From assembly GCA_001004105.1 (NCBI GenBank), contig LCQK01000002.1:75419-139418 (forward strand): a stretch of 64,000 nt of DNA, read 5' to 3'. Position 1 is the stretch's first letter. Each line of letters opens with the position of its first letter. This DNA is from Candidatus Jorgensenbacteria bacterium GW2011_GWB1_50_10. Its GTDB lineage: Bacteria; Patescibacteriota; Minisyncoccia; UBA6257; GWB1-50-10. Positions 1-64,000 of this stretch are shown one piece after another. The notes beneath the pieces are model-generated. The model saw nothing but the letters and a program-made list of their open reading frames with translations. It made no database searches and had not been told where the DNA came from. The translations under genes were made by a program, and so were the position numbers.

Positions 1-1430
1 ATTGGTGGTCTCGCGCTGCGCGCGAGAGTGGTAGGAGAGCATTCTTTGCGCGGCGAAGGCGAGCTCGTGAGGGCCGCTGGAGTGCAAAGAAGAGAGAATG
101 TTGGCATGAGTAATCAACAAAGCGCGTGAAAAACGCGCTCCCCGCAAATCCAAGGTTTCCTCCGCAACGCAAATCGACGGAGGGTTAGGCGGCCCTAAGG
201 CGATGGCGAAAGCCGCAGCCGAAGGAGTGCTGGTTAATATTCCAGCCCACCGCTTGGGGGATACAGATGAGGTGACGAAGAAAATAAACTTGAGTGCCTT
301 AATGGTTTGGCATTCTTGCGTTAAGAAACGGCATGCAGGAAAATCCGCGTGTCTGCCTTCAATGGCGATTTTCAGACGAGAGAAGAGGTTTGGTTTTACC
401 GAATCAATTCAAGCGAATAGTCTTCCAAGAAAACCCTCTAATGTGCACCCAAATGGTTCCGTACCGTAAACCGCCACAGGTGGATGAGGCGAGTAGCCTA
501 AGGGGAACGAGTGATTTCTCGCTAAGGAACTCGGCAAAAAAGCGGCCGTAACTTCGGGATAAGGCCTGCTCCGCGCAAGCGGAGCCGCAGCTAAAGTTTC
601 TCTGGCGACTGTTTACCAAAAACACAGCTCCCTGCGAACTCGCAAGAGGATGTATAGGGGGTGACACCTGACCGATGCGAGAAGGTTAACGGCGGGGACG
701 TTATGCAGCAATGCGTAAGGTTCACTGCCCGAAGCCCTCGTCAATGTCAGCGGTAACTATAACCGTTCTAAGGTAGCGCAATTCCTTTCCGGGTAAGTTC
801 CGGAGCGCACGAAAGGTGTAACGACTGGAGAACTGTCTCAGCGAGAAGCTCGATGAAAATGCGATACCCGTGAAGACGCGGGTTACCGGCAGCAAGACGA
901 AAAGACCCCGGAAGCTTTACTGTAGTTTGGTATTGTTATTAACGTTTGGATGCGTAGCGTAGTGGCGAGCCTTCGAAGCGTGGATTTCGGTTCACGTGGA
1001 GGCGACAATGAAACAGCCATCTTTCAAATGTTAGTATCTAACCCGCGCGGCAAAAACGCGCAGGGACAGTGCCTGACGGGCAGTTTAAATGGGGCATTTT
1101 CCTCCTAAAGAGTAACGGAGGAGTCTATTAAGGTCAGCTTGGCGCGGATGGAAATCGCGCCTGACGTGCAAAGGCATAAGCTGGCTTGACTGCAAGGCTG
1201 ACAGGCCGCGCAGGTGCGAAAGCAGAGCTTAGCGACCCGACCGTTCATCATAGAATGGCGGGAGACATCGGATAAAAGTTACTCCGGGGATAACAGGCTA
1301 GTCTGGTCCGAGAGTCCCTATCGACGACCAGGTTCGGCACCTCGATGTCGGCTCACCACATCCCGGGGCTGGAGAAGGTCCCAAGGGTTTGGCTGTTCGC
1401 CAATTAAAGTGGTACGTGAGCTGGGTTCAG

Positions 1431-2090
1431 ACATAACGGTGAAGTCTTAATATTTGATTATTACCGTCGGTCCGGTAATAATTTACTTGAGGACCAAGAG
1501 ACGTTAAGATAATACCGTGGGAAGTCGATCTAAAACTAATTTGGCTTATATTGCTGGATTTCTTGACGGCGATGGGAGTTTGATGCTCCAAATCAAGAAA
1601 CGTAAGAATGGTAATAAATCGAGGAATCGGTTTATGGCGACTATTTGTTTTTACCAGGATTCTCGGCACGAAAAACCGTTGTATTGGATTCGTGACGTTC
1701 TTGGTATCGGTTATATTTCGCGAAGAAGCGATAATATAACGGAACTGCGAATTAACGGCTATAAACAAGTAGAGAGAATACTTAAAGATTTATTGCCTTA
1801 CGTTAAGTTCAGGAAAATCCAGACAAAGATTCTCCTTAATTCTGCTAAATTGCTTCAAAAAGGCAAATTAAGCAGAAATGATTTGCTGAAGTTGGTTAAT
1901 GGTATTCTGAAAATTCAAGCTGAAAACTATGTAACCAAAAGAAAGAAATCTAAAGAAGAACTGCTAAAAATTTTAGGTTTGACCCCGTAACGACTTGTTC
2001 CGCTTTTAGCGGACGGAGTTGGGAAACGCGAAGTTATTGTTTCCCGGCTAATACGCCGAGACCCCACTCTAAAATTTTAGAAGGGTTAAG
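1431..2090 (+). mobile_element. Intron-like insertion in 23S rRNA (likely group I) carrying a LAGLIDADG homing endonuclease ORF. Boundaries are approximate.
   Basis: The conserved 23S block ...GCTGGGTTCAGA is followed by non-rRNA sequence instead of ACGTCGTGAGACAGTTCGG. rRNA similarity resumes only near CGAGAGGACCGG at about 2130. The insertion encloses a LAGLIDADG ORF. Confidence 0.6.
1517..1990 (+). CDS. LAGLIDADG-family homing endonuclease (intron-encoded)
   Basis: N-terminal motif LAYIAGFLDGDGS is the canonical LAGLIDADG motif. Size is 157 aa. Location is inside the 23S rRNA insertion. Confidence 0.85.
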   Translation: MGSRSKTNLAYIAGFLDGDGSLMLQIKKRKNGNKSRNRFMATICFYQDSRHEKPLYWIRDVLGIGYISRRSDNITELRINGYKQVERILKDLLPYVKFRKIQTKILLNSAKLLQKGKLSRNDLLKLVNGILKIQAENYVTKRKKSKEELLKILGLTP

Positions 2091-2205
2091 ATATAGTCTG
2101 CGCACATGGTGACATGTGATTACGTGACGAGAGGACCGGGATGAACGAACCTCTGGTCTACGAGCTGTCCTACCAAGGGCAATGCTCGGTAGCTATGTTC
2201 GGACG

Positions 2206-2239
<34 letters not shown>

Positions 2240-2414
2240 CTCCCAAGATTAGGCGTAGAATTCCTGGAAGACTACCAGGTTGATAGGCCATAGGTGTAAG
2301 TGCGGCAACGCATTTAGCCGAGTGGTACTAATAAATTCGATTTTCGATAAACTTTATTTAAGCGGATCCTGAATTTGTTCAAGAGTTCATCTTCTACTGG
2401 GTTGTTCATAGCGG

Positions 2415-2530
2415 TTTCCCGGTGATTCAGTTTCGCGTGCACCACCTCTTCCCATTCCGAACAGAGAAGTGAAAGCGCGATATGCTGATGATACTTGGTT
2501 TCGGCCTGGGACAGTAGGCTTTGCCGGGAT
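2415..2530 (+). rRNA. rrf: 5S ribosomal RNA
   Basis: CCCATTCCGAACAGAGAAGTGAAAGCGCG matches the 5S core CCCATGCCGAACTCAGAAGTGAAACGCCG. Terminal helix: TCCCGGTG ... TTGCCGGGAT. Confidence 0.85.
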
Positions 2531-2551
2531 ACCGGTGTGAATAACTAAAAA

Positions 2552-2590
2552 CGGCGGCACCTTTTTACGGGTTGCCGCCGTCTCTGTTTT
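2552..2590 (+). terminator. Rho-independent terminator after the rRNA operon
   Basis: Hairpin CGGCGGCACC-ttttacgg-GTTGCCGCCG followed by a T-rich tail. Confidence 0.6.
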
Positions 2591-2604
2591 GCGCTTACTG
2601 CGTT

Positions 2605-3063
2605 TCAGGCCGAAACCAACTGAATCGGCCGAGTGTTTTCAACTGGAACGAACTCGTACTTGAACCGGAGCTCCCAACCGCCGAAGAGAGTCTCGTTCCC
2701 GAACTCTATCGGTTTCGGTTCGAACTCTTTCCATAGGTGGCCATAGTGGTCGTTTGGCCAGAATTGGAGCCGAACTGCTCTCCACCACCGGCGGCCAAGT
2801 TGTTGCTTCGGGTCCCACTCCTTCTTATGGAGTAAAACCCTAGTGCTTGGGCCGTCACGGCTCATGAAGATAGCGGTTCGTAGAAGTCCGCCTTGACCAT
2901 CCGACGTTCCTTCGCCGGTCGGCAAGTAATCTTCTCTGTCGTACACGACGCCAGGATTGCCGATGTGAGCTAGGAAGCATTGGATGGCCCGTTGAGCTTC
3001 GATCTGCGAGTCAGTACGGTAAATCATCTTTCCCCCTTGCGAGCTAAACTCGCGTTGGACCAC
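2605..3063 (-). CDS. Hypothetical protein (152 aa, GC-rich; possibly a cell-wall hydrolase-like protein)
   Basis: ORF with coding-like composition. No motif I can assign with certainty. Higher GC than neighbours. Confidence 0.3.
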   Translation of the reverse strand: MVQREFSSQGGKMIYRTDSQIEAQRAIQCFLAHIGNPGVVYDREDYLPTGEGTSDGQGGLLRTAIFMSRDGPSTRVLLHKKEWDPKQQLGRRWWRAVRLQFWPNDHYGHLWKEFEPKPIEFGNETLFGGWELRFKYEFVPVENTRPIQLVSA

Positions 3064-3147
3064 GATGCCGGAGGCGGCTCGCGGTACGATGAAATTGTAC
3101 TTCAGAACTATCTATAATTATACCACATCTTTACTAAAAAAGTCAAG

Positions 3148-4425
3148 TTAACCCAGCCGGTCGTTTTGGATGAAAACCCGGAGGCCGTGGAGCCAGATTT
3201 TGAGCGCTTTAAACGGGTTCATGATTGATAGAAAATAATTGAGCTCCACAACACCTTTGAAAATCCAGGCGAGCAGTCCCGAAATCACAATCAGGCCGAT
3301 TTTCGCAACCGCATATTTGCCGCCAACCGGAACGATGTAGGGATAATTCATCGGTTTGTAGACATACTGCTTTATTTTTTTGGAAAGGAAATTCTGTTTT
3401 TTAATGTCTTCAATGATGTTTTTGGCGGCGATTTTCCCCTGAGTGATGGCGGCGCGGGCGACCTGCGGCACGGGGAGATTCGTTTTCGGATTTATAATGC
3501 AGGCAGCGTCACCCACGGCGTAAATTTTCCCGTAAATCTTTAAATCCGGACTCTCCGGGATGCACTCCAGTCCACCCATTATTTCTATCCTGCCTCTTTT
3601 TTCTTTTTTGAGGGGCATTTTTTCCGTAAGCGGCACCGCTTTCACGCCGCCCGCCCAGACCAGAATGTCGTAGGCAATTTTTTCGGCGCTCTCCAAAATG
3701 ATGTCTTTCTGGGTTACTTTATCCACCTTCTCGTCCCGGACAATGGCGACACCGATTTTTTTGAGGCGCTTTTCTACTTTTCGGACTACTCGTCCGTCAA
3801 AGCCGGGGAGAATATTTTTGGACCCCTCAATAATCATCACATCAATATTGCAGGATTTGTTCACTTCTTCTTGCAGTTCGCGGGTCCATTCCTTAATTTC
3901 GCTCGCGAGTTCCACACCGGTTGAGCCGCCCCCGCCGATTACAACCCGAAGCCGCTCCGCGCCTTCTTCCGCTCTCCGCCAGATTGCATCCCGCAGCCGA
4001 ATGGCGTCCATGAAGGTTTTGAGTGGGAGGGCGTTCTCTTCCAAGCCAAACATGTTGAAATAGTTCGTTTCCGCGCCGAGAGCTACAACCAAGTATTCAA
4101 ATCTTATTTTTGACTGCTTCAAATGAACGAGCCCCTCCGCCGTATCGATATGAAGAATGACGTCGTTCACAACCCTTATGTTTTTATCCTTGAAGAGTTC
4201 GGCGAAAGGGAAACTGACGAGCGATTTAAGTTCAACGTAATCGGCTAGGTTTTTGGAAGTAGTCGCGGCCTCGTAGAGGAGGGGAGTAAAGGTATGATGC
4301 GGTTCCTTATCCACCAGAATTATTTCGTAATCGTTTTTGACCCGCAGTTTCTTTAATTTTTTCTCCAAAGTGAGAGCAGCTTGCACGCCGCCGAATCCTC
4401 CGCCCAAAATGACAATGTTTTTCAT
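3148..4425 (-). CDS. ndh: Type II NADH dehydrogenase (NDH-2) / FAD-dependent pyridine nucleotide-disulfide oxidoreductase
   Basis: N-terminal Rossmann motif NIVILGGGFGGV. Second dinucleotide-binding motif VVIGGGGSTGVELASE. AVGDAA motif near the C-terminus. About 425 aa. Confidence 0.8.
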   Translation of the reverse strand: MKNIVILGGGFGGVQAALTLEKKLKKLRVKNDYEIILVDKEPHHTFTPLLYEAATTSKNLADYVELKSLVSFPFAELFKDKNIRVVNDVILHIDTAEGLVHLKQSKIRFEYLVVALGAETNYFNMFGLEENALPLKTFMDAIRLRDAIWRRAEEGAERLRVVIGGGGSTGVELASEIKEWTRELQEEVNKSCNIDVMIIEGSKNILPGFDGRVVRKVEKRLKKIGVAIVRDEKVDKVTQKDIILESAEKIAYDILVWAGGVKAVPLTEKMPLKKEKRGRIEIMGGLECIPESPDLKIYGKIYAVGDAACIINPKTNLPVPQVARAAITQGKIAAKNIIEDIKKQNFLSKKIKQYVYKPMNYPYIVPVGGKYAVAKIGLIVISGLLAWIFKGVVELNYFLSIMNPFKALKIWLHGLRVFIQNDRLG

Positions 4426-4438
4426 ATATAATTAACCT

Positions 4439-5551
4439 ATGTCCGTATTTTATCTTAGCAAAACGGATTTGAAAAAAATGCGCGGCAAAACCGCTCTTGT
4501 TCGGGTTGACTTGAATATTGAGCCGGGTGCTGAAAAAAATTCTTTTCGTCTGGAGGCAATTTTGCCGACAATCCGCTTTCTCCTCGCGCGAGGCGCAAAA
4601 GTTGTAATCTTAAGTCACCGCGGCAGGCCCCGCGGCCGCGATAAAAACCTTTCTTTGCGTCCATTTGCCCCGATTCTCCAAAAAGAGTTAAAACAGCGAG
4701 TTGAGTTCATGACGGTGCTACCCCGCATGATAGCACCGCAGAGGGGCAAGGTATTTCTGCTGGGAAATTTGCGTTTTTGGAAAGGTGAGGAGAAAAACGA
4801 CGTCGGTTTCGCCCGCCGGCTCGCCGCACTCGGCGATTTTTATGTGAACGACGCCTTTGCCGTCTCGCACCGCAAGAACGCATCGGTCGTCGCCATCACA
4901 AGATTTTTGCCTTCCTATGCCGGCTTGCTTTTGGAAAAGGAGATTAAAAACCTGGGTGGTATACTTAAGTATACCACCCACCCGTTTACGATAATCTTGG
5001 GCGGCGGCAAGACCTCGGATAAGCTCGGGGTGATGAATTATTTCTGGAACAAAGCCGATAACCTTCTCTTGGGCGGTGCGCCGGCAAACACGGTGTTCGT
5101 CGCTCAAAAGTTGCCGGTAGGAAATTCGTTGATTGACAGAGGTTCAACCTCCCAAATATTGAAGTTAATTCGTAAGGAGGTTGAACCTCGTAAAATTGTG
5201 TTGCCGCTTGATGTCAAAATTGCCGACAAAAAGATTCTGGATATCGGCCCGCAGACGGTTGAGAAGTACAGCAAGATAATTTCTAAATCCAGAACAGTTA
5301 TCTGGAACGGCCCGCCCGGGCTTTTTGAAAAGAAGGGATTTGAAAAAGGAACAATCGGCATCTGGCGTGCCATCTTACGAAATAGGAAAGCGAAAATCAT
5401 TGTCGGCGGCGGCGAAACAACCGCGTCTTTTTCCCTAATTCATAATTCAAAATTCATGATTCCGAAGAATATATTTCTTTCCACCGGCGGCGGCGCCATG
5501 CTGAAATTCTTATCCGGCAGAAAACTGCCCGGGATTGAGGCGTTAAAATAA
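4439..5551 (+). CDS. pgk: Phosphoglycerate kinase
   Basis: VRVDLNIEP...ILPTIRFLLARGAKVVILSHRGRP N-domain signature. IILGGGKTSDKL and C-terminal GGGETTA motifs. Note the 24-nt palindrome at 4955-4978 embedded in-frame. Confidence 0.85.
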   Translation: MSVFYLSKTDLKKMRGKTALVRVDLNIEPGAEKNSFRLEAILPTIRFLLARGAKVVILSHRGRPRGRDKNLSLRPFAPILQKELKQRVEFMTVLPRMIAPQRGKVFLLGNLRFWKGEEKNDVGFARRLAALGDFYVNDAFAVSHRKNASVVAITRFLPSYAGLLLEKEIKNLGGILKYTTHPFTIILGGGKTSDKLGVMNYFWNKADNLLLGGAPANTVFVAQKLPVGNSLIDRGSTSQILKLIRKEVEPRKIVLPLDVKIADKKILDIGPQTVEKYSKIISKSRTVIWNGPPGLFEKKGFEKGTIGIWRAILRNRKAKIIVGGGETTASFSLIHNSKFMIPKNIFLSTGGGAMLKFLSGRKLPGIEALK

Positions 5552-5576
5552 AGAGTAAATATAAATTACATCAAAA

Positions 5577-6479
5577 ATGTCATTTGAAACTTTAGAAAAA
5601 GAAGTAAAAGAATTGCCGAGAGAGTTTGAGGAAACTGGAGATACGTGTTACCTCTTAAAGGATCCAGAGAATGCAGATCGAGAATCAGCGGATGTTCTAG
5701 CAGATGTCATTGAACGCATTGATTTCAAAGCGTTGCAGAATATTTTTGAGAGCATTGCAGCTAAATCAGGCATCGACCCTTCTAAAATGAATTTCGTTGG
5801 TCCCGAAAGGTTTTATGATATGACAAGCATGTGGGATACTTTGGGGCGCTGGAATTCGGAACATAACGTGATAGCATTGAACGGATCGGCATTAAAGAGA
5901 AGTGCCGAACGTGCTGGTGTAGATACAGAACTTAGAGTTTTATCAACCCTTGTCCATGAAGAAGTGCATGCAACCTCGAGGTATAAAAGCGAAATAGTAA
6001 AGACCCAGGCAGGAGATAGAGAGAAAATTACCACTGGTTACGGTAAATATAGAAGAGGTAATCGGAGTAAGGGGTTAAAAGGCGAAGTATTCTTTGATTT
6101 GCTTAATGAAGGCGTGGTAGAACTACTGGCTAGGGAGGTTCTGTTGGAATATATCAGGACAACTGATTTTACGGATAGCCGGAAAGTGAAAGAGTTTATG
6201 GAAGCCCATGAGCAAAAACCTGAAGAAATGTCTGGGTATTGGTTGGCTATTAAATTTGTCGATGTTTTGGTCGATAAAGTAAGTGTCAAAACAGGAACAG
6301 ACAGAAACTCGGTGTGGCGATCATTTGTTAGAGGATTGTATGAAGGTGTTGATTTCGAGACAAAAGAATTTAGTCAGCCGTTTCAAGAATTATTTGGTGA
6401 AAACTTTCTGCAAAAATTATCAAAAGCCAATTTTAGTAAAGATATTGAAGCTCTCATGAAAGAACTTGAAACTCAGTAA
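5577..6479 (+). CDS. Hypothetical protein with HExxH motif (putative zinc metallopeptidase-like)
   Basis: 300-aa ORF containing VHEEVHATS (HExxH). Translationally overlaps the downstream DHH gene. Confidence 0.5.
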   Translation: MSFETLEKEVKELPREFEETGDTCYLLKDPENADRESADVLADVIERIDFKALQNIFESIAAKSGIDPSKMNFVGPERFYDMTSMWDTLGRWNSEHNVIALNGSALKRSAERAGVDTELRVLSTLVHEEVHATSRYKSEIVKTQAGDREKITTGYGKYRRGNRSKGLKGEVFFDLLNEGVVELLAREVLLEYIRTTDFTDSRKVKEFMEAHEQKPEEMSGYWLAIKFVDVLVDKVSVKTGTDRNSVWRSFVRGLYEGVDFETKEFSQPFQELFGENFLQKLSKANFSKDIEALMKELETQ

Positions 6480-6483
6480 GGAT

Positions 6484-7326
6484 ATGAAATCAATCGTTGT
6501 TTTATATCACGCAAATTGTCCCGACGGTTTCGGCGCGGCTTACGCCGCCTGGAAAAAATTCGGCAACAGAGCCGATTATATTGCCGTAAAGCCAGTCAAA
6601 CTTCCGCCGAAACATCTTAGAAACAAAGAGATTTACGTTCTGGACAGCAGTTTAAGTGCAGACGACCTGAAGCGTCTTTTGCAATTAAAGAATAAGGTGA
6701 CTATTATTGACCACCATATAAGCTCTAAGAAAGATGTAGAAAAAGCTCCTAATTACGTCTTTGACATAGAGCATTCCGGAGCGGTTCTCACTTGGAAATA
6801 TTTCCATCATAAGAAAAGAACGCCTAAATTGCTTCAGTATGTTGAAAACGGCGATTTATGGAAATTCCATCTGCCCAACAGCCAACTTTTATTAGCTTAT
6901 GTATATTCTCTGCCATATGACTTTAAGATTTGGGAAAATTTGTGCCGCGGCATGGAGAAAGCGGCCGGCCGGAAGAAATATTTAACCCTTGGTAAAATAA
7001 TTTCTGATTACAACGCCATCATTATAAAAGAAGTTGTTGATAAAGCCGAGCTTGTAAAGTTAGGCAAATATAAGGTTTTGGCAGTGAACCACTCTCTTAG
7101 AAAATTTACCGACAAAGTTGGCCATGAACTTTATCGGCGAAAACCGCCGTTTAGTATTATCTGGCACGTAGGAAAAGAAGGCATTAAAGTTTCTCTGCGT
7201 TCCAATGGTTCAGTTGATGTTTCAAAAATTGCCGCAAGATACGTTGGCGGCGGCGGACACAGGGCAGCTGCGAGCTTTACTTTGCCGAGAAATGCAAAAT
7301 TACCATGGAAAGTTCTAAAAAATTAA
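6484..7326 (+). CDS. DHH-family phosphoesterase (NrnA-like nanoRNase / pAp phosphatase family)
   Basis: HANCPDGFGAA (DHH motif I region), IIDHH (DHH motif III) and GGGGHRAAASF (GGGH motif). Start chosen at the ATG with an AAGGA RBS. The track ORF starts at 6466. Confidence 0.75.
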   Translation: MKSIVVLYHANCPDGFGAAYAAWKKFGNRADYIAVKPVKLPPKHLRNKEIYVLDSSLSADDLKRLLQLKNKVTIIDHHISSKKDVEKAPNYVFDIEHSGAVLTWKYFHHKKRTPKLLQYVENGDLWKFHLPNSQLLLAYVYSLPYDFKIWENLCRGMEKAAGRKKYLTLGKIISDYNAIIIKEVVDKAELVKLGKYKVLAVNHSLRKFTDKVGHELYRRKPPFSIIWHVGKEGIKVSLRSNGSVDVSKIAARYVGGGGHRAAASFTLPRNAKLPWKVLKN

Positions 7327-7718
7327 TTATCTACACCGACGGCGGTGCAAGAGGTAATCCCGGGCCGGCGGCAATTGGCGTTATCGTAGGAAATAAGAAT
7401 TACGGCGAGGCGATAGGAAACACAACGAATAACGTCGCCGAATACAAGGCCGTGATTTTTGCGTTGAAAAAAGCCAAAGCCCTTTTGGGCGGCGACAAGG
7501 CCAAAGAAACGGAACTGGAAATCCGCTCCGACAGCGAACTATTGGTGAGCCAGGTAAAAGGGGAATATAAAATCAAGGACGAAGAACTTCAGCCGCTCTT
7601 CGTGGATGTCTGGAACAAAATGCAGAATTTCAAGAAAGTGAATTTTGTCCTGATTCCGCGCGAGAAAAACAGGGAAGCCGATACTCTTGTAAACCGCGCC
7701 TTGGACATACTTTTTTAA
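7305..7718 (+). CDS. rnhA: Ribonuclease H (RNase HI family)
   Basis: IYTDGGARGNPGPAAIGVI, NNVAEYKA and SDSELLV catalytic-residue contexts of RNase H. 137 aa. Overlaps the upstream gene by 22 nt (operon). Confidence 0.8.
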   Translation: MESSKKLIIYTDGGARGNPGPAAIGVIVGNKNYGEAIGNTTNNVAEYKAVIFALKKAKALLGGDKAKETELEIRSDSELLVSQVKGEYKIKDEELQPLFVDVWNKMQNFKKVNFVLIPREKNREADTLVNRALDILF

Positions 7719-7724
7719 CCAGCT

Positions 7725-7754
7725 TCAATTTACGTCCATATGGACATAAATTGA
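7725..7754. repeat. Near-perfect palindrome TCAATTTACGTCCATATGGACATAAATTGA (family TTCAATTT-N-CCATATGG-N-AAATTGAA)
   Basis: Read directly. Located just after the rnhA stop. Two related copies at 8583-8614 and 34480-34511. Confidence 0.7.
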
Positions 7755-7854
7755 GGCAGTGTTTTGTTTGACAAAATAATATTTTTGTTTTAGATTTTAA
7801 GCTTAACATTGCACCTAAACAACTAAATAGCGGGAAACCGTAAGAGAGGATAAG

Positions 7855-8496
7855 ATGCCGAAGCGGAAAGAGAATTACCTCCAGACTATCTGGAAGCTCA
7901 GAGCCGAGGTTAGGCGGCTAAAAGAGCTTGCTGTCCGCGATGAACTCACCGGACTCTTGAACCGTCGCGGATTCAATGAGTTCGCAGCGCCGTTCCTCAA
8001 AGCGGCAAGAGTGTCGAGAAGCGGCGTAGAACGCAGAAAAAAGCGCGTCGTAAGCGGCTACGCAGTTGTCATATTCGACCTTGACCGCTTCAAGCGCCTG
8101 AACACTACGCATGGCCATCGCGGTGGTGATGCAGTGCTTCAGGCGTTCGCTCACCTTCTCCTTGAGCGGGTAAGTGGAATGGATCTTGTTGCTCGCTGGG
8201 GAGGAGAAGAGTTCGTACTTCTTTTTCCTGGTGCAAGCGCTGAAGATGCTTACCGCATTGCCGAGGAAATAAGGAAGAAGGTGGAGAGAATGTTCGTCGT
8301 TTGGCACGCGAGAAAGAGTAGGGGACGGGGCACGAATTTTACCGTCTCAGCCGGTGTCGCGGACTTCTCAATCGCTTTTGACTTTGATGACGTTCTGGGG
8401 CATGCGGACGGGGCACTCTTCCGAGCGAAAAAGGAAGGCAGAAACTGCGTCGTGGTCTATGGCCGCGACAAGCAATCCTCGCTCCAGCTCGCCTGA
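7855..8496 (+). CDS. GGDEF-domain diguanylate cyclase (minimal, with a short N-terminal coiled coil)
   Basis: RDELTGLLNRRGF, VVIFDLDRFKRLNTTHGHRGGD, GGEEF active-site motif and RAKKEGRN. RBS GAGAGGA upstream. Confidence 0.8.
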   Translation: MPKRKENYLQTIWKLRAEVRRLKELAVRDELTGLLNRRGFNEFAAPFLKAARVSRSGVERRKKRVVSGYAVVIFDLDRFKRLNTTHGHRGGDAVLQAFAHLLLERVSGMDLVARWGGEEFVLLFPGASAEDAYRIAEEIRKKVERMFVVWHARKSRGRGTNFTVSAGVADFSIAFDFDDVLGHADGALFRAKKEGRNCVVVYGRDKQSSLQLA

Positions 8497-8526
8497 CGGG
8501 GTGTGGCGGAGATGTAGTAGAACCGA

Positions 8527-8562
8527 GCCCGGGATCACCGCGATCCCGGGCTGGCTTTTTTA
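8527..8562 (+). terminator. Rho-independent terminator
   Basis: GCCCGGGATC-accg-CGATCCCGGGC hairpin followed by TGGCTTTTTT. Confidence 0.7.
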
Positions 8563-8582
8563 AATTTTAAACAAAAAAACAT

Positions 8583-8614
8583 CTTCAATTTCTCCCATAT
8601 GGGAGAAATTGAAG
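8583..8614. repeat. Perfect 32-nt palindrome CTTCAATTTCTCCCATATGGGAGAAATTGAAG
   Basis: Read directly. Second family member at 34480-34511. Confidence 0.75.
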
Positions 8615-8644
8615 GTTTGATTTTTCTTATAGAAGGTGGTAATA

Positions 8645-9008
8645 TTGCTCTTGGTAAGTTAAGCGATAGCGCTCCGCGCAAGCGGAGTGAGGAAAGTCCG
8701 GACACTCTCTGTCGCAAGACAGATAAACAAGTAGCGGTTAACGACCGTCGTCCGCAAGGATAGAGGTGCGAGCAGTGACGCCTGATTCCGAAAGGAATTG
8801 GGGGACCCCATCCTAAGCTAGTCAGGTCCAACTCTGCGATAAGGATAAAAAAGCAGAGGTGAAACGGCTAAATCCTTACAGGGTGCAAGGCTGTGCTCCG
8901 AGTAATCGGAGAATGCCGCTTGACCCCGAGGGTAACCGAGGGGCTAGAGGAATTATCGCTAGGGTGCGCAAGCGCCCGATACAGAATCCGGCTTATGACT
9001 TACCCTAT
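8645..9008 (+). ncRNA. rnpB: RNase P RNA (bacterial type)
   Basis: P4 strands GAGGAAAGTCCGGAC and ACAGAATCCGGCTTATGAC. GGTGAAACGGC (P10/11-like). P1 pairing GGTAAGT/ACTTACC. Followed by a terminator. Confidence 0.75.
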
Positions 9009-9044
9009 CCCGCCCGTCCAATGGACAGGCGGGATTAGTTTTTA
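9008..9044 (+). terminator. Rho-independent terminator of rnpB
   Basis: CCCGCCCGTCC-aatg-GACAGGCGGG then ATTAGTTTTT. A near-identical terminator module recurs at 9719-9754. Confidence 0.7.
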
Positions 9045-9132
9045 TCAACAGCCACTCTTTCAAAAATCCGGTAATTGTTTTAGATTTCAATCAGTCCTTA
9101 GTGACCTATGACCATTTCGCGGGGAGGGGACG

Positions 9133-9279
9133 ATGAAAGTTTCCAAAGGGAAGGTAGCGGCAACGGCGGGTCTCCTGGCTTTTCTCGCGCTCGCCGCATT
9201 CTGGCTCGCGAGCCAGCCGGAAACCGAGGAGCCGGAGCACGACAGTCAGTCGCTTGCAGAGCGGACAGCGCACACCTGA
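9133..9279 (+). CDS. Small hypothetical secreted/membrane peptide (48 aa)
   Basis: RBS GGGGAGGGGA then ATG. MKVSKGKVAATAGLLAFLALAAFWLAS is signal-peptide-like. Followed by hairpin AAGGCCAGCGGGCACCACCGTTGGCCTT. Below the ORF-track length cutoff. Confidence 0.3.
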   Translation: MKVSKGKVAATAGLLAFLALAAFWLASQPETEEPEHDSQSLAERTAHT

Positions 9280-9390
9280 AGGAGCGGAACCTCAACATAT
9301 TTGTTTGAAGCAAGGCCAGCGGGCACCACCGTTGGCCTTTGTATTTGTTATAATAAAAGCAATAAAGGCCGCAAATAAAAATCAATCAAA

Positions 9391-9699
9391 ATGGCTAAGT
9401 GGGTTATTAAAAAGGGAGATAAAAAGGAACCATTCCGGGCGGCAAAAATTACGAGTGCCATCCGGGGTGCCTGCAAGGACGCACACCTGCCGGCGAAGCG
9501 GACAAAGACCGTTGTGAATAAGGTCTCCCGCGCGGTTTTGAAATTCGCCGCGAAGCGCAAGGTAGTGGTGAGAACTTCTGATTTGCAGAAAGTTGCGTTA
9601 AGGCACTTAGGTGGGATGGAACCGAAAGCGGCGAGAGCTTGGCGGAAGTATGATGCCGCGAGGCGTGCCCGTCGCGCAAGAGCCCGAAGAAGGAGATAA
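9391..9699 (+). CDS. ATP-cone domain protein (standalone)
   Basis: WVIKKGDKKEPFRAAKITSAIRGAC resembles the ATP-cone fold (VIKRDGxxExFxxxKI). Arg-rich C-terminal tail. Other overlapping ORFs in 9098-9722 were judged spurious. Confidence 0.55.
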   Translation: MAKWVIKKGDKKEPFRAAKITSAIRGACKDAHLPAKRTKTVVNKVSRAVLKFAAKRKVVVRTSDLQKVALRHLGGMEPKAARAWRKYDAARRARRARARRRR

Positions 9700-9718
9700 G
9701 TTTTGATGAGATTCACTA

Positions 9719-9754
9719 TCACGCCTGTCCATTAGACAGGCGTGATTAGTTTTT
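9719..9754 (+). terminator. Rho-independent terminator (twin of the rnpB terminator)
   Basis: TCACGCCTGTCC-atta-GACAGGCGTGA then TTAGTTTTT. Confidence 0.7.
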
Positions 9755-9812
9755 GACTATTTTCTTGTTCGCGCGAATGAGAAAACAGTCCTGTTTAAGT
9801 TATAATTTCTTT

Positions 9813-10427
9813 ATGTTGAAACGCCCGGAAGTTTTTAATCAACCGGAGTTTAGAGTTTTTAAAAAATTAAACACGCCAGCCAAGGTTCAGAATTTCATAG
9901 ATCGGATGCCGATGAATTTTTATACGACCTGTCGGTCGCCGCTTACAGTGTTGCGGAAGAACCGTGCTTATTGTATCGAGGCGGCGTTTTTGGCGGCGGC
10001 AATTTTCTGGTATCACGGCAAGCCGCCGCTTGTTTTTTGCCTGCAGACGGTTAAACACGACTTTGACCACGTCCTTGCGCTTTTCAAAGAAGGGAATTAC
10101 TGGGGCGCGATTTCCAAAACCAATCATCCTGTTTTGCGCTATCGCGAACCAGTTTATAAAAACGTCCGCGAACTCGCGATGTCTTATTTCCACGAATATT
10201 TCATGAACAACGGTAAAAAGACAATGCGTGGCTATTCCGAACCGCTGGACTTGCGCAAGTTCGGCACCGACTGGCTAGTTTCCGATAAAAATATCTGGCA
10301 TATAGACGATGCTCTCGCCAAAACCAAATATCACAAGATTTTAGACAGGGGAATGATTCGCAGTTTGCGGCGGGCGGATAAAATCGAAATCAAAGCGACC
10401 AAAACGACGCAGTGGAAAAGAAGTTGA
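9813..10427 (+). CDS. Hypothetical protein (possible transglutaminase-like/cysteine-peptidase fold)
   Basis: 204-aa ORF from internal Met MLKRPEVF. Contains a Cys...His...Asp arrangement (CIEAAF...WYHG...DHV). Not confidently assignable. Confidence 0.4.
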   Translation: MLKRPEVFNQPEFRVFKKLNTPAKVQNFIDRMPMNFYTTCRSPLTVLRKNRAYCIEAAFLAAAIFWYHGKPPLVFCLQTVKHDFDHVLALFKEGNYWGAISKTNHPVLRYREPVYKNVRELAMSYFHEYFMNNGKKTMRGYSEPLDLRKFGTDWLVSDKNIWHIDDALAKTKYHKILDRGMIRSLRRADKIEIKATKTTQWKRS

Positions 10428-10479
10428 CTTTTTATATTAAAATGTTAGAATGAAGTCCTGGGTTGCAGTTTCGCCTAAT

Positions 10480-10670
10480 GCACTTTCATAAATGAGTGGG
10501 GAGCCACACGGTAGGCCGGATTAGATACCCGGCGGAGTAAGTAGAAGTTGTGGATCTGTAAGCTCATTGCGATCTGAAAAAGAGGCGGTTTCATTCCCGT
10601 GGCCGCCGAACCCCACTCAGGTATAGCGCTCGGCCGTCCAAATCAACAGGACGGCCTTGCTATTTTTGAA
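10480..10670 (+). ncRNA. Candidate structured small RNA of unknown class, with its own terminator
   Basis: Closing helix TGAGTGGGG...CCCCACTCA, several internal hairpins, and terminator GGCCGTCC-aaatcaacag-GACGGCC then TTGCTATTTTT at 10632-10668. Contains a 13-nt exact match to the 16S motif GGATTAGATACCC. Confidence 0.3.
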
Positions 10671-10727
10671 CCAGATGGTAGTTTAGTTTTAGTCCCGTAT
10701 TCATGGCTCCCTCCAGCGAGGTGCCCA

Positions 10728-10952
10728 ATGCCGCCATTCACCTTAGTTGACCATTCGCGAGAACTCTGCGGGAAGCCGGACATTCCCGAGGAGACCCCGC
10801 GCGAAGTGGTCGAGAGGAAACCCGCCCACTGTCTCTGCTGCGGCTCTGAGATGTCTCTAGAGGACCCCCCAACCGAAGGGCAGATCATTCGTGGCGAGTA
10901 CCGGTTTGTCTGTCCCGTCTGTCCGAGACCAGCCAACCTCGCCGATTTTTGA
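10728..10952 (+). CDS. Small GC-rich zinc-ribbon-like protein (74 aa)
   Basis: CLCCGSEM ... FVCPVCP cysteine pairs. RBS GAGGTG. The longer track ORF from 10599 reads through the upstream sRNA/terminator and is unlikely. Confidence 0.4.
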   Translation: MPPFTLVDHSRELCGKPDIPEETPREVVERKPAHCLCCGSEMSLEDPPTEGQIIRGEYRFVCPVCPRPANLADF

Positions 10953-10969
10953 AAACCCCCGAGCCCCGC

Positions 10970-11012
10970 CGCCAAAGAAAGCCGCGCTTTCTCCGGCGGC
11001 TTTCTTTTCTCT
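10970..11012 (+). terminator. Rho-independent terminator
   Basis: AAAGAAAGCCGC-gctttctccg-GCGGCTTTCTTT then TCT run. Confidence 0.6.
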
Positions 11013-11100
11013 GGGGGCTTTTTGTGATGGGGTTGGTGGAGTTTTTAATATAAACTGCTTGTATTTTGGTTTAAAGACGGCGCAGTGATAAGATGATTTT

Positions 11101-12282
11101 ATGCTGAACAATGAAAGAAGTTTTTATGGATTGGGAATCGCGCCGGGGATACTCGAGGTTCTCAAAAAACTTGGTTTTAAAGTTCCAACCCCCATCCAGG
11201 AGCAGTCAATTCCCATTGCGATTGAAGGGAAAGATTTGATGGGTATTGCCCAGACCGGCACGGGGAAAACCCTCGCTTTCGGCATCCCTCTCATCCAGAA
11301 TCTGCTCCAGAGGAATGGTTTGGGGCTCGTGGTCGCGCCAACGCGCGAGCTTGCAATGCAGATAGACGAAACGCTCCGCAAGGTGGGCACCTCGCTCAAT
11401 CTCCGAACCGCAGTCATAATCGGCGGAGAATCTATCGGTCGGCAGATCCGCGACTTGCACCGCAACCCGCAGTTAATCATCGGCACACCGGGCAGGATTC
11501 TTGACCATATGGCGCAGAGAACGATTTCTTTGAGTAAGACAACCGTGCTTGTTTTGGATGAAGCTGACCGGATGCTTGATATGGGGTTTGCCCCGCAACT
11601 GAAGCGGATTATTTCCGCCCTGCCGCAGGGGAGACAAACGATGCTTTTTTCGGCGACGATGCCGGAAGAAATTGTAAGAATCGCCAAGGCCTACCTGAAA
11701 CTTCCGATAAGAGTAGAAATCGCCCGGTCGGGCACAACCGTTAAAGAAGTAACCCAGGAATTATTTTTTGTGCCGCAACACGACAAACCCCGCCTCATTG
11801 AAAAAATACTGCAGGAATACAAGGGTTCGGTTTTGGTTTTCGCTCGTACGAAATTCAGCGCGAGAAGGATTGCCGCTCATCTGCGGGCGCTTGGGCACGC
11901 GGCTTCCGAAATTCACGGAAATCGCTCCCTTAGCCAAAGAAAGGAAGCGCTCCAAGGATTTAAAACCGGAAGATTCAGAGTGCTTGTGGCAACCGACATC
12001 GCCGCCCGGGGCATAGACGTTACCAATATTGAACTTGTTTTGAATTACGACCTGCCGCAGAGCGCCGAGGATTACGTGCACCGCATCGGCCGCACGGCCC
12101 GCGCGGGCGCCGGGGGACACGCGATTTCCTTTGCCCGGCCGGACCAGAGGAGAGACGTGATTCAAATCGAGCGGCTTATCCAAAAAGCTCTGCCGGTTTC
12201 AAGAACCCCGGGATTGCCTCTACCTCCGCCGCCGCAAAGAGAGCGTTCTTTCGGAAGGAATAAGTGGAGAGGTCGTCATTAA
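11101..12282 (+). CDS. DEAD-box ATP-dependent RNA helicase
   Basis: Q-motif region, GIAQTGTGKTLAF (motif I), DEAD, SAT, HRIGRTARAG (motif VI). Confidence 0.9.
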   Translation: MLNNERSFYGLGIAPGILEVLKKLGFKVPTPIQEQSIPIAIEGKDLMGIAQTGTGKTLAFGIPLIQNLLQRNGLGLVVAPTRELAMQIDETLRKVGTSLNLRTAVIIGGESIGRQIRDLHRNPQLIIGTPGRILDHMAQRTISLSKTTVLVLDEADRMLDMGFAPQLKRIISALPQGRQTMLFSATMPEEIVRIAKAYLKLPIRVEIARSGTTVKEVTQELFFVPQHDKPRLIEKILQEYKGSVLVFARTKFSARRIAAHLRALGHAASEIHGNRSLSQRKEALQGFKTGRFRVLVATDIAARGIDVTNIELVLNYDLPQSAEDYVHRIGRTARAGAGGHAISFARPDQRRDVIQIERLIQKALPVSRTPGLPLPPPPQRERSFGRNKWRGRH

Positions 12283-12331
12283 TCCGGTTTTGATGGGACG
12301 CCTGGCTATTTAACCGTAATCGTGGTAGAAT

Positions 12332-12760
12332 GTGATTTCTATGGGTTTACTGACTAAAAATAGATTCGACTTGGACAAAAAGTTTAAAAAGGTTTTAAAA
12401 ACACCGGCAAGCTACGCTTTTTTTATCGCTATCCATGATTTTGTCAAATACATAGAGTTGAATCCGGTTCTCTCCGATGGTCTCTCGCAATGCATTAAAA
12501 CGAATCAGGAATCAAATATTGCGACCAAATACGCCAATTTAAAGCAGGTTTATCAGGGAATGGAAGATGTTGCCTCCAGCAGCCGGCCAGGCGGCGACTT
12601 GGGTCATCAAAGATATATGGCTATTCTCGATTTAAACCGGATTCAGAACAAGGAAGTTTCCGAGAATAATTCGTTTTGGAAAAAAAGAGAATTATTCAGA
12701 AAATCAATAGTGGAAATTCAAGAAAGATTGAATCTGCATTTTTCCCGGTCTAAAAGCTAA
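12332..12760 (+). CDS. Hypothetical protein
   Basis: 142-aa ORF followed by terminator AACGCCGTTCC-atttcatcg-GGACGGCGTT TTGGGTTT at 12786-12830. Confidence 0.4.
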   Translation: MISMGLLTKNRFDLDKKFKKVLKTPASYAFFIAIHDFVKYIELNPVLSDGLSQCIKTNQESNIATKYANLKQVYQGMEDVASSSRPGGDLGHQRYMAILDLNRIQNKEVSENNSFWKKRELFRKSIVEIQERLNLHFSRSKS

Positions 12761-12940
12761 GGCCGGTATCCGATTTCAAACTCAACGCCGTTCCATTTCA
12801 TCGGGACGGCGTTTTGGGTTTGTAAATAACTATTGGCTAATTCGCACGAATTAGCCGATGGACTCTTTCACCGTTCCGGGGGCTTTTCGGGATGGGGTTG
12901 TGTTTGGGTGGTTCGGTTTAAGATATGATAAAATGAACTT

Positions 12941-13906
12941 ATGAATCCGAGAATAACCGCGAAAGATTTCTTTTTACATATAGGGACTATTACTCTTCTC
13001 TATGTCGGTACGGTGGCGCTTCTGAACCTCTTATTCAGAGTGATTAACGTAGCCTTCCCTCAGGTTAATCAATACGGGTACTATTCCGGGCCGATAAGTC
13101 TGCCCGTCGCCACGCTCATCGTGGTTTTCCCGCTCTTTCTTTTTTTGGCCAGCATTCTTCGCCGGAGCTACAAAGAGGATCCCAGCCGAAAAGAATATCC
13201 CGTGCGCAAATGGCTTATATATATCAGCCTTTTCGCGGCCGGAGCGGTGCTTGCCGGCGACCTCGTTACCGTCATTTACTACTTCCTGGACGGTCGGGAA
13301 CTCACCACTGGTTTCGTTTTGAAGATTCTGGCCGTGTTCGTGGTGATAGGGGGCATTTTCGGCTACTTCACGGATGACCTTAAAGACCGCCTTACCGGTG
13401 GTCGCCGGAATTTTTGGAGAATAGCGGCTGCCGTTCTTGTTCTAGGTTCCATTGTGGCGGGGTTTACGGTAATCGGGTCCCCTCGCACTCAGCGTTTGCT
13501 CCGCTACGATTCCCAGAAAATTTCTGATCTTCAGGCCATCCAGTGGCAGGTCGTTAACTATTGGCAGCAAAAAGAAACTCTGCCGCCCTCGCTTGCCGCG
13601 CTTGAGAATCCGCTACAAGGGAGCGTAGTCCCCACTGATCCCGAAACCAAAGAGCCGTACGAGTATCGCATCAAAGACATTAGCAATCGTGTTTTCGAAC
13701 TCTGCGCCACTTTTGCCCTGTCTTCGCGCGAGCTTGTGGAGCGCGGCTTGTCAGGGATGGACGGGGAAGTGAGTAAACCCTATCCTGCGTATCCTGCGGG
13801 CAACGGATTCGATGATTCTCCATATTTCAAGCATGAAGCCGGCAGGCAATGCTTCGAACGGACGATTGATCCGGATCTTTTTCCGCCCTTCGAAAAGCGC
13901 CTCTAA
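12941..13906 (+). CDS. Polytopic membrane protein with a C-terminal type-II-secretion pseudopilin (GspG)-like segment
   Basis: Multiple hydrophobic helices. C-terminal QWQVVNYWQQKETLPPSLAAL resembles the GspG/pilin globular-domain motif. Confidence 0.5.
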   Translation: MNPRITAKDFFLHIGTITLLYVGTVALLNLLFRVINVAFPQVNQYGYYSGPISLPVATLIVVFPLFLFLASILRRSYKEDPSRKEYPVRKWLIYISLFAAGAVLAGDLVTVIYYFLDGRELTTGFVLKILAVFVVIGGIFGYFTDDLKDRLTGGRRNFWRIAAAVLVLGSIVAGFTVIGSPRTQRLLRYDSQKISDLQAIQWQVVNYWQQKETLPPSLAALENPLQGSVVPTDPETKEPYEYRIKDISNRVFELCATFALSSRELVERGLSGMDGEVSKPYPAYPAGNGFDDSPYFKHEAGRQCFERTIDPDLFPPFEKRL

Positions 13907-13908
13907 CC

Positions 13909-14376
13909 TTATAGTAGCGGTTCGTATTCAAATCGGTCCTGTTTGGTCATTCCTTGGTTGTAGTAGTACCGGCCGCGAATCTTCTGTCCTGAAAAGACAA
14001 GCGGCAGCCAATCCCTGTCCGCGGCCCACATGCGGTCATATGGCGGATTGCCGATATCGTAAGGTTCGGGAGCGGCCATTTCCTCCGTCTCGCGAAATTC
14101 GCCCCGCCAATTACGGCAGAAAAAAATGTAGCACTCGAAGAGGTGAGTATCTCCCTCGAAGAAGTCAATAACCGCAACTTTTTCCAGGCCTTCTGGGGAA
14201 GTCGTAACGCCGCCTTCTTCGTTCATTTCCCGAACGGCCGTATTTTCAACCGTCGTGTCTCCGGGTTTCTTTTTTCCGCCGTAGCCGTTCAGATACCCTT
14301 TTCCGAAGCCCCGCTTCTTATTGGAAAGAAAAACGCGGCTATCCCGCACGGGAAAACAAATAGTGCTTATTTCCAT
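13909..14376 (-). CDS. Nudix hydrolase (MutT-like)
   Basis: Nudix box GGKKKPGDTTVENTAVREMNEEGG (GX5EX7REUXEEXGU). Confidence 0.7.
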   Translation of the reverse strand: MEISTICFPVRDSRVFLSNKKRGFGKGYLNGYGGKKKPGDTTVENTAVREMNEEGGVTTSPEGLEKVAVIDFFEGDTHLFECYIFFCRNWRGEFRETEEMAAPEPYDIGNPPYDRMWAADRDWLPLVFSGQKIRGRYYYNQGMTKQDRFEYEPLL

Positions 14377-14385
14377 ACCTTTTGG

Positions 14386-15147
14386 TTATAAATACCCGAC
14401 TTTTTTGAGCCAATCCACGTTCTCCCATTCCCAAAGCTTCTTCGCGCCCAAAAACGCCTCAAAGTCCTCCTGCCAGTAGGGGAATTCCTGCAGTTCTATC
14501 CGGCCTTCCACCGGCCCCCATTCGTGAGTGCACGCCTGCATGAAGGCGTTACCCCATTGGGTTTTGATTTTGTCCCGGCCGCCCTTGCTCCGCAATATCG
14601 CCCCGCAGTGGACGCAGGAACGGCTCTGGTCAATCCGCAAAATCCACCGGGTTTCCAGATTTTTCACCGCCTCTTTCATCGCCGCCATGTAAGCCGAGGT
14701 CTGGAGATTGTAGTCGCGGTAGATTTCCTGCGAGGTCTTAATGTCCAAAATGCCGAGCTTGCCGTCAATCAAGGCGATGGCGTCGAGCGTCCCGGCGTAA
14801 CGGTGTTCGTAATTTACCAGCCGTTTTTCAACGAACTGCGGGTCAACTTGAATGTGTTTGGAGAGCATGAATTCCAGGAAGGCCTTTATGGATGGCTGGA
14901 TTTGGGCGGGGATAGCCGGCTTTTCGCCGACCAGAATCTTTTCCACCGCCTCGTGGATCATCGTGCCCTCGGTTGCGGACTTTTGCTTGATTTTTTCGCC
15001 TTCGGCGAAATTATTCATCCCGGCGTAGAAGCGGTAAAGGGCCGGTTTGGACTTGATTTCCACTATTTTTGTGACGCGGGGATACCAGAATCCGTCAATT
15101 TCATAGCCGCAGAGAGATTTAAAATGCTTTTCGTCCTGGTAATACAT
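14386..15147 (-). CDS. PD-(D/E)xK-family nuclease (RecB/Cas4-like fold) with terminal Cys cluster
   Basis: GTLDAIALIDGKLGILDIKTS (D...D/E-x-K). N-terminal Cys plus C-terminal CVHCG...C...H cluster reminiscent of Cas4/AddB-type Fe-S nucleases. Confidence 0.5.
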   Translation of the reverse strand: MYYQDEKHFKSLCGYEIDGFWYPRVTKIVEIKSKPALYRFYAGMNNFAEGEKIKQKSATEGTMIHEAVEKILVGEKPAIPAQIQPSIKAFLEFMLSKHIQVDPQFVEKRLVNYEHRYAGTLDAIALIDGKLGILDIKTSQEIYRDYNLQTSAYMAAMKEAVKNLETRWILRIDQSRSCVHCGAILRSKGGRDKIKTQWGNAFMQACTHEWGPVEGRIELQEFPYWQEDFEAFLGAKKLWEWENVDWLKKVGYL

Positions 15148-15209
15148 TCCGATGACTAATCATAGCAACGGTTTGCCCCCATAACAAGCAGATTTTTCAA
15201 ATGATGTTG

Positions 15210-15245
15210 ACATGGAAATTAAAAAATTGTAATTTATACTCAAGC
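15210..15245 (+). promoter_or_regulatory. Sigma70-like promoter upstream of the GC-rich ORF
   Basis: TTGACA ... TAATTT/TATACT with about 17-nt spacing. RBS AGGAGGG before the ATG at 15328. Confidence 0.4.
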
Positions 15246-15327
15246 TTAAGCTGGGGTCGGACGACCTTTAACAGCTTGAAGCGGCAGCACCTTTCCATAT
15301 CGTGTGCCCGAAACCTAGGAGGGTAAA

Positions 15328-15816
15328 ATGGCACGAAGACTGGAAGGCCGGACATTCTGCGAGTGTCACAACAACGGCGTGACGGCTCTCGCGATGGAAG
15401 AGGCCGTTGCTGAACTCGACCGACTCTTTGAGATCGGGGCAGCAATTTCGACTCTCGGCCAAATTGGTCATGACGAGAGAACCGCAGTCAATCGCGCTCT
15501 CGACCGTCTCCGTCTGCCCATCTTTACTTTCGCCAGAGAAGAACGGGTGAGGGACGAACCGTGGTTCACCGGTGATTTCCGGCTATATCAGGTTCTCTGT
15601 GATTACGTCAGAGATGCGGGCGGTTCCCAGTGGCCGGGGCATTTCTACGTGCCGTTCTCGAACGGCATTGAGATGGGTCACCGTGGTCTTCAGGCGATGT
15701 GCGACGAACTTCAGTTCGTCACGACACGTCAGCAGTTCCGCGACGTTTTCGGAATTTCCTACGACGAGCTCGTGGAGCGCGTTCTGGAGGCCGAGCAAGG
15801 CAGGGGAGCTCCGTAA
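15328..15816 (+). CDS. Hypothetical protein (GC-rich, atypical codon usage)
   Basis: 162-aa ORF with strong RBS. About 57% GC versus about 47% for neighbours. Terminator-like hairpin follows. Confidence 0.4.
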   Translation: MARRLEGRTFCECHNNGVTALAMEEAVAELDRLFEIGAAISTLGQIGHDERTAVNRALDRLRLPIFTFAREERVRDEPWFTGDFRLYQVLCDYVRDAGGSQWPGHFYVPFSNGIEMGHRGLQAMCDELQFVTTRQQFRDVFGISYDELVERVLEAEQGRGAP

Positions 15817-15951
15817 TACGACGCAAGAAGTAGCGCAACAGCCCTGTTCGGTCACCGACCGGCGGGGCTTTTGCTTTTTAGATTTTATAAAATATGTCGT
15901 TTTACCTGCTATCGCTGTTAAAACTGCACATTTTTTTTCGCACGGCAAGCG

Positions 15952-15967
15952 CTATGACATGTCATAG
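15952..15967. repeat. Perfect palindrome CTATGACATGTCATAG
   Basis: Read directly. Shares the TATGAC-N4-GTCATA core with the palindromes at 25690, 27501 and 27926. Confidence 0.7.
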
Positions 15968-15988
15968 TATTTATTAATCGCCATAAAG

Positions 15989-17380
15989 TTATTTTTTGAG
16001 CAATGAATCGGTGTAGTTCACAATATCGCCGGCGCCCATCATTACCACAATAGGGGATAGGTTATAGGTGATAGGTTTTAGGAGTTCTTTAATTTTGGTT
16101 CTGATTATTTTTGGGTTATTCAAGTAAAAAACTTTCAGCGTTTTTGCTCTTTGCGATATGCGCTTTGCGAGGTCAGCCGACGTGTAGCCCCTGTGGGGTT
16201 TGTCGCGGCCAGCGACTTGATAAATCGGCAGCAAGAACAAATAATCGGCCGAATCAAAGGCGGAAATGAAATCTTTGAACAAGTTTTGGGTGCGGTGGGC
16301 CTGGTGTGGCTGGAAGACGCAGATTATTTTCTTTTTGGGGAATTTCTCGCGGAAGGCCTGGAGAGTAGCTTTGATTTCGGTGGGGTGGTGGGCGTAGTCG
16401 TCGTAGACGGGAATTTTAGGTTGTAGGTGATAGGTTGTAGGTGATAGATAACCCCTAAATTCCATTCGGCGCCAGGCGCCGCGGTACGAGCCCAGAGCTT
16501 TCAATATTATCTGCTCTTTAATGCCGAGCGCGCGGGCGAGCGTGAAAACAGCGAGAGCATTGGAAACATTATGTTGCCCTGGGATTTTTAAAACCCTTTT
16601 TATTTTATGGTAGGCGCTATAATTAATTATAGCGCCGTACCAGATTACTTTGAAGTTTTTACGTTTTGCGATTTTTTGGATTTTGGATTTTAAACTGTGG
16701 AGGTTTTTATCATCCCGGTTCGCGATTAAAATGCCGCCGGATTTTATATTCCCGATGAATTTGAGAAATGACTTTTTGACGTTTGCTAAATTTTTGTAAA
16801 CGTCCAAATGCTCCCTATCAATGTTCGTGATGACAGCGTAAGTGGGGGAGTAGTTATGAAAAGAGGCCTTCCATTCGTCCGCTTCAAGGGTGAGGTAGTC
16901 GCTCTTGCCGTTCCGGAAATTGGAATTGCCGAACTCTTTAAGCCGGGTGCCGACGATAACCGTCGGGTCCAGACCGGTTTTCATAAGAACGAGCGAGGTT
17001 AAAGCCGTCGTCGTGCTCTTGCCGTGGGCGCCGGCAACGGCAATGGTTTTATATGCCTTAGTCAAGGCCCCAAGCATTTGGGGATAAGTGAAAGCAGGGA
17101 TGTCCCGGCGCCTCGCTCCCCTTAATTCGGGGTTTTCCGGGGTAATAGCTTGGTTATAGACGACCAAAGCGGTTTTGGGGCTGATATTGGCTTTTTTATG
17201 CCCAATTTTGAGTTTTAAGCCCTTCTTTTGGAGCTTTCGGAGTAAATCACTCGGGGCGATATCAGACCCGGAAATAGCCCAATTTTGGGCTAAAAACCAC
17301 TGCGCCAAAGCGCTAATGCCGATTCCACCCACGCCGATAAAGTGGGCCAAGGGTTTATTTAAAGGGGAGAGGTTTTTCAT
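15989..17380 (-). CDS. murC: UDP-N-acetylmuramate--L-alanine ligase
   Basis: HFIGVGGIGISALAQ, GAHGKSTTTAL, EADEW, DDYAHHPTEI. Contains embedded repeats at 16054-16084, 16415-16460 and 16613-16636. Confidence 0.85.
   Translation of the reverse strand: MKNLSPLNKPLAHFIGVGGIGISALAQWFLAQNWAISGSDIAPSDLLRKLQKKGLKLKIGHKKANISPKTALVVYNQAITPENPELRGARRRDIPAFTYPQMLGALTKAYKTIAVAGAHGKSTTTALTSLVLMKTGLDPTVIVGTRLKEFGNSNFRNGKSDYLTLEADEWKASFHNYSPTYAVITNIDREHLDVYKNLANVKKSFLKFIGNIKSGGILIANRDDKNLHSLKSKIQKIAKRKNFKVIWYGAIINYSAYHKIKRVLKIPGQHNVSNALAVFTLARALGIKEQIILKALGSYRGAWRRMEFRGYLSPTTYHLQPKIPVYDDYAHHPTEIKATLQAFREKFPKKKIICVFQPHQAHRTQNLFKDFISAFDSADYLFLLPIYQVAGRDKPHRGYTSADLAKRISQRAKTLKVFYLNNPKIIRTKIKELLKPITYNLSPIVVMMGAGDIVNYTDSLLKK
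16613..16636. repeat. Perfect 24-nt palindrome GGCGCTATAATTAATTATAGCGCC inside murC (encodes GAIINYSA)
   Basis: Read directly. Identical copy inside murG at 23222-23245. Confidence 0.85.
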
Positions 17381-17514
17381 GGTATTTTCAGAAACTTGTC
17401 CTGACGCATAATAGTTCTTTTACGACGTATATGTTCCTTTAGGAACTATGCGTCGTAAAAGATGGCGTTCGTTTTACAACGGTTTTATCAGCCATCGTAA
17501 AACGAACTTGCCTA

Positions 17515-17790
17515 CTACTTCTTCACTAACTCAATAATCCATTTAATTATCCCGATGAAAAATTCGAATAATGCAACGAGCAAACCGCCGAGCCAGGAGA
17601 CGATCCTCCTTAAATCCAGTCCGAAGCGGTCTTGGAGCCAGTTATTAGCCGTGTTCCAGGCCTCGGTGAGGCCGGTTAAGACGTTCGATGGGAAGAGAAA
17701 ATTCAAAATCGTACTAACGTCAATCCCCTGCCCGTAAGCCAAAATCGGCAGAGAAAATATTATTAAAGTTATTGTGATAATTTTTATCAT
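17515..17790 (-). CDS. Small hypothetical secreted/membrane protein
   Basis: Signal-peptide-like N-terminus IITITLIIFSLPILAYG. Last gene of the minus-strand operon. Confidence 0.35.
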   Translation of the reverse strand: MIKIITITLIIFSLPILAYGQGIDVSTILNFLFPSNVLTGLTEAWNTANNWLQDRFGLDLRRIVSWLGGLLVALFEFFIGIIKWIIELVKK

Positions 17791-19133
17791 TGGACAGTTC
17801 GGCTTACGGCGCCGGCTGGAATATTCGGCAAATAATCCCGCGGATTAATTGTAACACCAACCGGCACCAAACCGGCTGCCGGCGCGATGGATTTCAAACT
17901 CACGCTCGGCGTCCAGTAAAGCGTAAGGTGCAGGTGAGCGCCGTAGGAGTAGCCAGTGTCGCCGGAGTAGCCGATTGTGTCGCCTTTCATAATCCGCTCG
18001 CCTTTCTGGACGATTTGACGCGAGAGATGGGCGTAGATGCTCGTTAAACCGTTGTCGTGTTGAATCAAAACGTATTTGCCGTATTGGTATTTCAACCAAC
18101 GCGAGGTGCCACGGTCGTTGTTATCCACGGCGATGACTGTGCCGGTTTCAACCGCCATAATTGGTGTGCCGATCGGCGCCCGGAAATCAACGCCGTTGTG
18201 TGTCTTACTCCGGTATGCGCGCTGAGCGAAGGCCGTAGGGCCGAAGTCCTGCGTAAGATAGGGATTCTCCACCGGAAAACCGATAACGCCGGGACGTTTT
18301 ATCGGCAGCAAACTCGGGTCGAAAGATTTGCGGAGTTGGTCTTCATATTCGTCCATAATCTTGCTGATTTTCTCCTGCTGTTTGTCCAGTTCCGCGATTT
18401 GGGCTTGGTAGATTTTTTCCTGGTTTTTGGTTTGAGTGAGAACCGTGTTTTTGACGGTTTTCTGGGCCTGGACTATCTGCTGGCGATTCGTTAGATTGAC
18501 TCGTTCTCTTTCTTTCTGCGCCTGTTTTATCTGTTCCTCGCTTAATTTTTCCACCAAGTCCCCCTGATATTTACGGAGTTCTTCAGCGCTCGCGTTTAAA
18601 TCACTATTCAAGGTGGCGATAGATTGGGCTTCCGAGACGCTCTCGGCCAAACTCTGGTTTCGCAGGAAGATTATCAGGAAATTTTCCCGATCTTTTTGCT
18701 GGAGTTCCACCATAAGCCGCCCGATAGTCGCTTTTTTGTTGTCTATACTTTCCTCAATGCCTTTGATGTCGCCGCTTAGCGATTCTATTTCCAGCGCGAG
18801 TTTATCGAGCGTCACCTGATTCGCTTTGATGGAGAGATTAAGTTGACTGATGTTGTAGTCAATGGTTTTTAATTCCTTTTGGAGGGAACTTTTAAGAGAG
18901 CCGGTTTGTTCCAATTGTTCTTCAATCTTGGCGCGTTCCTCCATTAATTGCTGAAGCTCGGCGTTTTTGGCGTCAATCTGCGACCGTAAACTATCAGCCG
19001 TGGCGGCATTGCCGTTCCCACTCCCCTCCTCCGCGGTTTGCGAGAAGATCGGCGACGTTGAAATTAACCCGATTAATAGAATTATGAATAATGAATAACG
19101 AATTAATTTCATACCATCTCTTGAAGATAACAT
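17787..19133 (-). CDS. M23-family metallopeptidase with N-terminal coiled coil (EnvC-like)
   Basis: Long Q/E/K-rich coiled coil followed by LytM motifs: HNGVDF, TSIYAHLS, GAHLHLTL. Confidence 0.8.
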   Translation of the reverse strand: MLSSRDGMKLIRYSLFIILLIGLISTSPIFSQTAEEGSGNGNAATADSLRSQIDAKNAELQQLMEERAKIEEQLEQTGSLKSSLQKELKTIDYNISQLNLSIKANQVTLDKLALEIESLSGDIKGIEESIDNKKATIGRLMVELQQKDRENFLIIFLRNQSLAESVSEAQSIATLNSDLNASAEELRKYQGDLVEKLSEEQIKQAQKERERVNLTNRQQIVQAQKTVKNTVLTQTKNQEKIYQAQIAELDKQQEKISKIMDEYEDQLRKSFDPSLLPIKRPGVIGFPVENPYLTQDFGPTAFAQRAYRSKTHNGVDFRAPIGTPIMAVETGTVIAVDNNDRGTSRWLKYQYGKYVLIQHDNGLTSIYAHLSRQIVQKGERIMKGDTIGYSGDTGYSYGAHLHLTLYWTPSVSLKSIAPAAGLVPVGVTINPRDYLPNIPAGAVSRTVQ

Positions 19134-20794
19134 TTTTCACAGTAAACCGTTGGGAATTCCGATTCGGTATGGACGCTGTCAATTTCGGCGCCGCATTTGC
19201 CGCAGGTCCTCTTATGTAAAACGAGATGGTTGGCGATAAATTTCAGGCGTAAATGGTGCCTTTCAAATGGTGCCTCGCGCGGTATAGGCAGGTCAAACCT
19301 TCTGTAGAAAGCGAGTTCCATTGGTATAATCCGGTACGCCTTATCCGACGTTTCGCCCTTCAGCACCTTTTCAAAAATATCGTTTTTCACGTCGCGGATG
19401 TCATCTGGAATAACGTAATCCGAAAAATCGTATTTTTTGTCCGCTTCATAATCGTTCCAGTTAAATCCCCTCTTTATCGCTTCTTCTTTTGTGAGCGGAA
19501 AGTATTCGCAAGCCACCGTTTCGTTGTAGCCGTAAGGGGAAAGCTCATAAGGGAAAAACTCGCCATATTTGTAAATCCTCTCTCTTCTATCCGTATACGG
19601 TTTTTCGTTCATGTGCGCTATTATTTTCTCCCTTAATTTTTCATATTCTTCTTTGGGATATTGCTTGTTTAGGATGCAGAAGTTTTTGTTTCTCGCATTG
19701 ATGCAGCCAAAACAATCGTTGCAGTTGATGAGTAAGTGGGAATATTCAACGTTCGTTGATTCGCGGATAATGCTCGTTGAAAACTTCATATTGAAGAGTT
19801 TTTCCGAACCGGCCAAGAATTCATAGGCGAGTTCGCACCACCAAACCGAGGTGACGTCCATTGAATCTTTCACTTCCAGAGTAAAGAACATGTATTTTGA
19901 GTCCTCAGTTTTTTCCACGTTCCAGCACTCCTTGCAGTTTTTCGATTCTTTGATTTGGGTGCCGGTTACGTTTACCGATTTTTCGATGAAAGTCGCACGC
20001 TGGGGCTGGGTTTTCCAGAAAGACTCCGTCTGATCTTTGAGTTTTTTGAAATTTTTGTAGGAGCCCAGGCGATTTTCGCTCATGAATTTTTCAAATTCCT
20101 CTTTTGGAACCGGTTTGTTGAATACGTGATATTGTTTGTGCCGCAAGCCGGAGCAGCCGAAAATATTGCTGCAATTTCGGCAGTCAAAGGAAAAATAAGC
20201 GTCGCGGCAGTCGTAACAGAAAATGGAGTTAAAAACCTTGTATCCCCTCTCACTTAGAATTGTTCCGTAAGCGAACTGGCCGTTCATGTGCCAGAAATTG
20301 TCAAAGCAGTCCTTGCATTTCAGGACGTACTGATTGTAAGCGCAATCTTCGTTCAAGTGACCGCCGAAGTTAAGGTAGCAATTTTTATCGTCAAGTTCGT
20401 AATTAATCCAGGGGCTGTTGATTGAATTTTGCTGGAGGAGCGACAAGTGCGGGACGTCTTTTTGAAGTTCTTTCCATTGTTCAAAAAAAGTTTTTGAAAA
20501 ATTATATTCACGTCCATATTTCAAAGGATCCCACCCGTCCGAATAGAAGCAATCCGGGCAGTAGGTTTTGAAAGGCTTATCGGGCGAATACATGGCGATG
20601 ATTTCTTTTTTGCAAAGGTCGCAGGGGCGTTTGTAAAGACTGCGCTCGTTTCTTTGAGTAAATCTTCTCTGAAGCCGGCACTTTGGGCACCAAGTGGGTG
20701 CTGGAACATTGATTTTTTTGTAAAAATCAAAATCTTCCGCTTCTATCGTGAATTGTTGTTTGCAATTCTGACAGGTTTTGGTTTCGGCGTTCAT
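19109..20794 (-). CDS. Cys-rich protein, paralog A of an uncharacterised family (561 aa)
   Basis: N-terminus ETKTCQNCKQQF-IE-EDFDFYKKINVP-PTWCPKCRLQRR is shared with 23917..25677 and 25705..27459. Internal duplicated module C-DC...C-NCFGC-GLR-K-Y...NK-Y-KEEYEK. About 40 Cys. Confidence 0.6.
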   Translation of the reverse strand: MNAETKTCQNCKQQFTIEAEDFDFYKKINVPAPTWCPKCRLQRRFTQRNERSLYKRPCDLCKKEIIAMYSPDKPFKTYCPDCFYSDGWDPLKYGREYNFSKTFFEQWKELQKDVPHLSLLQQNSINSPWINYELDDKNCYLNFGGHLNEDCAYNQYVLKCKDCFDNFWHMNGQFAYGTILSERGYKVFNSIFCYDCRDAYFSFDCRNCSNIFGCSGLRHKQYHVFNKPVPKEEFEKFMSENRLGSYKNFKKLKDQTESFWKTQPQRATFIEKSVNVTGTQIKESKNCKECWNVEKTEDSKYMFFTLEVKDSMDVTSVWWCELAYEFLAGSEKLFNMKFSTSIIRESTNVEYSHLLINCNDCFGCINARNKNFCILNKQYPKEEYEKLREKIIAHMNEKPYTDRRERIYKYGEFFPYELSPYGYNETVACEYFPLTKEEAIKRGFNWNDYEADKKYDFSDYVIPDDIRDVKNDIFEKVLKGETSDKAYRIIPMELAFYRRFDLPIPREAPFERHHLRLKFIANHLVLHKRTCGKCGAEIDSVHTESEFPTVYCEKCYLQEMV

Positions 20795-21366
20795 ATTTTG
20801 TCAATTCTTTCGCCGCGGCCGAGGAGAAGCGCCGGATAGCCGGCATGATTTACCTCCAATGTTCCGCAGCCCAGATTTTTGAGAAAAGCTATCATCTCGT
20901 TCATTATTTCTTTATGGTCGGCGTGGTGCCTATCGCCGTAATATTCAATTTCAACGAAATCACCGAGATTTTTCACCGAATCCATTGCTATCTCGTAGTC
21001 CCTGTATCTCCAAATTTTCCGTTTTTTATCAACAACCGTCACCGGTTTGAAATTGAGATTTTCCAAAATCTTTCGCATTGTATCGATGCTCTCAATTTTC
21101 GTTTCAAATTCATCGGCGTAGAGCCCTCTCCCCTCTTTATCAAAATGCCACCGCTTGTAATTGACCGAATATTTGCCGTTGGAATCGCGGAGACGGAACC
21201 ATTCTTCAATTGGGCGCGGCGAAAGAAAATTGCGGTGAGCGGGCGTGAAATACTCGTCTACTTGATGGTTTTCCGACTCAAATTGCGCCTCTCTTTCCAA
21301 AAAATCCAAAAGCGGCTTGCTGTGCTTAAGTTTCGCCTGCAATTCAATTTCGGTTTCTTTATTCAT
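20791..21366 (-). CDS. CYTH-domain protein (class IV adenylate cyclase CyaB / triphosphatase family)
   Basis: EIE...K, WHFDKEG, YADEFETKI, VVDKKRKIWRY, DFVEIEY. Start assigned to the ATG (MNKETEIE). Confidence 0.55.
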   Translation of the reverse strand: MNKETEIELQAKLKHSKPLLDFLEREAQFESENHQVDEYFTPAHRNFLSPRPIEEWFRLRDSNGKYSVNYKRWHFDKEGRGLYADEFETKIESIDTMRKILENLNFKPVTVVDKKRKIWRYRDYEIAMDSVKNLGDFVEIEYYGDRHHADHKEIMNEMIAFLKNLGCGTLEVNHAGYPALLLGRGERIDKI

Positions 21367-21375
21367 ATCTCTACC

Positions 21376-21403
21376 ACTGAACAATTCGCGCGAATTGTTC
21401 AGT
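21376..21403. repeat. Perfect 28-nt palindrome ACTGAACAATTCGCGCGAATTGTTCAGT
   Basis: Read directly. Lies between the gltX stop and the CYTH gene start. Confidence 0.7.
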
Positions 21404-21407
21404 CATA

Positions 21408-22817
21408 TTAACCCAACTTTTTAATTGCCTTACCTATCCTCTTTAACGATTCTGTCTTGCCGAGGACTTTTAGGATTTCAATCGGTCCTGGTGAGGCGTC
21501 TTGGCCGGAGAGAGCCGCGCGAAGGGGCCATAAAACCTCGCCTCTCCCCTCTTTTTCGGCCAAGGCCAGAATTTCCGGCTCTGGCGAGGCGGAATTTTTG
21601 GTGATGTCGTGGACGGATTTTAAATTAGCCAAAATTCTTTCTTTAGGGGTCTCTTTCCAGATTAAAAGTTTGGCGTCATAGTCGGGCAAGCCAAAAAAGA
21701 AAGCCGCCATATCCTTGAAGCCTTTCAGATTTTTAATCCTTTCTTTTTCGGTTTCTATGATGTTTTGGAGCACTTTCTTTTTTGCGAGCCACGTCTTCGG
21801 CACGAAAGGTTTCAACTTTTCCATAAGTTCTTCAGTTTTCGCGGTTTTGATGTAGTGGGCATTCAGCCAGTTGAGTTTTTCTTCGTTGAAAACCGCGCCG
21901 CCTTTTTGGACGCGTTCCAGCGTAAATTCTTTTACCAAATCTTGCCGATTTATCACTTCCCTGTCCTCTCTGGGGTGCCAGCCGAGGAGGGCCAGGAAAT
22001 TGAGCATCGCCTCCGCCAAGTACCCTTCTTTTTTATAATCGTTCAGGGACGTTTCCAGGCGCCGCTTGGAAAGTTTCTGACGGCCGGTGCCCAAAATTAG
22101 CGGCAGATGGGCGAATTGCGGTCCCTCAAGTCCAAGCGCTTCCTGAATCACAATCTGTTTCGGCGTGTTGGAGATGTGGTCCTCGCCCCTTATTACGTGG
22201 CTAATGTTGGTCAAGACGTCGTCCACCGAGGCGGCGAAATTATAGAGCGGCTCGCGGAGACTCTTGGCGATAATCACGTCGCCCACGAGCGCCATATCAA
22301 ACTCAATTTTGCCTTTCACAAGGTCGTTGAACGACACTTTTTTCTCGGGCATCCGGATGCGAATCACGGCTTTCCCGCTTTTTTTGATTCTCGCATCCGC
22401 CTCGTCCGGCGGAAGATGGCGGCAGCGGCCGCCGTATTTGGGCGCAAATCCTTGGGAGAGCTGGTTTTGTCTTTCTGCTTCCAACTCTTCCGGCGTGCAG
22501 AAACACCAGTAGGCCTTTTTTTCGTTAAGAAGTTTCTGTAAGCTCTCGGCGTAAATTTCCAGGCGTTCGCTCTGCCTTATCGGTTCTTCGTCGGGTTCAA
22601 GCCCGAGCCAAACAAGGCCTTCCAAAATGTCTTTTTCAAATTCTTTTTTGGAGCGTTCTTTGTCGGTATCCTCGATTCTCACGAGGAATTTCCCGCCCTC
22701 GTGTCTGGCGAAAAGCCAGTTGAAAAGCGCCGCCCGGGCGTTCCCCAAGTGGAGCGGGCCGGTCGGTGACGGCGCAAAACGCACCCTAATCTCTCTTTTT
22801 GGACCGGGGTTCATCAC
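21408..22817 (-). CDS. gltX: Glutamate--tRNA ligase
   Basis: VRFAPSPTGPLHLGNARAALFNW (HIGH region). KLSKR (KMSKS). 469 aa. Confidence 0.9.
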   Translation of the reverse strand: MMNPGPKREIRVRFAPSPTGPLHLGNARAALFNWLFARHEGGKFLVRIEDTDKERSKKEFEKDILEGLVWLGLEPDEEPIRQSERLEIYAESLQKLLNEKKAYWCFCTPEELEAERQNQLSQGFAPKYGGRCRHLPPDEADARIKKSGKAVIRIRMPEKKVSFNDLVKGKIEFDMALVGDVIIAKSLREPLYNFAASVDDVLTNISHVIRGEDHISNTPKQIVIQEALGLEGPQFAHLPLILGTGRQKLSKRRLETSLNDYKKEGYLAEAMLNFLALLGWHPREDREVINRQDLVKEFTLERVQKGGAVFNEEKLNWLNAHYIKTAKTEELMEKLKPFVPKTWLAKKKVLQNIIETEKERIKNLKGFKDMAAFFFGLPDYDAKLLIWKETPKERILANLKSVHDITKNSASPEPEILALAEKEGRGEVLWPLRAALSGQDASPGPIEILKVLGKTESLKRIGKAIKKLG

Positions 22818-22837
22818 CCCTAATTATGCAATAAATT

Positions 22838-23920
22838 CTACTCTTTTTGAAGTATTTGGAGCAGTTTTTCGGCGATTGTGGAGGCGGCATCGGGCTTGGC
22901 GAAATTTTTAGCAGCCACACACATTGTTCTGGCGCGTTTTTTGTCCTTCATAATTTTTTCAATTTCGGTTTTCATGGTCGGCCAGTTTAAATTGTTTTCT
23001 TCCACAACGATTGCCGCGCCGGTTGCGGCATATTCGTAGGCATTCGCTTTTTGATGATTACTTGCCGATTCTTCTATCGGAATGAGGATAGAGGGTTTGC
23101 CGAAGGCGGCGATTTCAAAAATAGCGGCGGCCCCAGAGCGAGAAATTACCAAAGCGGTTTCCGAAAGTGCCTGCCCCAATTCCGCCGCGTTCAAAAAAGC
23201 CACCGGCCGGTAGTTTTTGGTGGCGCTATAATTAATTATAGCGCCTGAATTATTCTCTCCGGTTTGATGGATGACTTTACCGAATTTCAACAACTCTTTG
23301 AGGTTCGTGGAAATAAATGAATTGATGCGGGTTGCGCCCTGTGAACCGCCAAGGATAAGAATAGACATTCCAACATTCTTAAGAATGTTGGAATGTTGTG
23401 GGTTTGTTGCTTTCTCTACGAGTTCGGAACGGATGGGGTTGCCGACCACCTCGGTTTTGTTTTTCGGGAAATATTTAGCGGCAGCCGCAAAGGCGAGAAA
23501 TATTTTTTCGGCAAAGACGGCGGAGATGCGGTTGGTAAACCCCGGCACGGCGTCGGAGTCGTGAATCACGACCGGTATGAAAAAGCATTTGGCAGCAAGA
23601 ACGACCGGCAAGGCGCCGGGACCGCCCTTGGAAAAAACCAAACTAGGCTGCAAATAGAAAATATGGGCGATGGACTGCAAAATACTCCAGAAAAATTTGA
23701 AAATATCCGTGAAATTCTCCCAATCAAAATAGCGCCGAAACTTGCTTGAAGCAATCGGGAGAATTTTAATGCCTCTTTTTGCAAATTCGGCGTTCAAAGG
23801 GTGATTCGGACCGATGTAGAATAATTCCACCCCCCCGTTCTTTTGCAGTTCCTCCGCGACCGCAAGGAGCGGAAAAATGTGCCCTCCCGTCCCGCCCCCT
23901 GTTAATACGATTTTTTTCAT
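22838..23920 (-). CDS. murG: UDP-N-acetylglucosamine--N-acetylmuramyl-(pentapeptide) pyrophosphoryl-undecaprenol N-acetylglucosamine transferase
   Basis: N-terminal LTGGGTGGHIFPLLAVAEEL. C-terminal GASELAA-like region. 360 aa. Contains the 24-nt palindrome at 23222-23245. Confidence 0.85.
   Translation of the reverse strand: MKKIVLTGGGTGGHIFPLLAVAEELQKNGGVELFYIGPNHPLNAEFAKRGIKILPIASSKFRRYFDWENFTDIFKFFWSILQSIAHIFYLQPSLVFSKGGPGALPVVLAAKCFFIPVVIHDSDAVPGFTNRISAVFAEKIFLAFAAAAKYFPKNKTEVVGNPIRSELVEKATNPQHSNILKNVGMSILILGGSQGATRINSFISTNLKELLKFGKVIHQTGENNSGAIINYSATKNYRPVAFLNAAELGQALSETALVISRSGAAAIFEIAAFGKPSILIPIEESASNHQKANAYEYAATGAAIVVEENNLNWPTMKTEIEKIMKDKKRARTMCVAAKNFAKPDAASTIAEKLLQILQKE
23222..23245. 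repeat. Perfect 24-nt palindrome GGCGCTATAATTAATTATAGCGCC inside murG (encodes GAIINYSA)
   Basis: Identical to 16613-16636. Confidence 0.85.
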
Positions 23921-25677
23921 ACTACTTCTGCGTTATAACACTGCTCGCAGTAAATGATATCCGGCCGCTCTGGAGCATAGGAGGTTTCAAATTTATTGGG
24001 ACAATAACCCTCTTCATGAGAGTGTTTTACGGTGTTCTTGTATATGCCGTTTTCCGAGGTATCTCCTGCACATTGGCACACTCGTGCATACAACTTCGCC
24101 CGGTTTCTTTGACTGATGCGGCTCCAGTGGCGACAGTCAACGCACGTTCGAGGCGCAGGAACGCTATTTTGTTTTAAGAATTGGATCTCCTGAGGAATGA
24201 TTCGGTATGCACGGCCGCACTCCGCGCATTTTATGACTTCCTTGCTGATTTCATCAGAGATATCGGCTATGGCATCAGGTAGATCAGTTGCATTCATCGT
24301 GGTTTGGTACTCGGTGGGGCTGGGATTACTCCATCTGAAACCTTGGGCCGCCGCTTCTTCTTTTGTAAGTGGGAAATGTTCCGGCGTAATTGTTTGATCG
24401 TAGGCAAATGGAGAGAATTCCGGCGGGAAGAATTCTCCGTAGCGATATTCCCTGCCCATAGCATCTTTGTATGGCATCACATTCATATGGGCGATAATTT
24501 TTTCCCGTAAGACGAAATAATCTTCTCTCGAATATTGTTTGTTTAAAATGCAATATTTTTTATTTCGCATACCGGCGCAGCCGAAAAGATTTGAGGACGA
24601 CTTGCAAAACATGCAATATTCAAGATCGTAAGCGTTTGACCAGCATTCGAAACAAAACTTTAAACGACCTCCCTGCCAGCCGCACACAGAGCCTTCGTAA
24701 ATAAGGTCCATGCCCCAGCCAGCGATGCTTGCATCGTACGAATCTTTTCCCGGAGGCACCTGAATATATTGGCAATATTTCAAATCTTCGCCCTCGCGCA
24801 CAAGATAGCTGTTCTTCGTATTTTTTGAGTGGGTGATAAATTCACCGCTCACATTCGTGTTTTGAATGCCTTGCAAGAATTTATTCGGAAATTGAATCCA
24901 AAAACTCCGCGCTTCAAGAGAGACCCTTGAGAAACCGCTCCACGTACTAAGATTCATCGCTTTGAGTTTCGTTTCGTACTCTTCCTTCGAATACTGCACA
25001 TTGAAGATGCGGTATTTTTGCATTCTAAGATTCACGCACCCGAAGCAATCACTGCATCCCCGGCAATCTCTGGAGAACCAGACATCATTACAATCCTCGC
25101 AGCGAGACGAGAAATGGGTTTCGTAGCACTTCGTAAGCCAAAACGAACCATAACACCGTTCGCATTTCTGGAGGTGCGAGTTGTCCACGCAACTTTTACA
25201 GCTGTCTATTGCGTTCCCATAGGCGCTGTCTTCGGTGTGATTGGAATTAAACAGAAGATAACAATTTTTGAGTTCAGCCGCATTCGCTGAATATTCGCTG
25301 TTCACCATATTCAGCACGCTTGCATGTGCCTTCGGAACTTTCTTATTTAGTTCATGGAGCTGGGCCAAGAACGGACGCGAGAAATCGACTTCCTGACCGT
25401 ATTTCGCCGGATCCCAAACGTCAGTATTCCATTCCTCGTCTTTATACAGAGTATAGCCGGCTTCAGGAGGATACAAGGTCAGGATATTTTCCTGAGATAA
25501 CGCGCTTTTTCCCCGAAAGAGCTTTCTTTCGTTTCTAAATATCGCGCGCCGTTGGAACCTGCACTCCGGGCACCATGTCGGTGGAGGGACATTGATTTTT
25601 TTATAAAAATTAAAATCCTCCGGCTCTATTATGAATTGATTCTTGCAGTTCTGACAGGTTTTAGTCTCGGTATTCAT
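23917..25677 (-). CDS. Cys-rich protein, paralog B (586 aa)
   Basis: Shares the N-terminal ETKTCQNCK...CPECRFQRR and C-terminal ...YCEQCYNAEVV with paralog C. Confidence 0.6.
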   Translation of the reverse strand: MNTETKTCQNCKNQFIIEPEDFNFYKKINVPPPTWCPECRFQRRAIFRNERKLFRGKSALSQENILTLYPPEAGYTLYKDEEWNTDVWDPAKYGQEVDFSRPFLAQLHELNKKVPKAHASVLNMVNSEYSANAAELKNCYLLFNSNHTEDSAYGNAIDSCKSCVDNSHLQKCERCYGSFWLTKCYETHFSSRCEDCNDVWFSRDCRGCSDCFGCVNLRMQKYRIFNVQYSKEEYETKLKAMNLSTWSGFSRVSLEARSFWIQFPNKFLQGIQNTNVSGEFITHSKNTKNSYLVREGEDLKYCQYIQVPPGKDSYDASIAGWGMDLIYEGSVCGWQGGRLKFCFECWSNAYDLEYCMFCKSSSNLFGCAGMRNKKYCILNKQYSREDYFVLREKIIAHMNVMPYKDAMGREYRYGEFFPPEFSPFAYDQTITPEHFPLTKEEAAAQGFRWSNPSPTEYQTTMNATDLPDAIADISDEISKEVIKCAECGRAYRIIPQEIQFLKQNSVPAPRTCVDCRHWSRISQRNRAKLYARVCQCAGDTSENGIYKNTVKHSHEEGYCPNKFETSYAPERPDIIYCEQCYNAEVV

Positions 25678-25689
25678 CGTCTCAATTTT

Positions 25690-25713
25690 GGGTGGTATGA
25701 CATGTCATACCAC
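25690..25713. repeat. Perfect 24-nt palindrome GGTGGTATGACATGTCATACCACC between Cys-rich paralogs C and B
   Basis: Read directly. Hybrid of the GGTGGTAT...ATACCACC arms and the TATGACATGTCATA core. Confidence 0.8.
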
Positions 25714-27459
25714 CTCGGCATTGTAACATTGTTCACAGTACACAATTTCCGGCCTTTCGGGAGAGTAGCTTGTTTCGAATTCGTTAGGACACGCCTCCGT
25801 TCCGTGAAAATGAAAAGCGGTGTTTTGGTAAACTCCTTTTCCCGATTTTTCTCCGGCACAGGTGCATTTGCGGTGCCAGAGTTTTCTGGGATTGCGCATT
25901 GAAAAACGGTCGGTCCGACGGCACGGAAAACACTTTGCCGGTACCGGGACGCGGAGCTTTCGATATAGATCGAGTTCCAGAGGAATAAGCTTAAAAGCCG
26001 TCGCACACAACGGGTGGGTCTTCTTTTCTCCTTCGGAGTCCTGCGTTGCGCATTTGATGACTTGATTCAATATAGAGTCATCGGTTTCAGAAATTTTTTG
26101 CGGCACTTCAGAGGCACGCATTGTGGATTGGTATTCTCTCTCAGTGCGGTCATGCCAGGGTAATCCTTGTTTTTTAGCTTCGTCACGCATCAATGGGAAA
26201 AAATCTTGGGTTACCGATTCATTGTAGGCAAACGGAGATGTATTGGCTGGAAAATATTCACCCCATTCCCCCGTTTTCTTCATATGCTCAATGATTTTAT
26301 CTTTGAGTTTGAAATACTCATCTTTTGTATATTGTTTATTCAAAATACAAAATCCTTTTTGCCTTACGCCAAAACAACCGAAACAATCACTGCTTGAAAA
26401 GCACATATCGCAATAATAGCTGTCGGTCATTGTCCAGGAGCTGCGAATTGCCATGCAATTTCGCAAATAGGCGCACCCTTGAAGCTCATGGCAACGCTCA
26501 GCTTCCAATATTTCAGTTGAATCAAAACAATCCGTCATTTTCCAGGCGTCTTGGAGATAAGCGGTTTCTTTATTCTCGCGACAGTTGAAATCAAAACGGG
26601 CGCGCTCAGTGTTTTCCAGATAATCGCCAGTGGAATTATAAGATTTTGCGCCGTGATAGAATTTGCGCGGCATTGTAAGAGCAAATTTAGCCGTCTCCTG
26701 ACGAGCAGTGATTATAGCGTTACGGCTCCAATCGAATTCCCTCAAACGTTTTTCGTACTCTTCTTTTGAGAGCTGCTTGTTCAGCCAAAAATATTGTTTG
26801 TTGCGAAGACCAACGCAACCGAAACAATTGTTGCAACCGCGAAGGTCGATGCAGAACGACAATTCCACTGAATCAAAACAGTCCTGACACCACACGCATC
26901 GGGAGCAACGGCCGCAGTTAATGCACTCGTAGCATAATTCGCTTTTTTCGATCATGTAGCAATCAGCCGAGAAGTAGCTGCCCGGCTGAAACCAATTGCC
27001 GTACATGCATTTCTCGCTGCCGCCCGTAGCCGAGCACATATAACAATCCTTGTTGTCCTGCGATTGATTTGTGTACTCGCTATTGACGCTGTTGGAATTC
27101 ACTAAAGCAAGGTGAGGCACTACGCGGCGGAGATTCTCGTATTGTTCAAAAAATGGCCGGTTGAAATCAAAATCCCGGCTGTAAGACAAGGGATCCCACG
27201 CGTCCGATTTCCATACCTCCTGTTTATATACCGGGAATGGCGCGTCCGGACGATAAATAGAGACAATGGTTTCACCGGTAAAATTACATTTCCTCTGGTA
27301 TAAACTCCACTCATTCCTATCTAATAATCTCCTTCGATAGCGGCAATCCGGACAGAATGTCGGCGGCGGGACGTTGATTTTCTTGTAAAAATCGAAATCT
27401 TCCGGTTCGATTACAAAGTTTTGTTTGCAGTTTTGGCAGGTTTTGGTTTCTGAACTCAT
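25705..27459 (-). CDS. Cys-rich protein, paralog C (about 584 aa from MSSETKTC)
   Basis: Start moved to the Met homologous to paralogs A/B (MSSETKTCQNCKQNF). The track ORF extends to 27486. Confidence 0.6.
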   Translation of the reverse strand: MSSETKTCQNCKQNFVIEPEDFDFYKKINVPPPTFCPDCRYRRRLLDRNEWSLYQRKCNFTGETIVSIYRPDAPFPVYKQEVWKSDAWDPLSYSRDFDFNRPFFEQYENLRRVVPHLALVNSNSVNSEYTNQSQDNKDCYMCSATGGSEKCMYGNWFQPGSYFSADCYMIEKSELCYECINCGRCSRCVWCQDCFDSVELSFCIDLRGCNNCFGCVGLRNKQYFWLNKQLSKEEYEKRLREFDWSRNAIITARQETAKFALTMPRKFYHGAKSYNSTGDYLENTERARFDFNCRENKETAYLQDAWKMTDCFDSTEILEAERCHELQGCAYLRNCMAIRSSWTMTDSYYCDMCFSSSDCFGCFGVRQKGFCILNKQYTKDEYFKLKDKIIEHMKKTGEWGEYFPANTSPFAYNESVTQDFFPLMRDEAKKQGLPWHDRTEREYQSTMRASEVPQKISETDDSILNQVIKCATQDSEGEKKTHPLCATAFKLIPLELDLYRKLRVPVPAKCFPCRRTDRFSMRNPRKLWHRKCTCAGEKSGKGVYQNTAFHFHGTEACPNEFETSYSPERPEIVYCEQCYNAEVV

Positions 27460-27500
27460 TTTATTTATTGAAATTATACCACCCAATGTTAATAACCGAT

Positions 27501-27524
27501 GGTGATATGACGCGTCATATCACC
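27501..27524. repeat. Perfect 24-nt palindrome GGTGATATGACGCGTCATATCACC
   Basis: Lies between the HTH gene stop and the paralog C start. Confidence 0.8.
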
Positions 27525-27907
27525 TAATAATGATGCATGTAGACTTTTCCGTATTTAGTGCGGCGGTAGTATCTGTAAGGTTTCTTTTTTGAGGGATGAC
27601 TGCCGTATATTTTCTTTTTCCGCTCTGTCTTGCTCCTCTCCCGGTAACTTCTGTAATCGCCCTCTCTCAAAGCTTTTTTGATGCTGCTTACAGTTTGAAG
27701 CGAGAGTCCCATTTCCCTGGCAATTTGTCTGAATCTTTTCCCTGAGTTAATTCCCTCTCTTACCGCGGCTCGCATCACTAAGTTATGGCGTTCATAAGAG
27801 GTGACTAAGGACTTTAATAGAGTTTTTGATTTTAGCATTTCCTGCCAGCAAGCGGTTTCCCATTCTTTACGGGAAGAAAAACGGTTAAGAGACGGTAATT
27901 TAAACAT
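27524..27907 (-). CDS. Small basic helix-turn-helix protein (putative DNA-binding regulator)
   Basis: GKRFRQIAREMGLSLQTVSSIKKALRE is a resolvase/sigma-r4-type HTH. Basic K/R/Y-rich tail. Confidence 0.5.
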   Translation of the reverse strand: MFKLPSLNRFSSRKEWETACWQEMLKSKTLLKSLVTSYERHNLVMRAAVREGINSGKRFRQIAREMGLSLQTVSSIKKALREGDYRSYRERSKTERKKKIYGSHPSKKKPYRYYRRTKYGKVYMHHY

Positions 27908-27925
27908 TTATTAAGTTTAACATAT

Positions 27926-27953
27926 CTGCTGATATGACGCGTCATATCAGCAG
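27926..27953. repeat. Perfect 28-nt palindrome CTGCTGATATGACGCGTCATATCAGCAG upstream of the HTH gene
   Basis: Read directly. About 19 nt upstream of the HTH start. Confidence 0.8.
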
Positions 27954-27975
27954 ATGGAGAGTGTAAATATTTAAG

Positions 27976-28218
27976 TTAATTGGAGTTATGTAAATCTGAA
28001 AAGATGTCTCGGAGGGATACTAAAAACCAGATGCCGTTTAATACAGTAAAAGGAATACTGGAGAGCAATATTGCATAAGCTATAAGTAGCCCGGAGCCAA
28101 TGAGGTTTAGTATGTCGAATTTTATACTGTCTCGATCTAATTTATGCGATTGGTTAAGAAAGAAAGCAATTAGTATTATTGCCGCGCCAGCCGAGCCGAT
28201 TAAAGTAGTTACCTCCAT
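27976..28218 (-). CDS. Small hypothetical membrane protein (2 predicted TM helices)
   Basis: 80-aa hydrophobic ORF immediately downstream of ftsW. Confidence 0.3.
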   Translation of the reverse strand: MEVTTLIGSAGAAIILIAFFLNQSHKLDRDSIKFDILNLIGSGLLIAYAILLSSIPFTVLNGIWFLVSLRDIFSDLHNSN

Positions 28219-28220
28219 TT

Positions 28221-29324
28221 TTATCTCCTATATCTCGACACATTCACTATAATCCCGCTCATGGTGAGAAATACAGCAAGCGCGGTGCCGCCGAAGCTGA
28301 TGAGGGGCAAGGGCACGCCGGTGAAAGGAATAAGACCGGAAACGGAGGCGACGTTGATGAATGCTTGGATGCCGATTAGCGATACGAAGCCGGTGACCAG
28401 GAGCCGGCCGAAAGAATCCGGCGCGTGTCTCGCAAGCGCAAGTCCTCTTAATATCAGAACGCCGAAAGCCGCGATAAGCAGGCCGCCGCCAACGAATCCC
28501 AGCTCTTCGGCGATAACCGCGAAGATGGAATCCCCTATTGGTTCCGGCAGATATCGGAGTTTCGTGGTGGAGTTGCCGTAGCCCACGCCGAACAAGCCAC
28601 CGGAACCGATGGCCATTTGCGACTGGTTCACGTGGTAGCCGGAAGAGAGTTCGTTCGCTTCAGGGTTTATGAAAGTAAGGATTCTCTCCAGTCGGTAAGG
28701 CGTGAAATAGACGACAACCGAAAGACCGAGTGCCGCCAAAAGAACAGCGCCCACGAGAAATCGAAGCCTTGCGCCGGCCGCAAAATAAGTGACGAGCGAT
28801 GAGGCAAAAATAATGAGGGCGGTGGTTGTTGAGGGTTGAATGATGATTAAAGCCATTACGATGCCGACGAGAATTAAAAAAGGCAGAAATCCTTCACCGA
28901 CGCTTCTGCTTCTTTTTTCGTTCTTGGAAAGCCAGGCGGCAAGATAAAGGAGGAAAGTGAGTTTCAAAATTTCTGCCGGCTGGACGGTGAAAACGCCGAA
29001 ATCAATCCAGCGGGAAGCACCCTTAGCGGCAAATTTCAGGGGTGAAAAGATGAGAAGCATAAGAATGATGGTGATAATAAGAAGGGGCAGAGCCATTTTT
29101 TCCCACCGGCGGTAGTAAGTAAAAAACCCGAAAAGAAACCCGACTGCGCCCAAAACAAGCCCGTGGAGCAGTTGATTGTTCAGGTAATGAAAACTGTTGC
29201 TGAATCTGTCCCTCGCGAGGTCGGAGGAGGCGCTTGCGAGCATCACCAAGCCGAATATCGTGAGGATGACGACGAGGCCCACAATGACGTAATCCGGCGA
29301 GGAAGTGCTTTTAGGGGCTCGCAT
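28221..29324 (-). CDS. ftsW: SEDS-family peptidoglycan glycosyltransferase FtsW/RodA
   Basis: Polytopic membrane protein with characteristic FtsW/RodA conserved blocks (…IGSGGLFGVGYGNS…, …PEPIGDSIFAVIAEELG…). Confidence 0.85.
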   Translation of the reverse strand: MRAPKSTSSPDYVIVGLVVILTIFGLVMLASASSDLARDRFSNSFHYLNNQLLHGLVLGAVGFLFGFFTYYRRWEKMALPLLIITIILMLLIFSPLKFAAKGASRWIDFGVFTVQPAEILKLTFLLYLAAWLSKNEKRSRSVGEGFLPFLILVGIVMALIIIQPSTTTALIIFASSLVTYFAAGARLRFLVGAVLLAALGLSVVVYFTPYRLERILTFINPEANELSSGYHVNQSQMAIGSGGLFGVGYGNSTTKLRYLPEPIGDSIFAVIAEELGFVGGGLLIAAFGVLILRGLALARHAPDSFGRLLVTGFVSLIGIQAFINVASVSGLIPFTGVPLPLISFGGTALAVFLTMSGIIVNVSRYRR

Positions 29325-29328
29325 TGCT

Positions 29329-30792
29329 TTAATCCGAGCGGAGGACGCTGCCGCTCAAGCTTTTCGTCGCGACGCCGTCGGCTAAGGCGATTTTGCCGTT
29401 TACAACCACGTCTTTAACTTTTAAGTCGCGCAGAACAACGATATCGGCAAAGTAATCTTCCTTGATAAGCCCCCGCTTTTTGATTTTAAATTTGGCCGCC
29501 GGACCGGAAGTCATTTTGGCGATGGCTTGCTCCAGAGGCATTTTGTTTTTATTCGCCCAACCGAGAAAGTTCGCGAAAATGCCGTTTTGCCCCGTATCGC
29601 CCGAGGAAATGAAGGAAGCGGGAGAGGCCAGGAACTCGGCCATGATTTTTTCATCAACCGTTTTTAAAAGAACCGTCGCTCGGAGGCGGGAGAGGTGCAT
29701 TAGGCGAAAAAGCGCTTCTTCTTTTTTAAGTTCGTGGCTTGCGGCAAATTCAACGAGTGTCCGGCCGTTCAGGAATTGAAGCGGCGGCGGGGCATAGGAA
29801 ATGGTAATTTCATCGGAAACAACTTTTTTCAAGTGCTCCAGAATTTCTTTTTCAAGGTGCGCTTCTTTGATTGATTCATTCATGGTTTCCAAATTTCCTC
29901 TCTTCAGGTTTGGCGGCAGAAGCTGATAAATCGGTGCGCCGAGAATTCCGTCGGAGTTGCAGTCGAAATTAATGTGCGTGACGGCGGTTTCAGCCTCAAT
30001 TGCACCTCTCGCTTTGATATATTTTTCCCGGAAACCCAGAACGGGCTCAAAATGGTTTATCTCCAAACTCGCGGCCGAATCCCTGGCGAGTTTTATGATT
30101 TCCCCGACCGCCACATCCAAACCATCAGTGGAATCGCGGAGGTGAACGGCGACCGGTTTTTGGAACTGCGCCGCAATCTTTGCGACCTCTATTAGTTCGC
30201 GGTAAGGCGTCATTTTGGCGTGAACGTATTCCAAGCCGAAAGAGAGGCCGAAGGCGCCGTCTTTCAAGGCCTCCCCAATAATTTCTTTCATCGCCGCCAT
30301 TTCGCGGTCGGTTAGGTCGCGAAAATCTTCGCCCAAAAGCCCGCGTCTAACCGTGCCGTGGCCGACAAGCGTTCCAAAGTTAACTCCCAGGCCGCGCCGC
30401 TCCAGGATTTTGAGCAGTTCCGGGAGCTTGTGCCAGCCGACGTTGATTTTGGAGAAATCAGTCCATTTGCGGAGCGAGAGGAGAGAGTTGCCAAAAACCG
30501 GCGCGAGCGACGAGCCGCAATTGCCGCCCAAAATCGTGGTGATGCCGGCCCGAATGAGCGACTCGCCGCTCGGCTCGTTGAAAACACCGAGATAGTGGTC
30601 AAAAGACGAATTTATGTCAATAAAACCGGGAGTGACGGTCGCGCCTGCGGCGTCAATCACGACATCGGCGTGTTTTTTCGGGAAAGAGCCGAGGCGGGCA
30701 ACATGGCCGCGCCTTATGAGAATGTCTTTTTTGAGAGCCGGCTCACCCGAGCCGTCATAAGTCAACCCGTTTTTAATTAAGATAATCGGCAC
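29329..30792 (-). CDS. Amidohydrolase-family protein (N-acyl-D-amino-acid deacylase / D-aminoacylase-like)
   Basis: N-terminal ILIKNGLTYDGSG pattern and metal-binding His/Asp arrangement typical of the amidohydrolase superfamily. Confidence 0.55.
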   Translation of the reverse strand: MPIILIKNGLTYDGSGEPALKKDILIRRGHVARLGSFPKKHADVVIDAAGATVTPGFIDINSSFDHYLGVFNEPSGESLIRAGITTILGGNCGSSLAPVFGNSLLSLRKWTDFSKINVGWHKLPELLKILERRGLGVNFGTLVGHGTVRRGLLGEDFRDLTDREMAAMKEIIGEALKDGAFGLSFGLEYVHAKMTPYRELIEVAKIAAQFQKPVAVHLRDSTDGLDVAVGEIIKLARDSAASLEINHFEPVLGFREKYIKARGAIEAETAVTHINFDCNSDGILGAPIYQLLPPNLKRGNLETMNESIKEAHLEKEILEHLKKVVSDEITISYAPPPLQFLNGRTLVEFAASHELKKEEALFRLMHLSRLRATVLLKTVDEKIMAEFLASPASFISSGDTGQNGIFANFLGWANKNKMPLEQAIAKMTSGPAAKFKIKKRGLIKEDYFADIVVLRDLKVKDVVVNGKIALADGVATKSLSGSVLRSD

Positions 30793-30814
30793 ATCTTAAT
30801 TATAGCAAGGAATT

Positions 30815-31891
30815 TTAAGCGAAACGGGCGAGGAAAAACAAAACTAAGCCGAGGGTAGTGGCTACCGCCGAGATTATCCAGAAACGCATGGTGATTTGGC
30901 TCTCGGGCCAGCCCAAGCCCTGGAAGTGATGGTGAATGGGAGCGGAGAGAAAAACTTTTTTCCCGCGGAATTTTTTGCTCAAGACCTGGATGATGACCGA
31001 GAGTGATTCGCCGACTAAAATAAGGCCGAAAAACGGAAGAAAAAGAGCGGTATTGGTGAGCATTGCCATCACGCCCAAGGTGATGCCGAGCGACATGGAG
31101 CCGGTGTCGCCCATGAAAAATCGCGCCGGGTGGATGTTAAACCAAAGAAACGCCAAGAGCGCTCCCAAAATTGCCGCATTCATCGCCGCCAAATCAAACC
31201 GGCCGAGCACGAAAGCGACGACCGCCATCGCTCCAAAAGCGAAAAAAAGCGTCCCGGCGGCGAGACCGTCCAAGCCATCGGTTTCGTTGGCGGAAAAAGC
31301 CGTCGCCACGATTATAAAAATAAAAAATGGAATGTACCAGGCGCCGATTACGATATTGCCCAGGAAAGGAACGTAGAGCACATCCCAGCCGAGTTTAAAG
31401 AAGAACCACCAGGCGCCAACGGCCGCGACTGCGGTGTAGAGGAGAAGTTTCCGTTTTACCGTTAGTCCCCCGCCATGCGGACCCTTTCCTAAAATACCGA
31501 ACATATCGTCAATCAAGCCGACTATCGCCGTAAAAAGAAGCGTTGCGAGCGGCAGATAGGTTTCGGGGCGAGAGACGAAATCAAAATAATTCGCGAATCC
31601 GTCGAAAATCAATCGCAAAACAAAAAAGCAAAAAGCGAGGCCTAAAACCGTCGCCCAAATAATGATGCCGCCCATAGTCGGCGTCCCCGACTTGTCCTTG
31701 TGGAACTGGTAAAAAACCGGCGCGGTTTCGGCACTGCGGATATTTACTTTGTGGAGATTAAATTTTTGGAGAAAGCGAAAAACAAAAGGCGTGATTATTA
31801 GCGCGACGACGAAAGCGAGCGCAAAAATTATCAAAACCCGGACTGCTTCAAAAATCATCATGACGGGAACGTATAGGCGCGACCGATCCAA
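30815..31891 (-). CDS. mraY: Phospho-N-acetylmuramoyl-pentapeptide-transferase
   Basis: GTPTMGGIII, DDMFGILG, NAAILGAL...N..D.LDGLA motifs. About 10 TM helices. Confidence 0.9.
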   Translation of the reverse strand: MDRSRLYVPVMMIFEAVRVLIIFALAFVVALIITPFVFRFLQKFNLHKVNIRSAETAPVFYQFHKDKSGTPTMGGIIIWATVLGLAFCFFVLRLIFDGFANYFDFVSRPETYLPLATLLFTAIVGLIDDMFGILGKGPHGGGLTVKRKLLLYTAVAAVGAWWFFFKLGWDVLYVPFLGNIVIGAWYIPFFIFIIVATAFSANETDGLDGLAAGTLFFAFGAMAVVAFVLGRFDLAAMNAAILGALLAFLWFNIHPARFFMGDTGSMSLGITLGVMAMLTNTALFLPFFGLILVGESLSVIIQVLSKKFRGKKVFLSAPIHHHFQGLGWPESQITMRFWIISAVATTLGLVLFFLARFA

Positions 31892-32823
31892 TCCAAAAGA
31901 TTTTTTATTTCTTTGTCGCGGTCAGAGCTTCCTAAAATTATAAGGATTAATCTTTCTCCGCCCGAAGAAAAAATTGCAACCTCGTTTTGTCTGGCTTTGT
32001 CCGAGGTGCCGGTTTTGCCGCCCAAGAACCCGGTCTCGTCCACCATGCCGTTGATGTTCAAGATCGTCCGGCTCGTGGCGTCATTTAACGGCTGGATGAG
32101 CTGGCTTTTCTGGCGCGTCCAATTAAAAATCTGCGGTTCGTTCTCCAGAATATATTTTACAAGACGGAGGATGTCGCTTGCTGTTCCTACGTTTTCGTCC
32201 TCTAAACCGGAGGCGCCGTAAACTTTGGTCTGCGTAAGCCCTAGCTCGCGCAACTTTTCGTTCATTAATTTTACAAATTCGTCGCGCCCCAGATAATTTT
32301 CAAACGCAGCGGCAGCGTCGTTGGAAGAAGTAAGAAGCATGACTTTCAAAAGGTCGCGGGCGGTGTAAACCTCACCGCTTTTCAAGTTCCCCGCCTCGCC
32401 CTCGGTCGCGACCGCCGTTTCGTCCACGACCACTTTTTTGTTTTCGCCGATATTTTCTATGACCACGACGGCGGCCAAGAGCTTGGTTAGTGATGCCAGT
32501 GGCCAGGATTTATAGGTGTTAAGGTGGAAAAAAGGAAAATCGCCGTCTAGGGACTGGATTAAAACCGCCGCCGCGCCGAGAGTTGGGTCCAAAACCTCCC
32601 AGTTGCGTTCCGGCGCTTTTTTGACCTCGTATTGGCTCAAATTCGGGGCGCTTGCCGCAAAAAGCGAAGCCCGTTCAAAAGAAAGGCCTTCCGAAACTTT
32701 CGGCGGCGCCGATTTTTCCTCTGAAGGAGAGGTATTTTTTGATTCACTGCCGCCGATGTTCGCCGCGGCAACGGAGATGACGATAAGAACGGCTAAAATC
32801 AGAGCTTGGAATTTCGTGGTCAT
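31858..32823 (-). CDS. D-alanyl-D-alanine carboxypeptidase (serine-type, PBP5 family)
   Basis: SxxK (ASLTKLL), SxN (SSND) and KTG (GKTGTS) motifs. Confidence 0.8.
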   Translation of the reverse strand: MTTKFQALILAVLIVISVAAANIGGSESKNTSPSEEKSAPPKVSEGLSFERASLFAASAPNLSQYEVKKAPERNWEVLDPTLGAAAVLIQSLDGDFPFFHLNTYKSWPLASLTKLLAAVVVIENIGENKKVVVDETAVATEGEAGNLKSGEVYTARDLLKVMLLTSSNDAAAAFENYLGRDEFVKLMNEKLRELGLTQTKVYGASGLEDENVGTASDILRLVKYILENEPQIFNWTRQKSQLIQPLNDATSRTILNINGMVDETGFLGGKTGTSDKARQNEVAIFSSGGERLILIILGSSDRDKEIKNLLDWIGRAYTFPS

Positions 32824-33377
32824 GGGTTTTCTTGAGGCGTTTCAAAGCTTGTTAGAATATTGCGGTATTTTTCGAACTCCGGCAACTCTTCTTTGGCGTT
32901 TAACCCGAGGTGCTTCAAAAATTCCAAGCTCACGCGGTATTCGTAGACGTTTTTCCGTTTCTCGCTTGTTTCCCTTTCAACCAATCCCCGCACGAGCAAA
33001 CTCCGCAAAATAAAGCTGGAGTTTACGCCTCTCACATAATCAATGGTGGAACGCGGCGCGGGCCCCAAATAAGCCACGACGGAGAGTGTTTCCTGCGCCG
33101 CCGGCGAGAGTTCTTCGCGGAACTCCTCCCTAATCAAGGTTTCGTTTATTTTTTGGAGCTCCGGCTTGGTGGCGAGCTGGATTGTTTCACCGTCTTTCAA
33201 AAGCGTGAGACCGCGAGCATCACCTGCCAAGCTTGCCGTGAGCTCATTTACCAGATCGGAGGCGGCGTTTTCTTTCAATTTCATGATTTTGGCGATTTTT
33301 TTGATTTCAATAGGTTCGCCGTAAGTGAAAAGCAACGCCTCCAGCTCGGCCAAATTTTTGGAATTTTCTTCGCTCAT
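32820..33377 (-). CDS. scpB: Segregation and condensation protein B
   Basis: LEALLFTYGEPI ... winged-helix blocks typical of ScpB. Operon with scpA. Confidence 0.8.
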   Translation of the reverse strand: MSEENSKNLAELEALLFTYGEPIEIKKIAKIMKLKENAASDLVNELTASLAGDARGLTLLKDGETIQLATKPELQKINETLIREEFREELSPAAQETLSVVAYLGPAPRSTIDYVRGVNSSFILRSLLVRGLVERETSEKRKNVYEYRVSLEFLKHLGLNAKEELPEFEKYRNILTSFETPQENP

Positions 33378-33380
33378 AAT

Positions 33381-34082
33381 CTATTTTCTTGCAATTTGAA
33401 TTTCGGCAAAGTGGGTTTCCTGCTCAACATAAATCAATTCTTCTTTAATCAAATGGAGAATAGCAAGGAAAATCACCACTAGTTCGTCCCGCGAGCCCTT
33501 CTGCCGGAGGTCGCGCATTTTTTTTGGCGTTTCCGAGATTTTTTTCAGGATTTCCTCAATTTTGGCCTTAAGATTGATGATTTCTATTTTGATGGTTTGG
33601 ACCGGTTTCATGAATCGCTCCAGTTCCGCGAGAATCCGCTCCAAGGAACGAGCCATATCTCCTCTTTTGACCTTTTGGGGCGGGTAAAAAGCCGAAGCCA
33701 CTCCGCTCAAGAATTCTTTGGTTGCCATTTTCGGATAATCGCTCCAGAGATTTTTGATGTGTTTTTGGGCATTTTTGAGCTCGGCGTAGATTTTGAGCCG
33801 CGCTTCAAGATTTCTAATGTCCGTTTCTTCCTCGGTCGTGAGGAGAAGGGACGGCAAGAGGACTTTTGATTTGATGAGAATGAGGCGCGAAGCGACGGAG
33901 AGAAAATCGGCAATGAGTCCGTGGTTCATTTTTTCGGCCTCCAGTTTTTTCAAATATTTCAGAAAATCGGCCGTCACTTCCGCCAAACTGATTTGAGTGA
34001 TTTCCAGTTTTTTCTCTTCCACAAGCTCAAGAAGCTTGTCCAGGGGACCCTTATACCCGTTCAAAGCCAATTCATAAGTCAT
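33381..34082 (-). CDS. scpA: Segregation and condensation protein A
   Basis: GPLDKLLELVEEKKLEITQISLAEVTADFLKYL N-terminal ScpA signature. Confidence 0.8.
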   Translation of the reverse strand: MTYELALNGYKGPLDKLLELVEEKKLEITQISLAEVTADFLKYLKKLEAEKMNHGLIADFLSVASRLILIKSKVLLPSLLLTTEEETDIRNLEARLKIYAELKNAQKHIKNLWSDYPKMATKEFLSGVASAFYPPQKVKRGDMARSLERILAELERFMKPVQTIKIEIINLKAKIEEILKKISETPKKMRDLRQKGSRDELVVIFLAILHLIKEELIYVEQETHFAEIQIARK

Positions 34083-34105
34083 TGTTGTTATATAATGATT
34101 TTAAC

Positions 34106-34468
34106 ATGTTTCGAATAAGAAATCTGAACTTCAAACCTATTCTCGCCCTGCGTTTGGGGCTGGGGTTGGTGCTCGTCTACGCCGGCATCGGAATGTTCGC
34201 TAATCCCGAAAGTTGGGTCGGCTACGTGCCGGCGTGGCTCGGGGAAATTATCGCGCCGGAAACTTTTCTCGCCGTTCACGGCGTATTTGAACTGATATTG
34301 GGCGTTTTAATCATCACCGGATTTTTCCTGCCACTTGCTTCACTTCTTTTGTTTTTGGATATGGGCTCGATTCTTTTGTTCTACGGCGTGGACGACGTCA
34401 CTTTCCGCGACTTCGGGCTTATGATGAGCGCCCTTGCGCTTTTTCTCATGACGGCTAAAAAGGACTGA
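34106..34468 (+). CDS. Hypothetical small membrane protein (DoxX-like)
   Basis: Four hydrophobic segments. Start assigned to an internal ATG. Confidence 0.35.
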   Translation: MFRIRNLNFKPILALRLGLGLVLVYAGIGMFANPESWVGYVPAWLGEIIAPETFLAVHGVFELILGVLIITGFFLPLASLLLFLDMGSILLFYGVDDVTFRDFGLMMSALALFLMTAKKD

Positions 34469-34479
34469 AAATCTTATTG

Positions 34480-34511
34480 CTTCAATTTATCCCATATGGG
34501 ACAAATTGAAG
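34480..34511. repeat. Near-perfect palindrome CTTCAATTTATCCCATATGGGACAAATTGAAG between convergent genes
   Basis: Same family as 8583-8614 and 7725-7754. Confidence 0.75.
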
Positions 34512-34526
34512 ATATTTGAATTTACC

Positions 34527-35537
34527 TTATCCGTGGCGAACAACAATAACGTCACCGTCCTGAACTTCATAATCCTTACCCTCTAAGCGGAGCCATCCCT
34601 TTTGCTTCGCTTCGTTCCAGCCGCCGGCTTCCACTAATTTTTCGTATTTCACCACTTCGGCGCGGATGAATTTTTCCTGAAAATCGCTGTGAATGACGCC
34701 GGCGGCCTGCGGCGCTTTAGTTCCCGCTAAGCAGGTCCAGGCCCGGCTTTCGTCCTCGCCAGTCGTGAAAAAACTGATTAAATTCAAAACCTCATAGGCC
34801 TTTCTTATCAGTTCCGGAATCGTTTCGGCAGATGACAGGTCTGCCACGACGTAGCCCGCACCAGTTTCTTTTATTTCCGTAATAAGTTCCGACGGCACGT
34901 CTTCTTCGCGGCCATTTAAGAGATACAGCTGCGGTTTGGCGGTTAAAAGATTCAGTTCTTTTAGAATTTTCCAATGCAAGCTGTCTTCTTTTGGTATAGT
35001 CGTGAGCATTTTTCCTTCTTCGAGCCACGCTTTTATTTCTTCCAGAGCGTCTTTTAAGTCCACGAATTCTTTATTGCCGCTCCGGGCATCCGCTTCGGCT
35101 TTTTCTAATCTTTTTTGGACCGTCTCCAAATCTTTCAGTGCAAGCTCGGTTTTTATCGTTTCCACGTCGCGGAGCGGATTTACACCGCCTTCCACGTGGA
35201 TTATTTCGCTTTCTTTAAAACAGCGAACAACTTGGAGAACGGCGTTCACTTCCCGAATGTGAGTGAGAAATTGGTTGCCCAAGCCCTCGCCTTTGTGAGC
35301 GCCTTTCACGAGACCGGCGATATCATAGAATTCCACGACAGCCGGCACGGTTTTCTTGGAACGGCTAAGTTCCGTAAGCTTTTGGAGGCGTTCATCGGGA
35401 ACTGGAACTACGCCGATGTTCGGATCAATAGTGGCGAATGGATAATTCGCAATATTTACTTCTTGTTTAGTGATAATTTTGAATAGCGTGGACTTGCCCA
35501 CATTAGGCAAACCGACAATGCCGATAGATAATTTCAT
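34527..35537 (-). CDS. ychF: Ribosome-binding ATPase YchF
   Basis: GIVGLPNVGKSTLF P-loop, YPFATIDPN, and a C-terminal TGS domain. Confidence 0.9.
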   Translation of the reverse strand: MKLSIGIVGLPNVGKSTLFKIITKQEVNIANYPFATIDPNIGVVPVPDERLQKLTELSRSKKTVPAVVEFYDIAGLVKGAHKGEGLGNQFLTHIREVNAVLQVVRCFKESEIIHVEGGVNPLRDVETIKTELALKDLETVQKRLEKAEADARSGNKEFVDLKDALEEIKAWLEEGKMLTTIPKEDSLHWKILKELNLLTAKPQLYLLNGREEDVPSELITEIKETGAGYVVADLSSAETIPELIRKAYEVLNLISFFTTGEDESRAWTCLAGTKAPQAAGVIHSDFQEKFIRAEVVKYEKLVEAGGWNEAKQKGWLRLEGKDYEVQDGDVIVVRHG

Positions 35538-35619
35538 ACGCTTATTACAATAATAGATTCTGAAAACAAAAGGAAACCGCGTTGGCGGTTTCCCGTTGCT
35601 TTTGCTGATTCACTCCCTG

Positions 35620-36165
35620 TTACCCGTCTGTGAGAGGATGGATATAACGTTGGTGCCTAGGATTCCGTCTCTTCCGCTCTCGGTGCTTGTGGCCGTTATT
35701 CCGGGGTTCTGCGCCATAGGGTTCGAAATACTCTCTTCCTTCCCTGTCTTGCCAACCATGGCCGTGAACGATGAATACACAGACCAACTGGTTCACAAAA
35801 CTCTGGAGCCGCCGCAGGCAGTGCGCGCCGTCCACTTGGAGGGTGAGTATGCCGTTCCCGTTGCTTACGGGTTTGAGTGACAGTCCGCTCCCCGGCTTGT
35901 CTTCAATGATGAGTACCCGCAACTTCCCCTGAGGTTCTTGAGGTTTTCTTGTAGTGAGCGTAACCTGAGCCCATCTTTTTCCGTGGAGCAAGACCTCTCC
36001 TGTGCGGAACTCGTTGTCCGACTTGCTGAATATCCTTGGGTGGCGGGTCAGTCGCTGCGCTGCCGGATTAGCAATCTCCCCAAGGAGCCGCCGGCCGAAT
36101 TTACCGCTTGCGCAGATCAGGTCCACTGCCTGATTCCCCGGCACTACCAGCTTGTCTTCTGACAC
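35620..36165 (-). CDS. Hypothetical protein (GC-rich island; GTG start)
   Basis: RBS GAGGAGAG before the GTG. TTGACA-like -35 upstream. Bidirectional hairpin AAAAACCTCCC-ttgc-GGGGAGGTTTTT at 36270-36300. About 57% GC. Confidence 0.35.
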   Translation of the reverse strand: MSEDKLVVPGNQAVDLICASGKFGRRLLGEIANPAAQRLTRHPRIFSKSDNEFRTGEVLLHGKRWAQVTLTTRKPQEPQGKLRVLIIEDKPGSGLSLKPVSNGNGILTLQVDGAHCLRRLQSFVNQLVCVFIVHGHGWQDREGREYFEPYGAEPRNNGHKHRERKRRNPRHQRYIHPLTDG

Positions 36166-36428
36166 GGTTCTCTCCTCTTCGCTAAAGGTGAGAATGGATT
36201 GATTTATGTCAATGAGCTGAAAATTAGTTATCTCCTTTTGAGCTCGCCAATTTTCAGACCACCGGCATCAAAAAACCTCCCTTGCGGGGAGGTTTTTGTC
36301 ATTATTTTGATTAGTTATTCTCTCTACTTATAAACCGAACCTCCCCGCCTTTGAGCAGTAATAAAGAGATTAATAAAGAGGTAGCTGTGGTTTGTATTCA
36401 TTGTGTAAATGTGAGTATAAGGTCTCGC

Positions 36429-36989
36429 TTATTTTTCGTCAAGCGGGCTGTGGATAAAGAAACGGTAGTGTTTTTTGGACCAAATCGGTCCAGCGTAATC
36501 AACGCCTATTCTTTTGCTCTTTTTGATTTTGAATCCTCCCGCTCCGAATTTCTTTCGGAGCGAGGCTCGCCCCTCCGGGGCGGCAATCCACAGTCCGGTC
36601 TTGCGGCTCGCAGGCTTCCCGTTAAAATTCCTGTCTATTTTGAAAAATTTCGTAACCCTCGCTGGGCCGTTTACACCTTCCACGCCGCGGATTAAAATCG
36701 CGGCTGGGTATCCCCTTCTGCCCGTCACGATGTTCAGCATCCAGTGCATGCCGTAGGTGAAATAAACGTACCAATACCCGGCTGGGCCGAACATTACTTT
36801 CGTGCGGGGTGTAAGTCCCCGCGAGGCGTGCGAGGCCTTGTCCCTGAAACCGTCGTAGGCCTCAACTTCGGTGATCATCGCTCGGATGATTTTGCCGCGA
36901 TAGCGGCGGCACAAATATTTGCCCAAAAGCGATTTCGCGACCAAAACCGTTGGTCGCGCAAAAAATCTGTCAGATAAAATTCTGCTCAT
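36429..36989 (-). CDS. DNA-3-methyladenine glycosylase (Mpg/AAG family)
   Basis: ITEVEAY, HASRG-TPRT-VMFGPAGYWYVYFTYGMHWMLN blocks. Confidence 0.8.
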   Translation of the reverse strand: MSRILSDRFFARPTVLVAKSLLGKYLCRRYRGKIIRAMITEVEAYDGFRDKASHASRGLTPRTKVMFGPAGYWYVYFTYGMHWMLNIVTGRRGYPAAILIRGVEGVNGPARVTKFFKIDRNFNGKPASRKTGLWIAAPEGRASLRKKFGAGGFKIKKSKRIGVDYAGPIWSKKHYRFFIHSPLDEK

Positions 36990-37018
36990 TATTTTTTAAA
37001 AACGTTGCCAAAACTTCA

Positions 37019-37042
37019 GGTGGTATACTTAAGTATACCACC
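37019..37042. repeat. Perfect 24-nt palindrome GGTGGTATACTTAAGTATACCACC (intergenic copy)
   Basis: Identical to 4955-4978 (inside pgk) and 63714-63737. Confidence 0.85.
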
Positions 37043-37048
37043 CCTGAT

Positions 37049-37366
37049 TTATAATAATCTTCTTACTTCTTCTATAATTTCCGCCGGAATCGGGTCGCGT
37101 TCGGGAGATTTTCCCGGGTAGCGCCAAGCGGTGATTATGCGGAGTTTTGGTTTCCGAACGGCGTACATCACCCAAATTTCTTGATAGCGCTTGGTGCCGG
37201 CTGGCTGCATCACCGCCACTGTATCCGGCACTATCCCCTCCTCTGTTCTTTTTGGAAATCTGATTATGCGCTTAATGCGGCTCTCGGAGATGCCGTACTC
37301 GCGCATTTTTCCGAACGAATGCGTTGTCCAGGAATAACGGGTATCTTCCTTCGGCGTTTTCCACAT
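37049..37366 (-). CDS. Hypothetical small protein (DUF4258/toxin-like?)
   Basis: 105-aa ORF. Weak resemblance only. Confidence 0.35.
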   Translation of the reverse strand: MWKTPKEDTRYSWTTHSFGKMREYGISESRIKRIIRFPKRTEEGIVPDTVAVMQPAGTKRYQEIWVMYAVRKPKLRIITAWRYPGKSPERDPIPAEIIEEVRRLL

Positions 37367-37965
37367 TATTTCCGCTGATACAAACCGATAAGAGTCCCCT
37401 CTGCAAGCACGTGGCCTTCCATTGCTTTCGTAAGTTCCGTTTTGCCTTCGCCCTCCATGAGGCCGAGCATGATGTTCAGAGCATAAACCTTGAACATATA
37501 GCGATGCTGTTTGCTGCCTCTCGGCGGACAGGGACCGCCGTAGCTCGATTTGCCGAAACTGGTTTTGCCTTCAATCGCGCCTTGCGGCAAATTGTCCTCC
37601 TCGATGTAATTTGTCTGCGGGTTGATGTTCCAGACAAGCCAGTGGTCCCAAGTGACGCCGCCTGTCGCGTCCGGGTCGTCCATCACGAGTGCCAAGCTTT
37701 TCGCTTCCTTGGGGACGTTTAAAATCTCAATCAGAGGATTGACGTTATCGCCGTCGCAGGTATATTTGGCCGGAATTGGGTCGTTATTCTTGAAAGCGGA
37801 ACTTTTGATAGTGAGTGTGCCCATGGTTTTAGTTGAAACTGCTTGCGGTTGCTCTGATGGCGCTTTCATGAAGAGCGGACCGGCGTTCTGGAAAATCAGG
37901 TAGAAAACGCCGATTACCACGAAAAGCACTACAAACGTTATCAAAAATGGTTTAAGTTCTTCCAT
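37366..37965 (-). CDS. YbhB/YbcL-family (PEBP / Raf-kinase-inhibitor-like) protein with N-terminal TM anchor
   Basis: YTCDGDNVNPLIEI, LALVMDDPDA and WDHWLVWNI blocks typical of bacterial PEBP. Confidence 0.75.
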   Translation of the reverse strand: MEELKPFLITFVVLFVVIGVFYLIFQNAGPLFMKAPSEQPQAVSTKTMGTLTIKSSAFKNNDPIPAKYTCDGDNVNPLIEILNVPKEAKSLALVMDDPDATGGVTWDHWLVWNINPQTNYIEEDNLPQGAIEGKTSFGKSSYGGPCPPRGSKQHRYMFKVYALNIMLGLMEGEGKTELTKAMEGHVLAEGTLIGLYQRK

Positions 37966-37981
37966 TTTACTTCAAAAATCG

Positions 37982-39178
37982 CTATTCGGGAAGCAGGGCT
38001 CGGCGGTCGTAGACGTTTGAAGCGTTCCAAAGCATAAAGCCGTTTAAGAGACCCGGCGTGGAACTCGCTGCATCGTAGACGGCTCGGATTTCTTTTTGCA
38101 CCATCTCCGGCGTATAGACCGCGCCTAAATCAAAGGCCTGAAGCCAGGGACGGAGCTTTGCCGTTGAAGTGGAATTCCGTAATCGCTGGAATGCCTCATC
38201 TATAGAATATTTTATCACTTCGTAAGGATAAGCGGCGGGATTGCCGAGATTCAGAAAACTCGCCACATAATGCGAGGGGTAGACCATCGGCGAGACGTAG
38301 TCAAAACTTTCGTAGGCGTCTTCAATTAACTGGCCGATGCCCAAATCGTCGTAACTCACCGTTGACTGGCCGAACAAATCCGCCGATAATTTCGCCTCCG
38401 GCAATTCTTTGCGCAGATACCGGTAAAAAGCGGCGACGACTTCGTGTTTCTTGGTGATGCCGTCCCAGAAAGGATATTGAAGCACGTCCAGATTGCCGTC
38501 CGAAGGGAAGCGGATGTAATCAAAATTAATTTCGTCAAAGCCGTGGGATAAAATATCGCGGACAATGGCGATGTTGTAGTCCCAGACGATTTTACTGCCT
38601 GGGTCCATCCAGCTCAAACCCTTGTTGTCCCGCCAAACCTCGCCCGTGCGGGAATCTTTAACCGCCAAATCGGGACGGGCAAGGGCCAGGCGCGGGTCCT
38701 GGAAAATCGTCACCCGGGCGATCACGTAAATCCCCTTCTCGTGAAGTTTGCGGACCAGTGAATCAACGTTTCCAATCCTAATTTCTTCGGCTTCGTAATC
38801 TTTCACTTCGGCGAGGCCCGTATCGTAGCCGACAAACCCCGAATAATCCTTGATATCAATCACAATGGCGTTTAGTTCCGTGCCGGCAATCAAGCTCATA
38901 AGGTAATTCAGTTTTGAGGGGGTGCCGGCCGACCAGTTGGTGGCATAAATCGCTTTAATCACGCTCGGCGGATTTTCGAGCGGTTCGGGCGGCGGGAGCG
39001 GTTCCGGTTCTTTTACCTCTTCCTTTACGGCGAGGTCGCCGTCCACCGCATTTACCGCCTGCGGATTCACCTCAAATCTGCGCTGGTAGGTGAAAAACGC
39101 GAAACCGGCCGCTGTCAAAGAGGCGATAAAAAGTCCGGCAATCAATATCCTCATCATGCTTTTGTTTTTCATTAACAA
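37982..39178 (-). CDS. Putative glycoside-hydrolase-like protein (DUF4015-like TIM barrel) with N-terminal TM
   Basis: IYATNWSAG...NAIVIDIKD...FDEINFDYIRFP pattern. Confidence 0.45.
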   Translation of the reverse strand: MLMKNKSMMRILIAGLFIASLTAAGFAFFTYQRRFEVNPQAVNAVDGDLAVKEEVKEPEPLPPPEPLENPPSVIKAIYATNWSAGTPSKLNYLMSLIAGTELNAIVIDIKDYSGFVGYDTGLAEVKDYEAEEIRIGNVDSLVRKLHEKGIYVIARVTIFQDPRLALARPDLAVKDSRTGEVWRDNKGLSWMDPGSKIVWDYNIAIVRDILSHGFDEINFDYIRFPSDGNLDVLQYPFWDGITKKHEVVAAFYRYLRKELPEAKLSADLFGQSTVSYDDLGIGQLIEDAYESFDYVSPMVYPSHYVASFLNLGNPAAYPYEVIKYSIDEAFQRLRNSTSTAKLRPWLQAFDLGAVYTPEMVQKEIRAVYDAASSTPGLLNGFMLWNASNVYDRRALLPE

Positions 39179-39196
39179 TAATATATTATTGAGGTA

Positions 39197-40312
39197 ATGT
39201 TAGCTATTTATAGAAAATATCGGCCGACCACCTTTGACGATGTTCTGGGACAGGATTTGGTGGTAAAGACCTTGAAAGAAGCGGCGCGGCGCGACCGGCT
39301 GGCTCACGCTTATCTCCTCTCCGGTCCGCGCGGCACGGGGAAGACCACGACCGCCCGGCTCATCGCCAAAATCGCCAACTGCGAGACGCGGGAGAAAGAC
39401 GCGGCCTTCCGGGCCAAAGGCGAACCCTGCAATGTCTGCAACGCCTGCAAGGACATCAATTCCGGCCGGGCAATTGACGTCGTGGAGATCGACGCCGCTT
39501 CAAATCGCGGCATAGACGACATCCGAAATTTGAAAGAAATCGTCGCGACCGCGCCCGGGTTTTTTAAGCAGAAAATTTTCATAATCGACGAAGCGCACAT
39601 GCTGACCAAAGAGGCCTTCAACGCCCTTTTAAAGACCCTGGAGGAACCGCCGCCTTACGTCATTCTCATTTTGGCCACCACCGAGGCGGAGAAGATTCCG
39701 GCAACCATTTCTTCCCGCACCCAGCAATTTTATTTTAAACGCGTTTCGGTGGATAAAATCATCGGCAAACTGAAAGACATCGCCGGAACGGAAAAAATAA
39801 GAATTTCGGCCGAAGCTCTGGAGCTTATCGCCGCTTCCGCCGAGGGCAGTTTTCGGGACGCCGAATCCCTTCTCGACCAGCTTCATTCTTTCGGCAGCGA
39901 GGAAATAAAATTGGAAGACGTGGAGATAACGCTCGGCAAAGTCGGTTTTGATAAGCTCTCCCAAATCGCCGGCTTTTTGCTGGAAAATAACCTGGATAGG
40001 TCTTTAGAAACACTCTCGGACATTGAAGACCACGGCTTTAATCTTGCTCAGTTTACCAAGGATTTAATCCAGTATCTCCGCCGGACAGCGGTCCTGAAAT
40101 ATAATCCGGAAATGAACGAAGCATTTAAAGGCGAGTTGATGAACGAGCATTTGGAAAAACTCGTCGCCCATGCCCGAATTTTTAAAGATGGACACGTTAA
40201 TCTGATTAAAACCCTGATTAACGCTTACAGCCAAATGCGCTACAGCGAGTTCCCGATTATTCCCCTGGAAGTGGCTTTAGTTGAATCTTTGAAAAACACT
40301 AATAAGCACTAA
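39197..40312 (+). CDS. dnaX: DNA polymerase III subunit gamma/tau (short form)
   Basis: YRPTTFDDVLGQ, GPRGTGKTTTARL, Zn module CNVCNAC, IIDEAHML, SRTQ (sensor). Confidence 0.85.
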   Translation: MLAIYRKYRPTTFDDVLGQDLVVKTLKEAARRDRLAHAYLLSGPRGTGKTTTARLIAKIANCETREKDAAFRAKGEPCNVCNACKDINSGRAIDVVEIDAASNRGIDDIRNLKEIVATAPGFFKQKIFIIDEAHMLTKEAFNALLKTLEEPPPYVILILATTEAEKIPATISSRTQQFYFKRVSVDKIIGKLKDIAGTEKIRISAEALELIAASAEGSFRDAESLLDQLHSFGSEEIKLEDVEITLGKVGFDKLSQIAGFLLENNLDRSLETLSDIEDHGFNLAQFTKDLIQYLRRTAVLKYNPEMNEAFKGELMNEHLEKLVAHARIFKDGHVNLIKTLINAYSQMRYSEFPIIPLEVALVESLKNTNKH

Positions 40313-40382
40313 TAAAAACACAAATGACACGAATTAATATTCTTGGATTCGTGTCATTCGTGATAAATCCGTGGAATTCGTG

Positions 40383-40853
40383 TTATCTCGAAACCGAAAT
40401 TATGTCGCCGAGTTCGGCCGAAGGAGCGTTTACCGTTACCCTCCCCGTCGTCTCGTCGCGGGATACGAAGTAACCCGTGTCGTAATCCGAGGTAGAGTTG
40501 AAAACCGCTGCGACGTCGCTTGGGTCAAACGGCATTGCTTCGATGTAAGTCGGTACCAGGCACGGCCCGATGTCATAGGTGCTTGTCGCCATCCGCGTCG
40601 TTGACGTCGGAATCGCGCCAGCCGCGCAACCCGTCTGAAATATACCTCTATTATCAGTCATGCGCTGACCGATGACGTTTATAATCTTGTTCACGTTACT
40701 CCAACGCTGAGTGTTCCGCGCCTGCGCGAATAGCCGAGGCGGGTTCAAGGTGACGATGACAACTGTCGCTAAAATTGCGATGACACCGATGACAACTAGA
40801 AGTTCAACAAGTGTAAAGCCAGCTCTGTTGCCTGAAAAAATTTTTTCTTTCAT
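40383..40853 (-). CDS. Type IV pilin (major pilin candidate)
   Basis: Class III signal / N-methylation site GFTLVELLVVIGVIAILA. Confidence 0.75.
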   Translation of the reverse strand: MKEKIFSGNRAGFTLVELLVVIGVIAILATVVIVTLNPPRLFAQARNTQRWSNVNKIINVIGQRMTDNRGIFQTGCAAGAIPTSTTRMATSTYDIGPCLVPTYIEAMPFDPSDVAAVFNSTSDYDTGYFVSRDETTGRVTVNAPSAELGDIISVSR

Positions 40854-40906
40854 TAATTACTTTGTTTTTAACTTTAGCATATCCCCTATTCTCTAGATCC
40901 ACAGGA

Positions 40907-41341
40907 TTAAAAATCGGCGACCTCTTCCAAAGAAACGGTGTTAAGTGATGAGTCAATAGTGAGGCGCAAATTGGTTGTTTTATTATCAACCGTCGCTTTA
41001 GATTTGATGATTTTATTGCTGCCGCTTGTTTCAATAGGCAGAACGGTGCAAGTATAGGTTCCAATACTTACGTCTTCATTGCCGCTGTAGGAACCGAGTT
41101 TCATTTTCAATTTGGCGTGTTCTAAGCAACCTTGAGCAACCTTTTTTGAGACAACCTTCATTTCCAGGGCGCTTGTATCAAACCGCCCCAAATAATTGCT
41201 GCTCGAGAAGACCAAAGCGATTACAATGACGATAGCGGTCGTAATTACCGCCGAGATGATGGCGATGTAACCCTGCCTGCCGCCTGCTTGCCCGTGCCTA
41301 CCGGCAGGCAGGCCTCTTTCTTTTTTAACGGGGTAAGACAT
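40907..41341 (-). CDS. Hypothetical pilus-cluster membrane protein with N-terminal RHGQAG motif
   Basis: N-terminus ...LPAGRHGQAGGRQG followed by a TM helix. The motif is encoded by the hairpin element at 41282-41313. Confidence 0.4.
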   Translation of the reverse strand: MSYPVKKERGLPAGRHGQAGGRQGYIAIISAVITTAIVIVIALVFSSSNYLGRFDTSALEMKVVSKKVAQGCLEHAKLKMKLGSYSGNEDVSIGTYTCTVLPIETSGSNKIIKSKATVDNKTTNLRLTIDSSLNTVSLEEVADF

Positions 41342-41831
41342 AAAACAAGGTAGTAGTTGCGACGATGTTCGGGTAGATATTGCTCTCTAACGAAAGATAA
41401 ATCCTCAATTGGGGCGGCGAGCTGGAAGCGGAGATGTGTTGAACATTGAAGCCCGTGACTTTTATCCTCTCGCTTGTAATGGGAACGGAGGATGCGTTCG
41501 CGAGCGATAAATTTACCGCGGGGCCGTTTAGAAAAAAAACGGCTGGGCTTGAGCTCGCATCACTCAAGTTCATTTTGAGCTCCGTGGAAGTGGCGTCGGC
41601 GGCGGGGATGACGACGTCGGTGGCGATACCGGTTAGCCAGTTGAGTTTGCCTCCCACGAATTCTGCATTAGCCAGAAGTTCGTTTCTTTCCAGAAGATTG
41701 TCGGTGGTGCCCAAAATGCTTGCAATGAAAGCGAAGGCCGCGCCTAAAAAAATGGCCAGTATCACTGAATAAATTAAAACCTCAAGCAGAGTAAAACCAG
41801 CCCGAGCTTTTAGTTTGCTTGTTAAACGCAT
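41325..41831 (-). CDS. Prepilin-type N-terminal cleavage/methylation domain protein (minor pilin)
   Basis: AGFTLLEVLIYSVILAIF. Confidence 0.65.
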   Translation of the reverse strand: MRLTSKLKARAGFTLLEVLIYSVILAIFLGAAFAFIASILGTTDNLLERNELLANAEFVGGKLNWLTGIATDVVIPAADATSTELKMNLSDASSSPAVFFLNGPAVNLSLANASSVPITSERIKVTGFNVQHISASSSPPQLRIYLSLESNIYPNIVATTTLFYVLPR

Positions 41832-43255
41832 TAAGGCGGCGAAGTGATGATTCTTAAAGCGTCGTTCGACCGGACGGCCACGTAGACCAGGTTGTTCTCG
41901 TAATCAATGCCGGTTGCGACCTGCGGGAAGTTGAAAGAACTCCAAAGAGTCGGGTTGGTGCTCGAAGCGATACTTACAACCTGAAATTCTCGGTTGCTGT
42001 TTGAGGAAGCGATAAAAGCCAAATTGCCGCGCGAGGCAATATCATTTACAACATCGCCGATGCTTAAAGTGCCGAGCGTGATTATATCGGAAGGGTTGCT
42101 TGCTTCAACGATATAAATATCTTGAGCTGGTCCCAGTAGAAGCACGGCTGGATTCTCAACATAAACGGCATTGGTATCAACCGAATATTTCTGACCCAGA
42201 AGGGTAATTTCCGCCGGATTTGAGACATTAAGAACCATCAAACCGGCATTGCCCAAATCAGTGGCTAAATAGGCCTTGTTGTCTCTCACGTAGATGTCGT
42301 TGATATTGTCGTTCACTTCATAAGAACCTAAATTAGTTGGGCTCGCAGGATTAGAGACATCGATAATGTGGAATTCTGGACCAATCACTTTATTCAGACC
42401 AAGATATACTTTATCGCCGGAATAAAAAATTGTTTCACCGCGCGAGGAGCCGGAGACGCCGGGCGCAGCGTAAGAAGCGATAAGGGTGGGATTTAGAAGA
42501 TTGCTGATGTCGATAATTTGAAGCTCGGCGTCGGCTTGCCGGTTTGCAACATAAGCGTAATTTACTGTTGCATCAATAGCGTTAAGAGAAGGGCCGGTGT
42601 TCAGACTTGAAACAATGAAGGGATTTTGACCGTTAGTCGCATCAATTATAAAGAAATCAGGTTTTGCCGTTGCTGCAGCTTCGGCTGACATGTAAATAAT
42701 ACTGCTGATGACATCCAGGTCGGTCGCTGAATTGCCCGGTCCCAAATCCACCGAACCAAGCGTCTGCGGATTCTGCCAGTCGCCCGAAGTGCCGCCGCTA
42801 CCCGTATCGCCCGGGTCGGGCGGCGGCGTCGCGTTTTCCCAATTAGTAAGGAATGTTACTAACTCCACGTTTAAGGTCCGCAAAGGGTCCGGGATCCAGG
42901 TTGTTTTACTTTCAACTTTTTTGGTGTTTTCGTCCTGGGTGGTAATGACGATTTTTCGCGTGAAAAAGCCGTCGGTATCTGATGAACTGCTGAAGGCCCA
43001 GGAGCTTGTTCCGAAAACAAGACCGTGTTCGCCATCCGTAAGTTCGCTCCAGTCGCGTTCGCGGATAGACCGCGCAGCATCCAATCCTTCTTCGGCCAGA
43101 TTTCTCGCTTGAATGGCGTTGCCGCGGTCAATCAAAATTTTTTGGCCGCCGAAAACAAGAATAGTCGCAGAACCAATGCCCAAAACAATGAGCGCGAGGC
43201 CTATCATTATTTCCACAAGCGACTGGCCGCTTCTACCAGTTAATCGTTCCTTCAT
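41831..43255 (-). CDS. Pilin-like protein with LVIVD-type beta-propeller repeats
   Basis: N-terminal GQSLVEIMIGLALIV (pilin-like). C-terminal repeated ...YV.....L.IIDVSNP... units. Confidence 0.55.
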   Translation of the reverse strand: MKERLTGRSGQSLVEIMIGLALIVLGIGSATILVFGGQKILIDRGNAIQARNLAEEGLDAARSIRERDWSELTDGEHGLVFGTSSWAFSSSSDTDGFFTRKIVITTQDENTKKVESKTTWIPDPLRTLNVELVTFLTNWENATPPPDPGDTGSGGTSGDWQNPQTLGSVDLGPGNSATDLDVISSIIYMSAEAAATAKPDFFIIDATNGQNPFIVSSLNTGPSLNAIDATVNYAYVANRQADAELQIIDISNLLNPTLIASYAAPGVSGSSRGETIFYSGDKVYLGLNKVIGPEFHIIDVSNPASPTNLGSYEVNDNINDIYVRDNKAYLATDLGNAGLMVLNVSNPAEITLLGQKYSVDTNAVYVENPAVLLLGPAQDIYIVEASNPSDIITLGTLSIGDVVNDIASRGNLAFIASSNSNREFQVVSIASSTNPTLWSSFNFPQVATGIDYENNLVYVAVRSNDALRIITSPP

Positions 43256-43661
43256 TATTCACAGAGATTGTTTGCGACCTCAATTCATTGCTCAAAACTA
43301 TCGTCGCGCTTGCGTTCGGTTTCCCGGATATTTGCGCGAAGACAATTTCCACTACGCCGCTTACCGTGACCGTTCCCGACTTCAGATACTCTTCGTCGTA
43401 AGCCGCGGTGCGGCCCGCGTAAGACGGTCCTTGAAAAAGAACAAACTGGTCGGATTGAATGGCAACGCCATGGGCGCTCTTGTTTTTGTTTGCAAAGGCA
43501 TTGGTTTCCGCCCGCCGGATAATACTTAGGAGATTTCTTGTTTCGGCAGTAAGGAGATAGTTGCGGTAAGCGTCCAATCCTATCGGCCAACCGAGAATGA
43601 GAAACAAACTGAATAAGGCAGTCACTATTATCACCTCTATGATAGTAAAACCGCTTTGCAT
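43233..43661 (-). CDS. Pseudopilin (GspH/FimT-like)
   Basis: MQSGFTIIEVIIVTALFSL prepilin signal. Start moved to this Met. Confidence 0.6.
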   Translation of the reverse strand: MQSGFTIIEVIIVTALFSLFLILGWPIGLDAYRNYLLTAETRNLLSIIRRAETNAFANKNKSAHGVAIQSDQFVLFQGPSYAGRTAAYDEEYLKSGTVTVSGVVEIVFAQISGKPNASATIVLSNELRSQTISVNNEGTINW

Positions 43662-43671
43662 ATTATCTGGT

Positions 43672-44814
43672 TTAATATCCTTGGGTGATTTTGTAAATCG
43701 GCGTGATAATGGAAAGCGCGATGAAGCCGACAACGAGTCCCATGAAAAGAAGAAGCACAGGTTCCAAAATGGAAGTCAGGTTTTTTACGATTTCGTCCAC
43801 CTCCGATTCGTAGTATTCGGAGAGGTAAAGAAGATTCTGCTCTAAATTGCCGGTTGATTCCCCCACCTGAATCATACCGGTTAGCATCGGCGGGAAAAGA
43901 CGAGGTCGGGTTGCCAGATACCTTGCAATTGATTCGCCTTTTTTCACGGAATTCACTATTTTCTCTACTTCGCCGCGATAATACTTGTTATGAAATGTCC
44001 CCTTGGCAACTTTTAAGGCCTCTACGATGTCCATGCCGCTTTTCAAGAGTACGCTCAAAGAACGCGTGAAGCTGGTCATAGTTAGATTCGTGAGAATTTT
44101 GGAAATAAAAGGCACGCTCAAAAGCGCCCGGTCGAAAACAAAGTGGATTTTCTCCACCGAAAGAACAAGGCGAACAGCAACGACAAAAACAATAACGCCG
44201 CCAAAACCAACGAGTCCGTAGCGGCTAAGAAAAGTTAGGAACTGAATGACGAGACGAGTGGTGAAAGGCAGCTGGATGCCTAAACCCAAAAAAATTGGAA
44301 GAATCTTCGGGAAGATGAAAAGGGTGAGAAAAAGAGTGATGGCGACCGTGACGACAAGAATCACCGCCGGATAAATCAGGGCGCCGTGAATGCGCTGATT
44401 CACTGCTCTCTGTTTTTTGAGTTCGGCGGAAAGGTGAAGAAGAGTTTCCGACAGATTGCCGCTCGTCTCCCCTACTTTCACCAAATTGATGAAAAGATCG
44501 CCGAAAATATGATTATATTTTTGGAGTGCTTGAGCCAGAAATTGGCCGTTTTCAATGTCTTTAATAATACTCTCTATTATTTTCCCAAGCATTTTTGAAG
44601 AGGCCTGGGTTTTGATGAGTCTTAGGGCTTCCAAAATCGGCAGACCGCTTTTTATCGTAATGGAGAGGTGCCGGGCAAAGTTAATCCGCTCCTGCAAGGG
44701 AACGGATTGAAAAATTCTTAAGAAAAATAGAGGTTTTTTGCTATTCATAAATAATGCGGAGCACCTCTTCAATGGTCGTGACGCCCGCTCGCGCTTTCTC
44801 CAGTCCATCTTCAA
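43672..44814 (-). CDS. pilC: Type IV pilus assembly platform protein PilC / GspF family
   Basis: Two GspF repeats (…SGLPILEALRL…, …SGMDIVEALKV…). Polytopic. Confidence 0.8.
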   Translation of the reverse strand: MKMDWRKRERASRPLKRCSALFMNSKKPLFFLRIFQSVPLQERINFARHLSITIKSGLPILEALRLIKTQASSKMLGKIIESIIKDIENGQFLAQALQKYNHIFGDLFINLVKVGETSGNLSETLLHLSAELKKQRAVNQRIHGALIYPAVILVVTVAITLFLTLFIFPKILPIFLGLGIQLPFTTRLVIQFLTFLSRYGLVGFGGVIVFVVAVRLVLSVEKIHFVFDRALLSVPFISKILTNLTMTSFTRSLSVLLKSGMDIVEALKVAKGTFHNKYYRGEVEKIVNSVKKGESIARYLATRPRLFPPMLTGMIQVGESTGNLEQNLLYLSEYYESEVDEIVKNLTSILEPVLLLFMGLVVGFIALSIITPIYKITQGY

Positions 44815-45982
44815 TCATCGGCGCCATGCCGCGCTTCACGGCGAGCTGTTTAATCTGGGTAGCGTCCGCCCGACCGACAATAAGAGAGCGGATTTCGTCG
44901 TCAACTTCCAAAACCTCGTGGATGCCGATGCGGCTCTTGTAGCCTGTGCCGCCGCACTCGGCGCATCCCGGACCCACGGTGTAAACTTTATCGGAAGTCA
45001 TTTTCTCGGCGATGCCGCCAAAACTTTTGATTTCGGCGATGGACAGAATTCTTTGTTTCCGGCAATTCGGACAGGCAATACGAACTAATCTTTGGGCAAG
45101 GGCGACGTTTAAAGTAGAGGCAACCAGAAACGGCGGCACGCCCATATCAATCAAGCGCGGAAAAGTGGTGGCGGCGTCATTGGTGTGGAGCGTGGAGAGC
45201 ATCAAGTGGCCGGTTAGGGCGGCGTTCACCGCAATGTTTGCCGTTTCCGAATCGCGGATTTCGCCGACCATGATGACGTTCGGGTCTTGCCGGAGAATAG
45301 AACGCAAGCCGTTCGCGAAAGTTAATCCGGCGCCGACCGCAACCGGCATCTGGGTAATGCCTTCAATGGAATATTCAATCGGGTCTTCAATGGTGATGAT
45401 GGAAATTTCGCGGGTGTTCAGTTTTTTAATGAAGGCGTAGAGGGTGGTAGTTTTGCCGGAACCGGTCGGACCATTGCAGAGAATCATGCCATAAGGCTTT
45501 CTGATGGCTTTCTCCAGAATTACCAGCTGTTCTTTGTTGAAGCCCAATTGTTCCAAAGCGAAGCTCTGGGCCGCCTCGGCCAAAATCCGGAGCACGGAAT
45601 TTTCGCCGTAGTAAGTCGGGGCAACGGAAACGCGGATATCTACTTCGCCCATTTCTTTTTCTCCCGCTCCCTCAATCTTGGCCTTAAAACGGCCGTCCTG
45701 GGGGATGTGGTGAATATCGGTTTTGAGACCCGAGAGAACCTTGATGCGGCTTATCACCTCGTCTTGGAATTCTTTGGAAAAATTCAGCGTATCGTGAAGA
45801 ATGCCGTCAATCCGCAGGCGCACCGCCACCTTTTCATCAGCCGGTTCAATGTGAATGTCGGAAGCTCGGGAGCTGTAAGCGTACTCAACAAACAAATCAA
45901 CGAGTTCGATAATGGAAACATCGGTCGGCGGGGCGGCAAGTTGCTTTTCAATCGCGGATTTGAGGATTTTTATCGTTCGCAT
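44741..45982 (-). CDS. pilB: Type IV pilus assembly ATPase PilB / GspE family
   Basis: Walker A GPTGSGKTTTLYA, Asp box, Walker B IMVGEIRD, His box, C4 Zn motif CPNC...CAEC. Confidence 0.85.
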   Translation of the reverse strand: MRTIKILKSAIEKQLAAPPTDVSIIELVDLFVEYAYSSRASDIHIEPADEKVAVRLRIDGILHDTLNFSKEFQDEVISRIKVLSGLKTDIHHIPQDGRFKAKIEGAGEKEMGEVDIRVSVAPTYYGENSVLRILAEAAQSFALEQLGFNKEQLVILEKAIRKPYGMILCNGPTGSGKTTTLYAFIKKLNTREISIITIEDPIEYSIEGITQMPVAVGAGLTFANGLRSILRQDPNVIMVGEIRDSETANIAVNAALTGHLMLSTLHTNDAATTFPRLIDMGVPPFLVASTLNVALAQRLVRIACPNCRKQRILSIAEIKSFGGIAEKMTSDKVYTVGPGCAECGGTGYKSRIGIHEVLEVDDEIRSLIVGRADATQIKQLAVKRGMAPMIEDGLEKARAGVTTIEEVLRIIYE

Positions 45983-46017
45983 TGATTAAATTATATCATT
46001 TTTATAAGATTGGATTT

Positions 46018-46091
46018 GTTGGGGGGTCGTCTAACGGTAGGACATCGCCCTTTGGAGGCGAGTATCGGGGTTCGAATCCCTGCCCCCCAGC
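46018..46091 (+). tRNA. tRNA-Gln (anticodon TTG)
   Basis: Manual fold: acceptor TGGGGGG/CCCCCCA (U1-A72), D-arm GTC/GAC, anticodon arm TCGCC-CTTTGGA-GGCGA, T-arm CGGGG-TTCGAAT-CCCTG, discriminator G, encoded CCA. Confidence 0.8.
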
Positions 46092-46193
46092 CAACTAGTG
46101 CGCGGTATCGTGAGACCGGGAGATGTAGATTTTACCGGAATTTTTTCGGAGTCAGTTCTAAGACCGAGACCCGTACCCTTCCCGGAATTAGAA

Positions 46194-48866
46194 CTAGGGT
46201 TTCTTGAATACGGTTCTGGCCAAAAGTTTTCTTGCCTCTTCAAGCAAAAGGATTGAGGCTGCTATCGACACCGCGTAGACCCACTCCCAGGCGGTAAGCG
46301 GTACCGTATGCAGAAATCGCTGCATAAAAGGATGGTACACGGCCAACAACTGGAGTCCGATAACTATAATTGTCGCACCGACCAAAAACACGTTCCTGAA
46401 AGGATTGATGGAGAAAACGGATTTGTTTTCACTCTTGCAGTTCCACGCGTTGAACCACTGGAAAACAGCAAGTGTGGTCAGAGTCATGGTAAGCGCCTTT
46501 TCCAGATTGCCGTCGAGGTACTGCATGAACATAAACAGAGCTCCGAGAGCGATGATAATTCCCATAAATATCATTCTCTTCATTGCAAACGAATCAAGAA
46601 TATATCTAGCGGGCTTTGCATAGCGGCTGCCGAGCAAACCATCCTCCCGCGGCTCCATCGCAAGCGAGACGTCGAGGAAACCGTCGGTGACAAAGTTCAG
46701 CCAGATAATCTGAGCCGGCAAGAGGGGCAAGGGAAATCCAAGGAACATCGCGCCGGAAATGGTAAGCACCTCCCCGATACTGGTCGAGAAGAGATAGAGA
46801 ACAACCTTCTTAATGGTCTTGTAGATGCTCCGGCCCTCTTCGACTGCTGAAATGATGCTTCCGAAATTGTCGTCTAAGAGCACAAGGTCGGCCGCTTCCT
46901 TGGCTACCTCGGTGCCGATTTTTCCCATCGCCACGCCGAGATCTGCAGCCGCGAGGGATGGTGCATCGTTTACGCCGTCGCCGGTCATGGCAACCACCTC
47001 GCCTCGTTTTCTGAAGAGCTCGATAATCCGCAGTTTATGTTCGGGGGTCACGCGCGCAAACACGTTGCAGGTTCCAAATTTTTCCGACAATTCTTCGTCC
47101 GACAATTTTTCCAGCTCTTCCCCGGTGATAACGCCGTCTTTCCCGTCCGCAAGCCCCGCTTCTTCCGCAATCGCACGAGCGGTGATCTTATGGTCTCCGG
47201 TGATCATCACAACCCGGATACCTGCTTGTTTGGCTTTCTCGATGGCGGCTTTCACTTCCTCGCGCAACGGATCTTTCATGCCGAAAAAGCCGCCGAAAAT
47301 AAGCGGTGGCAAATTTCCGTTTATCACGGTATTTTCCGCATCCGGATTGACCGCGAACCCAAGCACCCGGAAACCGCGCCGGGACATATTGAAAAATACC
47401 AATTCAAGTTCGTCTTTTTCGGCTTTGGAGAGTTTTTCCGATTTTTTCGCCCGCCAGACACGATCGCAAAGTTCAAGAATTTTTTCCGGAGCACCGATAG
47501 CAGTCAGAAAGTTCTTATTTTCAAATTTGTGAATCGTAAGGTGATACTTCGTAAGGTAATCAAACGGCAGTTCGAATATCTTGGGCGATTCCCACTCGCC
47601 ATCCCTGAAACCGATCTTGTGGCCGAACACTCCGAGAGCCGCCTCGGTCGGATCTCCAGATACCTTCCAGATGTTTTTTTCTTCTACATACATCGCTTGG
47701 GCATTGGAGCAGAACGAAGCGACTCTCCCCGCAAGAACGAGTTCCGGATGATCCAGCGGCTCCACGGACACTCCCTCAAGGAGCGTTCTTCCCTTTGGTT
47801 CATAGCCTTGTCCTTCGATATCGAAAGTTTTTCCATCAATATATACTTTCTCAAGCGCCATTTCGTTTTTTGTGAGTGTCCCGGTCTTATCGACCGCGAT
47901 GATCTTTGCCTGCCCGAGTGCCTCGACTGCCTGCAGCTTTTTGACCAGCACATTGCGTTTAGTCATGCGCCACACCCCCGAAGCCAAAACCAGGGTCATA
48001 ACGATTGGCAGGCCTTCCGGAATAATTGAAACCGCGAGAGACACTACCGTTGCGAACATTTGCCTCAACGATTCTCCTGTGGCAAGCCCGAAGATCATAA
48101 TAACGGTCCCTATTGAAAATACGGTAATAATGATGAGGCGGGAAAGGAAACGAATATTCTTCTTGAGAGGAATTTCCGTGTCAATTGCGGCTATCGCTTT
48201 GGAGATTTTTCCGATTTCCGTCGCGAGACCAGTTGCAATAACAACCGCCTTGCCGTTGCCGCTTACGATATTGGTCCCCTTGAAAACCATGTTTTTTTGG
48301 TCGGCCGCAGGGATCTGGATATGACCCAACGTATCGATGGTTTTTACAGCCGGAACGGATTCTCCGGTAAGACTTGCCTCGTTGGCTCTGAGAGAGTTTA
48401 CGGAGATAAGTCGTGCATCGGCAGGAATTTTATCGCCCTCCTGGAGAATAATGACATCGCCGGGAACGATCTCCTTATCGGGCACAATCATAATTTTGCC
48501 ATCCCGCAGCACCGAAGCGGGGGTCTCCACGAATTTCCTGAGCGCAAGAAGCGTATGTTGGGCTTTTCCTTCCTGGATTGTTCCCACGATCGCGTTGAAT
48601 ACGAGAATGAGGAAAATAATGACTGCATCGGCGGTCTCCCCCATAAAGAGCACGACTGCCGTGGCAGCTATTAGGATATAGATGAGTGGGCTTAAAAACT
48701 GCGAAAAGAATATGGAAAACGTACCGGCTACTTTTAGTTCCGGGAGAGAGTTGAGGCCGTGCTCGATAAGACGCTTGTGGGCTTCTTCCGAACTTAACCC
48801 AGATTCGTCAGAACTGAACTCTTCAAATATCTCGGAGGGTTGTTTTGCGTACCATCGAATATTCAC
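46194..48866 (-). CDS. P-type cation-transporting ATPase (type II, Ca2+/Mg2+-type)
   Basis: DKTGTLT phosphorylation site, TGES, TGDGVNDAPSL hinge motif. 10 TM. 890 aa. Confidence 0.9.
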   Translation of the reverse strand: MNIRWYAKQPSEIFEEFSSDESGLSSEEAHKRLIEHGLNSLPELKVAGTFSIFFSQFLSPLIYILIAATAVVLFMGETADAVIIFLILVFNAIVGTIQEGKAQHTLLALRKFVETPASVLRDGKIMIVPDKEIVPGDVIILQEGDKIPADARLISVNSLRANEASLTGESVPAVKTIDTLGHIQIPAADQKNMVFKGTNIVSGNGKAVVIATGLATEIGKISKAIAAIDTEIPLKKNIRFLSRLIIITVFSIGTVIMIFGLATGESLRQMFATVVSLAVSIIPEGLPIVMTLVLASGVWRMTKRNVLVKKLQAVEALGQAKIIAVDKTGTLTKNEMALEKVYIDGKTFDIEGQGYEPKGRTLLEGVSVEPLDHPELVLAGRVASFCSNAQAMYVEEKNIWKVSGDPTEAALGVFGHKIGFRDGEWESPKIFELPFDYLTKYHLTIHKFENKNFLTAIGAPEKILELCDRVWRAKKSEKLSKAEKDELELVFFNMSRRGFRVLGFAVNPDAENTVINGNLPPLIFGGFFGMKDPLREEVKAAIEKAKQAGIRVVMITGDHKITARAIAEEAGLADGKDGVITGEELEKLSDEELSEKFGTCNVFARVTPEHKLRIIELFRKRGEVVAMTGDGVNDAPSLAAADLGVAMGKIGTEVAKEAADLVLLDDNFGSIISAVEEGRSIYKTIKKVVLYLFSTSIGEVLTISGAMFLGFPLPLLPAQIIWLNFVTDGFLDVSLAMEPREDGLLGSRYAKPARYILDSFAMKRMIFMGIIIALGALFMFMQYLDGNLEKALTMTLTTLAVFQWFNAWNCKSENKSVFSINPFRNVFLVGATIIVIGLQLLAVYHPFMQRFLHTVPLTAWEWVYAVSIAASILLLEEARKLLARTVFKKP

Positions 48867-49018
48867 TCTTCAATTTTATCAGAAAATCTAATAAATTATG
48901 CGTCTGCGGGTATTTTCTACAGACCCGTCCGGGATTCGAACCGAGGTGGTAAAATAAAAAGCGAGGATTTATCGATTCTAATCCGGGACGGTTCGAATCG
49001 CGTCTCGGCAGTAAGTAT

Positions 49019-49570
49019 ATGCGTGAAATCGAAGTGAAAATAAGGGCGGAGAACTTGAAAGAAGTTGAAAAAAAACTGCTGGATTTGGGTTGTAAGCTTT
49101 CTGAGCCTATCCGTCAGGAAGATGTCATTTATTCCTACGGCAATAGCACCTCCGAGTGGGAAGAATCAAAGGAGGGCCACATTGTTTTGCGACTGCGCCG
49201 CGAGAAAGGAAAAGCAATGTTCAACATGAAACAGCAGCGCTCGAACGAACTGGATAACATTGAGTATGAAACAGAAGTGAAAGACCCCGAAGCAATTCAT
49301 CAGATACTTTTAATCCTGGGCTATACGCCCAAAGTGGAAGTGAAGAAAAACCGCCGGAAAGGGAAATTCCATGGGTACGAAATTTGCCTGGATGAAGTTG
49401 AAAAACTAGGTTCATTCGTGGAGTTGGAAAAACTCACGGAAGACAGCGCTGACCCGGCCGAGGTACAGGAAGAACTTTTCCAAACGCTTGAATCACTTGG
49501 TCTTTCACGAAAAAACCAGGAAACGAGAGGATATGATACGCAGATGTATCAGCTCGAGCATAAGAAATAG
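49019..49570 (+). CDS. CYTH-domain protein (CyaB/triphosphatase-like), second copy in window
   Basis: MREIEVKIRA..., ...YETEV..., GSFVELE. Confidence 0.55.
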   Translation: MREIEVKIRAENLKEVEKKLLDLGCKLSEPIRQEDVIYSYGNSTSEWEESKEGHIVLRLRREKGKAMFNMKQQRSNELDNIEYETEVKDPEAIHQILLILGYTPKVEVKKNRRKGKFHGYEICLDEVEKLGSFVELEKLTEDSADPAEVQEELFQTLESLGLSRKNQETRGYDTQMYQLEHKK

Positions 49571-49626
49571 AACCGAATTGAAAGTAGTAGAATGTAGATA
49601 AGGAAGATCGGAAAATAACTAACAAT

Positions 49627-50394
49627 ATGTTTAACTTAAAAAATAAAGTGGCACTGGTCACGGGTGCGCGGCGCGGTATGGGCCGGGCGCACGCACTAGC
49701 ACTGGCCAAACAAGGTGCGAAAGTAGCGGTGACGGACGTTGATTTAAACGAATGTGCGGCCGCGGCGGAAGAAATCAAAAAAGCCGGCGGTGAAGCGCTG
49801 TGCTTCAAAATGGACGTGACAAATGCGGCGGAAGTGGACCAGGTTTTCAGCGAAGTTGTGAAGCAATTCGGCCGACTGGACATCTTAGTGAATAACGCCG
49901 GCATCTTCATTCCAAAACCAGCGCTGGAAATGACGGAAACTGAATGGGACAAGATGATTGATATCAACCTGAAAGGAGAGTTTTTGTGCGCCGTGAGGGC
50001 GGCCAAGGAAATGATGAAAAATAAATGGGGGCGGATTATTAATATCGCTTCCATTGCTTCGGGCGGGGTGGGTATCGGTTTTGCGGGAGCGGCTCATTAC
50101 GCCGCTTCCAAAGGCGGGATAATCGGGATGTCGGAGACACTCGCGGCCGAGTGGGCGCCGCACGGCATCACCGTAAACGTCATCGGGCCGGGGGCGATAG
50201 ACACGCCAATGGTCCGCGAACCGGGAAAAGAAATCTCCAAGGAGTTAATGGAAGAAATAATGGCGCGAGTGCCCTTGAAGAGAGTAGGCCGGCCGGAAGA
50301 GATTTCGGCGATGGTCGTATTCCTCGCCTCCGAAGAATCCAGTTACGTGACCGGCGCCACTTTCTACGTGGACGGCGGGTGGCTCGCGGCGTGA
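49627..50394 (+). CDS. SDR-family oxidoreductase (FabG-like 3-oxoacyl-ACP reductase family)
   Basis: TGARRGMGRA (TGxxxGxG), NNAG, YAASK catalytic triad context. Confidence 0.85.
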   Translation: MFNLKNKVALVTGARRGMGRAHALALAKQGAKVAVTDVDLNECAAAAEEIKKAGGEALCFKMDVTNAAEVDQVFSEVVKQFGRLDILVNNAGIFIPKPALEMTETEWDKMIDINLKGEFLCAVRAAKEMMKNKWGRIINIASIASGGVGIGFAGAAHYAASKGGIIGMSETLAAEWAPHGITVNVIGPGAIDTPMVREPGKEISKELMEEIMARVPLKRVGRPEEISAMVVFLASEESSYVTGATFYVDGGWLAA

Positions 50395-50396
50395 AA

Positions 50397-50819
50397 TTAC
50401 GATTTCGCTTGATGAATGACCCGCTGAGGGAAGGGAATCTCAATACCTTCCTTGTCAAAGGCGGTTTTTATCCTCTTGCGCAGTTCTCCGGTTACATCCC
50501 ATTGCTTGAGCGGCTTGGTTTCGCCGTGCGGAACGTGGTGCACGACCCCGTCCAAATCCCTCAATGTGGTCATGCGCAAGCTGATGTCTTCAATCAGGCC
50601 GCAAGTGCCGTCAAAACAGACGACATCGCCGACTCGATATTGATTTTCCATTACGATGAAAAGTCCGCTGATGATGTCGCGGATAAGGTATTGTCCGCCA
50701 AAACCAAATGCCAGCCCCGCGATGCCGGCCGCGGCAAGGAGAATAACAAGAATTTTTATGCCGTGGCTCGCAAGCCAAGGAACGGTGTTTTGAGAAATTT
50801 TTTCTATAAAGGCGACCAT
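50397..50819 (-). CDS. Small mechanosensitive-channel (MscS) family protein, short form
   Basis: TM helix followed by YRVGDVVCFDGTCGLIEDISLRMTTLRDLDG beta-domain signature. Confidence 0.55.
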   Translation of the reverse strand: MVAFIEKISQNTVPWLASHGIKILVILLAAAGIAGLAFGFGGQYLIRDIISGLFIVMENQYRVGDVVCFDGTCGLIEDISLRMTTLRDLDGVVHHVPHGETKPLKQWDVTGELRKRIKTAFDKEGIEIPFPQRVIHQAKS

Positions 50820-50834
50820 AATGGTATTTTAATC

Positions 50835-52079
50835 TTAAACCAGTTCTTTGAAAAGCCGAAGATAATCCCGCAGCAATCTCGGTATGAGGAATTTTTCCCG
50901 GACGGTGGTTTTCGCCGCCTCGCCGATTTTTTTGGCGAGGTCGGGATTTTCAATCAATTCCACGATACGCGAGGCCGCTTCTTTGGAATTGGAGGCGAAG
51001 AAACCGTTTTTTCCGTCCTCAATTTGAAGTTTGATGCCGCCGACCTCCCCGGCCACGACCGGTTTTTCTTTCCACATTGCTTCGGCCACCGTCATTCCGA
51101 ACCCCTCCCGGACCGATTTCTGCAGAATCACGTCGGCGGCGGTCTGGACGGTGCCGACGAAAACGTCTATCGCCAAACTGCCGAGTTTGGTGATGTCGGC
51201 AAAAAGAAAAATATCAGGGTCTTTTTCCGCTTTTTTTCTGACTCGCCGGTAAATTCTCTCGGCTTCAGGGTCGTCCTGGGCCACGATGAACCCGACGAGC
51301 GCCAATTGCAGGTCGGGAATTTTCTTCTTTGCCAATTGGTAGGCCTCTATCACTCCCAGCGGGTTTTTCCAGGGGTCAAACCTCGAAATCTGGGCGATGA
51401 GAGGTTTGTCGGGGTTGATGCCGAAACTCCGGAGCGTTTCATTGGCGCTCTCCAGAGGCAATAGCTGATTTTTGGCGCTCAAGGGGTCGATTGCCGGCTG
51501 GAAAACGACCGCGCTGTCTTTTATCTCCTTTTTGACGAATTCGGGGGAACTTACGATGACTTTGTCGTAACTTGCAAGGAATGAGGACACGAATTCCCAA
51601 ACCTCGTGGTTCGGTGAAGTGAGATCGATGTGGATGCGGGAAATCGACGGATAAAACTGGGGGAGGAACATGGCGACGCCAGCCGGCTGGGGGTCGTGAA
51701 TCACCCAAACGTCCGGTTTCATCTCCCTCATCAACTCGGCGGTACGGGCCACGTGGAGCATATATTTCTTTCTGGCCGCAAAGGGAAATTCGTATTCCTT
51801 TCCCTGCAGGGCGTTGTGCATTTTCTTGGTGATTTCGAAAAAACCGTTGTGAGGCGGGATGGTGTACCATTCGGCTTCCAATCCCAGTCCTTTCATGAGC
51901 GGCACCAGACTTTTCAATATTTCGGCCACTCCTCCTCCCCGGGGCGCGGAATTGACGTGAAAAACCCGTCTGCCGCGGCACCCCTCCGCCAGATTTTTAA
52001 TTTCTTCAAAAAGTTCGCCGGAGATGAAACTTCTGTATTGTTCCAGTTCTTGGGGGCGAGTTTCAACGATGGGGAGCAT
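50835..52079 (-). CDS. Glycosyltransferase family 4 (trehalose-synthase/TreT-like architecture)
   Basis: C-terminal EGFGMTVAEAMWKEKPVVAGEVGGI (E-x7-E GT4 motif). Confidence 0.7.
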   Translation of the reverse strand: MLPIVETRPQELEQYRSFISGELFEEIKNLAEGCRGRRVFHVNSAPRGGGVAEILKSLVPLMKGLGLEAEWYTIPPHNGFFEITKKMHNALQGKEYEFPFAARKKYMLHVARTAELMREMKPDVWVIHDPQPAGVAMFLPQFYPSISRIHIDLTSPNHEVWEFVSSFLASYDKVIVSSPEFVKKEIKDSAVVFQPAIDPLSAKNQLLPLESANETLRSFGINPDKPLIAQISRFDPWKNPLGVIEAYQLAKKKIPDLQLALVGFIVAQDDPEAERIYRRVRKKAEKDPDIFLFADITKLGSLAIDVFVGTVQTAADVILQKSVREGFGMTVAEAMWKEKPVVAGEVGGIKLQIEDGKNGFFASNSKEAASRIVELIENPDLAKKIGEAAKTTVREKFLIPRLLRDYLRLFKELV

Positions 52080-52107
52080 ATTTGTATTTTAACATCTGTA
52101 AAAATCA

Positions 52108-52135
52108 AAAACCCGGCTGTTAGGCCGGGTTTTTG
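52108..52135. terminator. Bidirectional terminator hairpin
   Basis: AAAAACCCGGC-tgtta-GGCCGGGTTTTT. Confidence 0.65.
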
Positions 52136-52400
52136 ACATAAATTTATTACTGCGACGATTGAGGCGCCTGGGGCTCCGTTGGCTGCTGGGGCTCCGAAGG
52201 CTGTTCTGGCTGCGGTTGCTGAGGTTCAGCAGTACCACCATCCGTCATCTCTACCATCGGGACTTTGGATTCCATCATAATAGTATGGGTGTTGGTTTTT
52301 CGAACGGCTTGCGACTATTACCGCATTTTTAACGTCCCTGAAGTCAATAAAGACCAGGGTTTTTTAATTTATCACATTACTGATATAATGTCCATAATTC

Positions 52401-53342
52401 ATGCGTTTCCTTTTAATCTCCCTGGTATTTGCTATCGGCGCTCTTTTTATTTTCTTTGCGTTTTCAACGGAAACCGAATCGCCGGCGGTTTCTCCCTCGG
52501 AGACGGCTTCGCTCTCGATGCCCGCGCCGGGCGCGCCGCCGGAACCCGAAATGGAAAAACCGGAAACGCCGGCGGCCGAAATGAACGTTATAAATCCGGC
52601 GGTCCAGACCGGCGAAACCTTGATAGTCCAGTTCAACAAAGAACCGAGAAGCGCAATTCTTAACGGCAAAACAATCGCCGTCTTTCCTTATCAGAATGAT
52701 TTCCGCGCGATTGTTCCGATACCGCTCGGCACGAAAACCGGCACATCGAGTATAGCGGCTGAGTTCGCAAATGGCGGTCATTTTGAAAAAACAATTGCCG
52801 TGAAAAGCGGCAAAGCAAAAACAATCGTTCTGCCCCCGCCGCCGAAACTGGGCATGACCGACAAGCAAATCGTCCAGAATCTCGCCACCGTGAACCAAGT
52901 GGTGCGAAAAACGGTTGAGGAAGCGGCGGACATCACCCGTTTCAACGAGCCGTTCGGCCTGCCTCTCTACGACAACCGGAAGATTTCCTCCGCCTTCGGC
53001 GAAGTGCGGCAAACCGGCAGCGAACGGATCACCCATCTGGGCGTGGATTTCGACAATCCCAAAGGGAGGATGGTCGCGGCCATCAACGCCGGCCTGGTGA
53101 AAAGCGCTTACCTGGATCCGATTTACGGCAACACCGTCATTGTTGACCACGGTCGCGGCGTTTATTCACTCTACATGCATATGAACACAATGAAAGTGAA
53201 GGACGGCGATATCGTGAAAAAAGGAACGATTTTGGGCACCGTGGGCGACACCGGCCTCGCGAGCGCCCCGCATCTCCACTTATCAATCAAAATAAACGGC
53301 GTTTCGGTGGACCCGATTCAGTTCGTCTCGGCGTTTAGATAG
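52401..53342 (+). CDS. M23-family metallopeptidase (LytM domain) with signal/TM anchor
   Basis: ITHLGVDFD, SLYMHMN, APHLHLSI. Confidence 0.8.
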   Translation: MRFLLISLVFAIGALFIFFAFSTETESPAVSPSETASLSMPAPGAPPEPEMEKPETPAAEMNVINPAVQTGETLIVQFNKEPRSAILNGKTIAVFPYQNDFRAIVPIPLGTKTGTSSIAAEFANGGHFEKTIAVKSGKAKTIVLPPPPKLGMTDKQIVQNLATVNQVVRKTVEEAADITRFNEPFGLPLYDNRKISSAFGEVRQTGSERITHLGVDFDNPKGRMVAAINAGLVKSAYLDPIYGNTVIVDHGRGVYSLYMHMNTMKVKDGDIVKKGTILGTVGDTGLASAPHLHLSIKINGVSVDPIQFVSAFR

Positions 53343-53381
53343 GAGCGCCATATCAAACAAACAAAACTTCAATATATTTCA

Positions 53382-53405
53382 GGTGGTATACATATGTATA
53401 CCACC
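53382..53405. repeat. Perfect 24-nt palindrome GGTGGTATACATATGTATACCACC (variant with CATATG centre)
   Basis: Differs from the 4955/37019/63714 copies only in the central 4 nt. Confidence 0.8.
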
Positions 53406-53459
53406 AGGGATAAAATAACTTCCTTATGCTGCGGTAAAGAATTTCTTATTTACACTTGT

Positions 53460-53891
53460 TTATACTTGCGGGTTCGTTTCGCTGCTTCTCCGCCATTTTT
53501 CGTCCAGGGACCAAGGACCGGGGCCGGCGGCCGAAAGATAAAGCCATACAAAAGCGAAAAATACCGCAGGCATTCCGCCGTTCAAGACCGTCCAGAAACC
53601 CTGCGGATAGTGGCCGATAAAGTAGGCAACCGCCATCTCGCCCGCGAGGATGAAAGCCACCGGTCTCGTGAAAAGCCCGAGGAGCATTAAGGCGCCGCCC
53701 ACGACTTCTAAAAATCCGGCGAGGCCAAACAGCGAAAAGAGTTCCACCGTGCCGCCTGATGGGGGTAAGCCGGCCGGGAAAGCGAAGAGCTTCATTGCGC
53801 CCGGCTGGATGAACATGAATGCGGCGACGATGCGGAGTATACTCCGCAGATAAGGCGACCAAGATTTCCACCGAAAGATTAAATTTTTCAT
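53460..53891 (-). CDS. DoxX-family membrane protein
   Basis: Four TM segments. ILRIVAAFMFIQPGAMKLF pattern. Start set to the internal Met. Confidence 0.55.
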   Translation of the reverse strand: MKNLIFRWKSWSPYLRSILRIVAAFMFIQPGAMKLFAFPAGLPPSGGTVELFSLFGLAGFLEVVGGALMLLGLFTRPVAFILAGEMAVAYFIGHYPQGFWTVLNGGMPAVFFAFVWLYLSAAGPGPWSLDEKWRRSSETNPQV

Positions 53892-53959
53892 AAGGGTTAT
53901 TATAACAAATTTATCTTTACACTCCCCCAAGCGGGTGGTAGTGTGAGAGGTATAAAAAT

Positions 53960-54328
53960 ATGCTCAAAGGAGTCAATTCTGTTCTCTACTACGCAAGTGA
54001 TTTAGGAAAAACCGCTCAATTCTACGAAGAACTCGGCTTTGAGGTGGAAAAATCCGGCGATACGGTGAAGGCGAGGTTGGGCGACTTTGCTCTCGCGTTT
54101 GTAGACAAAAACAAATCGGTAATTCAAAAAGAAGCTCAATTTGAACCCAAAGGAATGGGCGTCTTTGTTTACGTTGAGGTAGATGATGTAGACGATTATT
54201 TCAAATCACTAAAAGAAAATGGTATCAAAACCTCCAGCGAGCCGCGCGACTGGCCGTGGGGCAAAAGAGAATTTGCAGTGAAGGACCCGGACGGTTATAA
54301 GCTGATATTTTATCAACCGATAAAATAA
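53960..54328 (+). CDS. VOC-family (glyoxalase/bleomycin-resistance) protein
   Basis: 122 aa. VLYYASDLGKTAQFYEELGF ... DPDGYKLIFY. Confidence 0.7.
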   Translation: MLKGVNSVLYYASDLGKTAQFYEELGFEVEKSGDTVKARLGDFALAFVDKNKSVIQKEAQFEPKGMGVFVYVEVDDVDDYFKSLKENGIKTSSEPRDWPWGKREFAVKDPDGYKLIFYQPIK

Positions 54329-54332
54329 TCCC

Positions 54333-54917
54333 ATGCCCCGCGTAATCATAGTTCACGGTTGGGATGGGTATCCGGAAGAAGGGTGGTTTCCGTGGCTCAA
54401 GCGAGAACTAGAGAAAAAAGGATTTGAGGTGCAGGTGCCGGCGATGCCGAATCCGGCCGAGCCAAAAATTGAGACGTGGGTCCCTCACCTCGCTAAAATC
54501 GTCGGCGAACCGGACGAAGACCTATTTCTAGTCGGCCACAGTATCGGTTGCCAAACAATTTTGAGGTATTTGGAGAGTTTGCACGCTGATAAGAAAATCG
54601 GCGGAGCAGTTCTTGTGGCGGGTTTTTTCAAACTCATCTTAGGTACCAATGAAGAGGAAGAAACCGCAAAACCTTGGCTTGAAACTCCGATAGATTTCGG
54701 AAAAGTAAAAAGCCATTCAAATAATTTTACGGCCGTGTTCTCCGACAACGACCCGTTCGTATCATTGGAAAACAAGAAATTATTTGAGGAGAATCTCGGC
54801 GCTAAAACAATCGTTCTGAGCAACAAGGGCCATTTCAGTGGCGGAATGGATAAGTGTTTTGAACTGCCGATAGCGCTGGAAAGTGTCTTGGAACTGACTC
54901 AATATGGAAAACAATGA
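54333..54917 (+). CDS. Alpha/beta hydrolase (YdeN/RBBP9-like serine hydrolase)
   Basis: VIIVHGWDG, GHSIG nucleophile elbow, C-terminal D/H. Confidence 0.7.
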   Translation: MPRVIIVHGWDGYPEEGWFPWLKRELEKKGFEVQVPAMPNPAEPKIETWVPHLAKIVGEPDEDLFLVGHSIGCQTILRYLESLHADKKIGGAVLVAGFFKLILGTNEEEETAKPWLETPIDFGKVKSHSNNFTAVFSDNDPFVSLENKKLFEENLGAKTIVLSNKGHFSGGMDKCFELPIALESVLELTQYGKQ

Positions 54918-55338
54918 GATAAAACTTCAGGTGGGAGTAAAAATACTGCTCAAAAATAAGGACGGCAGATATTTGCTATTGCGCCGTTCGCTCACAAAAT
55001 ATCCCGAAATTGTTGGAAGATGGGACATTGTCGGCGGAAGAATTGAGCCCGGTAAGAATCTTATTGAAAATTTGAAGCGCGAGATGAAAGAAGAAACCGG
55101 CCTTGAACTTACAGGTGAACCGAAGCTTATTGCGGCGCAGGACATTATGCGGGATAACAATCATCACGTTGTCCGTTTGACCTACCTCGGCGAAACGGAT
55201 GGCGAAGTGGTTTTGGATACAAGCGAAAATGATGCCTATAAGTGGTATAGCTGGGAAGAACTAGTGAGATTGGAAAATGTAGATATGTATTTTAGAGAGG
55301 TGTTAGAAGACAAAAATCAATTTCTATCTTATAATTGA
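54904..55338 (+). CDS. Nudix hydrolase
   Basis: GGRIEPGKNLIENLKREMKEETGLEL Nudix box. Confidence 0.75.
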   Translation: MENNEIKLQVGVKILLKNKDGRYLLLRRSLTKYPEIVGRWDIVGGRIEPGKNLIENLKREMKEETGLELTGEPKLIAAQDIMRDNNHHVVRLTYLGETDGEVVLDTSENDAYKWYSWEELVRLENVDMYFREVLEDKNQFLSYN

Positions 55339-55341
55339 TTT

Positions 55342-55722
55342 ATGAAAATCATCAGATTTTTCGACAAACTGGAGGACAAAATCCGGCAGGCATTAAGCAA
55401 GCACCCGCTGGTTTATGCGCTTATTGGTGGAACGGCGATTGTGCTTTTTTGGCGCGGCGTCTGGCACTTGGCCGACGACATGGGTCTTTCAACCGAGGCG
55501 TCGCTCATAATCAGTATTCTCATAATGCTTTTGACGGGTACTTTTGTTTCCTTCTTCATCGGTGAACGCTTGCTCCTCTCCGGCCTCAAAAAAGAGAAAC
55601 GGCTTGATGAGCAAACCTTGGAGGAAGTGGAAAAAGAGGAAAGCCAAGTTAAAGAAATGCATCGGCACCTCATCGAAATCAGGAAGGAACTGGCCGAGAT
55701 AAAGAAAAAACTAGGGCATTAA
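55342..55722 (+). CDS. Hypothetical membrane protein with C-terminal coiled coil
   Basis: ORF with two TM segments and an E/K-rich tail. Confidence 0.4.
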   Translation: MKIIRFFDKLEDKIRQALSKHPLVYALIGGTAIVLFWRGVWHLADDMGLSTEASLIISILIMLLTGTFVSFFIGERLLLSGLKKEKRLDEQTLEEVEKEESQVKEMHRHLIEIRKELAEIKKKLGH

Positions 55723-55723
55723 A

Positions 55724-56230
55724 ATGTTCTTAATCCCCCACTCCAAGAAATTCTTTGAAATTCTTGTAAGAAACCTGATTTTCGGCGCCGAGGATAGTTT
55801 GGTTTCCACGGTCGGGATGCTCTCCGGCATCGCTTTGGCCGGCGTCGGGCGCGCCGACCTAATTCTTGCCGGCGTCGTTCTTATCTTCGTTGAGGCCTTC
55901 TCCATGGCCGCCGGAAGTTTCCTTTCCGAACGCTCCACTGAAGAATACGTGGACGGCCGGGACCTGCCTCTGCGTTATCCCCTTTTAGGAGGACTCATTA
56001 TGTTCGTTTCTTACTTTATTTCCGGTTTTATACCGCTTTTCCCTTATTTTATCGTTGAAATCTCTTCCGCTTTCCAGACCTCCGTCGTTTTGTCCTTGAT
56101 TGCTCTTTTCCTCCTTGGTGCCATAAGCGCCAAGCGCTTCAACGCCAAACCCGTCCGGAGTGGGATGCGGATGCTCATTATCGGCGGTCTGGCCGTCGCT
56201 TTGGGAATTTTAGTCGGCAATATCTTTTAA
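55724..56230 (+). CDS. VIT1/CCC1-family protein (putative iron/manganese transporter)
   Basis: FGAEDSLVSTVGMLSGIALAG matches the VIT-family G-x-x-D-G-L-V-S signature. Confidence 0.65.
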   Translation: MFLIPHSKKFFEILVRNLIFGAEDSLVSTVGMLSGIALAGVGRADLILAGVVLIFVEAFSMAAGSFLSERSTEEYVDGRDLPLRYPLLGGLIMFVSYFISGFIPLFPYFIVEISSAFQTSVVLSLIALFLLGAISAKRFNAKPVRSGMRMLIIGGLAVALGILVGNIF

Positions 56231-56295
56231 AAACAAAAAGAAGAAGCCCCGCGGTGTTAGCCGCAGGGCTTGTTTGGTACGTTTGGGTGTTGACT

Positions 56296-56685
56296 TCATC
56301 GGATGACGAAGTCCGCGGCCCGGAATTCAAACTCGGCGACCCGATCGGTGGTGATCCATCGCGATTTGACTCGCGACATCAGCTCGAGCTTCGCACTCCA
56401 GACGCTCACGAACACTTCTCCCTGCTCCGTGTAATATGGGCTGGAGTAGTACTGGTTTCGCGTCTGAATACGAACCCGATACTGCCGGGTTGGCACTTCA
56501 TCGGAGAGTTTCACTTCCTGGGCCTCACCGTTTACGTAGACCGTGAGCTCGTCGTCCTGGATGATCTTCGTTACGAGCACGGTCACTTCACCACAGTTCG
56601 GTCCGAAGACCTCGCAGGGGTCGTTCCAGCACCCCGTTGCTCCGCCCGCAAGCGCGAGCAGAACGAAGAGTTTCAGCGTTTTCAT
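56296..56685 (-). CDS. Hypothetical lipoprotein (GC-rich island)
   Basis: Signal peptide with lipobox-like LAGGATGC. Confidence 0.4.
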   Translation of the reverse strand: MKTLKLFVLLALAGGATGCWNDPCEVFGPNCGEVTVLVTKIIQDDELTVYVNGEAQEVKLSDEVPTRQYRVRIQTRNQYYSSPYYTEQGEVFVSVWSAKLELMSRVKSRWITTDRVAEFEFRAADFVIR

Positions 56686-56827
56686 GCATCCTCCAAGTTG
56701 TCAAAAGGTCAGTATTCGCAGTTTCGCTATCTTTAATGTTAGCATATTTTTATCAAAATGTCAAGCAAAAGAAAAGACCGTAAGCTTGGTTGCCTGCGGT
56801 CTTCTTTCGCTCCCGCGGATGCGGGCT

Positions 56828-57250
56828 TCAGCTGAGTTTCATGGCTGTACGGTCGTCTAAGTCGATCTCGTAGACGTCGCCGTCCTCAACGGAGATTTCG
56901 TCACTGAAGTAAGCCTGCAGCAACGCTTCGAAGTGAGGGCTGTGTCCGACGAAAATAGCAGCAGGCGATTCCATGCCCTTGAGCAATGGGAACATTTCCT
57001 TCAGAAAATCGCCGAGGTAAACGGCGTCCAGCCAGCCGACGATTGCGATGCCCTGAAAACCGCAGACTTCTTTCACGACCTCCGCGGTCTGGAGCGCCCC
57101 CTGCTTAGGCGAGGAAAAGAGCGGCGTTTCCTCACCGAGACCCAATTTCTGGAGAATAGCGCCAGCTTTGTAGGCCCGCTCCCTGCCGACCCGTATGAGG
57201 TCAGCGTTAACATTATCTCTCGCTCCGGGGCGAATCGTATAAATCTTCAC
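56828..57250 (-). CDS. Histidine-phosphatase-superfamily protein (SixA-like) with RPG in place of the catalytic RHG
   Basis: IYTIRPGARDN (vs RHGEA), FVGHSPHFEAL (GHxP). Confidence 0.5.
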   Translation of the reverse strand: MKIYTIRPGARDNVNADLIRVGRERAYKAGAILQKLGLGEETPLFSSPKQGALQTAEVVKEVCGFQGIAIVGWLDAVYLGDFLKEMFPLLKGMESPAAIFVGHSPHFEALLQAYFSDEISVEDGDVYEIDLDDRTAMKLS

Positions 57251-57317
57251 TGGTAGCTCCGTAGTTAAAGGTCCGGAGAAAAAGATATAATAAAATAACT
57301 AAATTGTCAAGATATTG

Positions 57318-57388
57318 TGCGGGATACGGGAATTGAACTCGTGCCTCAACCTTGGGAAGGTCGCGTTCTGCCACTAAACTAATCCCGC
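57318..57388 (-). tRNA. tRNA-Gly (anticodon CCC)
   Basis: Reverse complement folds: acceptor GCGGGAT/ATCCCGC, D-arm GTTT-AGTGGCA-GAAC, anticodon arm CGACC-TTCCCAA-GGTTG, T-loop TTCAATT. One A:C mismatch in the T-stem. No encoded CCA. Confidence 0.65.
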
Positions 57389-57691
57389 CTATTGCCCTGT
57401 GCTTGTTGCGCCCCTGTCTGCCGGTGAGGCAGAGGGGACGATGATAATGAGCTTCTCCCCCTCTTCGCGGTAATTGAACTGGGACTTAATCTCTTTTACC
57501 AAATTGGCCGGATTCTTAAAATATTCGATTTTGGCCGCCAAATCCTTATTTTCCTCGGCGAGGGATTCAAATTCGGCCCGCACTTCTTTCACTTCATTCC
57601 CTAACTGGCTTTTTTCCTGAAGAAGTTTAAAAAGACCGAATCCGAGAACGACGAGAAGCACCAAAACAACCAATTTTCTCCCCCAGTTCAT
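57389..57691 (-). CDS. Septum-formation initiator family protein (FtsB/DivIC-like)
   Basis: Single N-terminal TM followed by coiled coil (LQEKSQLGNEVKEVRAEFESLAEENKDLAAKIEY). Confidence 0.5.
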   Translation of the reverse strand: MNWGRKLVVLVLLVVLGFGLFKLLQEKSQLGNEVKEVRAEFESLAEENKDLAAKIEYFKNPANLVKEIKSQFNYREEGEKLIIIVPSASPADRGATSTGQ

Positions 57692-57704
57692 AATAGAAAT
57701 GATA

Positions 57705-59552
57705 CTACTTTTTCAAGAGCTCGCGGAAGACCTCGGGCGAAACCCGTACTTCGGCTCTCTGCTTCAGGAGTTTTTTGCCCCGCTTCTGCTTCTGCCAAAG
57801 TTTCATTTTTCTCGTCCGGTCGCCGCCATATAAATAGCCCGTCACGTCTTTTTTCAAGGCCGGGATGTCCTCGCGGGCAATGATTCTTCCCAGGGCGCTC
57901 GCCTGGATGCTTTGGGCGAATTGTTTCCGCGGCAGGAGTTTTTTCAGCCGCTCGGTCATAAGCCGTGCCTCCCTTTCGTAAGTGCCCCTCGGGTAAAAGC
58001 GAGAGAGGCCCGGCACCGGCTCGCCCGCAAGGAGAATTTCAACCCGTACTATATCGGCCCTGACGTATTCGGCCGGTTCGTAGCTGAAAGAAGCGTAGCC
58101 CTCGGTGAGTGATTTCAATTTGTCGTCAAAATCGCTTACCAAGTCAAAAAGCGGCATTTTGGCGGTAATTTCCATTTTGTCCTGAATTAATTCAGTTTTC
58201 ACGCCGCTCATCCGAAAAATCTGCTGCAGCGGGTAAAAATCTTTTAGGAACCGCGGCGGCATTATTATTTCAACACTCACCGTCGGCTCCCAAATCTCCT
58301 CAAACTCGGCGGGTAAATCTTCCGGCTTTATTATTTCTTCAAAACCTTTCTTGGTCTTGACCCGGTACAAAACCGAAGGGAAAGTGTTCGTCGTTAAAAC
58401 ATTGAATTCCCGCTTTAATCTTTCAGCTGTAATCTCGAAATGAAGCCGACCGAGAAATCCGACTTTGAAGCCACGGCCCAAGACCGCGTTTTGGTCCGGC
58501 CCGATGGCGAGCGCCGAATCGTTGAGCTTCAGTTTTTCCAAGCTTTTGCCCAGGAGTTCGTGATCGTCGGCGTCTTCCGGGTAAAACGAAACGAAAACCA
58601 CCGGCTTCGGCTCTTTATAGCCCACAAGGGCTAAATCACTAATGCTCACTAATTTCCCACTAATCTCACTAATGCTTCCATTTGTAATATTCGTGTTCAA
58701 AAATTTGTGCTTATTAGTGATTAAGGTGTCGCCGATTTTGATTTTGTTCGGGTCCTTGATGCCAGTCGCAATGTAACCGATTTCCCCGGCGCGCAAAACT
58801 CCGCTTGGCTTGAATTGAGGCATAAAAAATCCCAGTTCTTTCATTTTCGATTCAGTCTCGGTCGCGATAAGGTGAATGGTGTCTTCTCTTTTGATTTCAC
58901 CATCAAAAACCCGAAGAGACGCCACTACGCCCTTGTGGTCGTCGTAAAAAGAATCAAAGATGAGGGCCCGGCTGACTTCGGCTGTCGGGTCGCCCAAGGG
59001 TCGCGGCACTCTTTCTATCACGGCCGCCAAAAGCTCCTCCGCGCCTTGCCCTGTTTTCCCGGAAACATAATAAATCTCTTCAAGCGGCGCCCCAACGAGC
59101 GCTGCCACGTTCTTCCTCAAATTTTCCAGTTCGCCCATCCGATTTTGAAAAATATCGATTTTGTTCACGGCACCGATGATTTTAAGGCCCGCGTTTTTCG
59201 CCGCCCGTAAATTCGCGAGTGTCTGGGCTTGTATCCCTTGGGTTGCGTCAACGAGAAGTATCGCCCCCTCCACTGCCGCGAGTGCCCGCGAAACTTCGTA
59301 GGAAAAATCGCTGTGGCCGGGAGTGTCAATCAGATTTAGGGTATAGGTTTTAGGTGATAGGTTATAGGACATGCGGACGGGGGCCATTTTAATGGTGATT
59401 CCCCGCTCCCGTTCCAGTTCCAATTGGTCCAGATACTGGGCTTTCATTTGGCGCTTCGGCACCGTCCCGGTAATTTCAAGAAACCGGTCGGCAAGCGTTG
59501 ACTTGCCGTGGTCAATGTGGGCAATAATGCAAAAATTCCGGATATCCTGCAT
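57705..59552 (-). CDS. lepA: Elongation factor 4 (LepA)
   Basis: NFCIIAHIDHGKSTLADR, LIDTPGHSDF, NKID, LepA-specific C-terminal domain. Contains a 10-bp tandem repeat insertion at 58636-58676 and heptad repeats at 59333-59368. Confidence 0.9.
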   Translation of the reverse strand: MQDIRNFCIIAHIDHGKSTLADRFLEITGTVPKRQMKAQYLDQLELERERGITIKMAPVRMSYNLSPKTYTLNLIDTPGHSDFSYEVSRALAAVEGAILLVDATQGIQAQTLANLRAAKNAGLKIIGAVNKIDIFQNRMGELENLRKNVAALVGAPLEEIYYVSGKTGQGAEELLAAVIERVPRPLGDPTAEVSRALIFDSFYDDHKGVVASLRVFDGEIKREDTIHLIATETESKMKELGFFMPQFKPSGVLRAGEIGYIATGIKDPNKIKIGDTLITNKHKFLNTNITNGSISEISGKLVSISDLALVGYKEPKPVVFVSFYPEDADDHELLGKSLEKLKLNDSALAIGPDQNAVLGRGFKVGFLGRLHFEITAERLKREFNVLTTNTFPSVLYRVKTKKGFEEIIKPEDLPAEFEEIWEPTVSVEIIMPPRFLKDFYPLQQIFRMSGVKTELIQDKMEITAKMPLFDLVSDFDDKLKSLTEGYASFSYEPAEYVRADIVRVEILLAGEPVPGLSRFYPRGTYEREARLMTERLKKLLPRKQFAQSIQASALGRIIAREDIPALKKDVTGYLYGGDRTRKMKLWQKQKRGKKLLKQRAEVRVSPEVFRELLKK

Positions 59553-59553
59553 G

Positions 59554-61701
59554 TTAATCGTTCTTTGCGAGCGTCAAATCAACGATTGTTCTTGCGTCAG
59601 GATCATTATCCTCGTAAACGAAGGCCGGTGAACCCGACTCAACCCAGTGGTAACCGATAGGCGCGCTGACCGTCACACGCAAATCATTTTGGACTCCGGA
59701 TTGGCGCTCGAATATGAACCGGAATTGACTCCCTTCGCCAAGAACGAAATTCCCCGGGCGAGGCGTCTGATAGCTCAAAGACAGAGTGCGGCTCTTGCCG
59801 GAGGGCACGTTAAACCAGGTCGCAAAAACGTTCTTGCCGAACGCTTCCATGCTCCAGGCATCATAGCCCGAGAGCGTTACCTTGGTGCTTTCAATTTTCT
59901 CCAAATCAGCATTCGTTTCGTAAGTTTTGTCATAAACCGGCTTTCCAAATTTCTTTACGTCATTGCCCTTCAATGAAACGAGCGTGGAGCCGGGATTGGC
60001 GAAAACCTGCAGATAATTCTGATTGGTCGCTCTCCACCAAGGGTCCTTTTGGGTATTGCCTTCGTGCTTCCTGGTCAATTCTAAATCGGTAAAAACGCCG
60101 CCGTCAATATCAATGTCAATTCTCACTTCAGCCGTTTCTTTAATGAAGGCGTCGCTCTTGCCGCCGGCAATGTTCGAGTTTACAACCGCGAGATAAGTTC
60201 CCCAGAAATTATTGGGCAATTCGAAAACGGAGCCGTCCAAACCGATGGATTTGAAAAACGAGGCAAGATTCGCCTCTTTCGCGTAAATCATGATGTCTTT
60301 CTTCTCAAAATGGGCTTTAACGGCATCGGCGAGCGCCACCCTTTCCGTCTCGCTGATACTTCCCAATTTTTCCAAAATAATCGGCGTAATAACGCTCAAA
60401 ATTTTCTTGGGATTCTCACCCGGCTTTTTGTCCCGGCCGATCTCCACTTCTCGCTGGATTTCCATAAGGAAATTATCGGCGCTGATTTTCAAATTATAAT
60501 CGGGAATGTCAATCGGTCCGAGAACCCGGAGGAGCGTTTCCATGACCCGAATATTCAAGGCAAAGACGGCGTCAAAAATCACGTTTTGGTCCTTATATAT
60601 TTTGGAGCTCTCAAGTATCGAAGCGACGGTGCGGGCCGAAGTTGGAAAATCGAAAAACCAATTTCCGTCCCGCGCTCCCCAATCCTTGGTCACGGCCTGG
60701 AGCGGCTCCGGCGGAATGAGTTTCAAATTAAAATTCATCGGGTGGTCAGGCCAGTAAATGTCCTGCACCTGTAAATTAACCATCTGTCCTTCTTTCACGG
60801 TTAAATCGCCGTAGCTGCCCAAGAAACCGCCGGCCGGCCGGATTTCGGCCGGGTTCTGGAAAAGCAGGAGGATGTGCTTTTCTTCCGGCGCACCGAAAAG
60901 GACGGTGAGTCCCTCCATGAATCGCTCCAAATTTCGGAGGTCAGCGCTGTATTTCAAGTATTCGCCGCCAATCATTGCTTCGGCATCAGCAAAGAAAGGC
61001 GAAACCGATTTAAGTGAGGAAGCGGAATTGCGGGCCGATTCAATCTCATGGGAGGTGTTACTCACGATGTTTTTCACTTCCACGAATTTTTGAAGGAGTT
61101 TCCTGCCGTCATTTTGGAAATAATGGAAACCGTAGAGTTCCAAATCGTAAAGTGCCTCGGAAAGCTCCAAGAAATTCAAATTCAAGGCGGTGACGTTGTT
61201 CAGGAAACCGCCGGCGTTCTTTAACGCCGGCACCACGCCGCCCAAAACGGCGAGAACCGTCTTCGTGCCCGGTTTTCCAATCAAAGCGTTCAAACCGGAA
61301 AGCTCTCTGGAGTTTTCCGCAAGCGCCGAACTCGCTTCCCCTGGCTTCAGGTCCTTCAAAAAATTCAAAGACGATACGAAATTGCTTATCACCAAACCGC
61401 TTTTTTGGAGCACCACCGTTTTAACTTCCTTTAAATTAAAGAGCGCAAGGACGGAGATGACGCCGAAAACCAAAACCAAAGAAATCAAAGACCAGCCGAT
61501 GAGTTTAATGTAAACCGGCTTTTTCAAAGGAATCCGGCGGGGCACGCGCCCTGCCTGCCCGTGCCTATTGGCAGGCAGGCGATAGGCATGGCTCAAATTC
61601 AGCTTAGGTTGTTTAACAAGAATCGCTTTGTAGTTAAAACCCGGTTTCCGGACGTCCACCAAGACCGGGTCTATATTCTTGATTGGTACTTTTTTCCTCA
61701 T
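59554..61701 (-). CDS. Large membrane-anchored protein, DUF4012-like, with N-terminal RHGQAG motif
   Basis: N-terminal cytoplasmic segment ...LPANRHGQAGR..., single TM, about 600-aa extracytoplasmic domain. Adjacent to glycosyltransferase/sugar-transferase genes. Confidence 0.45.
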   Translation of the reverse strand: MRKKVPIKNIDPVLVDVRKPGFNYKAILVKQPKLNLSHAYRLPANRHGQAGRVPRRIPLKKPVYIKLIGWSLISLVLVFGVISVLALFNLKEVKTVVLQKSGLVISNFVSSLNFLKDLKPGEASSALAENSRELSGLNALIGKPGTKTVLAVLGGVVPALKNAGGFLNNVTALNLNFLELSEALYDLELYGFHYFQNDGRKLLQKFVEVKNIVSNTSHEIESARNSASSLKSVSPFFADAEAMIGGEYLKYSADLRNLERFMEGLTVLFGAPEEKHILLLFQNPAEIRPAGGFLGSYGDLTVKEGQMVNLQVQDIYWPDHPMNFNLKLIPPEPLQAVTKDWGARDGNWFFDFPTSARTVASILESSKIYKDQNVIFDAVFALNIRVMETLLRVLGPIDIPDYNLKISADNFLMEIQREVEIGRDKKPGENPKKILSVITPIILEKLGSISETERVALADAVKAHFEKKDIMIYAKEANLASFFKSIGLDGSVFELPNNFWGTYLAVVNSNIAGGKSDAFIKETAEVRIDIDIDGGVFTDLELTRKHEGNTQKDPWWRATNQNYLQVFANPGSTLVSLKGNDVKKFGKPVYDKTYETNADLEKIESTKVTLSGYDAWSMEAFGKNVFATWFNVPSGKSRTLSLSYQTPRPGNFVLGEGSQFRFIFERQSGVQNDLRVTVSAPIGYHWVESGSPAFVYEDNDPDARTIVDLTLAKND

Positions 61702-62798
61702 ATTTCGTAGCCGGCGTTTCTTACGATTTCCCTAATTTCCTTCTTAAAAACTTCTTTTGAAAAACGCTTGGCGCGGCGGGCGATGAACTTCCGATCGAAA
61801 TGATTGGCTTCAAATTCACGGACGGCGGCGACAATCGCCGGCACCGACTGATGTTCGTTGAAAAGAATGCCCGTCGTCTTATGCTCCACGATTTCCCGAC
61901 TGCCGCCCTGATTATAGGCAATAACGGGCAAGCCGCAAGCCTGGGCCTCGGCCGCAACGAGGCCGAAGTCTTCAATCTGCGGAAAAATCAGCGCCTTGGC
62001 ACTATTGTATACTTCACGAAGTTCCTCGTCGCTCAAAAACGGAGCGAACTCTATATATTTCTGATCGGCGATTAACTTTAGTTTTCTGGCCTCGGGACCC
62101 ACGCCCACAACTTTGAGCGGTTTTTTCAAAAAATTAAAGGCCTTAATGCCTAAATCAAACCCCTTGTAATAAAGCAGGCGGCCGGCCATGAGGTAATATT
62201 CCTTTTTGCCGCTTGTTTTTGTCGGGTAGAAAACTGCCGTATCCACCGGCGGATAAACCACCTGGGAATCGCGGCCGTAATAGGAACGGATTTTATCGGC
62301 GATGTATTTGGAATTAGCGATAAAAAGATTGACGCCTTTGGCGGCTTCTTTATCCCAATTGCGCAGCCATTTGGCGACCGGATGGAGAACGTCTTTGTGA
62401 AGCGGCCAGGGCGAGAACCGGAGGTTCTTCAGATAATCGATTTCCCAGGCGTAACGGAGCGGGCTGTGGCAGTAGGAAATGTGGCAAGCGCTGCCCGTCG
62501 GTATCCCTTTCGCGTAGCCGGCCGTTGAAGAAATCACCAAATCGTAATTGTTCTTTAGCCGCAGGGCTTTGGCGGCAAACGGCATCAAAGGAATGAATGC
62601 CCGGTGCTTTTTGCGGACAAGCGGAATGTCCAAAAAGCTCGTTTTTTTGAGGTTTTCCCGGAAAAATCCGAAGGTTTTATTGTCGTCGTAGAGAAGCGTA
62701 TAGAGATCGGCTTTCGGGAAGATTTCTAAGAGCGCCATAAGTACTCTTTCGGCACCGCCAAACTGGTTCAGATAATCGTGCAAAATCGCAACTTTCAC
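61698..62798 (-). CDS. Glycosyltransferase family 4
   Basis: GT4 C-terminal block EDFGLVAAEAQACGLPVIAYNQGGSREIV. Confidence 0.8.
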   Translation of the reverse strand: MKVAILHDYLNQFGGAERVLMALLEIFPKADLYTLLYDDNKTFGFFRENLKKTSFLDIPLVRKKHRAFIPLMPFAAKALRLKNNYDLVISSTAGYAKGIPTGSACHISYCHSPLRYAWEIDYLKNLRFSPWPLHKDVLHPVAKWLRNWDKEAAKGVNLFIANSKYIADKIRSYYGRDSQVVYPPVDTAVFYPTKTSGKKEYYLMAGRLLYYKGFDLGIKAFNFLKKPLKVVGVGPEARKLKLIADQKYIEFAPFLSDEELREVYNSAKALIFPQIEDFGLVAAEAQACGLPVIAYNQGGSREIVEHKTTGILFNEHQSVPAIVAAVREFEANHFDRKFIARRAKRFSKEVFKKEIREIVRNAGYEI

Positions 62799-62834
62799 AA
62801 GTTTAATTTTAAGGCTTTTTAAGAGATAAATAAA

Positions 62835-63422
62835 CTAAACTCCGGTGGGGTCGGAGAAAAAAATCCAGACAGTCTTCGCCAAAATTTTCAAATCAAACCA
62901 AAAAGATTGGTGCTCCACGTAGTAAATGTCTAACTCCAGTTCTTTCCGAAAAGGTAAGCCGGAGGCGCCGGAAACTTGGGATAAGCCAGTGAGACCGGCT
63001 TTTACAAAATACAATCCCTTGAATTCCGTGGGGTATTTTTCCATTTCCGCCGGCTCATGCGGACGGGGCCCCACGAGTGTCAAATCGCCCCTCAAAACAT
63101 TCAGAAACTGTGGGAATTCATCTAGCCGCAGTTTCCTAAGCCATTTCCCCACTCTCGTGAGCCGCGGGTCGTTTTTAATCTTAAAAAAGGGGCCATCCTT
63201 GCGTTCATTCAATCCGGCCAAGTCGCTTTTCTTGCTGTGTGCATCCTGCACCATTGTCCGAAACTTATAAACTTTGATTATTTTTCCGTTTGAAACCCTG
63301 TCCAATCTTACGAAGACCGGCAAACCCGACTCCAAAACAATCGCCAAAGCAATAAAGGGTGTGAAAGGCAGAATAAACAAAAGACCAAAAACTGACCCTA
63401 TAATATCCGAGGTGCGTTTCAT
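62835..63422 (-). CDS. Undecaprenyl-phosphate sugar phosphotransferase (bacterial sugar transferase family, WbaP/WcaJ C-domain type)
   Basis: KRTSDIIGSVFGLLFILPF, KFRTM, LDEFPQFLNVLRGDLTLVGPRP. Confidence 0.85.
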   Translation of the reverse strand: MKRTSDIIGSVFGLLFILPFTPFIALAIVLESGLPVFVRLDRVSNGKIIKVYKFRTMVQDAHSKKSDLAGLNERKDGPFFKIKNDPRLTRVGKWLRKLRLDEFPQFLNVLRGDLTLVGPRPHEPAEMEKYPTEFKGLYFVKAGLTGLSQVSGASGLPFRKELELDIYYVEHQSFWFDLKILAKTVWIFFSDPTGV

Positions 63423-63691
63423 GCTATCTCAAAATCCTTGTAAAACTTAAGCTCATCGGAATATTCCACTTCAATCTTTGTAACCTTAGCCATTTCCGGT
63501 CCGCGGCGGCACCAGTCAATGAGTTTTTTAAGATTTTCTTCGTTACCTTCGGCTTCAATACAGACCGCGCCGTCCGGTTCATTCCTAGCAAAACCATTGA
63601 GCCCAAGCTTCAAGGCCTCCTGCCGAGCCGACTCGCGGAAAAACACTCCCTGCACTTCACCGTAAACCTTAATTGTTGCGAGTTTAACCAC
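63419..63691 (-). CDS. acyP: Acylphosphatase
   Basis: VYGEVQGVFFRESARQEALKLGLNGFARN (V-x-G-x-V-Q-G-V-x-F-R signature). Confidence 0.8.
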   Translation of the reverse strand: MVKLATIKVYGEVQGVFFRESARQEALKLGLNGFARNEPDGAVCIEAEGNEENLKKLIDWCRRGPEMAKVTKIEVEYSDELKFYKDFEIA

Positions 63692-63713
63692 AAGAATTAT
63701 TTATAAAAATTGA

Positions 63714-63737
63714 GGTGGTATACTTAAGTATACCACC
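63714..63737. repeat. Perfect 24-nt palindrome GGTGGTATACTTAAGTATACCACC (intergenic copy)
   Basis: Identical to 4955-4978 and 37019-37042. Confidence 0.85.
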
Positions 63738-63743
63738 TGATCT

Positions 63744-64000
63744 TCACGGAATTATTAGGACAAATTCGCCTCTTTTACGTTCGCCGGTGAAATGCTCCGC
63801 AGCGTCTTTTAAACTGCCTTTCCATATTTCCTCGTGAATTTTGGTGAGCTCCCGGCCGACCACGATTTCGTAATCCGGACCGAAAACTTGGGAGAGCGAG
63901 GCAAGGGCTTTAAGAACCCGGTAGGGCGACTCGTACAAAACAACCGGCCTAATTTTTAGACCCTCCAGCGAGCGAAAGAACTTTTCTCGGCCTTTCTTGT
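63744..64000 (-). CDS. rsmI: 16S rRNA (cytidine1402-2'-O)-methyltransferase RsmI, C-terminal part (gene continues beyond window)
   Basis: LYESPYRV...GRELTKIHEE...ERKRGEFVLII matches the RsmI C-terminal region. Reading frame stays open to the window edge. Confidence 0.65.
   Translation of the reverse strand, partial: KKGREKFFRSLEGLKIRPVVLYESPYRVLKALASLSQVFGPDYEIVVGRELTKIHEEIWKGSLKDAAEHFTGERKRGEFVLIIP

What the first reader, a model, noticed from the sequence alone, without database searches (positions are those of the whole stretch)
41282..41313. Hairpin-forming ~30-nt element encoding an N-terminal 'LPAxRHGQAG' motif, duplicated in two unrelated membrane proteins (second copy 61550-61579)
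GCCTGCTTGCCCGTGCCTACCGGCAGGCAGGC (41282-41313) and CCTGCCTGCCCGTGCCTATTGGCAGGCAGG (61550-61579) are about 90% identical imperfect palindromes. Both lie within the first ~20-45 codons of minus-strand genes: the pilus-cluster protein 40907-41341 and the DUF4012-like protein 59554-61701. Both are translated as ...LPAGRHGQAGGR... and ...LPANRHGQAGR... just before a TM helix. This could be either an mRNA 5' hairpin (translational control) or a conserved cytoplasmic sorting/processing tag. The shared DNA palindrome suggests a mobile mini-element origin.
Basis: seen in the sequence. Interest (0 to 1): 0.5.

Follow-up and report, generated by a model that had tools for sequence, protein, structure and literature searches.

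The report
Small palindromic repeat inserted inside two genes
Two copies of a 30-base GC-rich hairpin-forming repeat have landed in frame in the dispensable N-terminal tails of two unrelated membrane proteins of a Jorgensenbacteria (CPR) genome; it looks like selfish repeat DNA of the kind called REP, not a conserved protein signal.

Summary
Two 30-nt imperfect palindromes (41283-41312 and 61550-61579) are 27/30 identical, lie on the coding strand in the same frame, and no such match is expected by chance.

The peptide is not a conserved tag. None of the 120 listed DUF4012 orthologues shows the motif or the extra residues. The closest full-length one (73% identity) lacks exactly 14 codons (42 nt) at that point. 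Most orthologues of the pilin-like protein have a 7-10 residue leader without it.

The element is 67-76% G+C in genes of 42-49% G+C. A third, intergenic copy (CCTGCCTGCCGGCAGGCAGG) lies 8.7 kb beyond the window end in the same genome. A related Hainich groundwater population carries its own variant twice, once at the same pilin-leader site and once intergenic.

A metagenome scan found 54 distinct sites with the same architecture (CCTGCCTGCC...AGGCACGG...GCAGGCAGG). The named hosts are Kaiserbacteria, Lewinella, Mucilaginibacter and Desulfobacterota. About half of the sites classified are intergenic, often just after stop codons. The rest lie in frame in unrelated genes (GatA, HsdR, PglZ and others).

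Best reading: a REP-like dispersed palindromic mini-element, tolerated in N-terminal tails. How it is mobilised is unknown. The idea of a regulatory mRNA hairpin is not excluded, but the evidence does not support it.

The parts
41272..41313 (-). Copy 1 (W1) of the palindromic element. On the coding strand: 5' arm CCTGCCTGCC (41312-41303), loop GGTAGGCACG (41302-41293), imperfect 3' arm GGCAAGCAGG (41292-41283), C, then a second, perfect 3' arm GGCAGGCAGG (41281-41272). Translated as (G)LPAGRHGQAGGRQ in the leader of the pilin-like protein.
61549..61590 (-). Copy 2 (W2): a 42-nt in-frame insertion CATGCCTATCG-CCTGCCTGCC-AATAGGCACG-GGCAGGCAGG-G (core 61550-61579). Translated as HAYRLPANRHGQAG between the conserved ..NLS and RVPRR.. 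of the DUF4012 protein.
40907..41341 (-). Host gene 1: a 144-aa pilus-cluster protein with a short N-terminal leader, invariant G24-Y25 and then a hydrophobic helix. It has no Pfam hit. The start ATG overlaps the upstream pilin gene by 17 nt.
41325..41831 (-). Upstream N_methyl pilin gene. Its stop codon (41327-41325) lies 12 nt upstream of copy 1, so copy 1 sits just 3' of a gene end, as many intergenic family members do.
59554..61701 (-). Host gene 2: a 715-aa DUF4012 membrane protein. The N-terminal 60 residues (MxKKVPxKNIDPVLVDVxKPG..NL) are conserved in orthologues, so the ATG at 61701 is the real start and copy 2 is translated.

Best explanation
The two sequences are copies of a genome-specific variant of a short (20-45 nt), GC-rich, hairpin-forming dispersed repeat. 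It resembles REP elements (repetitive extragenic palindromes). It is built from the units CCTGCCTGCC, (N)AGGCACGG and GCAGGCAGG. Copies are templated from one another and settle at gene boundaries. In this compact genome adjacent genes overlap, so the 3' flank of one gene is the 5' coding region of the next. Only insertions that keep the frame, avoid the one stop-containing frame and fall in a tolerant segment survive. The two tolerant segments here are the leader of a pilin-like protein and the cytoplasmic tail before the TM helix of the DUF4012 protein. The encoded 14-16 Gly/Arg/Pro/Ala/His residues are a passive by-product, not a signal. Shown: the insertions, the empty sites, the additional intergenic copies, the genome-specific variants and the wider family. 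Inferred: selective neutrality, the preference for gene boundaries, and the copying mechanism. By analogy with REP/RAYT the mechanism could be a hairpin-recognising single-strand (HUH-type) transposase; copying by gene conversion is also possible.
For: (1) Empty sites. A syntenic relative (L008/L010) lacks both insertions, while the flanking DNA and protein align. None of the 120 listed DUF4012 orthologues has the 14 residues.
(2) Composition. The element is 67-76% GC against 42-49% for the host genes.
(3) Third copy in the same genome. It is intergenic (dnaJ-rplJ), a perfect 20-nt palindrome, at L079:1013-1032.
(4) Genome-specific variants. W1 and W2 are 27/30 identical. The Hainich copies L009 (pilin-leader site) and L074 (intergenic, upstream of a small membrane-protein gene) differ from each other by 2 nt but differ from W1/W2 in the centre.
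(5) Recurrent hits at the same site. P0122 (filled) is sister to P0123 (empty). P0133 has a minimal GCCTGCCCTTGGGCAGGC hairpin at the same codon. P0136 and P0137 carry an unrelated 70-nt palindrome in the same leader.
(6) Wider family. There are 54 distinct metagenome sites, with several copies per contig. About half of the 35 sites classified are intergenic, some 8-9 nt after stop codons; the rest are in frame in unrelated Pfam-confirmed genes and in different frames. Named hosts span CPR, Bacteroidota and Desulfobacterota.
(7) The element is reproduced identically in independent assemblies from two sequencing runs.
Against: Only three copies were seen in the ~74 kb of this genome that could be read, so high copy number is unproven. 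No transposase or RAYT gene is annotated in the parts of that stretch for which Pfam annotation was retrieved. There are no clear target-site duplications. The REP tags GTAG/CGTC are not consistently present. The metagenome family was retrieved with a pattern that fixes the arms and the AGGCACGG core, so its homogeneity is partly by construction, and a few high-GC hits (for example L021) are chance matches. Similarity across phyla could be convergence of simple (CTGC)n/(GCAG)n hairpins rather than common descent.
Confidence: 0.72

Rival explanations
1. The hairpin is a selected mRNA element at cistron junctions. After processing it would protect the upstream mRNA from 3' exonucleases, or it would damp translation of the downstream gene and so set the stoichiometry within the pilus and envelope operons. 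The repeat would then be co-opted rather than neutral.
For: Copy 1 lies 12 nt after the stop of the upstream pilin gene and 30 nt after its own start codon. It is a stable hairpin (-29 kcal/mol, z=-4.65). 5 of 19 orthologues carry some hairpin-forming insertion in the same leader, from at least two unrelated sequence families. Many intergenic family members sit a few nucleotides after stop codons, as classical REPs do (PMC3733652).
Against: Copy 2 is 120 nt from the cistron junction, is unique among 120 orthologues, and on the mRNA strand is not more stable than shuffles (z=-1.52). 14 of 19 pilin-like orthologues have no hairpin. There is no Rfam match. The terminator scan places no terminator-like site at either copy. 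Tolerance of the leader to insertions explains the hot spot equally well.
Confidence: 0.12
2. The sequences arose independently at each site by replication slippage or template switching of a (CTGC)n/(GCAG)n tract, without any copying between loci.
For: The arms are tetranucleotide-like repeats. Copy 1 has a tandemly duplicated 3' arm. Variants with extra arm units occur in metagenomes.
Against: The asymmetric loop NNTAGGCACG is shared by W1 and W2, and the 37-nt L009/L074 pair differs by only 2 nt. Independent slippage would not reproduce these. The empty sites contain no (CTGC)n seed.
Confidence: 0.08
3. LPAxRHGQAG is a conserved cytoplasmic sorting or processing tag recognised by a protease or targeting factor.
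For: Both copies use the same frame and lie before a TM helix.
Against: The motif is absent from the orthologues of both proteins. Family members are translated in other frames or are intergenic. Using the same frame twice is expected by chance about 1 time in 5, because 5 of the 6 frames are open.
Confidence: 0.02
4. It is an assembly or sequencing artefact.
For: One NCBI contig (P0001) breaks exactly at copy 2.
Against: Copy 2 is identical in the window, in an ENA assembly of SRR1658343 and in a Logan assembly of SRR1658462. Copy 1 is identical in the window and in that ENA assembly. The reading frames are preserved.
Confidence: 0.01

Closest known systems
REP / BIME / REPIN elements (repetitive extragenic palindromes of Proteobacteria and others), including the intragenic REPs described by Di Nocera et al. 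2013 (PMC3733652)
   Same: They are 20-40 nt GC-rich imperfect palindromes, dispersed, predominantly just downstream of coding regions, with lineage-specific variants. Occasional copies lie entirely inside ORFs of unrelated proteins. Different REPs can hit the same site of the same gene in related species.
   Different: There is no consistent GTAG or CGTC tag at one end. No RAYT was seen. Copy number here looks low. The units are interleaved (A-B-A'-B') rather than forming a single stem-loop. The host is a CPR bacterium, for which the literature search found no paper mentioning REP or RAYT.
Rickettsia palindromic elements (RPE)
   Same: Palindromic repeats inserted in frame into functional protein-coding genes, adding a peptide segment without destroying the protein (as summarised in PMC3733652).
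   Different: As I recall, RPEs are about 100-150 bp; they carry a CGTC tag (PMC3733652) and are known from Rickettsia. The element here is 20-45 nt and unrelated in sequence.
MITEs (for example the Correia and ERIC elements; reviewed in PMC2229807 and PMC10969869)
   Same: [quoted passage not shown]
   Different: MITEs are 70-300 bp with terminal inverted repeats and target-site duplications. Neither feature is seen here.
GC clusters of yeast mitochondrial DNA (from my own knowledge, not checked here)
   Same: Short GC-rich palindromic mobile clusters in an AT-richer genome, sometimes in frame within genes (var1).
   Different: They are organellar, unrelated in sequence, and the host genome is far more AT-rich.

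Membership tests
REP (repetitive extragenic palindrome) | Short (20-40 nt) imperfect GC-rich palindrome able to form a stem-loop | tested here: met
REP (repetitive extragenic palindrome) | Many dispersed copies per genome (usually more than 100) | tested here: inconclusive
   There are 3 copies in the ~74 kb of this genome that could be read.
REP (repetitive extragenic palindrome) | Mostly extragenic, just downstream of coding regions | tested here: inconclusive
   In this genome 2 of 3 copies are intragenic, but copy 1 lies 12 nt after the upstream stop codon. In the wider family about half of the 35 classified sites are intergenic, several within 1-21 nt of a stop.
REP (repetitive extragenic palindrome) | Conserved GTAG or CGTC tetranucleotide at one end (PMC3733652) | tested here: not met
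   W1 has GTAG, but inside the loop. W2 has ATAG, and most family members have GCAG there. No terminal tag is visible in the flanks.
REP (repetitive extragenic palindrome) | Associated RAYT (IS200/IS605-type tyrosine transposase) in the genome | not testable with these tools
   No such gene is annotated in the annotated parts of the window and its 10-kb extension. The whole genome is not available.
RPE (Rickettsia palindromic elements) | In-frame insertion in otherwise conserved ORFs | tested here: met
   A 42-nt insertion and a net 48-nt longer leader, with the frames preserved.
RPE (Rickettsia palindromic elements) | About 100-150 bp elements with a CGTC tag, homologous to the RPE families | tested here: not met
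   The length is 20-45 nt and there is no CGTC tag.
MITE | 70-300 bp with terminal inverted repeats and target-site duplication | tested here: not met
   The element is too short, and no duplication is visible at filled versus empty sites.
Protein sorting or processing signal | Motif conserved in orthologues and position-specific | tested here: not met
Intrinsic terminator or known cis-regulatory RNA | Stem-loop followed by a U tract, or a match to an Rfam family | tested here: not met
   The plus-strand T run after copy 1 is the complement of the Lys/Glu/Arg codons AAAAAAGAAAGA.

The most novel reading that the evidence does not exclude
The CCTGCCTGCC / AGGCACGG / GCAGGCAGG elements form a previously undescribed, cross-phylum superfamily of REP-like repeats found in CPR, Bacteroidota and Desulfobacterota. 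It has an interleaved A-B-A'-B' architecture and lacks the GTAG/CGTC tags. In gene-dense CPR genomes these repeats colonise the 5' coding ends of genes, and some have been co-opted as hairpins at cistron junctions that tune operon expression (the recurrent hits in the pilin-leader site).
Probability: 0.15. Interest if true: 0.6.

Novelty: new variant of a known kind. Interest (0 to 1): 0.35.

Why it matters
The finding shows that a shared 'motif' at the N-termini of two envelope proteins is selfish repeat DNA, not a signal. This prevents a false functional annotation. It also documents that streamlined CPR genomes, usually regarded as repeat-poor, carry REP-like palindromes. With almost no intergenic space, these survive as in-frame filler in tolerant protein tails. 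The same architecture in named Bacteroidota and Desulfobacterota hosts, often inside defence genes, points to either a broadly distributed mobilising activity or a strongly convergent hairpin. Either could be tested once complete genomes are scanned.

Tried and rejected
- A genome-contig scan with the strict pattern GCCTGCCNNNAGGCACGGGCANGC gave only 7 scattered hits in unrelated taxa. I judged these likely to be chance, but did not check them. The window's genome is not in that collection.
- Viral contigs gave 0 hits. Plasmids gave only matches with E-values of 0.04-0.5.
- An exact-sequence search of the literature gave 0 papers.
- The last homologue search used a concatenate of the element-encoded peptides. 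It first failed on parameter limits and then returned nothing ('no candidate shares three 5-residue words'), so in-frame copies could not be enumerated at the protein level.
- Programmed -1 frameshifting was considered because AAAAAAG lies 8 nt upstream of hairpin 1, as in dnaX. By inspection, the A_AAA_AAG heptamer is in the one frame used by neither gene, so I rejected it.
- An antisense terminator was considered (a plus-strand hairpin followed by TCTTTCTTTTTT). The scan tool does not call it, and the T run is explained by Lys codons.
- An alternative start codon downstream of hairpin 2 (GTG/TTG at RVPRRIPLKK) is rejected because the upstream 37 residues are conserved in orthologues.
- The ~190-nt structured insertion around the third copy has no Rfam, tRNA or tmRNA match and no second copy in the held data.

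Full report
OBSERVATION

On the coding (minus) strand they read CCTGCCTGCCGGTAGGCACGGGCAAGCAGG (W1, 41312-41283) and CCTGCCTGCCAATAGGCACGGGCAGGCAGG (W2, 61579-61550). They are 27/30 identical. No match at up to 3 mismatches appeared in 100 dinucleotide-preserving shuffles. The window holds no other copy at up to 10 mismatches or by a profile HMM of the family. CCTGCC..GGCAGG hairpins occur twice, against 0.07 expected.

Both copies lie in minus-strand genes and are read in the same frame, as LPAGRHGQAG and LPANRHGQAG. W1 has an additional perfect 3' arm (41281-41272), so RNAfold pairs the outer arms (-29 kcal/mol, z=-4.65). On the mRNA strand W2 is not more stable than shuffles (z=-1.52).

The element is 67-76% G+C. 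The host genes are 42% and 49% G+C without it.

CONTEXT

Names attached to identical proteins place the window in Candidatus Jorgensenbacteria, a CPR/Patescibacteria lineage from groundwater.

- Gene 1 (40907-41341) is a 144-aa protein in a type IV pilus cluster: T2SSE, T2SSF, three N_methyl pilins and an LVIVD protein. Its start overlaps the upstream pilin gene. W1 begins 30 nt after the ATG and 12 nt after the upstream stop codon.
- Gene 2 (59554-61701) is a DUF4012 membrane protein that follows a GT4 glycosyltransferase.
- No transposase is annotated in the stretches of the window and its 10-kb extension for which Pfam annotation was retrieved.

THE PEPTIDE IS NOT CONSERVED; THE DNA IS AN INSERTION

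Among the 120 listed DUF4012 orthologues, the N-terminus MxKKVPxKNIDPVLVDVxKPG...NLxRVPRR is conserved. This shows that the ATG at 61701 is the true start and that W2 is translated. Only the window protein has HAYRLPANRHGQAG between NLS and RVPRR.

The closest full-length relative (P0002, 73% identity) comes from a syntenic contig (L008). There the 42 nt are simply missing while the flanks align.

For the pilin-like protein, M1, G24 and Y25 are invariant. The leader is 7-10 residues in most of the 19 orthologues (MFYQNNQ|GY). The window has 23 residues. The syntenic relative L010 has the empty site ATGTTTTACCAAAATAACCAA|GGTTACATC.

These results refute a conserved sorting or processing tag.

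FURTHER COPIES AND GENOME-SPECIFIC VARIANTS

Extending the contig 10 kb beyond the window end (L079) revealed a third copy in the same genome. It is the perfect 20-nt palindrome CCTGCCTGCCGGCAGGCAGG, in the dnaJ-rplJ intergenic region. It sits inside a ~190-235-nt segment that the relative lacks.

A Hainich groundwater orthologue (L009, P0122) carries GGCCTGCCTCCTGCGTGCGCAGGCACGGCGCAGGCA at exactly the same leader position. A second contig from the same sample (L074) has that variant, with 2 differences, in an intergenic region upstream of a small membrane-protein gene. I assume, but have not shown, that L009 and L074 come from the same organism.

Copies therefore resemble each other within a population more than between populations. 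This is the signature of copying between loci.

In a neighbour-joining tree P0122 (filled) is sister to P0123 (empty), and the window protein branches outside them. A more distant orthologue (P0133, L084) has a minimal GCCTGCCCTTGGGCAGGC hairpin at the same codon. P0136 and P0137 carry an unrelated ~70-nt palindrome in the same leader. The site has therefore been hit repeatedly, or emptied precisely. Either the element prefers this target, or the leader is the only tolerant part of the gene.

WIDER FAMILY

A metagenome scan for CCTGCCT-N3-16-AGGCACGG-N0-14-GCAGGCAG returned 68 loci, which reduce to 54 distinct sites.

- Positions left free in the pattern are also conserved. Several sub-families recur with identical sequence in different flanks.
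- Some contigs hold two or three copies.
- A few high-GC hits are chance matches; L021, for example, is an ordinary conserved motif of a membrane protein.
- 35 sites could be classified on contigs of up to 56% G+C, where ORF calls are usable. About half are intergenic, several 1-21 nt from a stop codon.
- The rest lie inside ORFs, with a tendency toward the ends. Some of the apparent N-terminal cases may really be 5' UTRs, because start codons were not verified.
- Pfam confirms the reading frames of in-frame copies in GatA, a beta-lactamase-family protein, a PaaE-like reductase, HsdR (in the inter-domain linker), a helicase-NOV_C protein (domain stretch 75 aa for 63 profile positions), a PglZ protein and a DUF1156 methylase. 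Different frames of the element are used.
- Exact look-ups name the hosts: Candidatus Kaiserbacteria (the GatA with the insert is in NCBI), Lewinella, Mucilaginibacter and Desulfobacterota.
- Nothing was found in viral contigs, and nothing meaningful in plasmids.

MECHANISM

Shown:

- The elements are insertions relative to relatives.
- Other copies of the family are intergenic.
- Variants are specific to a genome or population.
- Frames are preserved. Five of the six frames of the element are open, and the two insertions are 42 nt and a net 48 nt.

Inferred:

- The element propagates by copying between loci and tends to settle at gene boundaries, as REPs do (PMC3733652).
- In this gene-dense genome such boundaries are coding, so only in-frame copies in dispensable N-terminal segments persist.
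- The Arg/His-rich peptide on the cytoplasmic side of a TM helix, or in a leader that may be removed if G|Y is a prepilin-type cleavage site, is expected to be harmless.
- The enzyme is unknown. A hairpin-specific HUH transposase, as for REP/RAYT, is the natural candidate but was not found in the sequence available.

RIVALS

- A selected mRNA hairpin at the cistron junction remains possible for W1, given its position, its stability and the recurrent hairpins in this leader. W2 argues against it, as do the 14 of 19 orthologues without any hairpin, the absence of an Rfam match and the absence of a terminator-like site at either copy.
- Independent origin by slippage is contradicted by the shared asymmetric loops.
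- An artefact is excluded by identical independent assemblies.
- Frameshifting at the AAAAAAG upstream of W1 was rejected because the heptamer is out of frame for both genes.

COMPARISON WITH KNOWN ELEMENTS

The element works like a REP, and its intragenic copies behave like RPEs or the intragenic REPs of Di Nocera et al. (PMC3733652). It is not a demonstrable member of the GTAG/CGTC-tagged REP super-families: the tag test is not met and RAYT association could not be tested. It is too short for an RPE or a MITE. The literature search found no paper that mentions both REP/RAYT and Patescibacteria, and none containing the sequence.

VERDICT

This is a real feature with an ordinary mechanistic class: a REP-like selfish palindrome tolerated in frame. 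It is new for this lineage and has an unexpectedly wide family. Interest is moderate to low (0.35).

Noticed in passing
window 4955-4978, 37019-37042, 63714-63737 (exact) and 53382-53405 (2 mismatches): A second palindromic repeat family, the 24-nt perfect palindrome GGTGGTATACTTAAGTATACCACC. Two copies lie 23-30 nt upstream of minus-strand gene starts and one lies between convergent genes. The copy at 4955 lies inside pgk (4478-5551), encoding GGILKYTT. Compared with the usual PGK sequence (recalled from memory) there appears to be no length change. It could be an operator site or a conversion tract.
   Followed up: partly
L079:876-1068 (same genome, about 8.7 kb beyond the window end; dnaJ-rplJ intergenic region): A ~190-nt lineage-specific insertion with 27-nt terminal inverted repeats (GAATAGCTTTTCT...GTCAGAC) and a very stable fold (-106 kcal/mol, z=-5.95). 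It has no Rfam, tRNA or tmRNA match and contains the third copy of the palindrome. It is MITE-like or an unknown structured RNA. An L10 leader follows at 1093-1194.
   Followed up: partly
L085:803-910 and L086:2001-2115 (orthologues P0137 and P0136 of the pilin-like gene): A different ~70-nt palindromic in-frame insertion (arms CCCGTTAGAAAT / ATTTCTAACGGG) in the same leader region. This makes the leader a hot spot for hairpin-forming insertions.
   Followed up: partly
L015/L028, L030, L036, L053, L043, L044/L063/L073 (metagenome loci): The sub-family CCTGCCTGCCGCGCAAGGCACGGCGCAGGCAGG is identical in contigs of 37-63% G+C. It sits in frame in defence-type genes: HsdR, a PglZ/BREX protein, a DUF1156 methylase and a helicase with a NOV_C/DUF3883 domain.
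   Followed up: partly
L017, L034, L042/L047, L054, L061, L013 (the three contigs that were looked up, L017, L034 and L054, are Lewinella-like): The sub-family CCTGCCTGCCCGTGAGGCACGGCCGAGCAGGCAGG is embedded in a longer repeat with shared flanks (..TTTTTAGTGGT / GTTGGAGCTTTAGTGGCTAT) in three of these loci. This suggests a larger composite element in Lewinella genomes.
   Followed up: no
window 16613-16636 and 23222-23245: Two identical copies of another 24-nt perfect palindrome, GGCGCTATAATTAATTATAGCGCC.
   Followed up: no
window 8995-9043 and 9706-9754: Two 82%-identical 49-nt segments: ATGA.. followed by a GC-rich hairpin (ATCCCGCCCGTCCAATGGACAGGCGGGAT) and TTTTT. They look like duplicated intrinsic terminators.
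   Followed up: no
window 8577-8614 and 34480-34517: A pair of 38-nt AT-rich palindromes (..CTTCAATTTCTCCCATATGGGAGAAATTGAAG..), 92% complementary to each other.
   Followed up: no
window 19109-27486: Three adjacent large genes without Pfam hits (561, 586 and 593 aa) share 70%-identical 165-nt and 55-nt segments (repeat families D1 and D2), so they appear to be tandem paralogues.
   Followed up: no
window 16051-16083, 16410-16456, 59337-59383: Short TAGGTGATAGGTT-type direct repeats at three places. The copy at 59337 is 91% identical to the one at 16051.
   Followed up: no
window 1-2529: The 23S rRNA ends at 1494 and the 5S rRNA starts at 2418. The ~920-nt gap contains a 157-aa ORF (1517-1990) that was not examined.
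   Followed up: no
P0001 (NCBI protein with locus tag UY32_C0008G0026): An independent assembly of the same DUF4012 gene is 'partial' and begins exactly at RVPRR. That contig therefore breaks at the palindrome, which suggests the repeat is an assembly obstacle.
   Followed up: no
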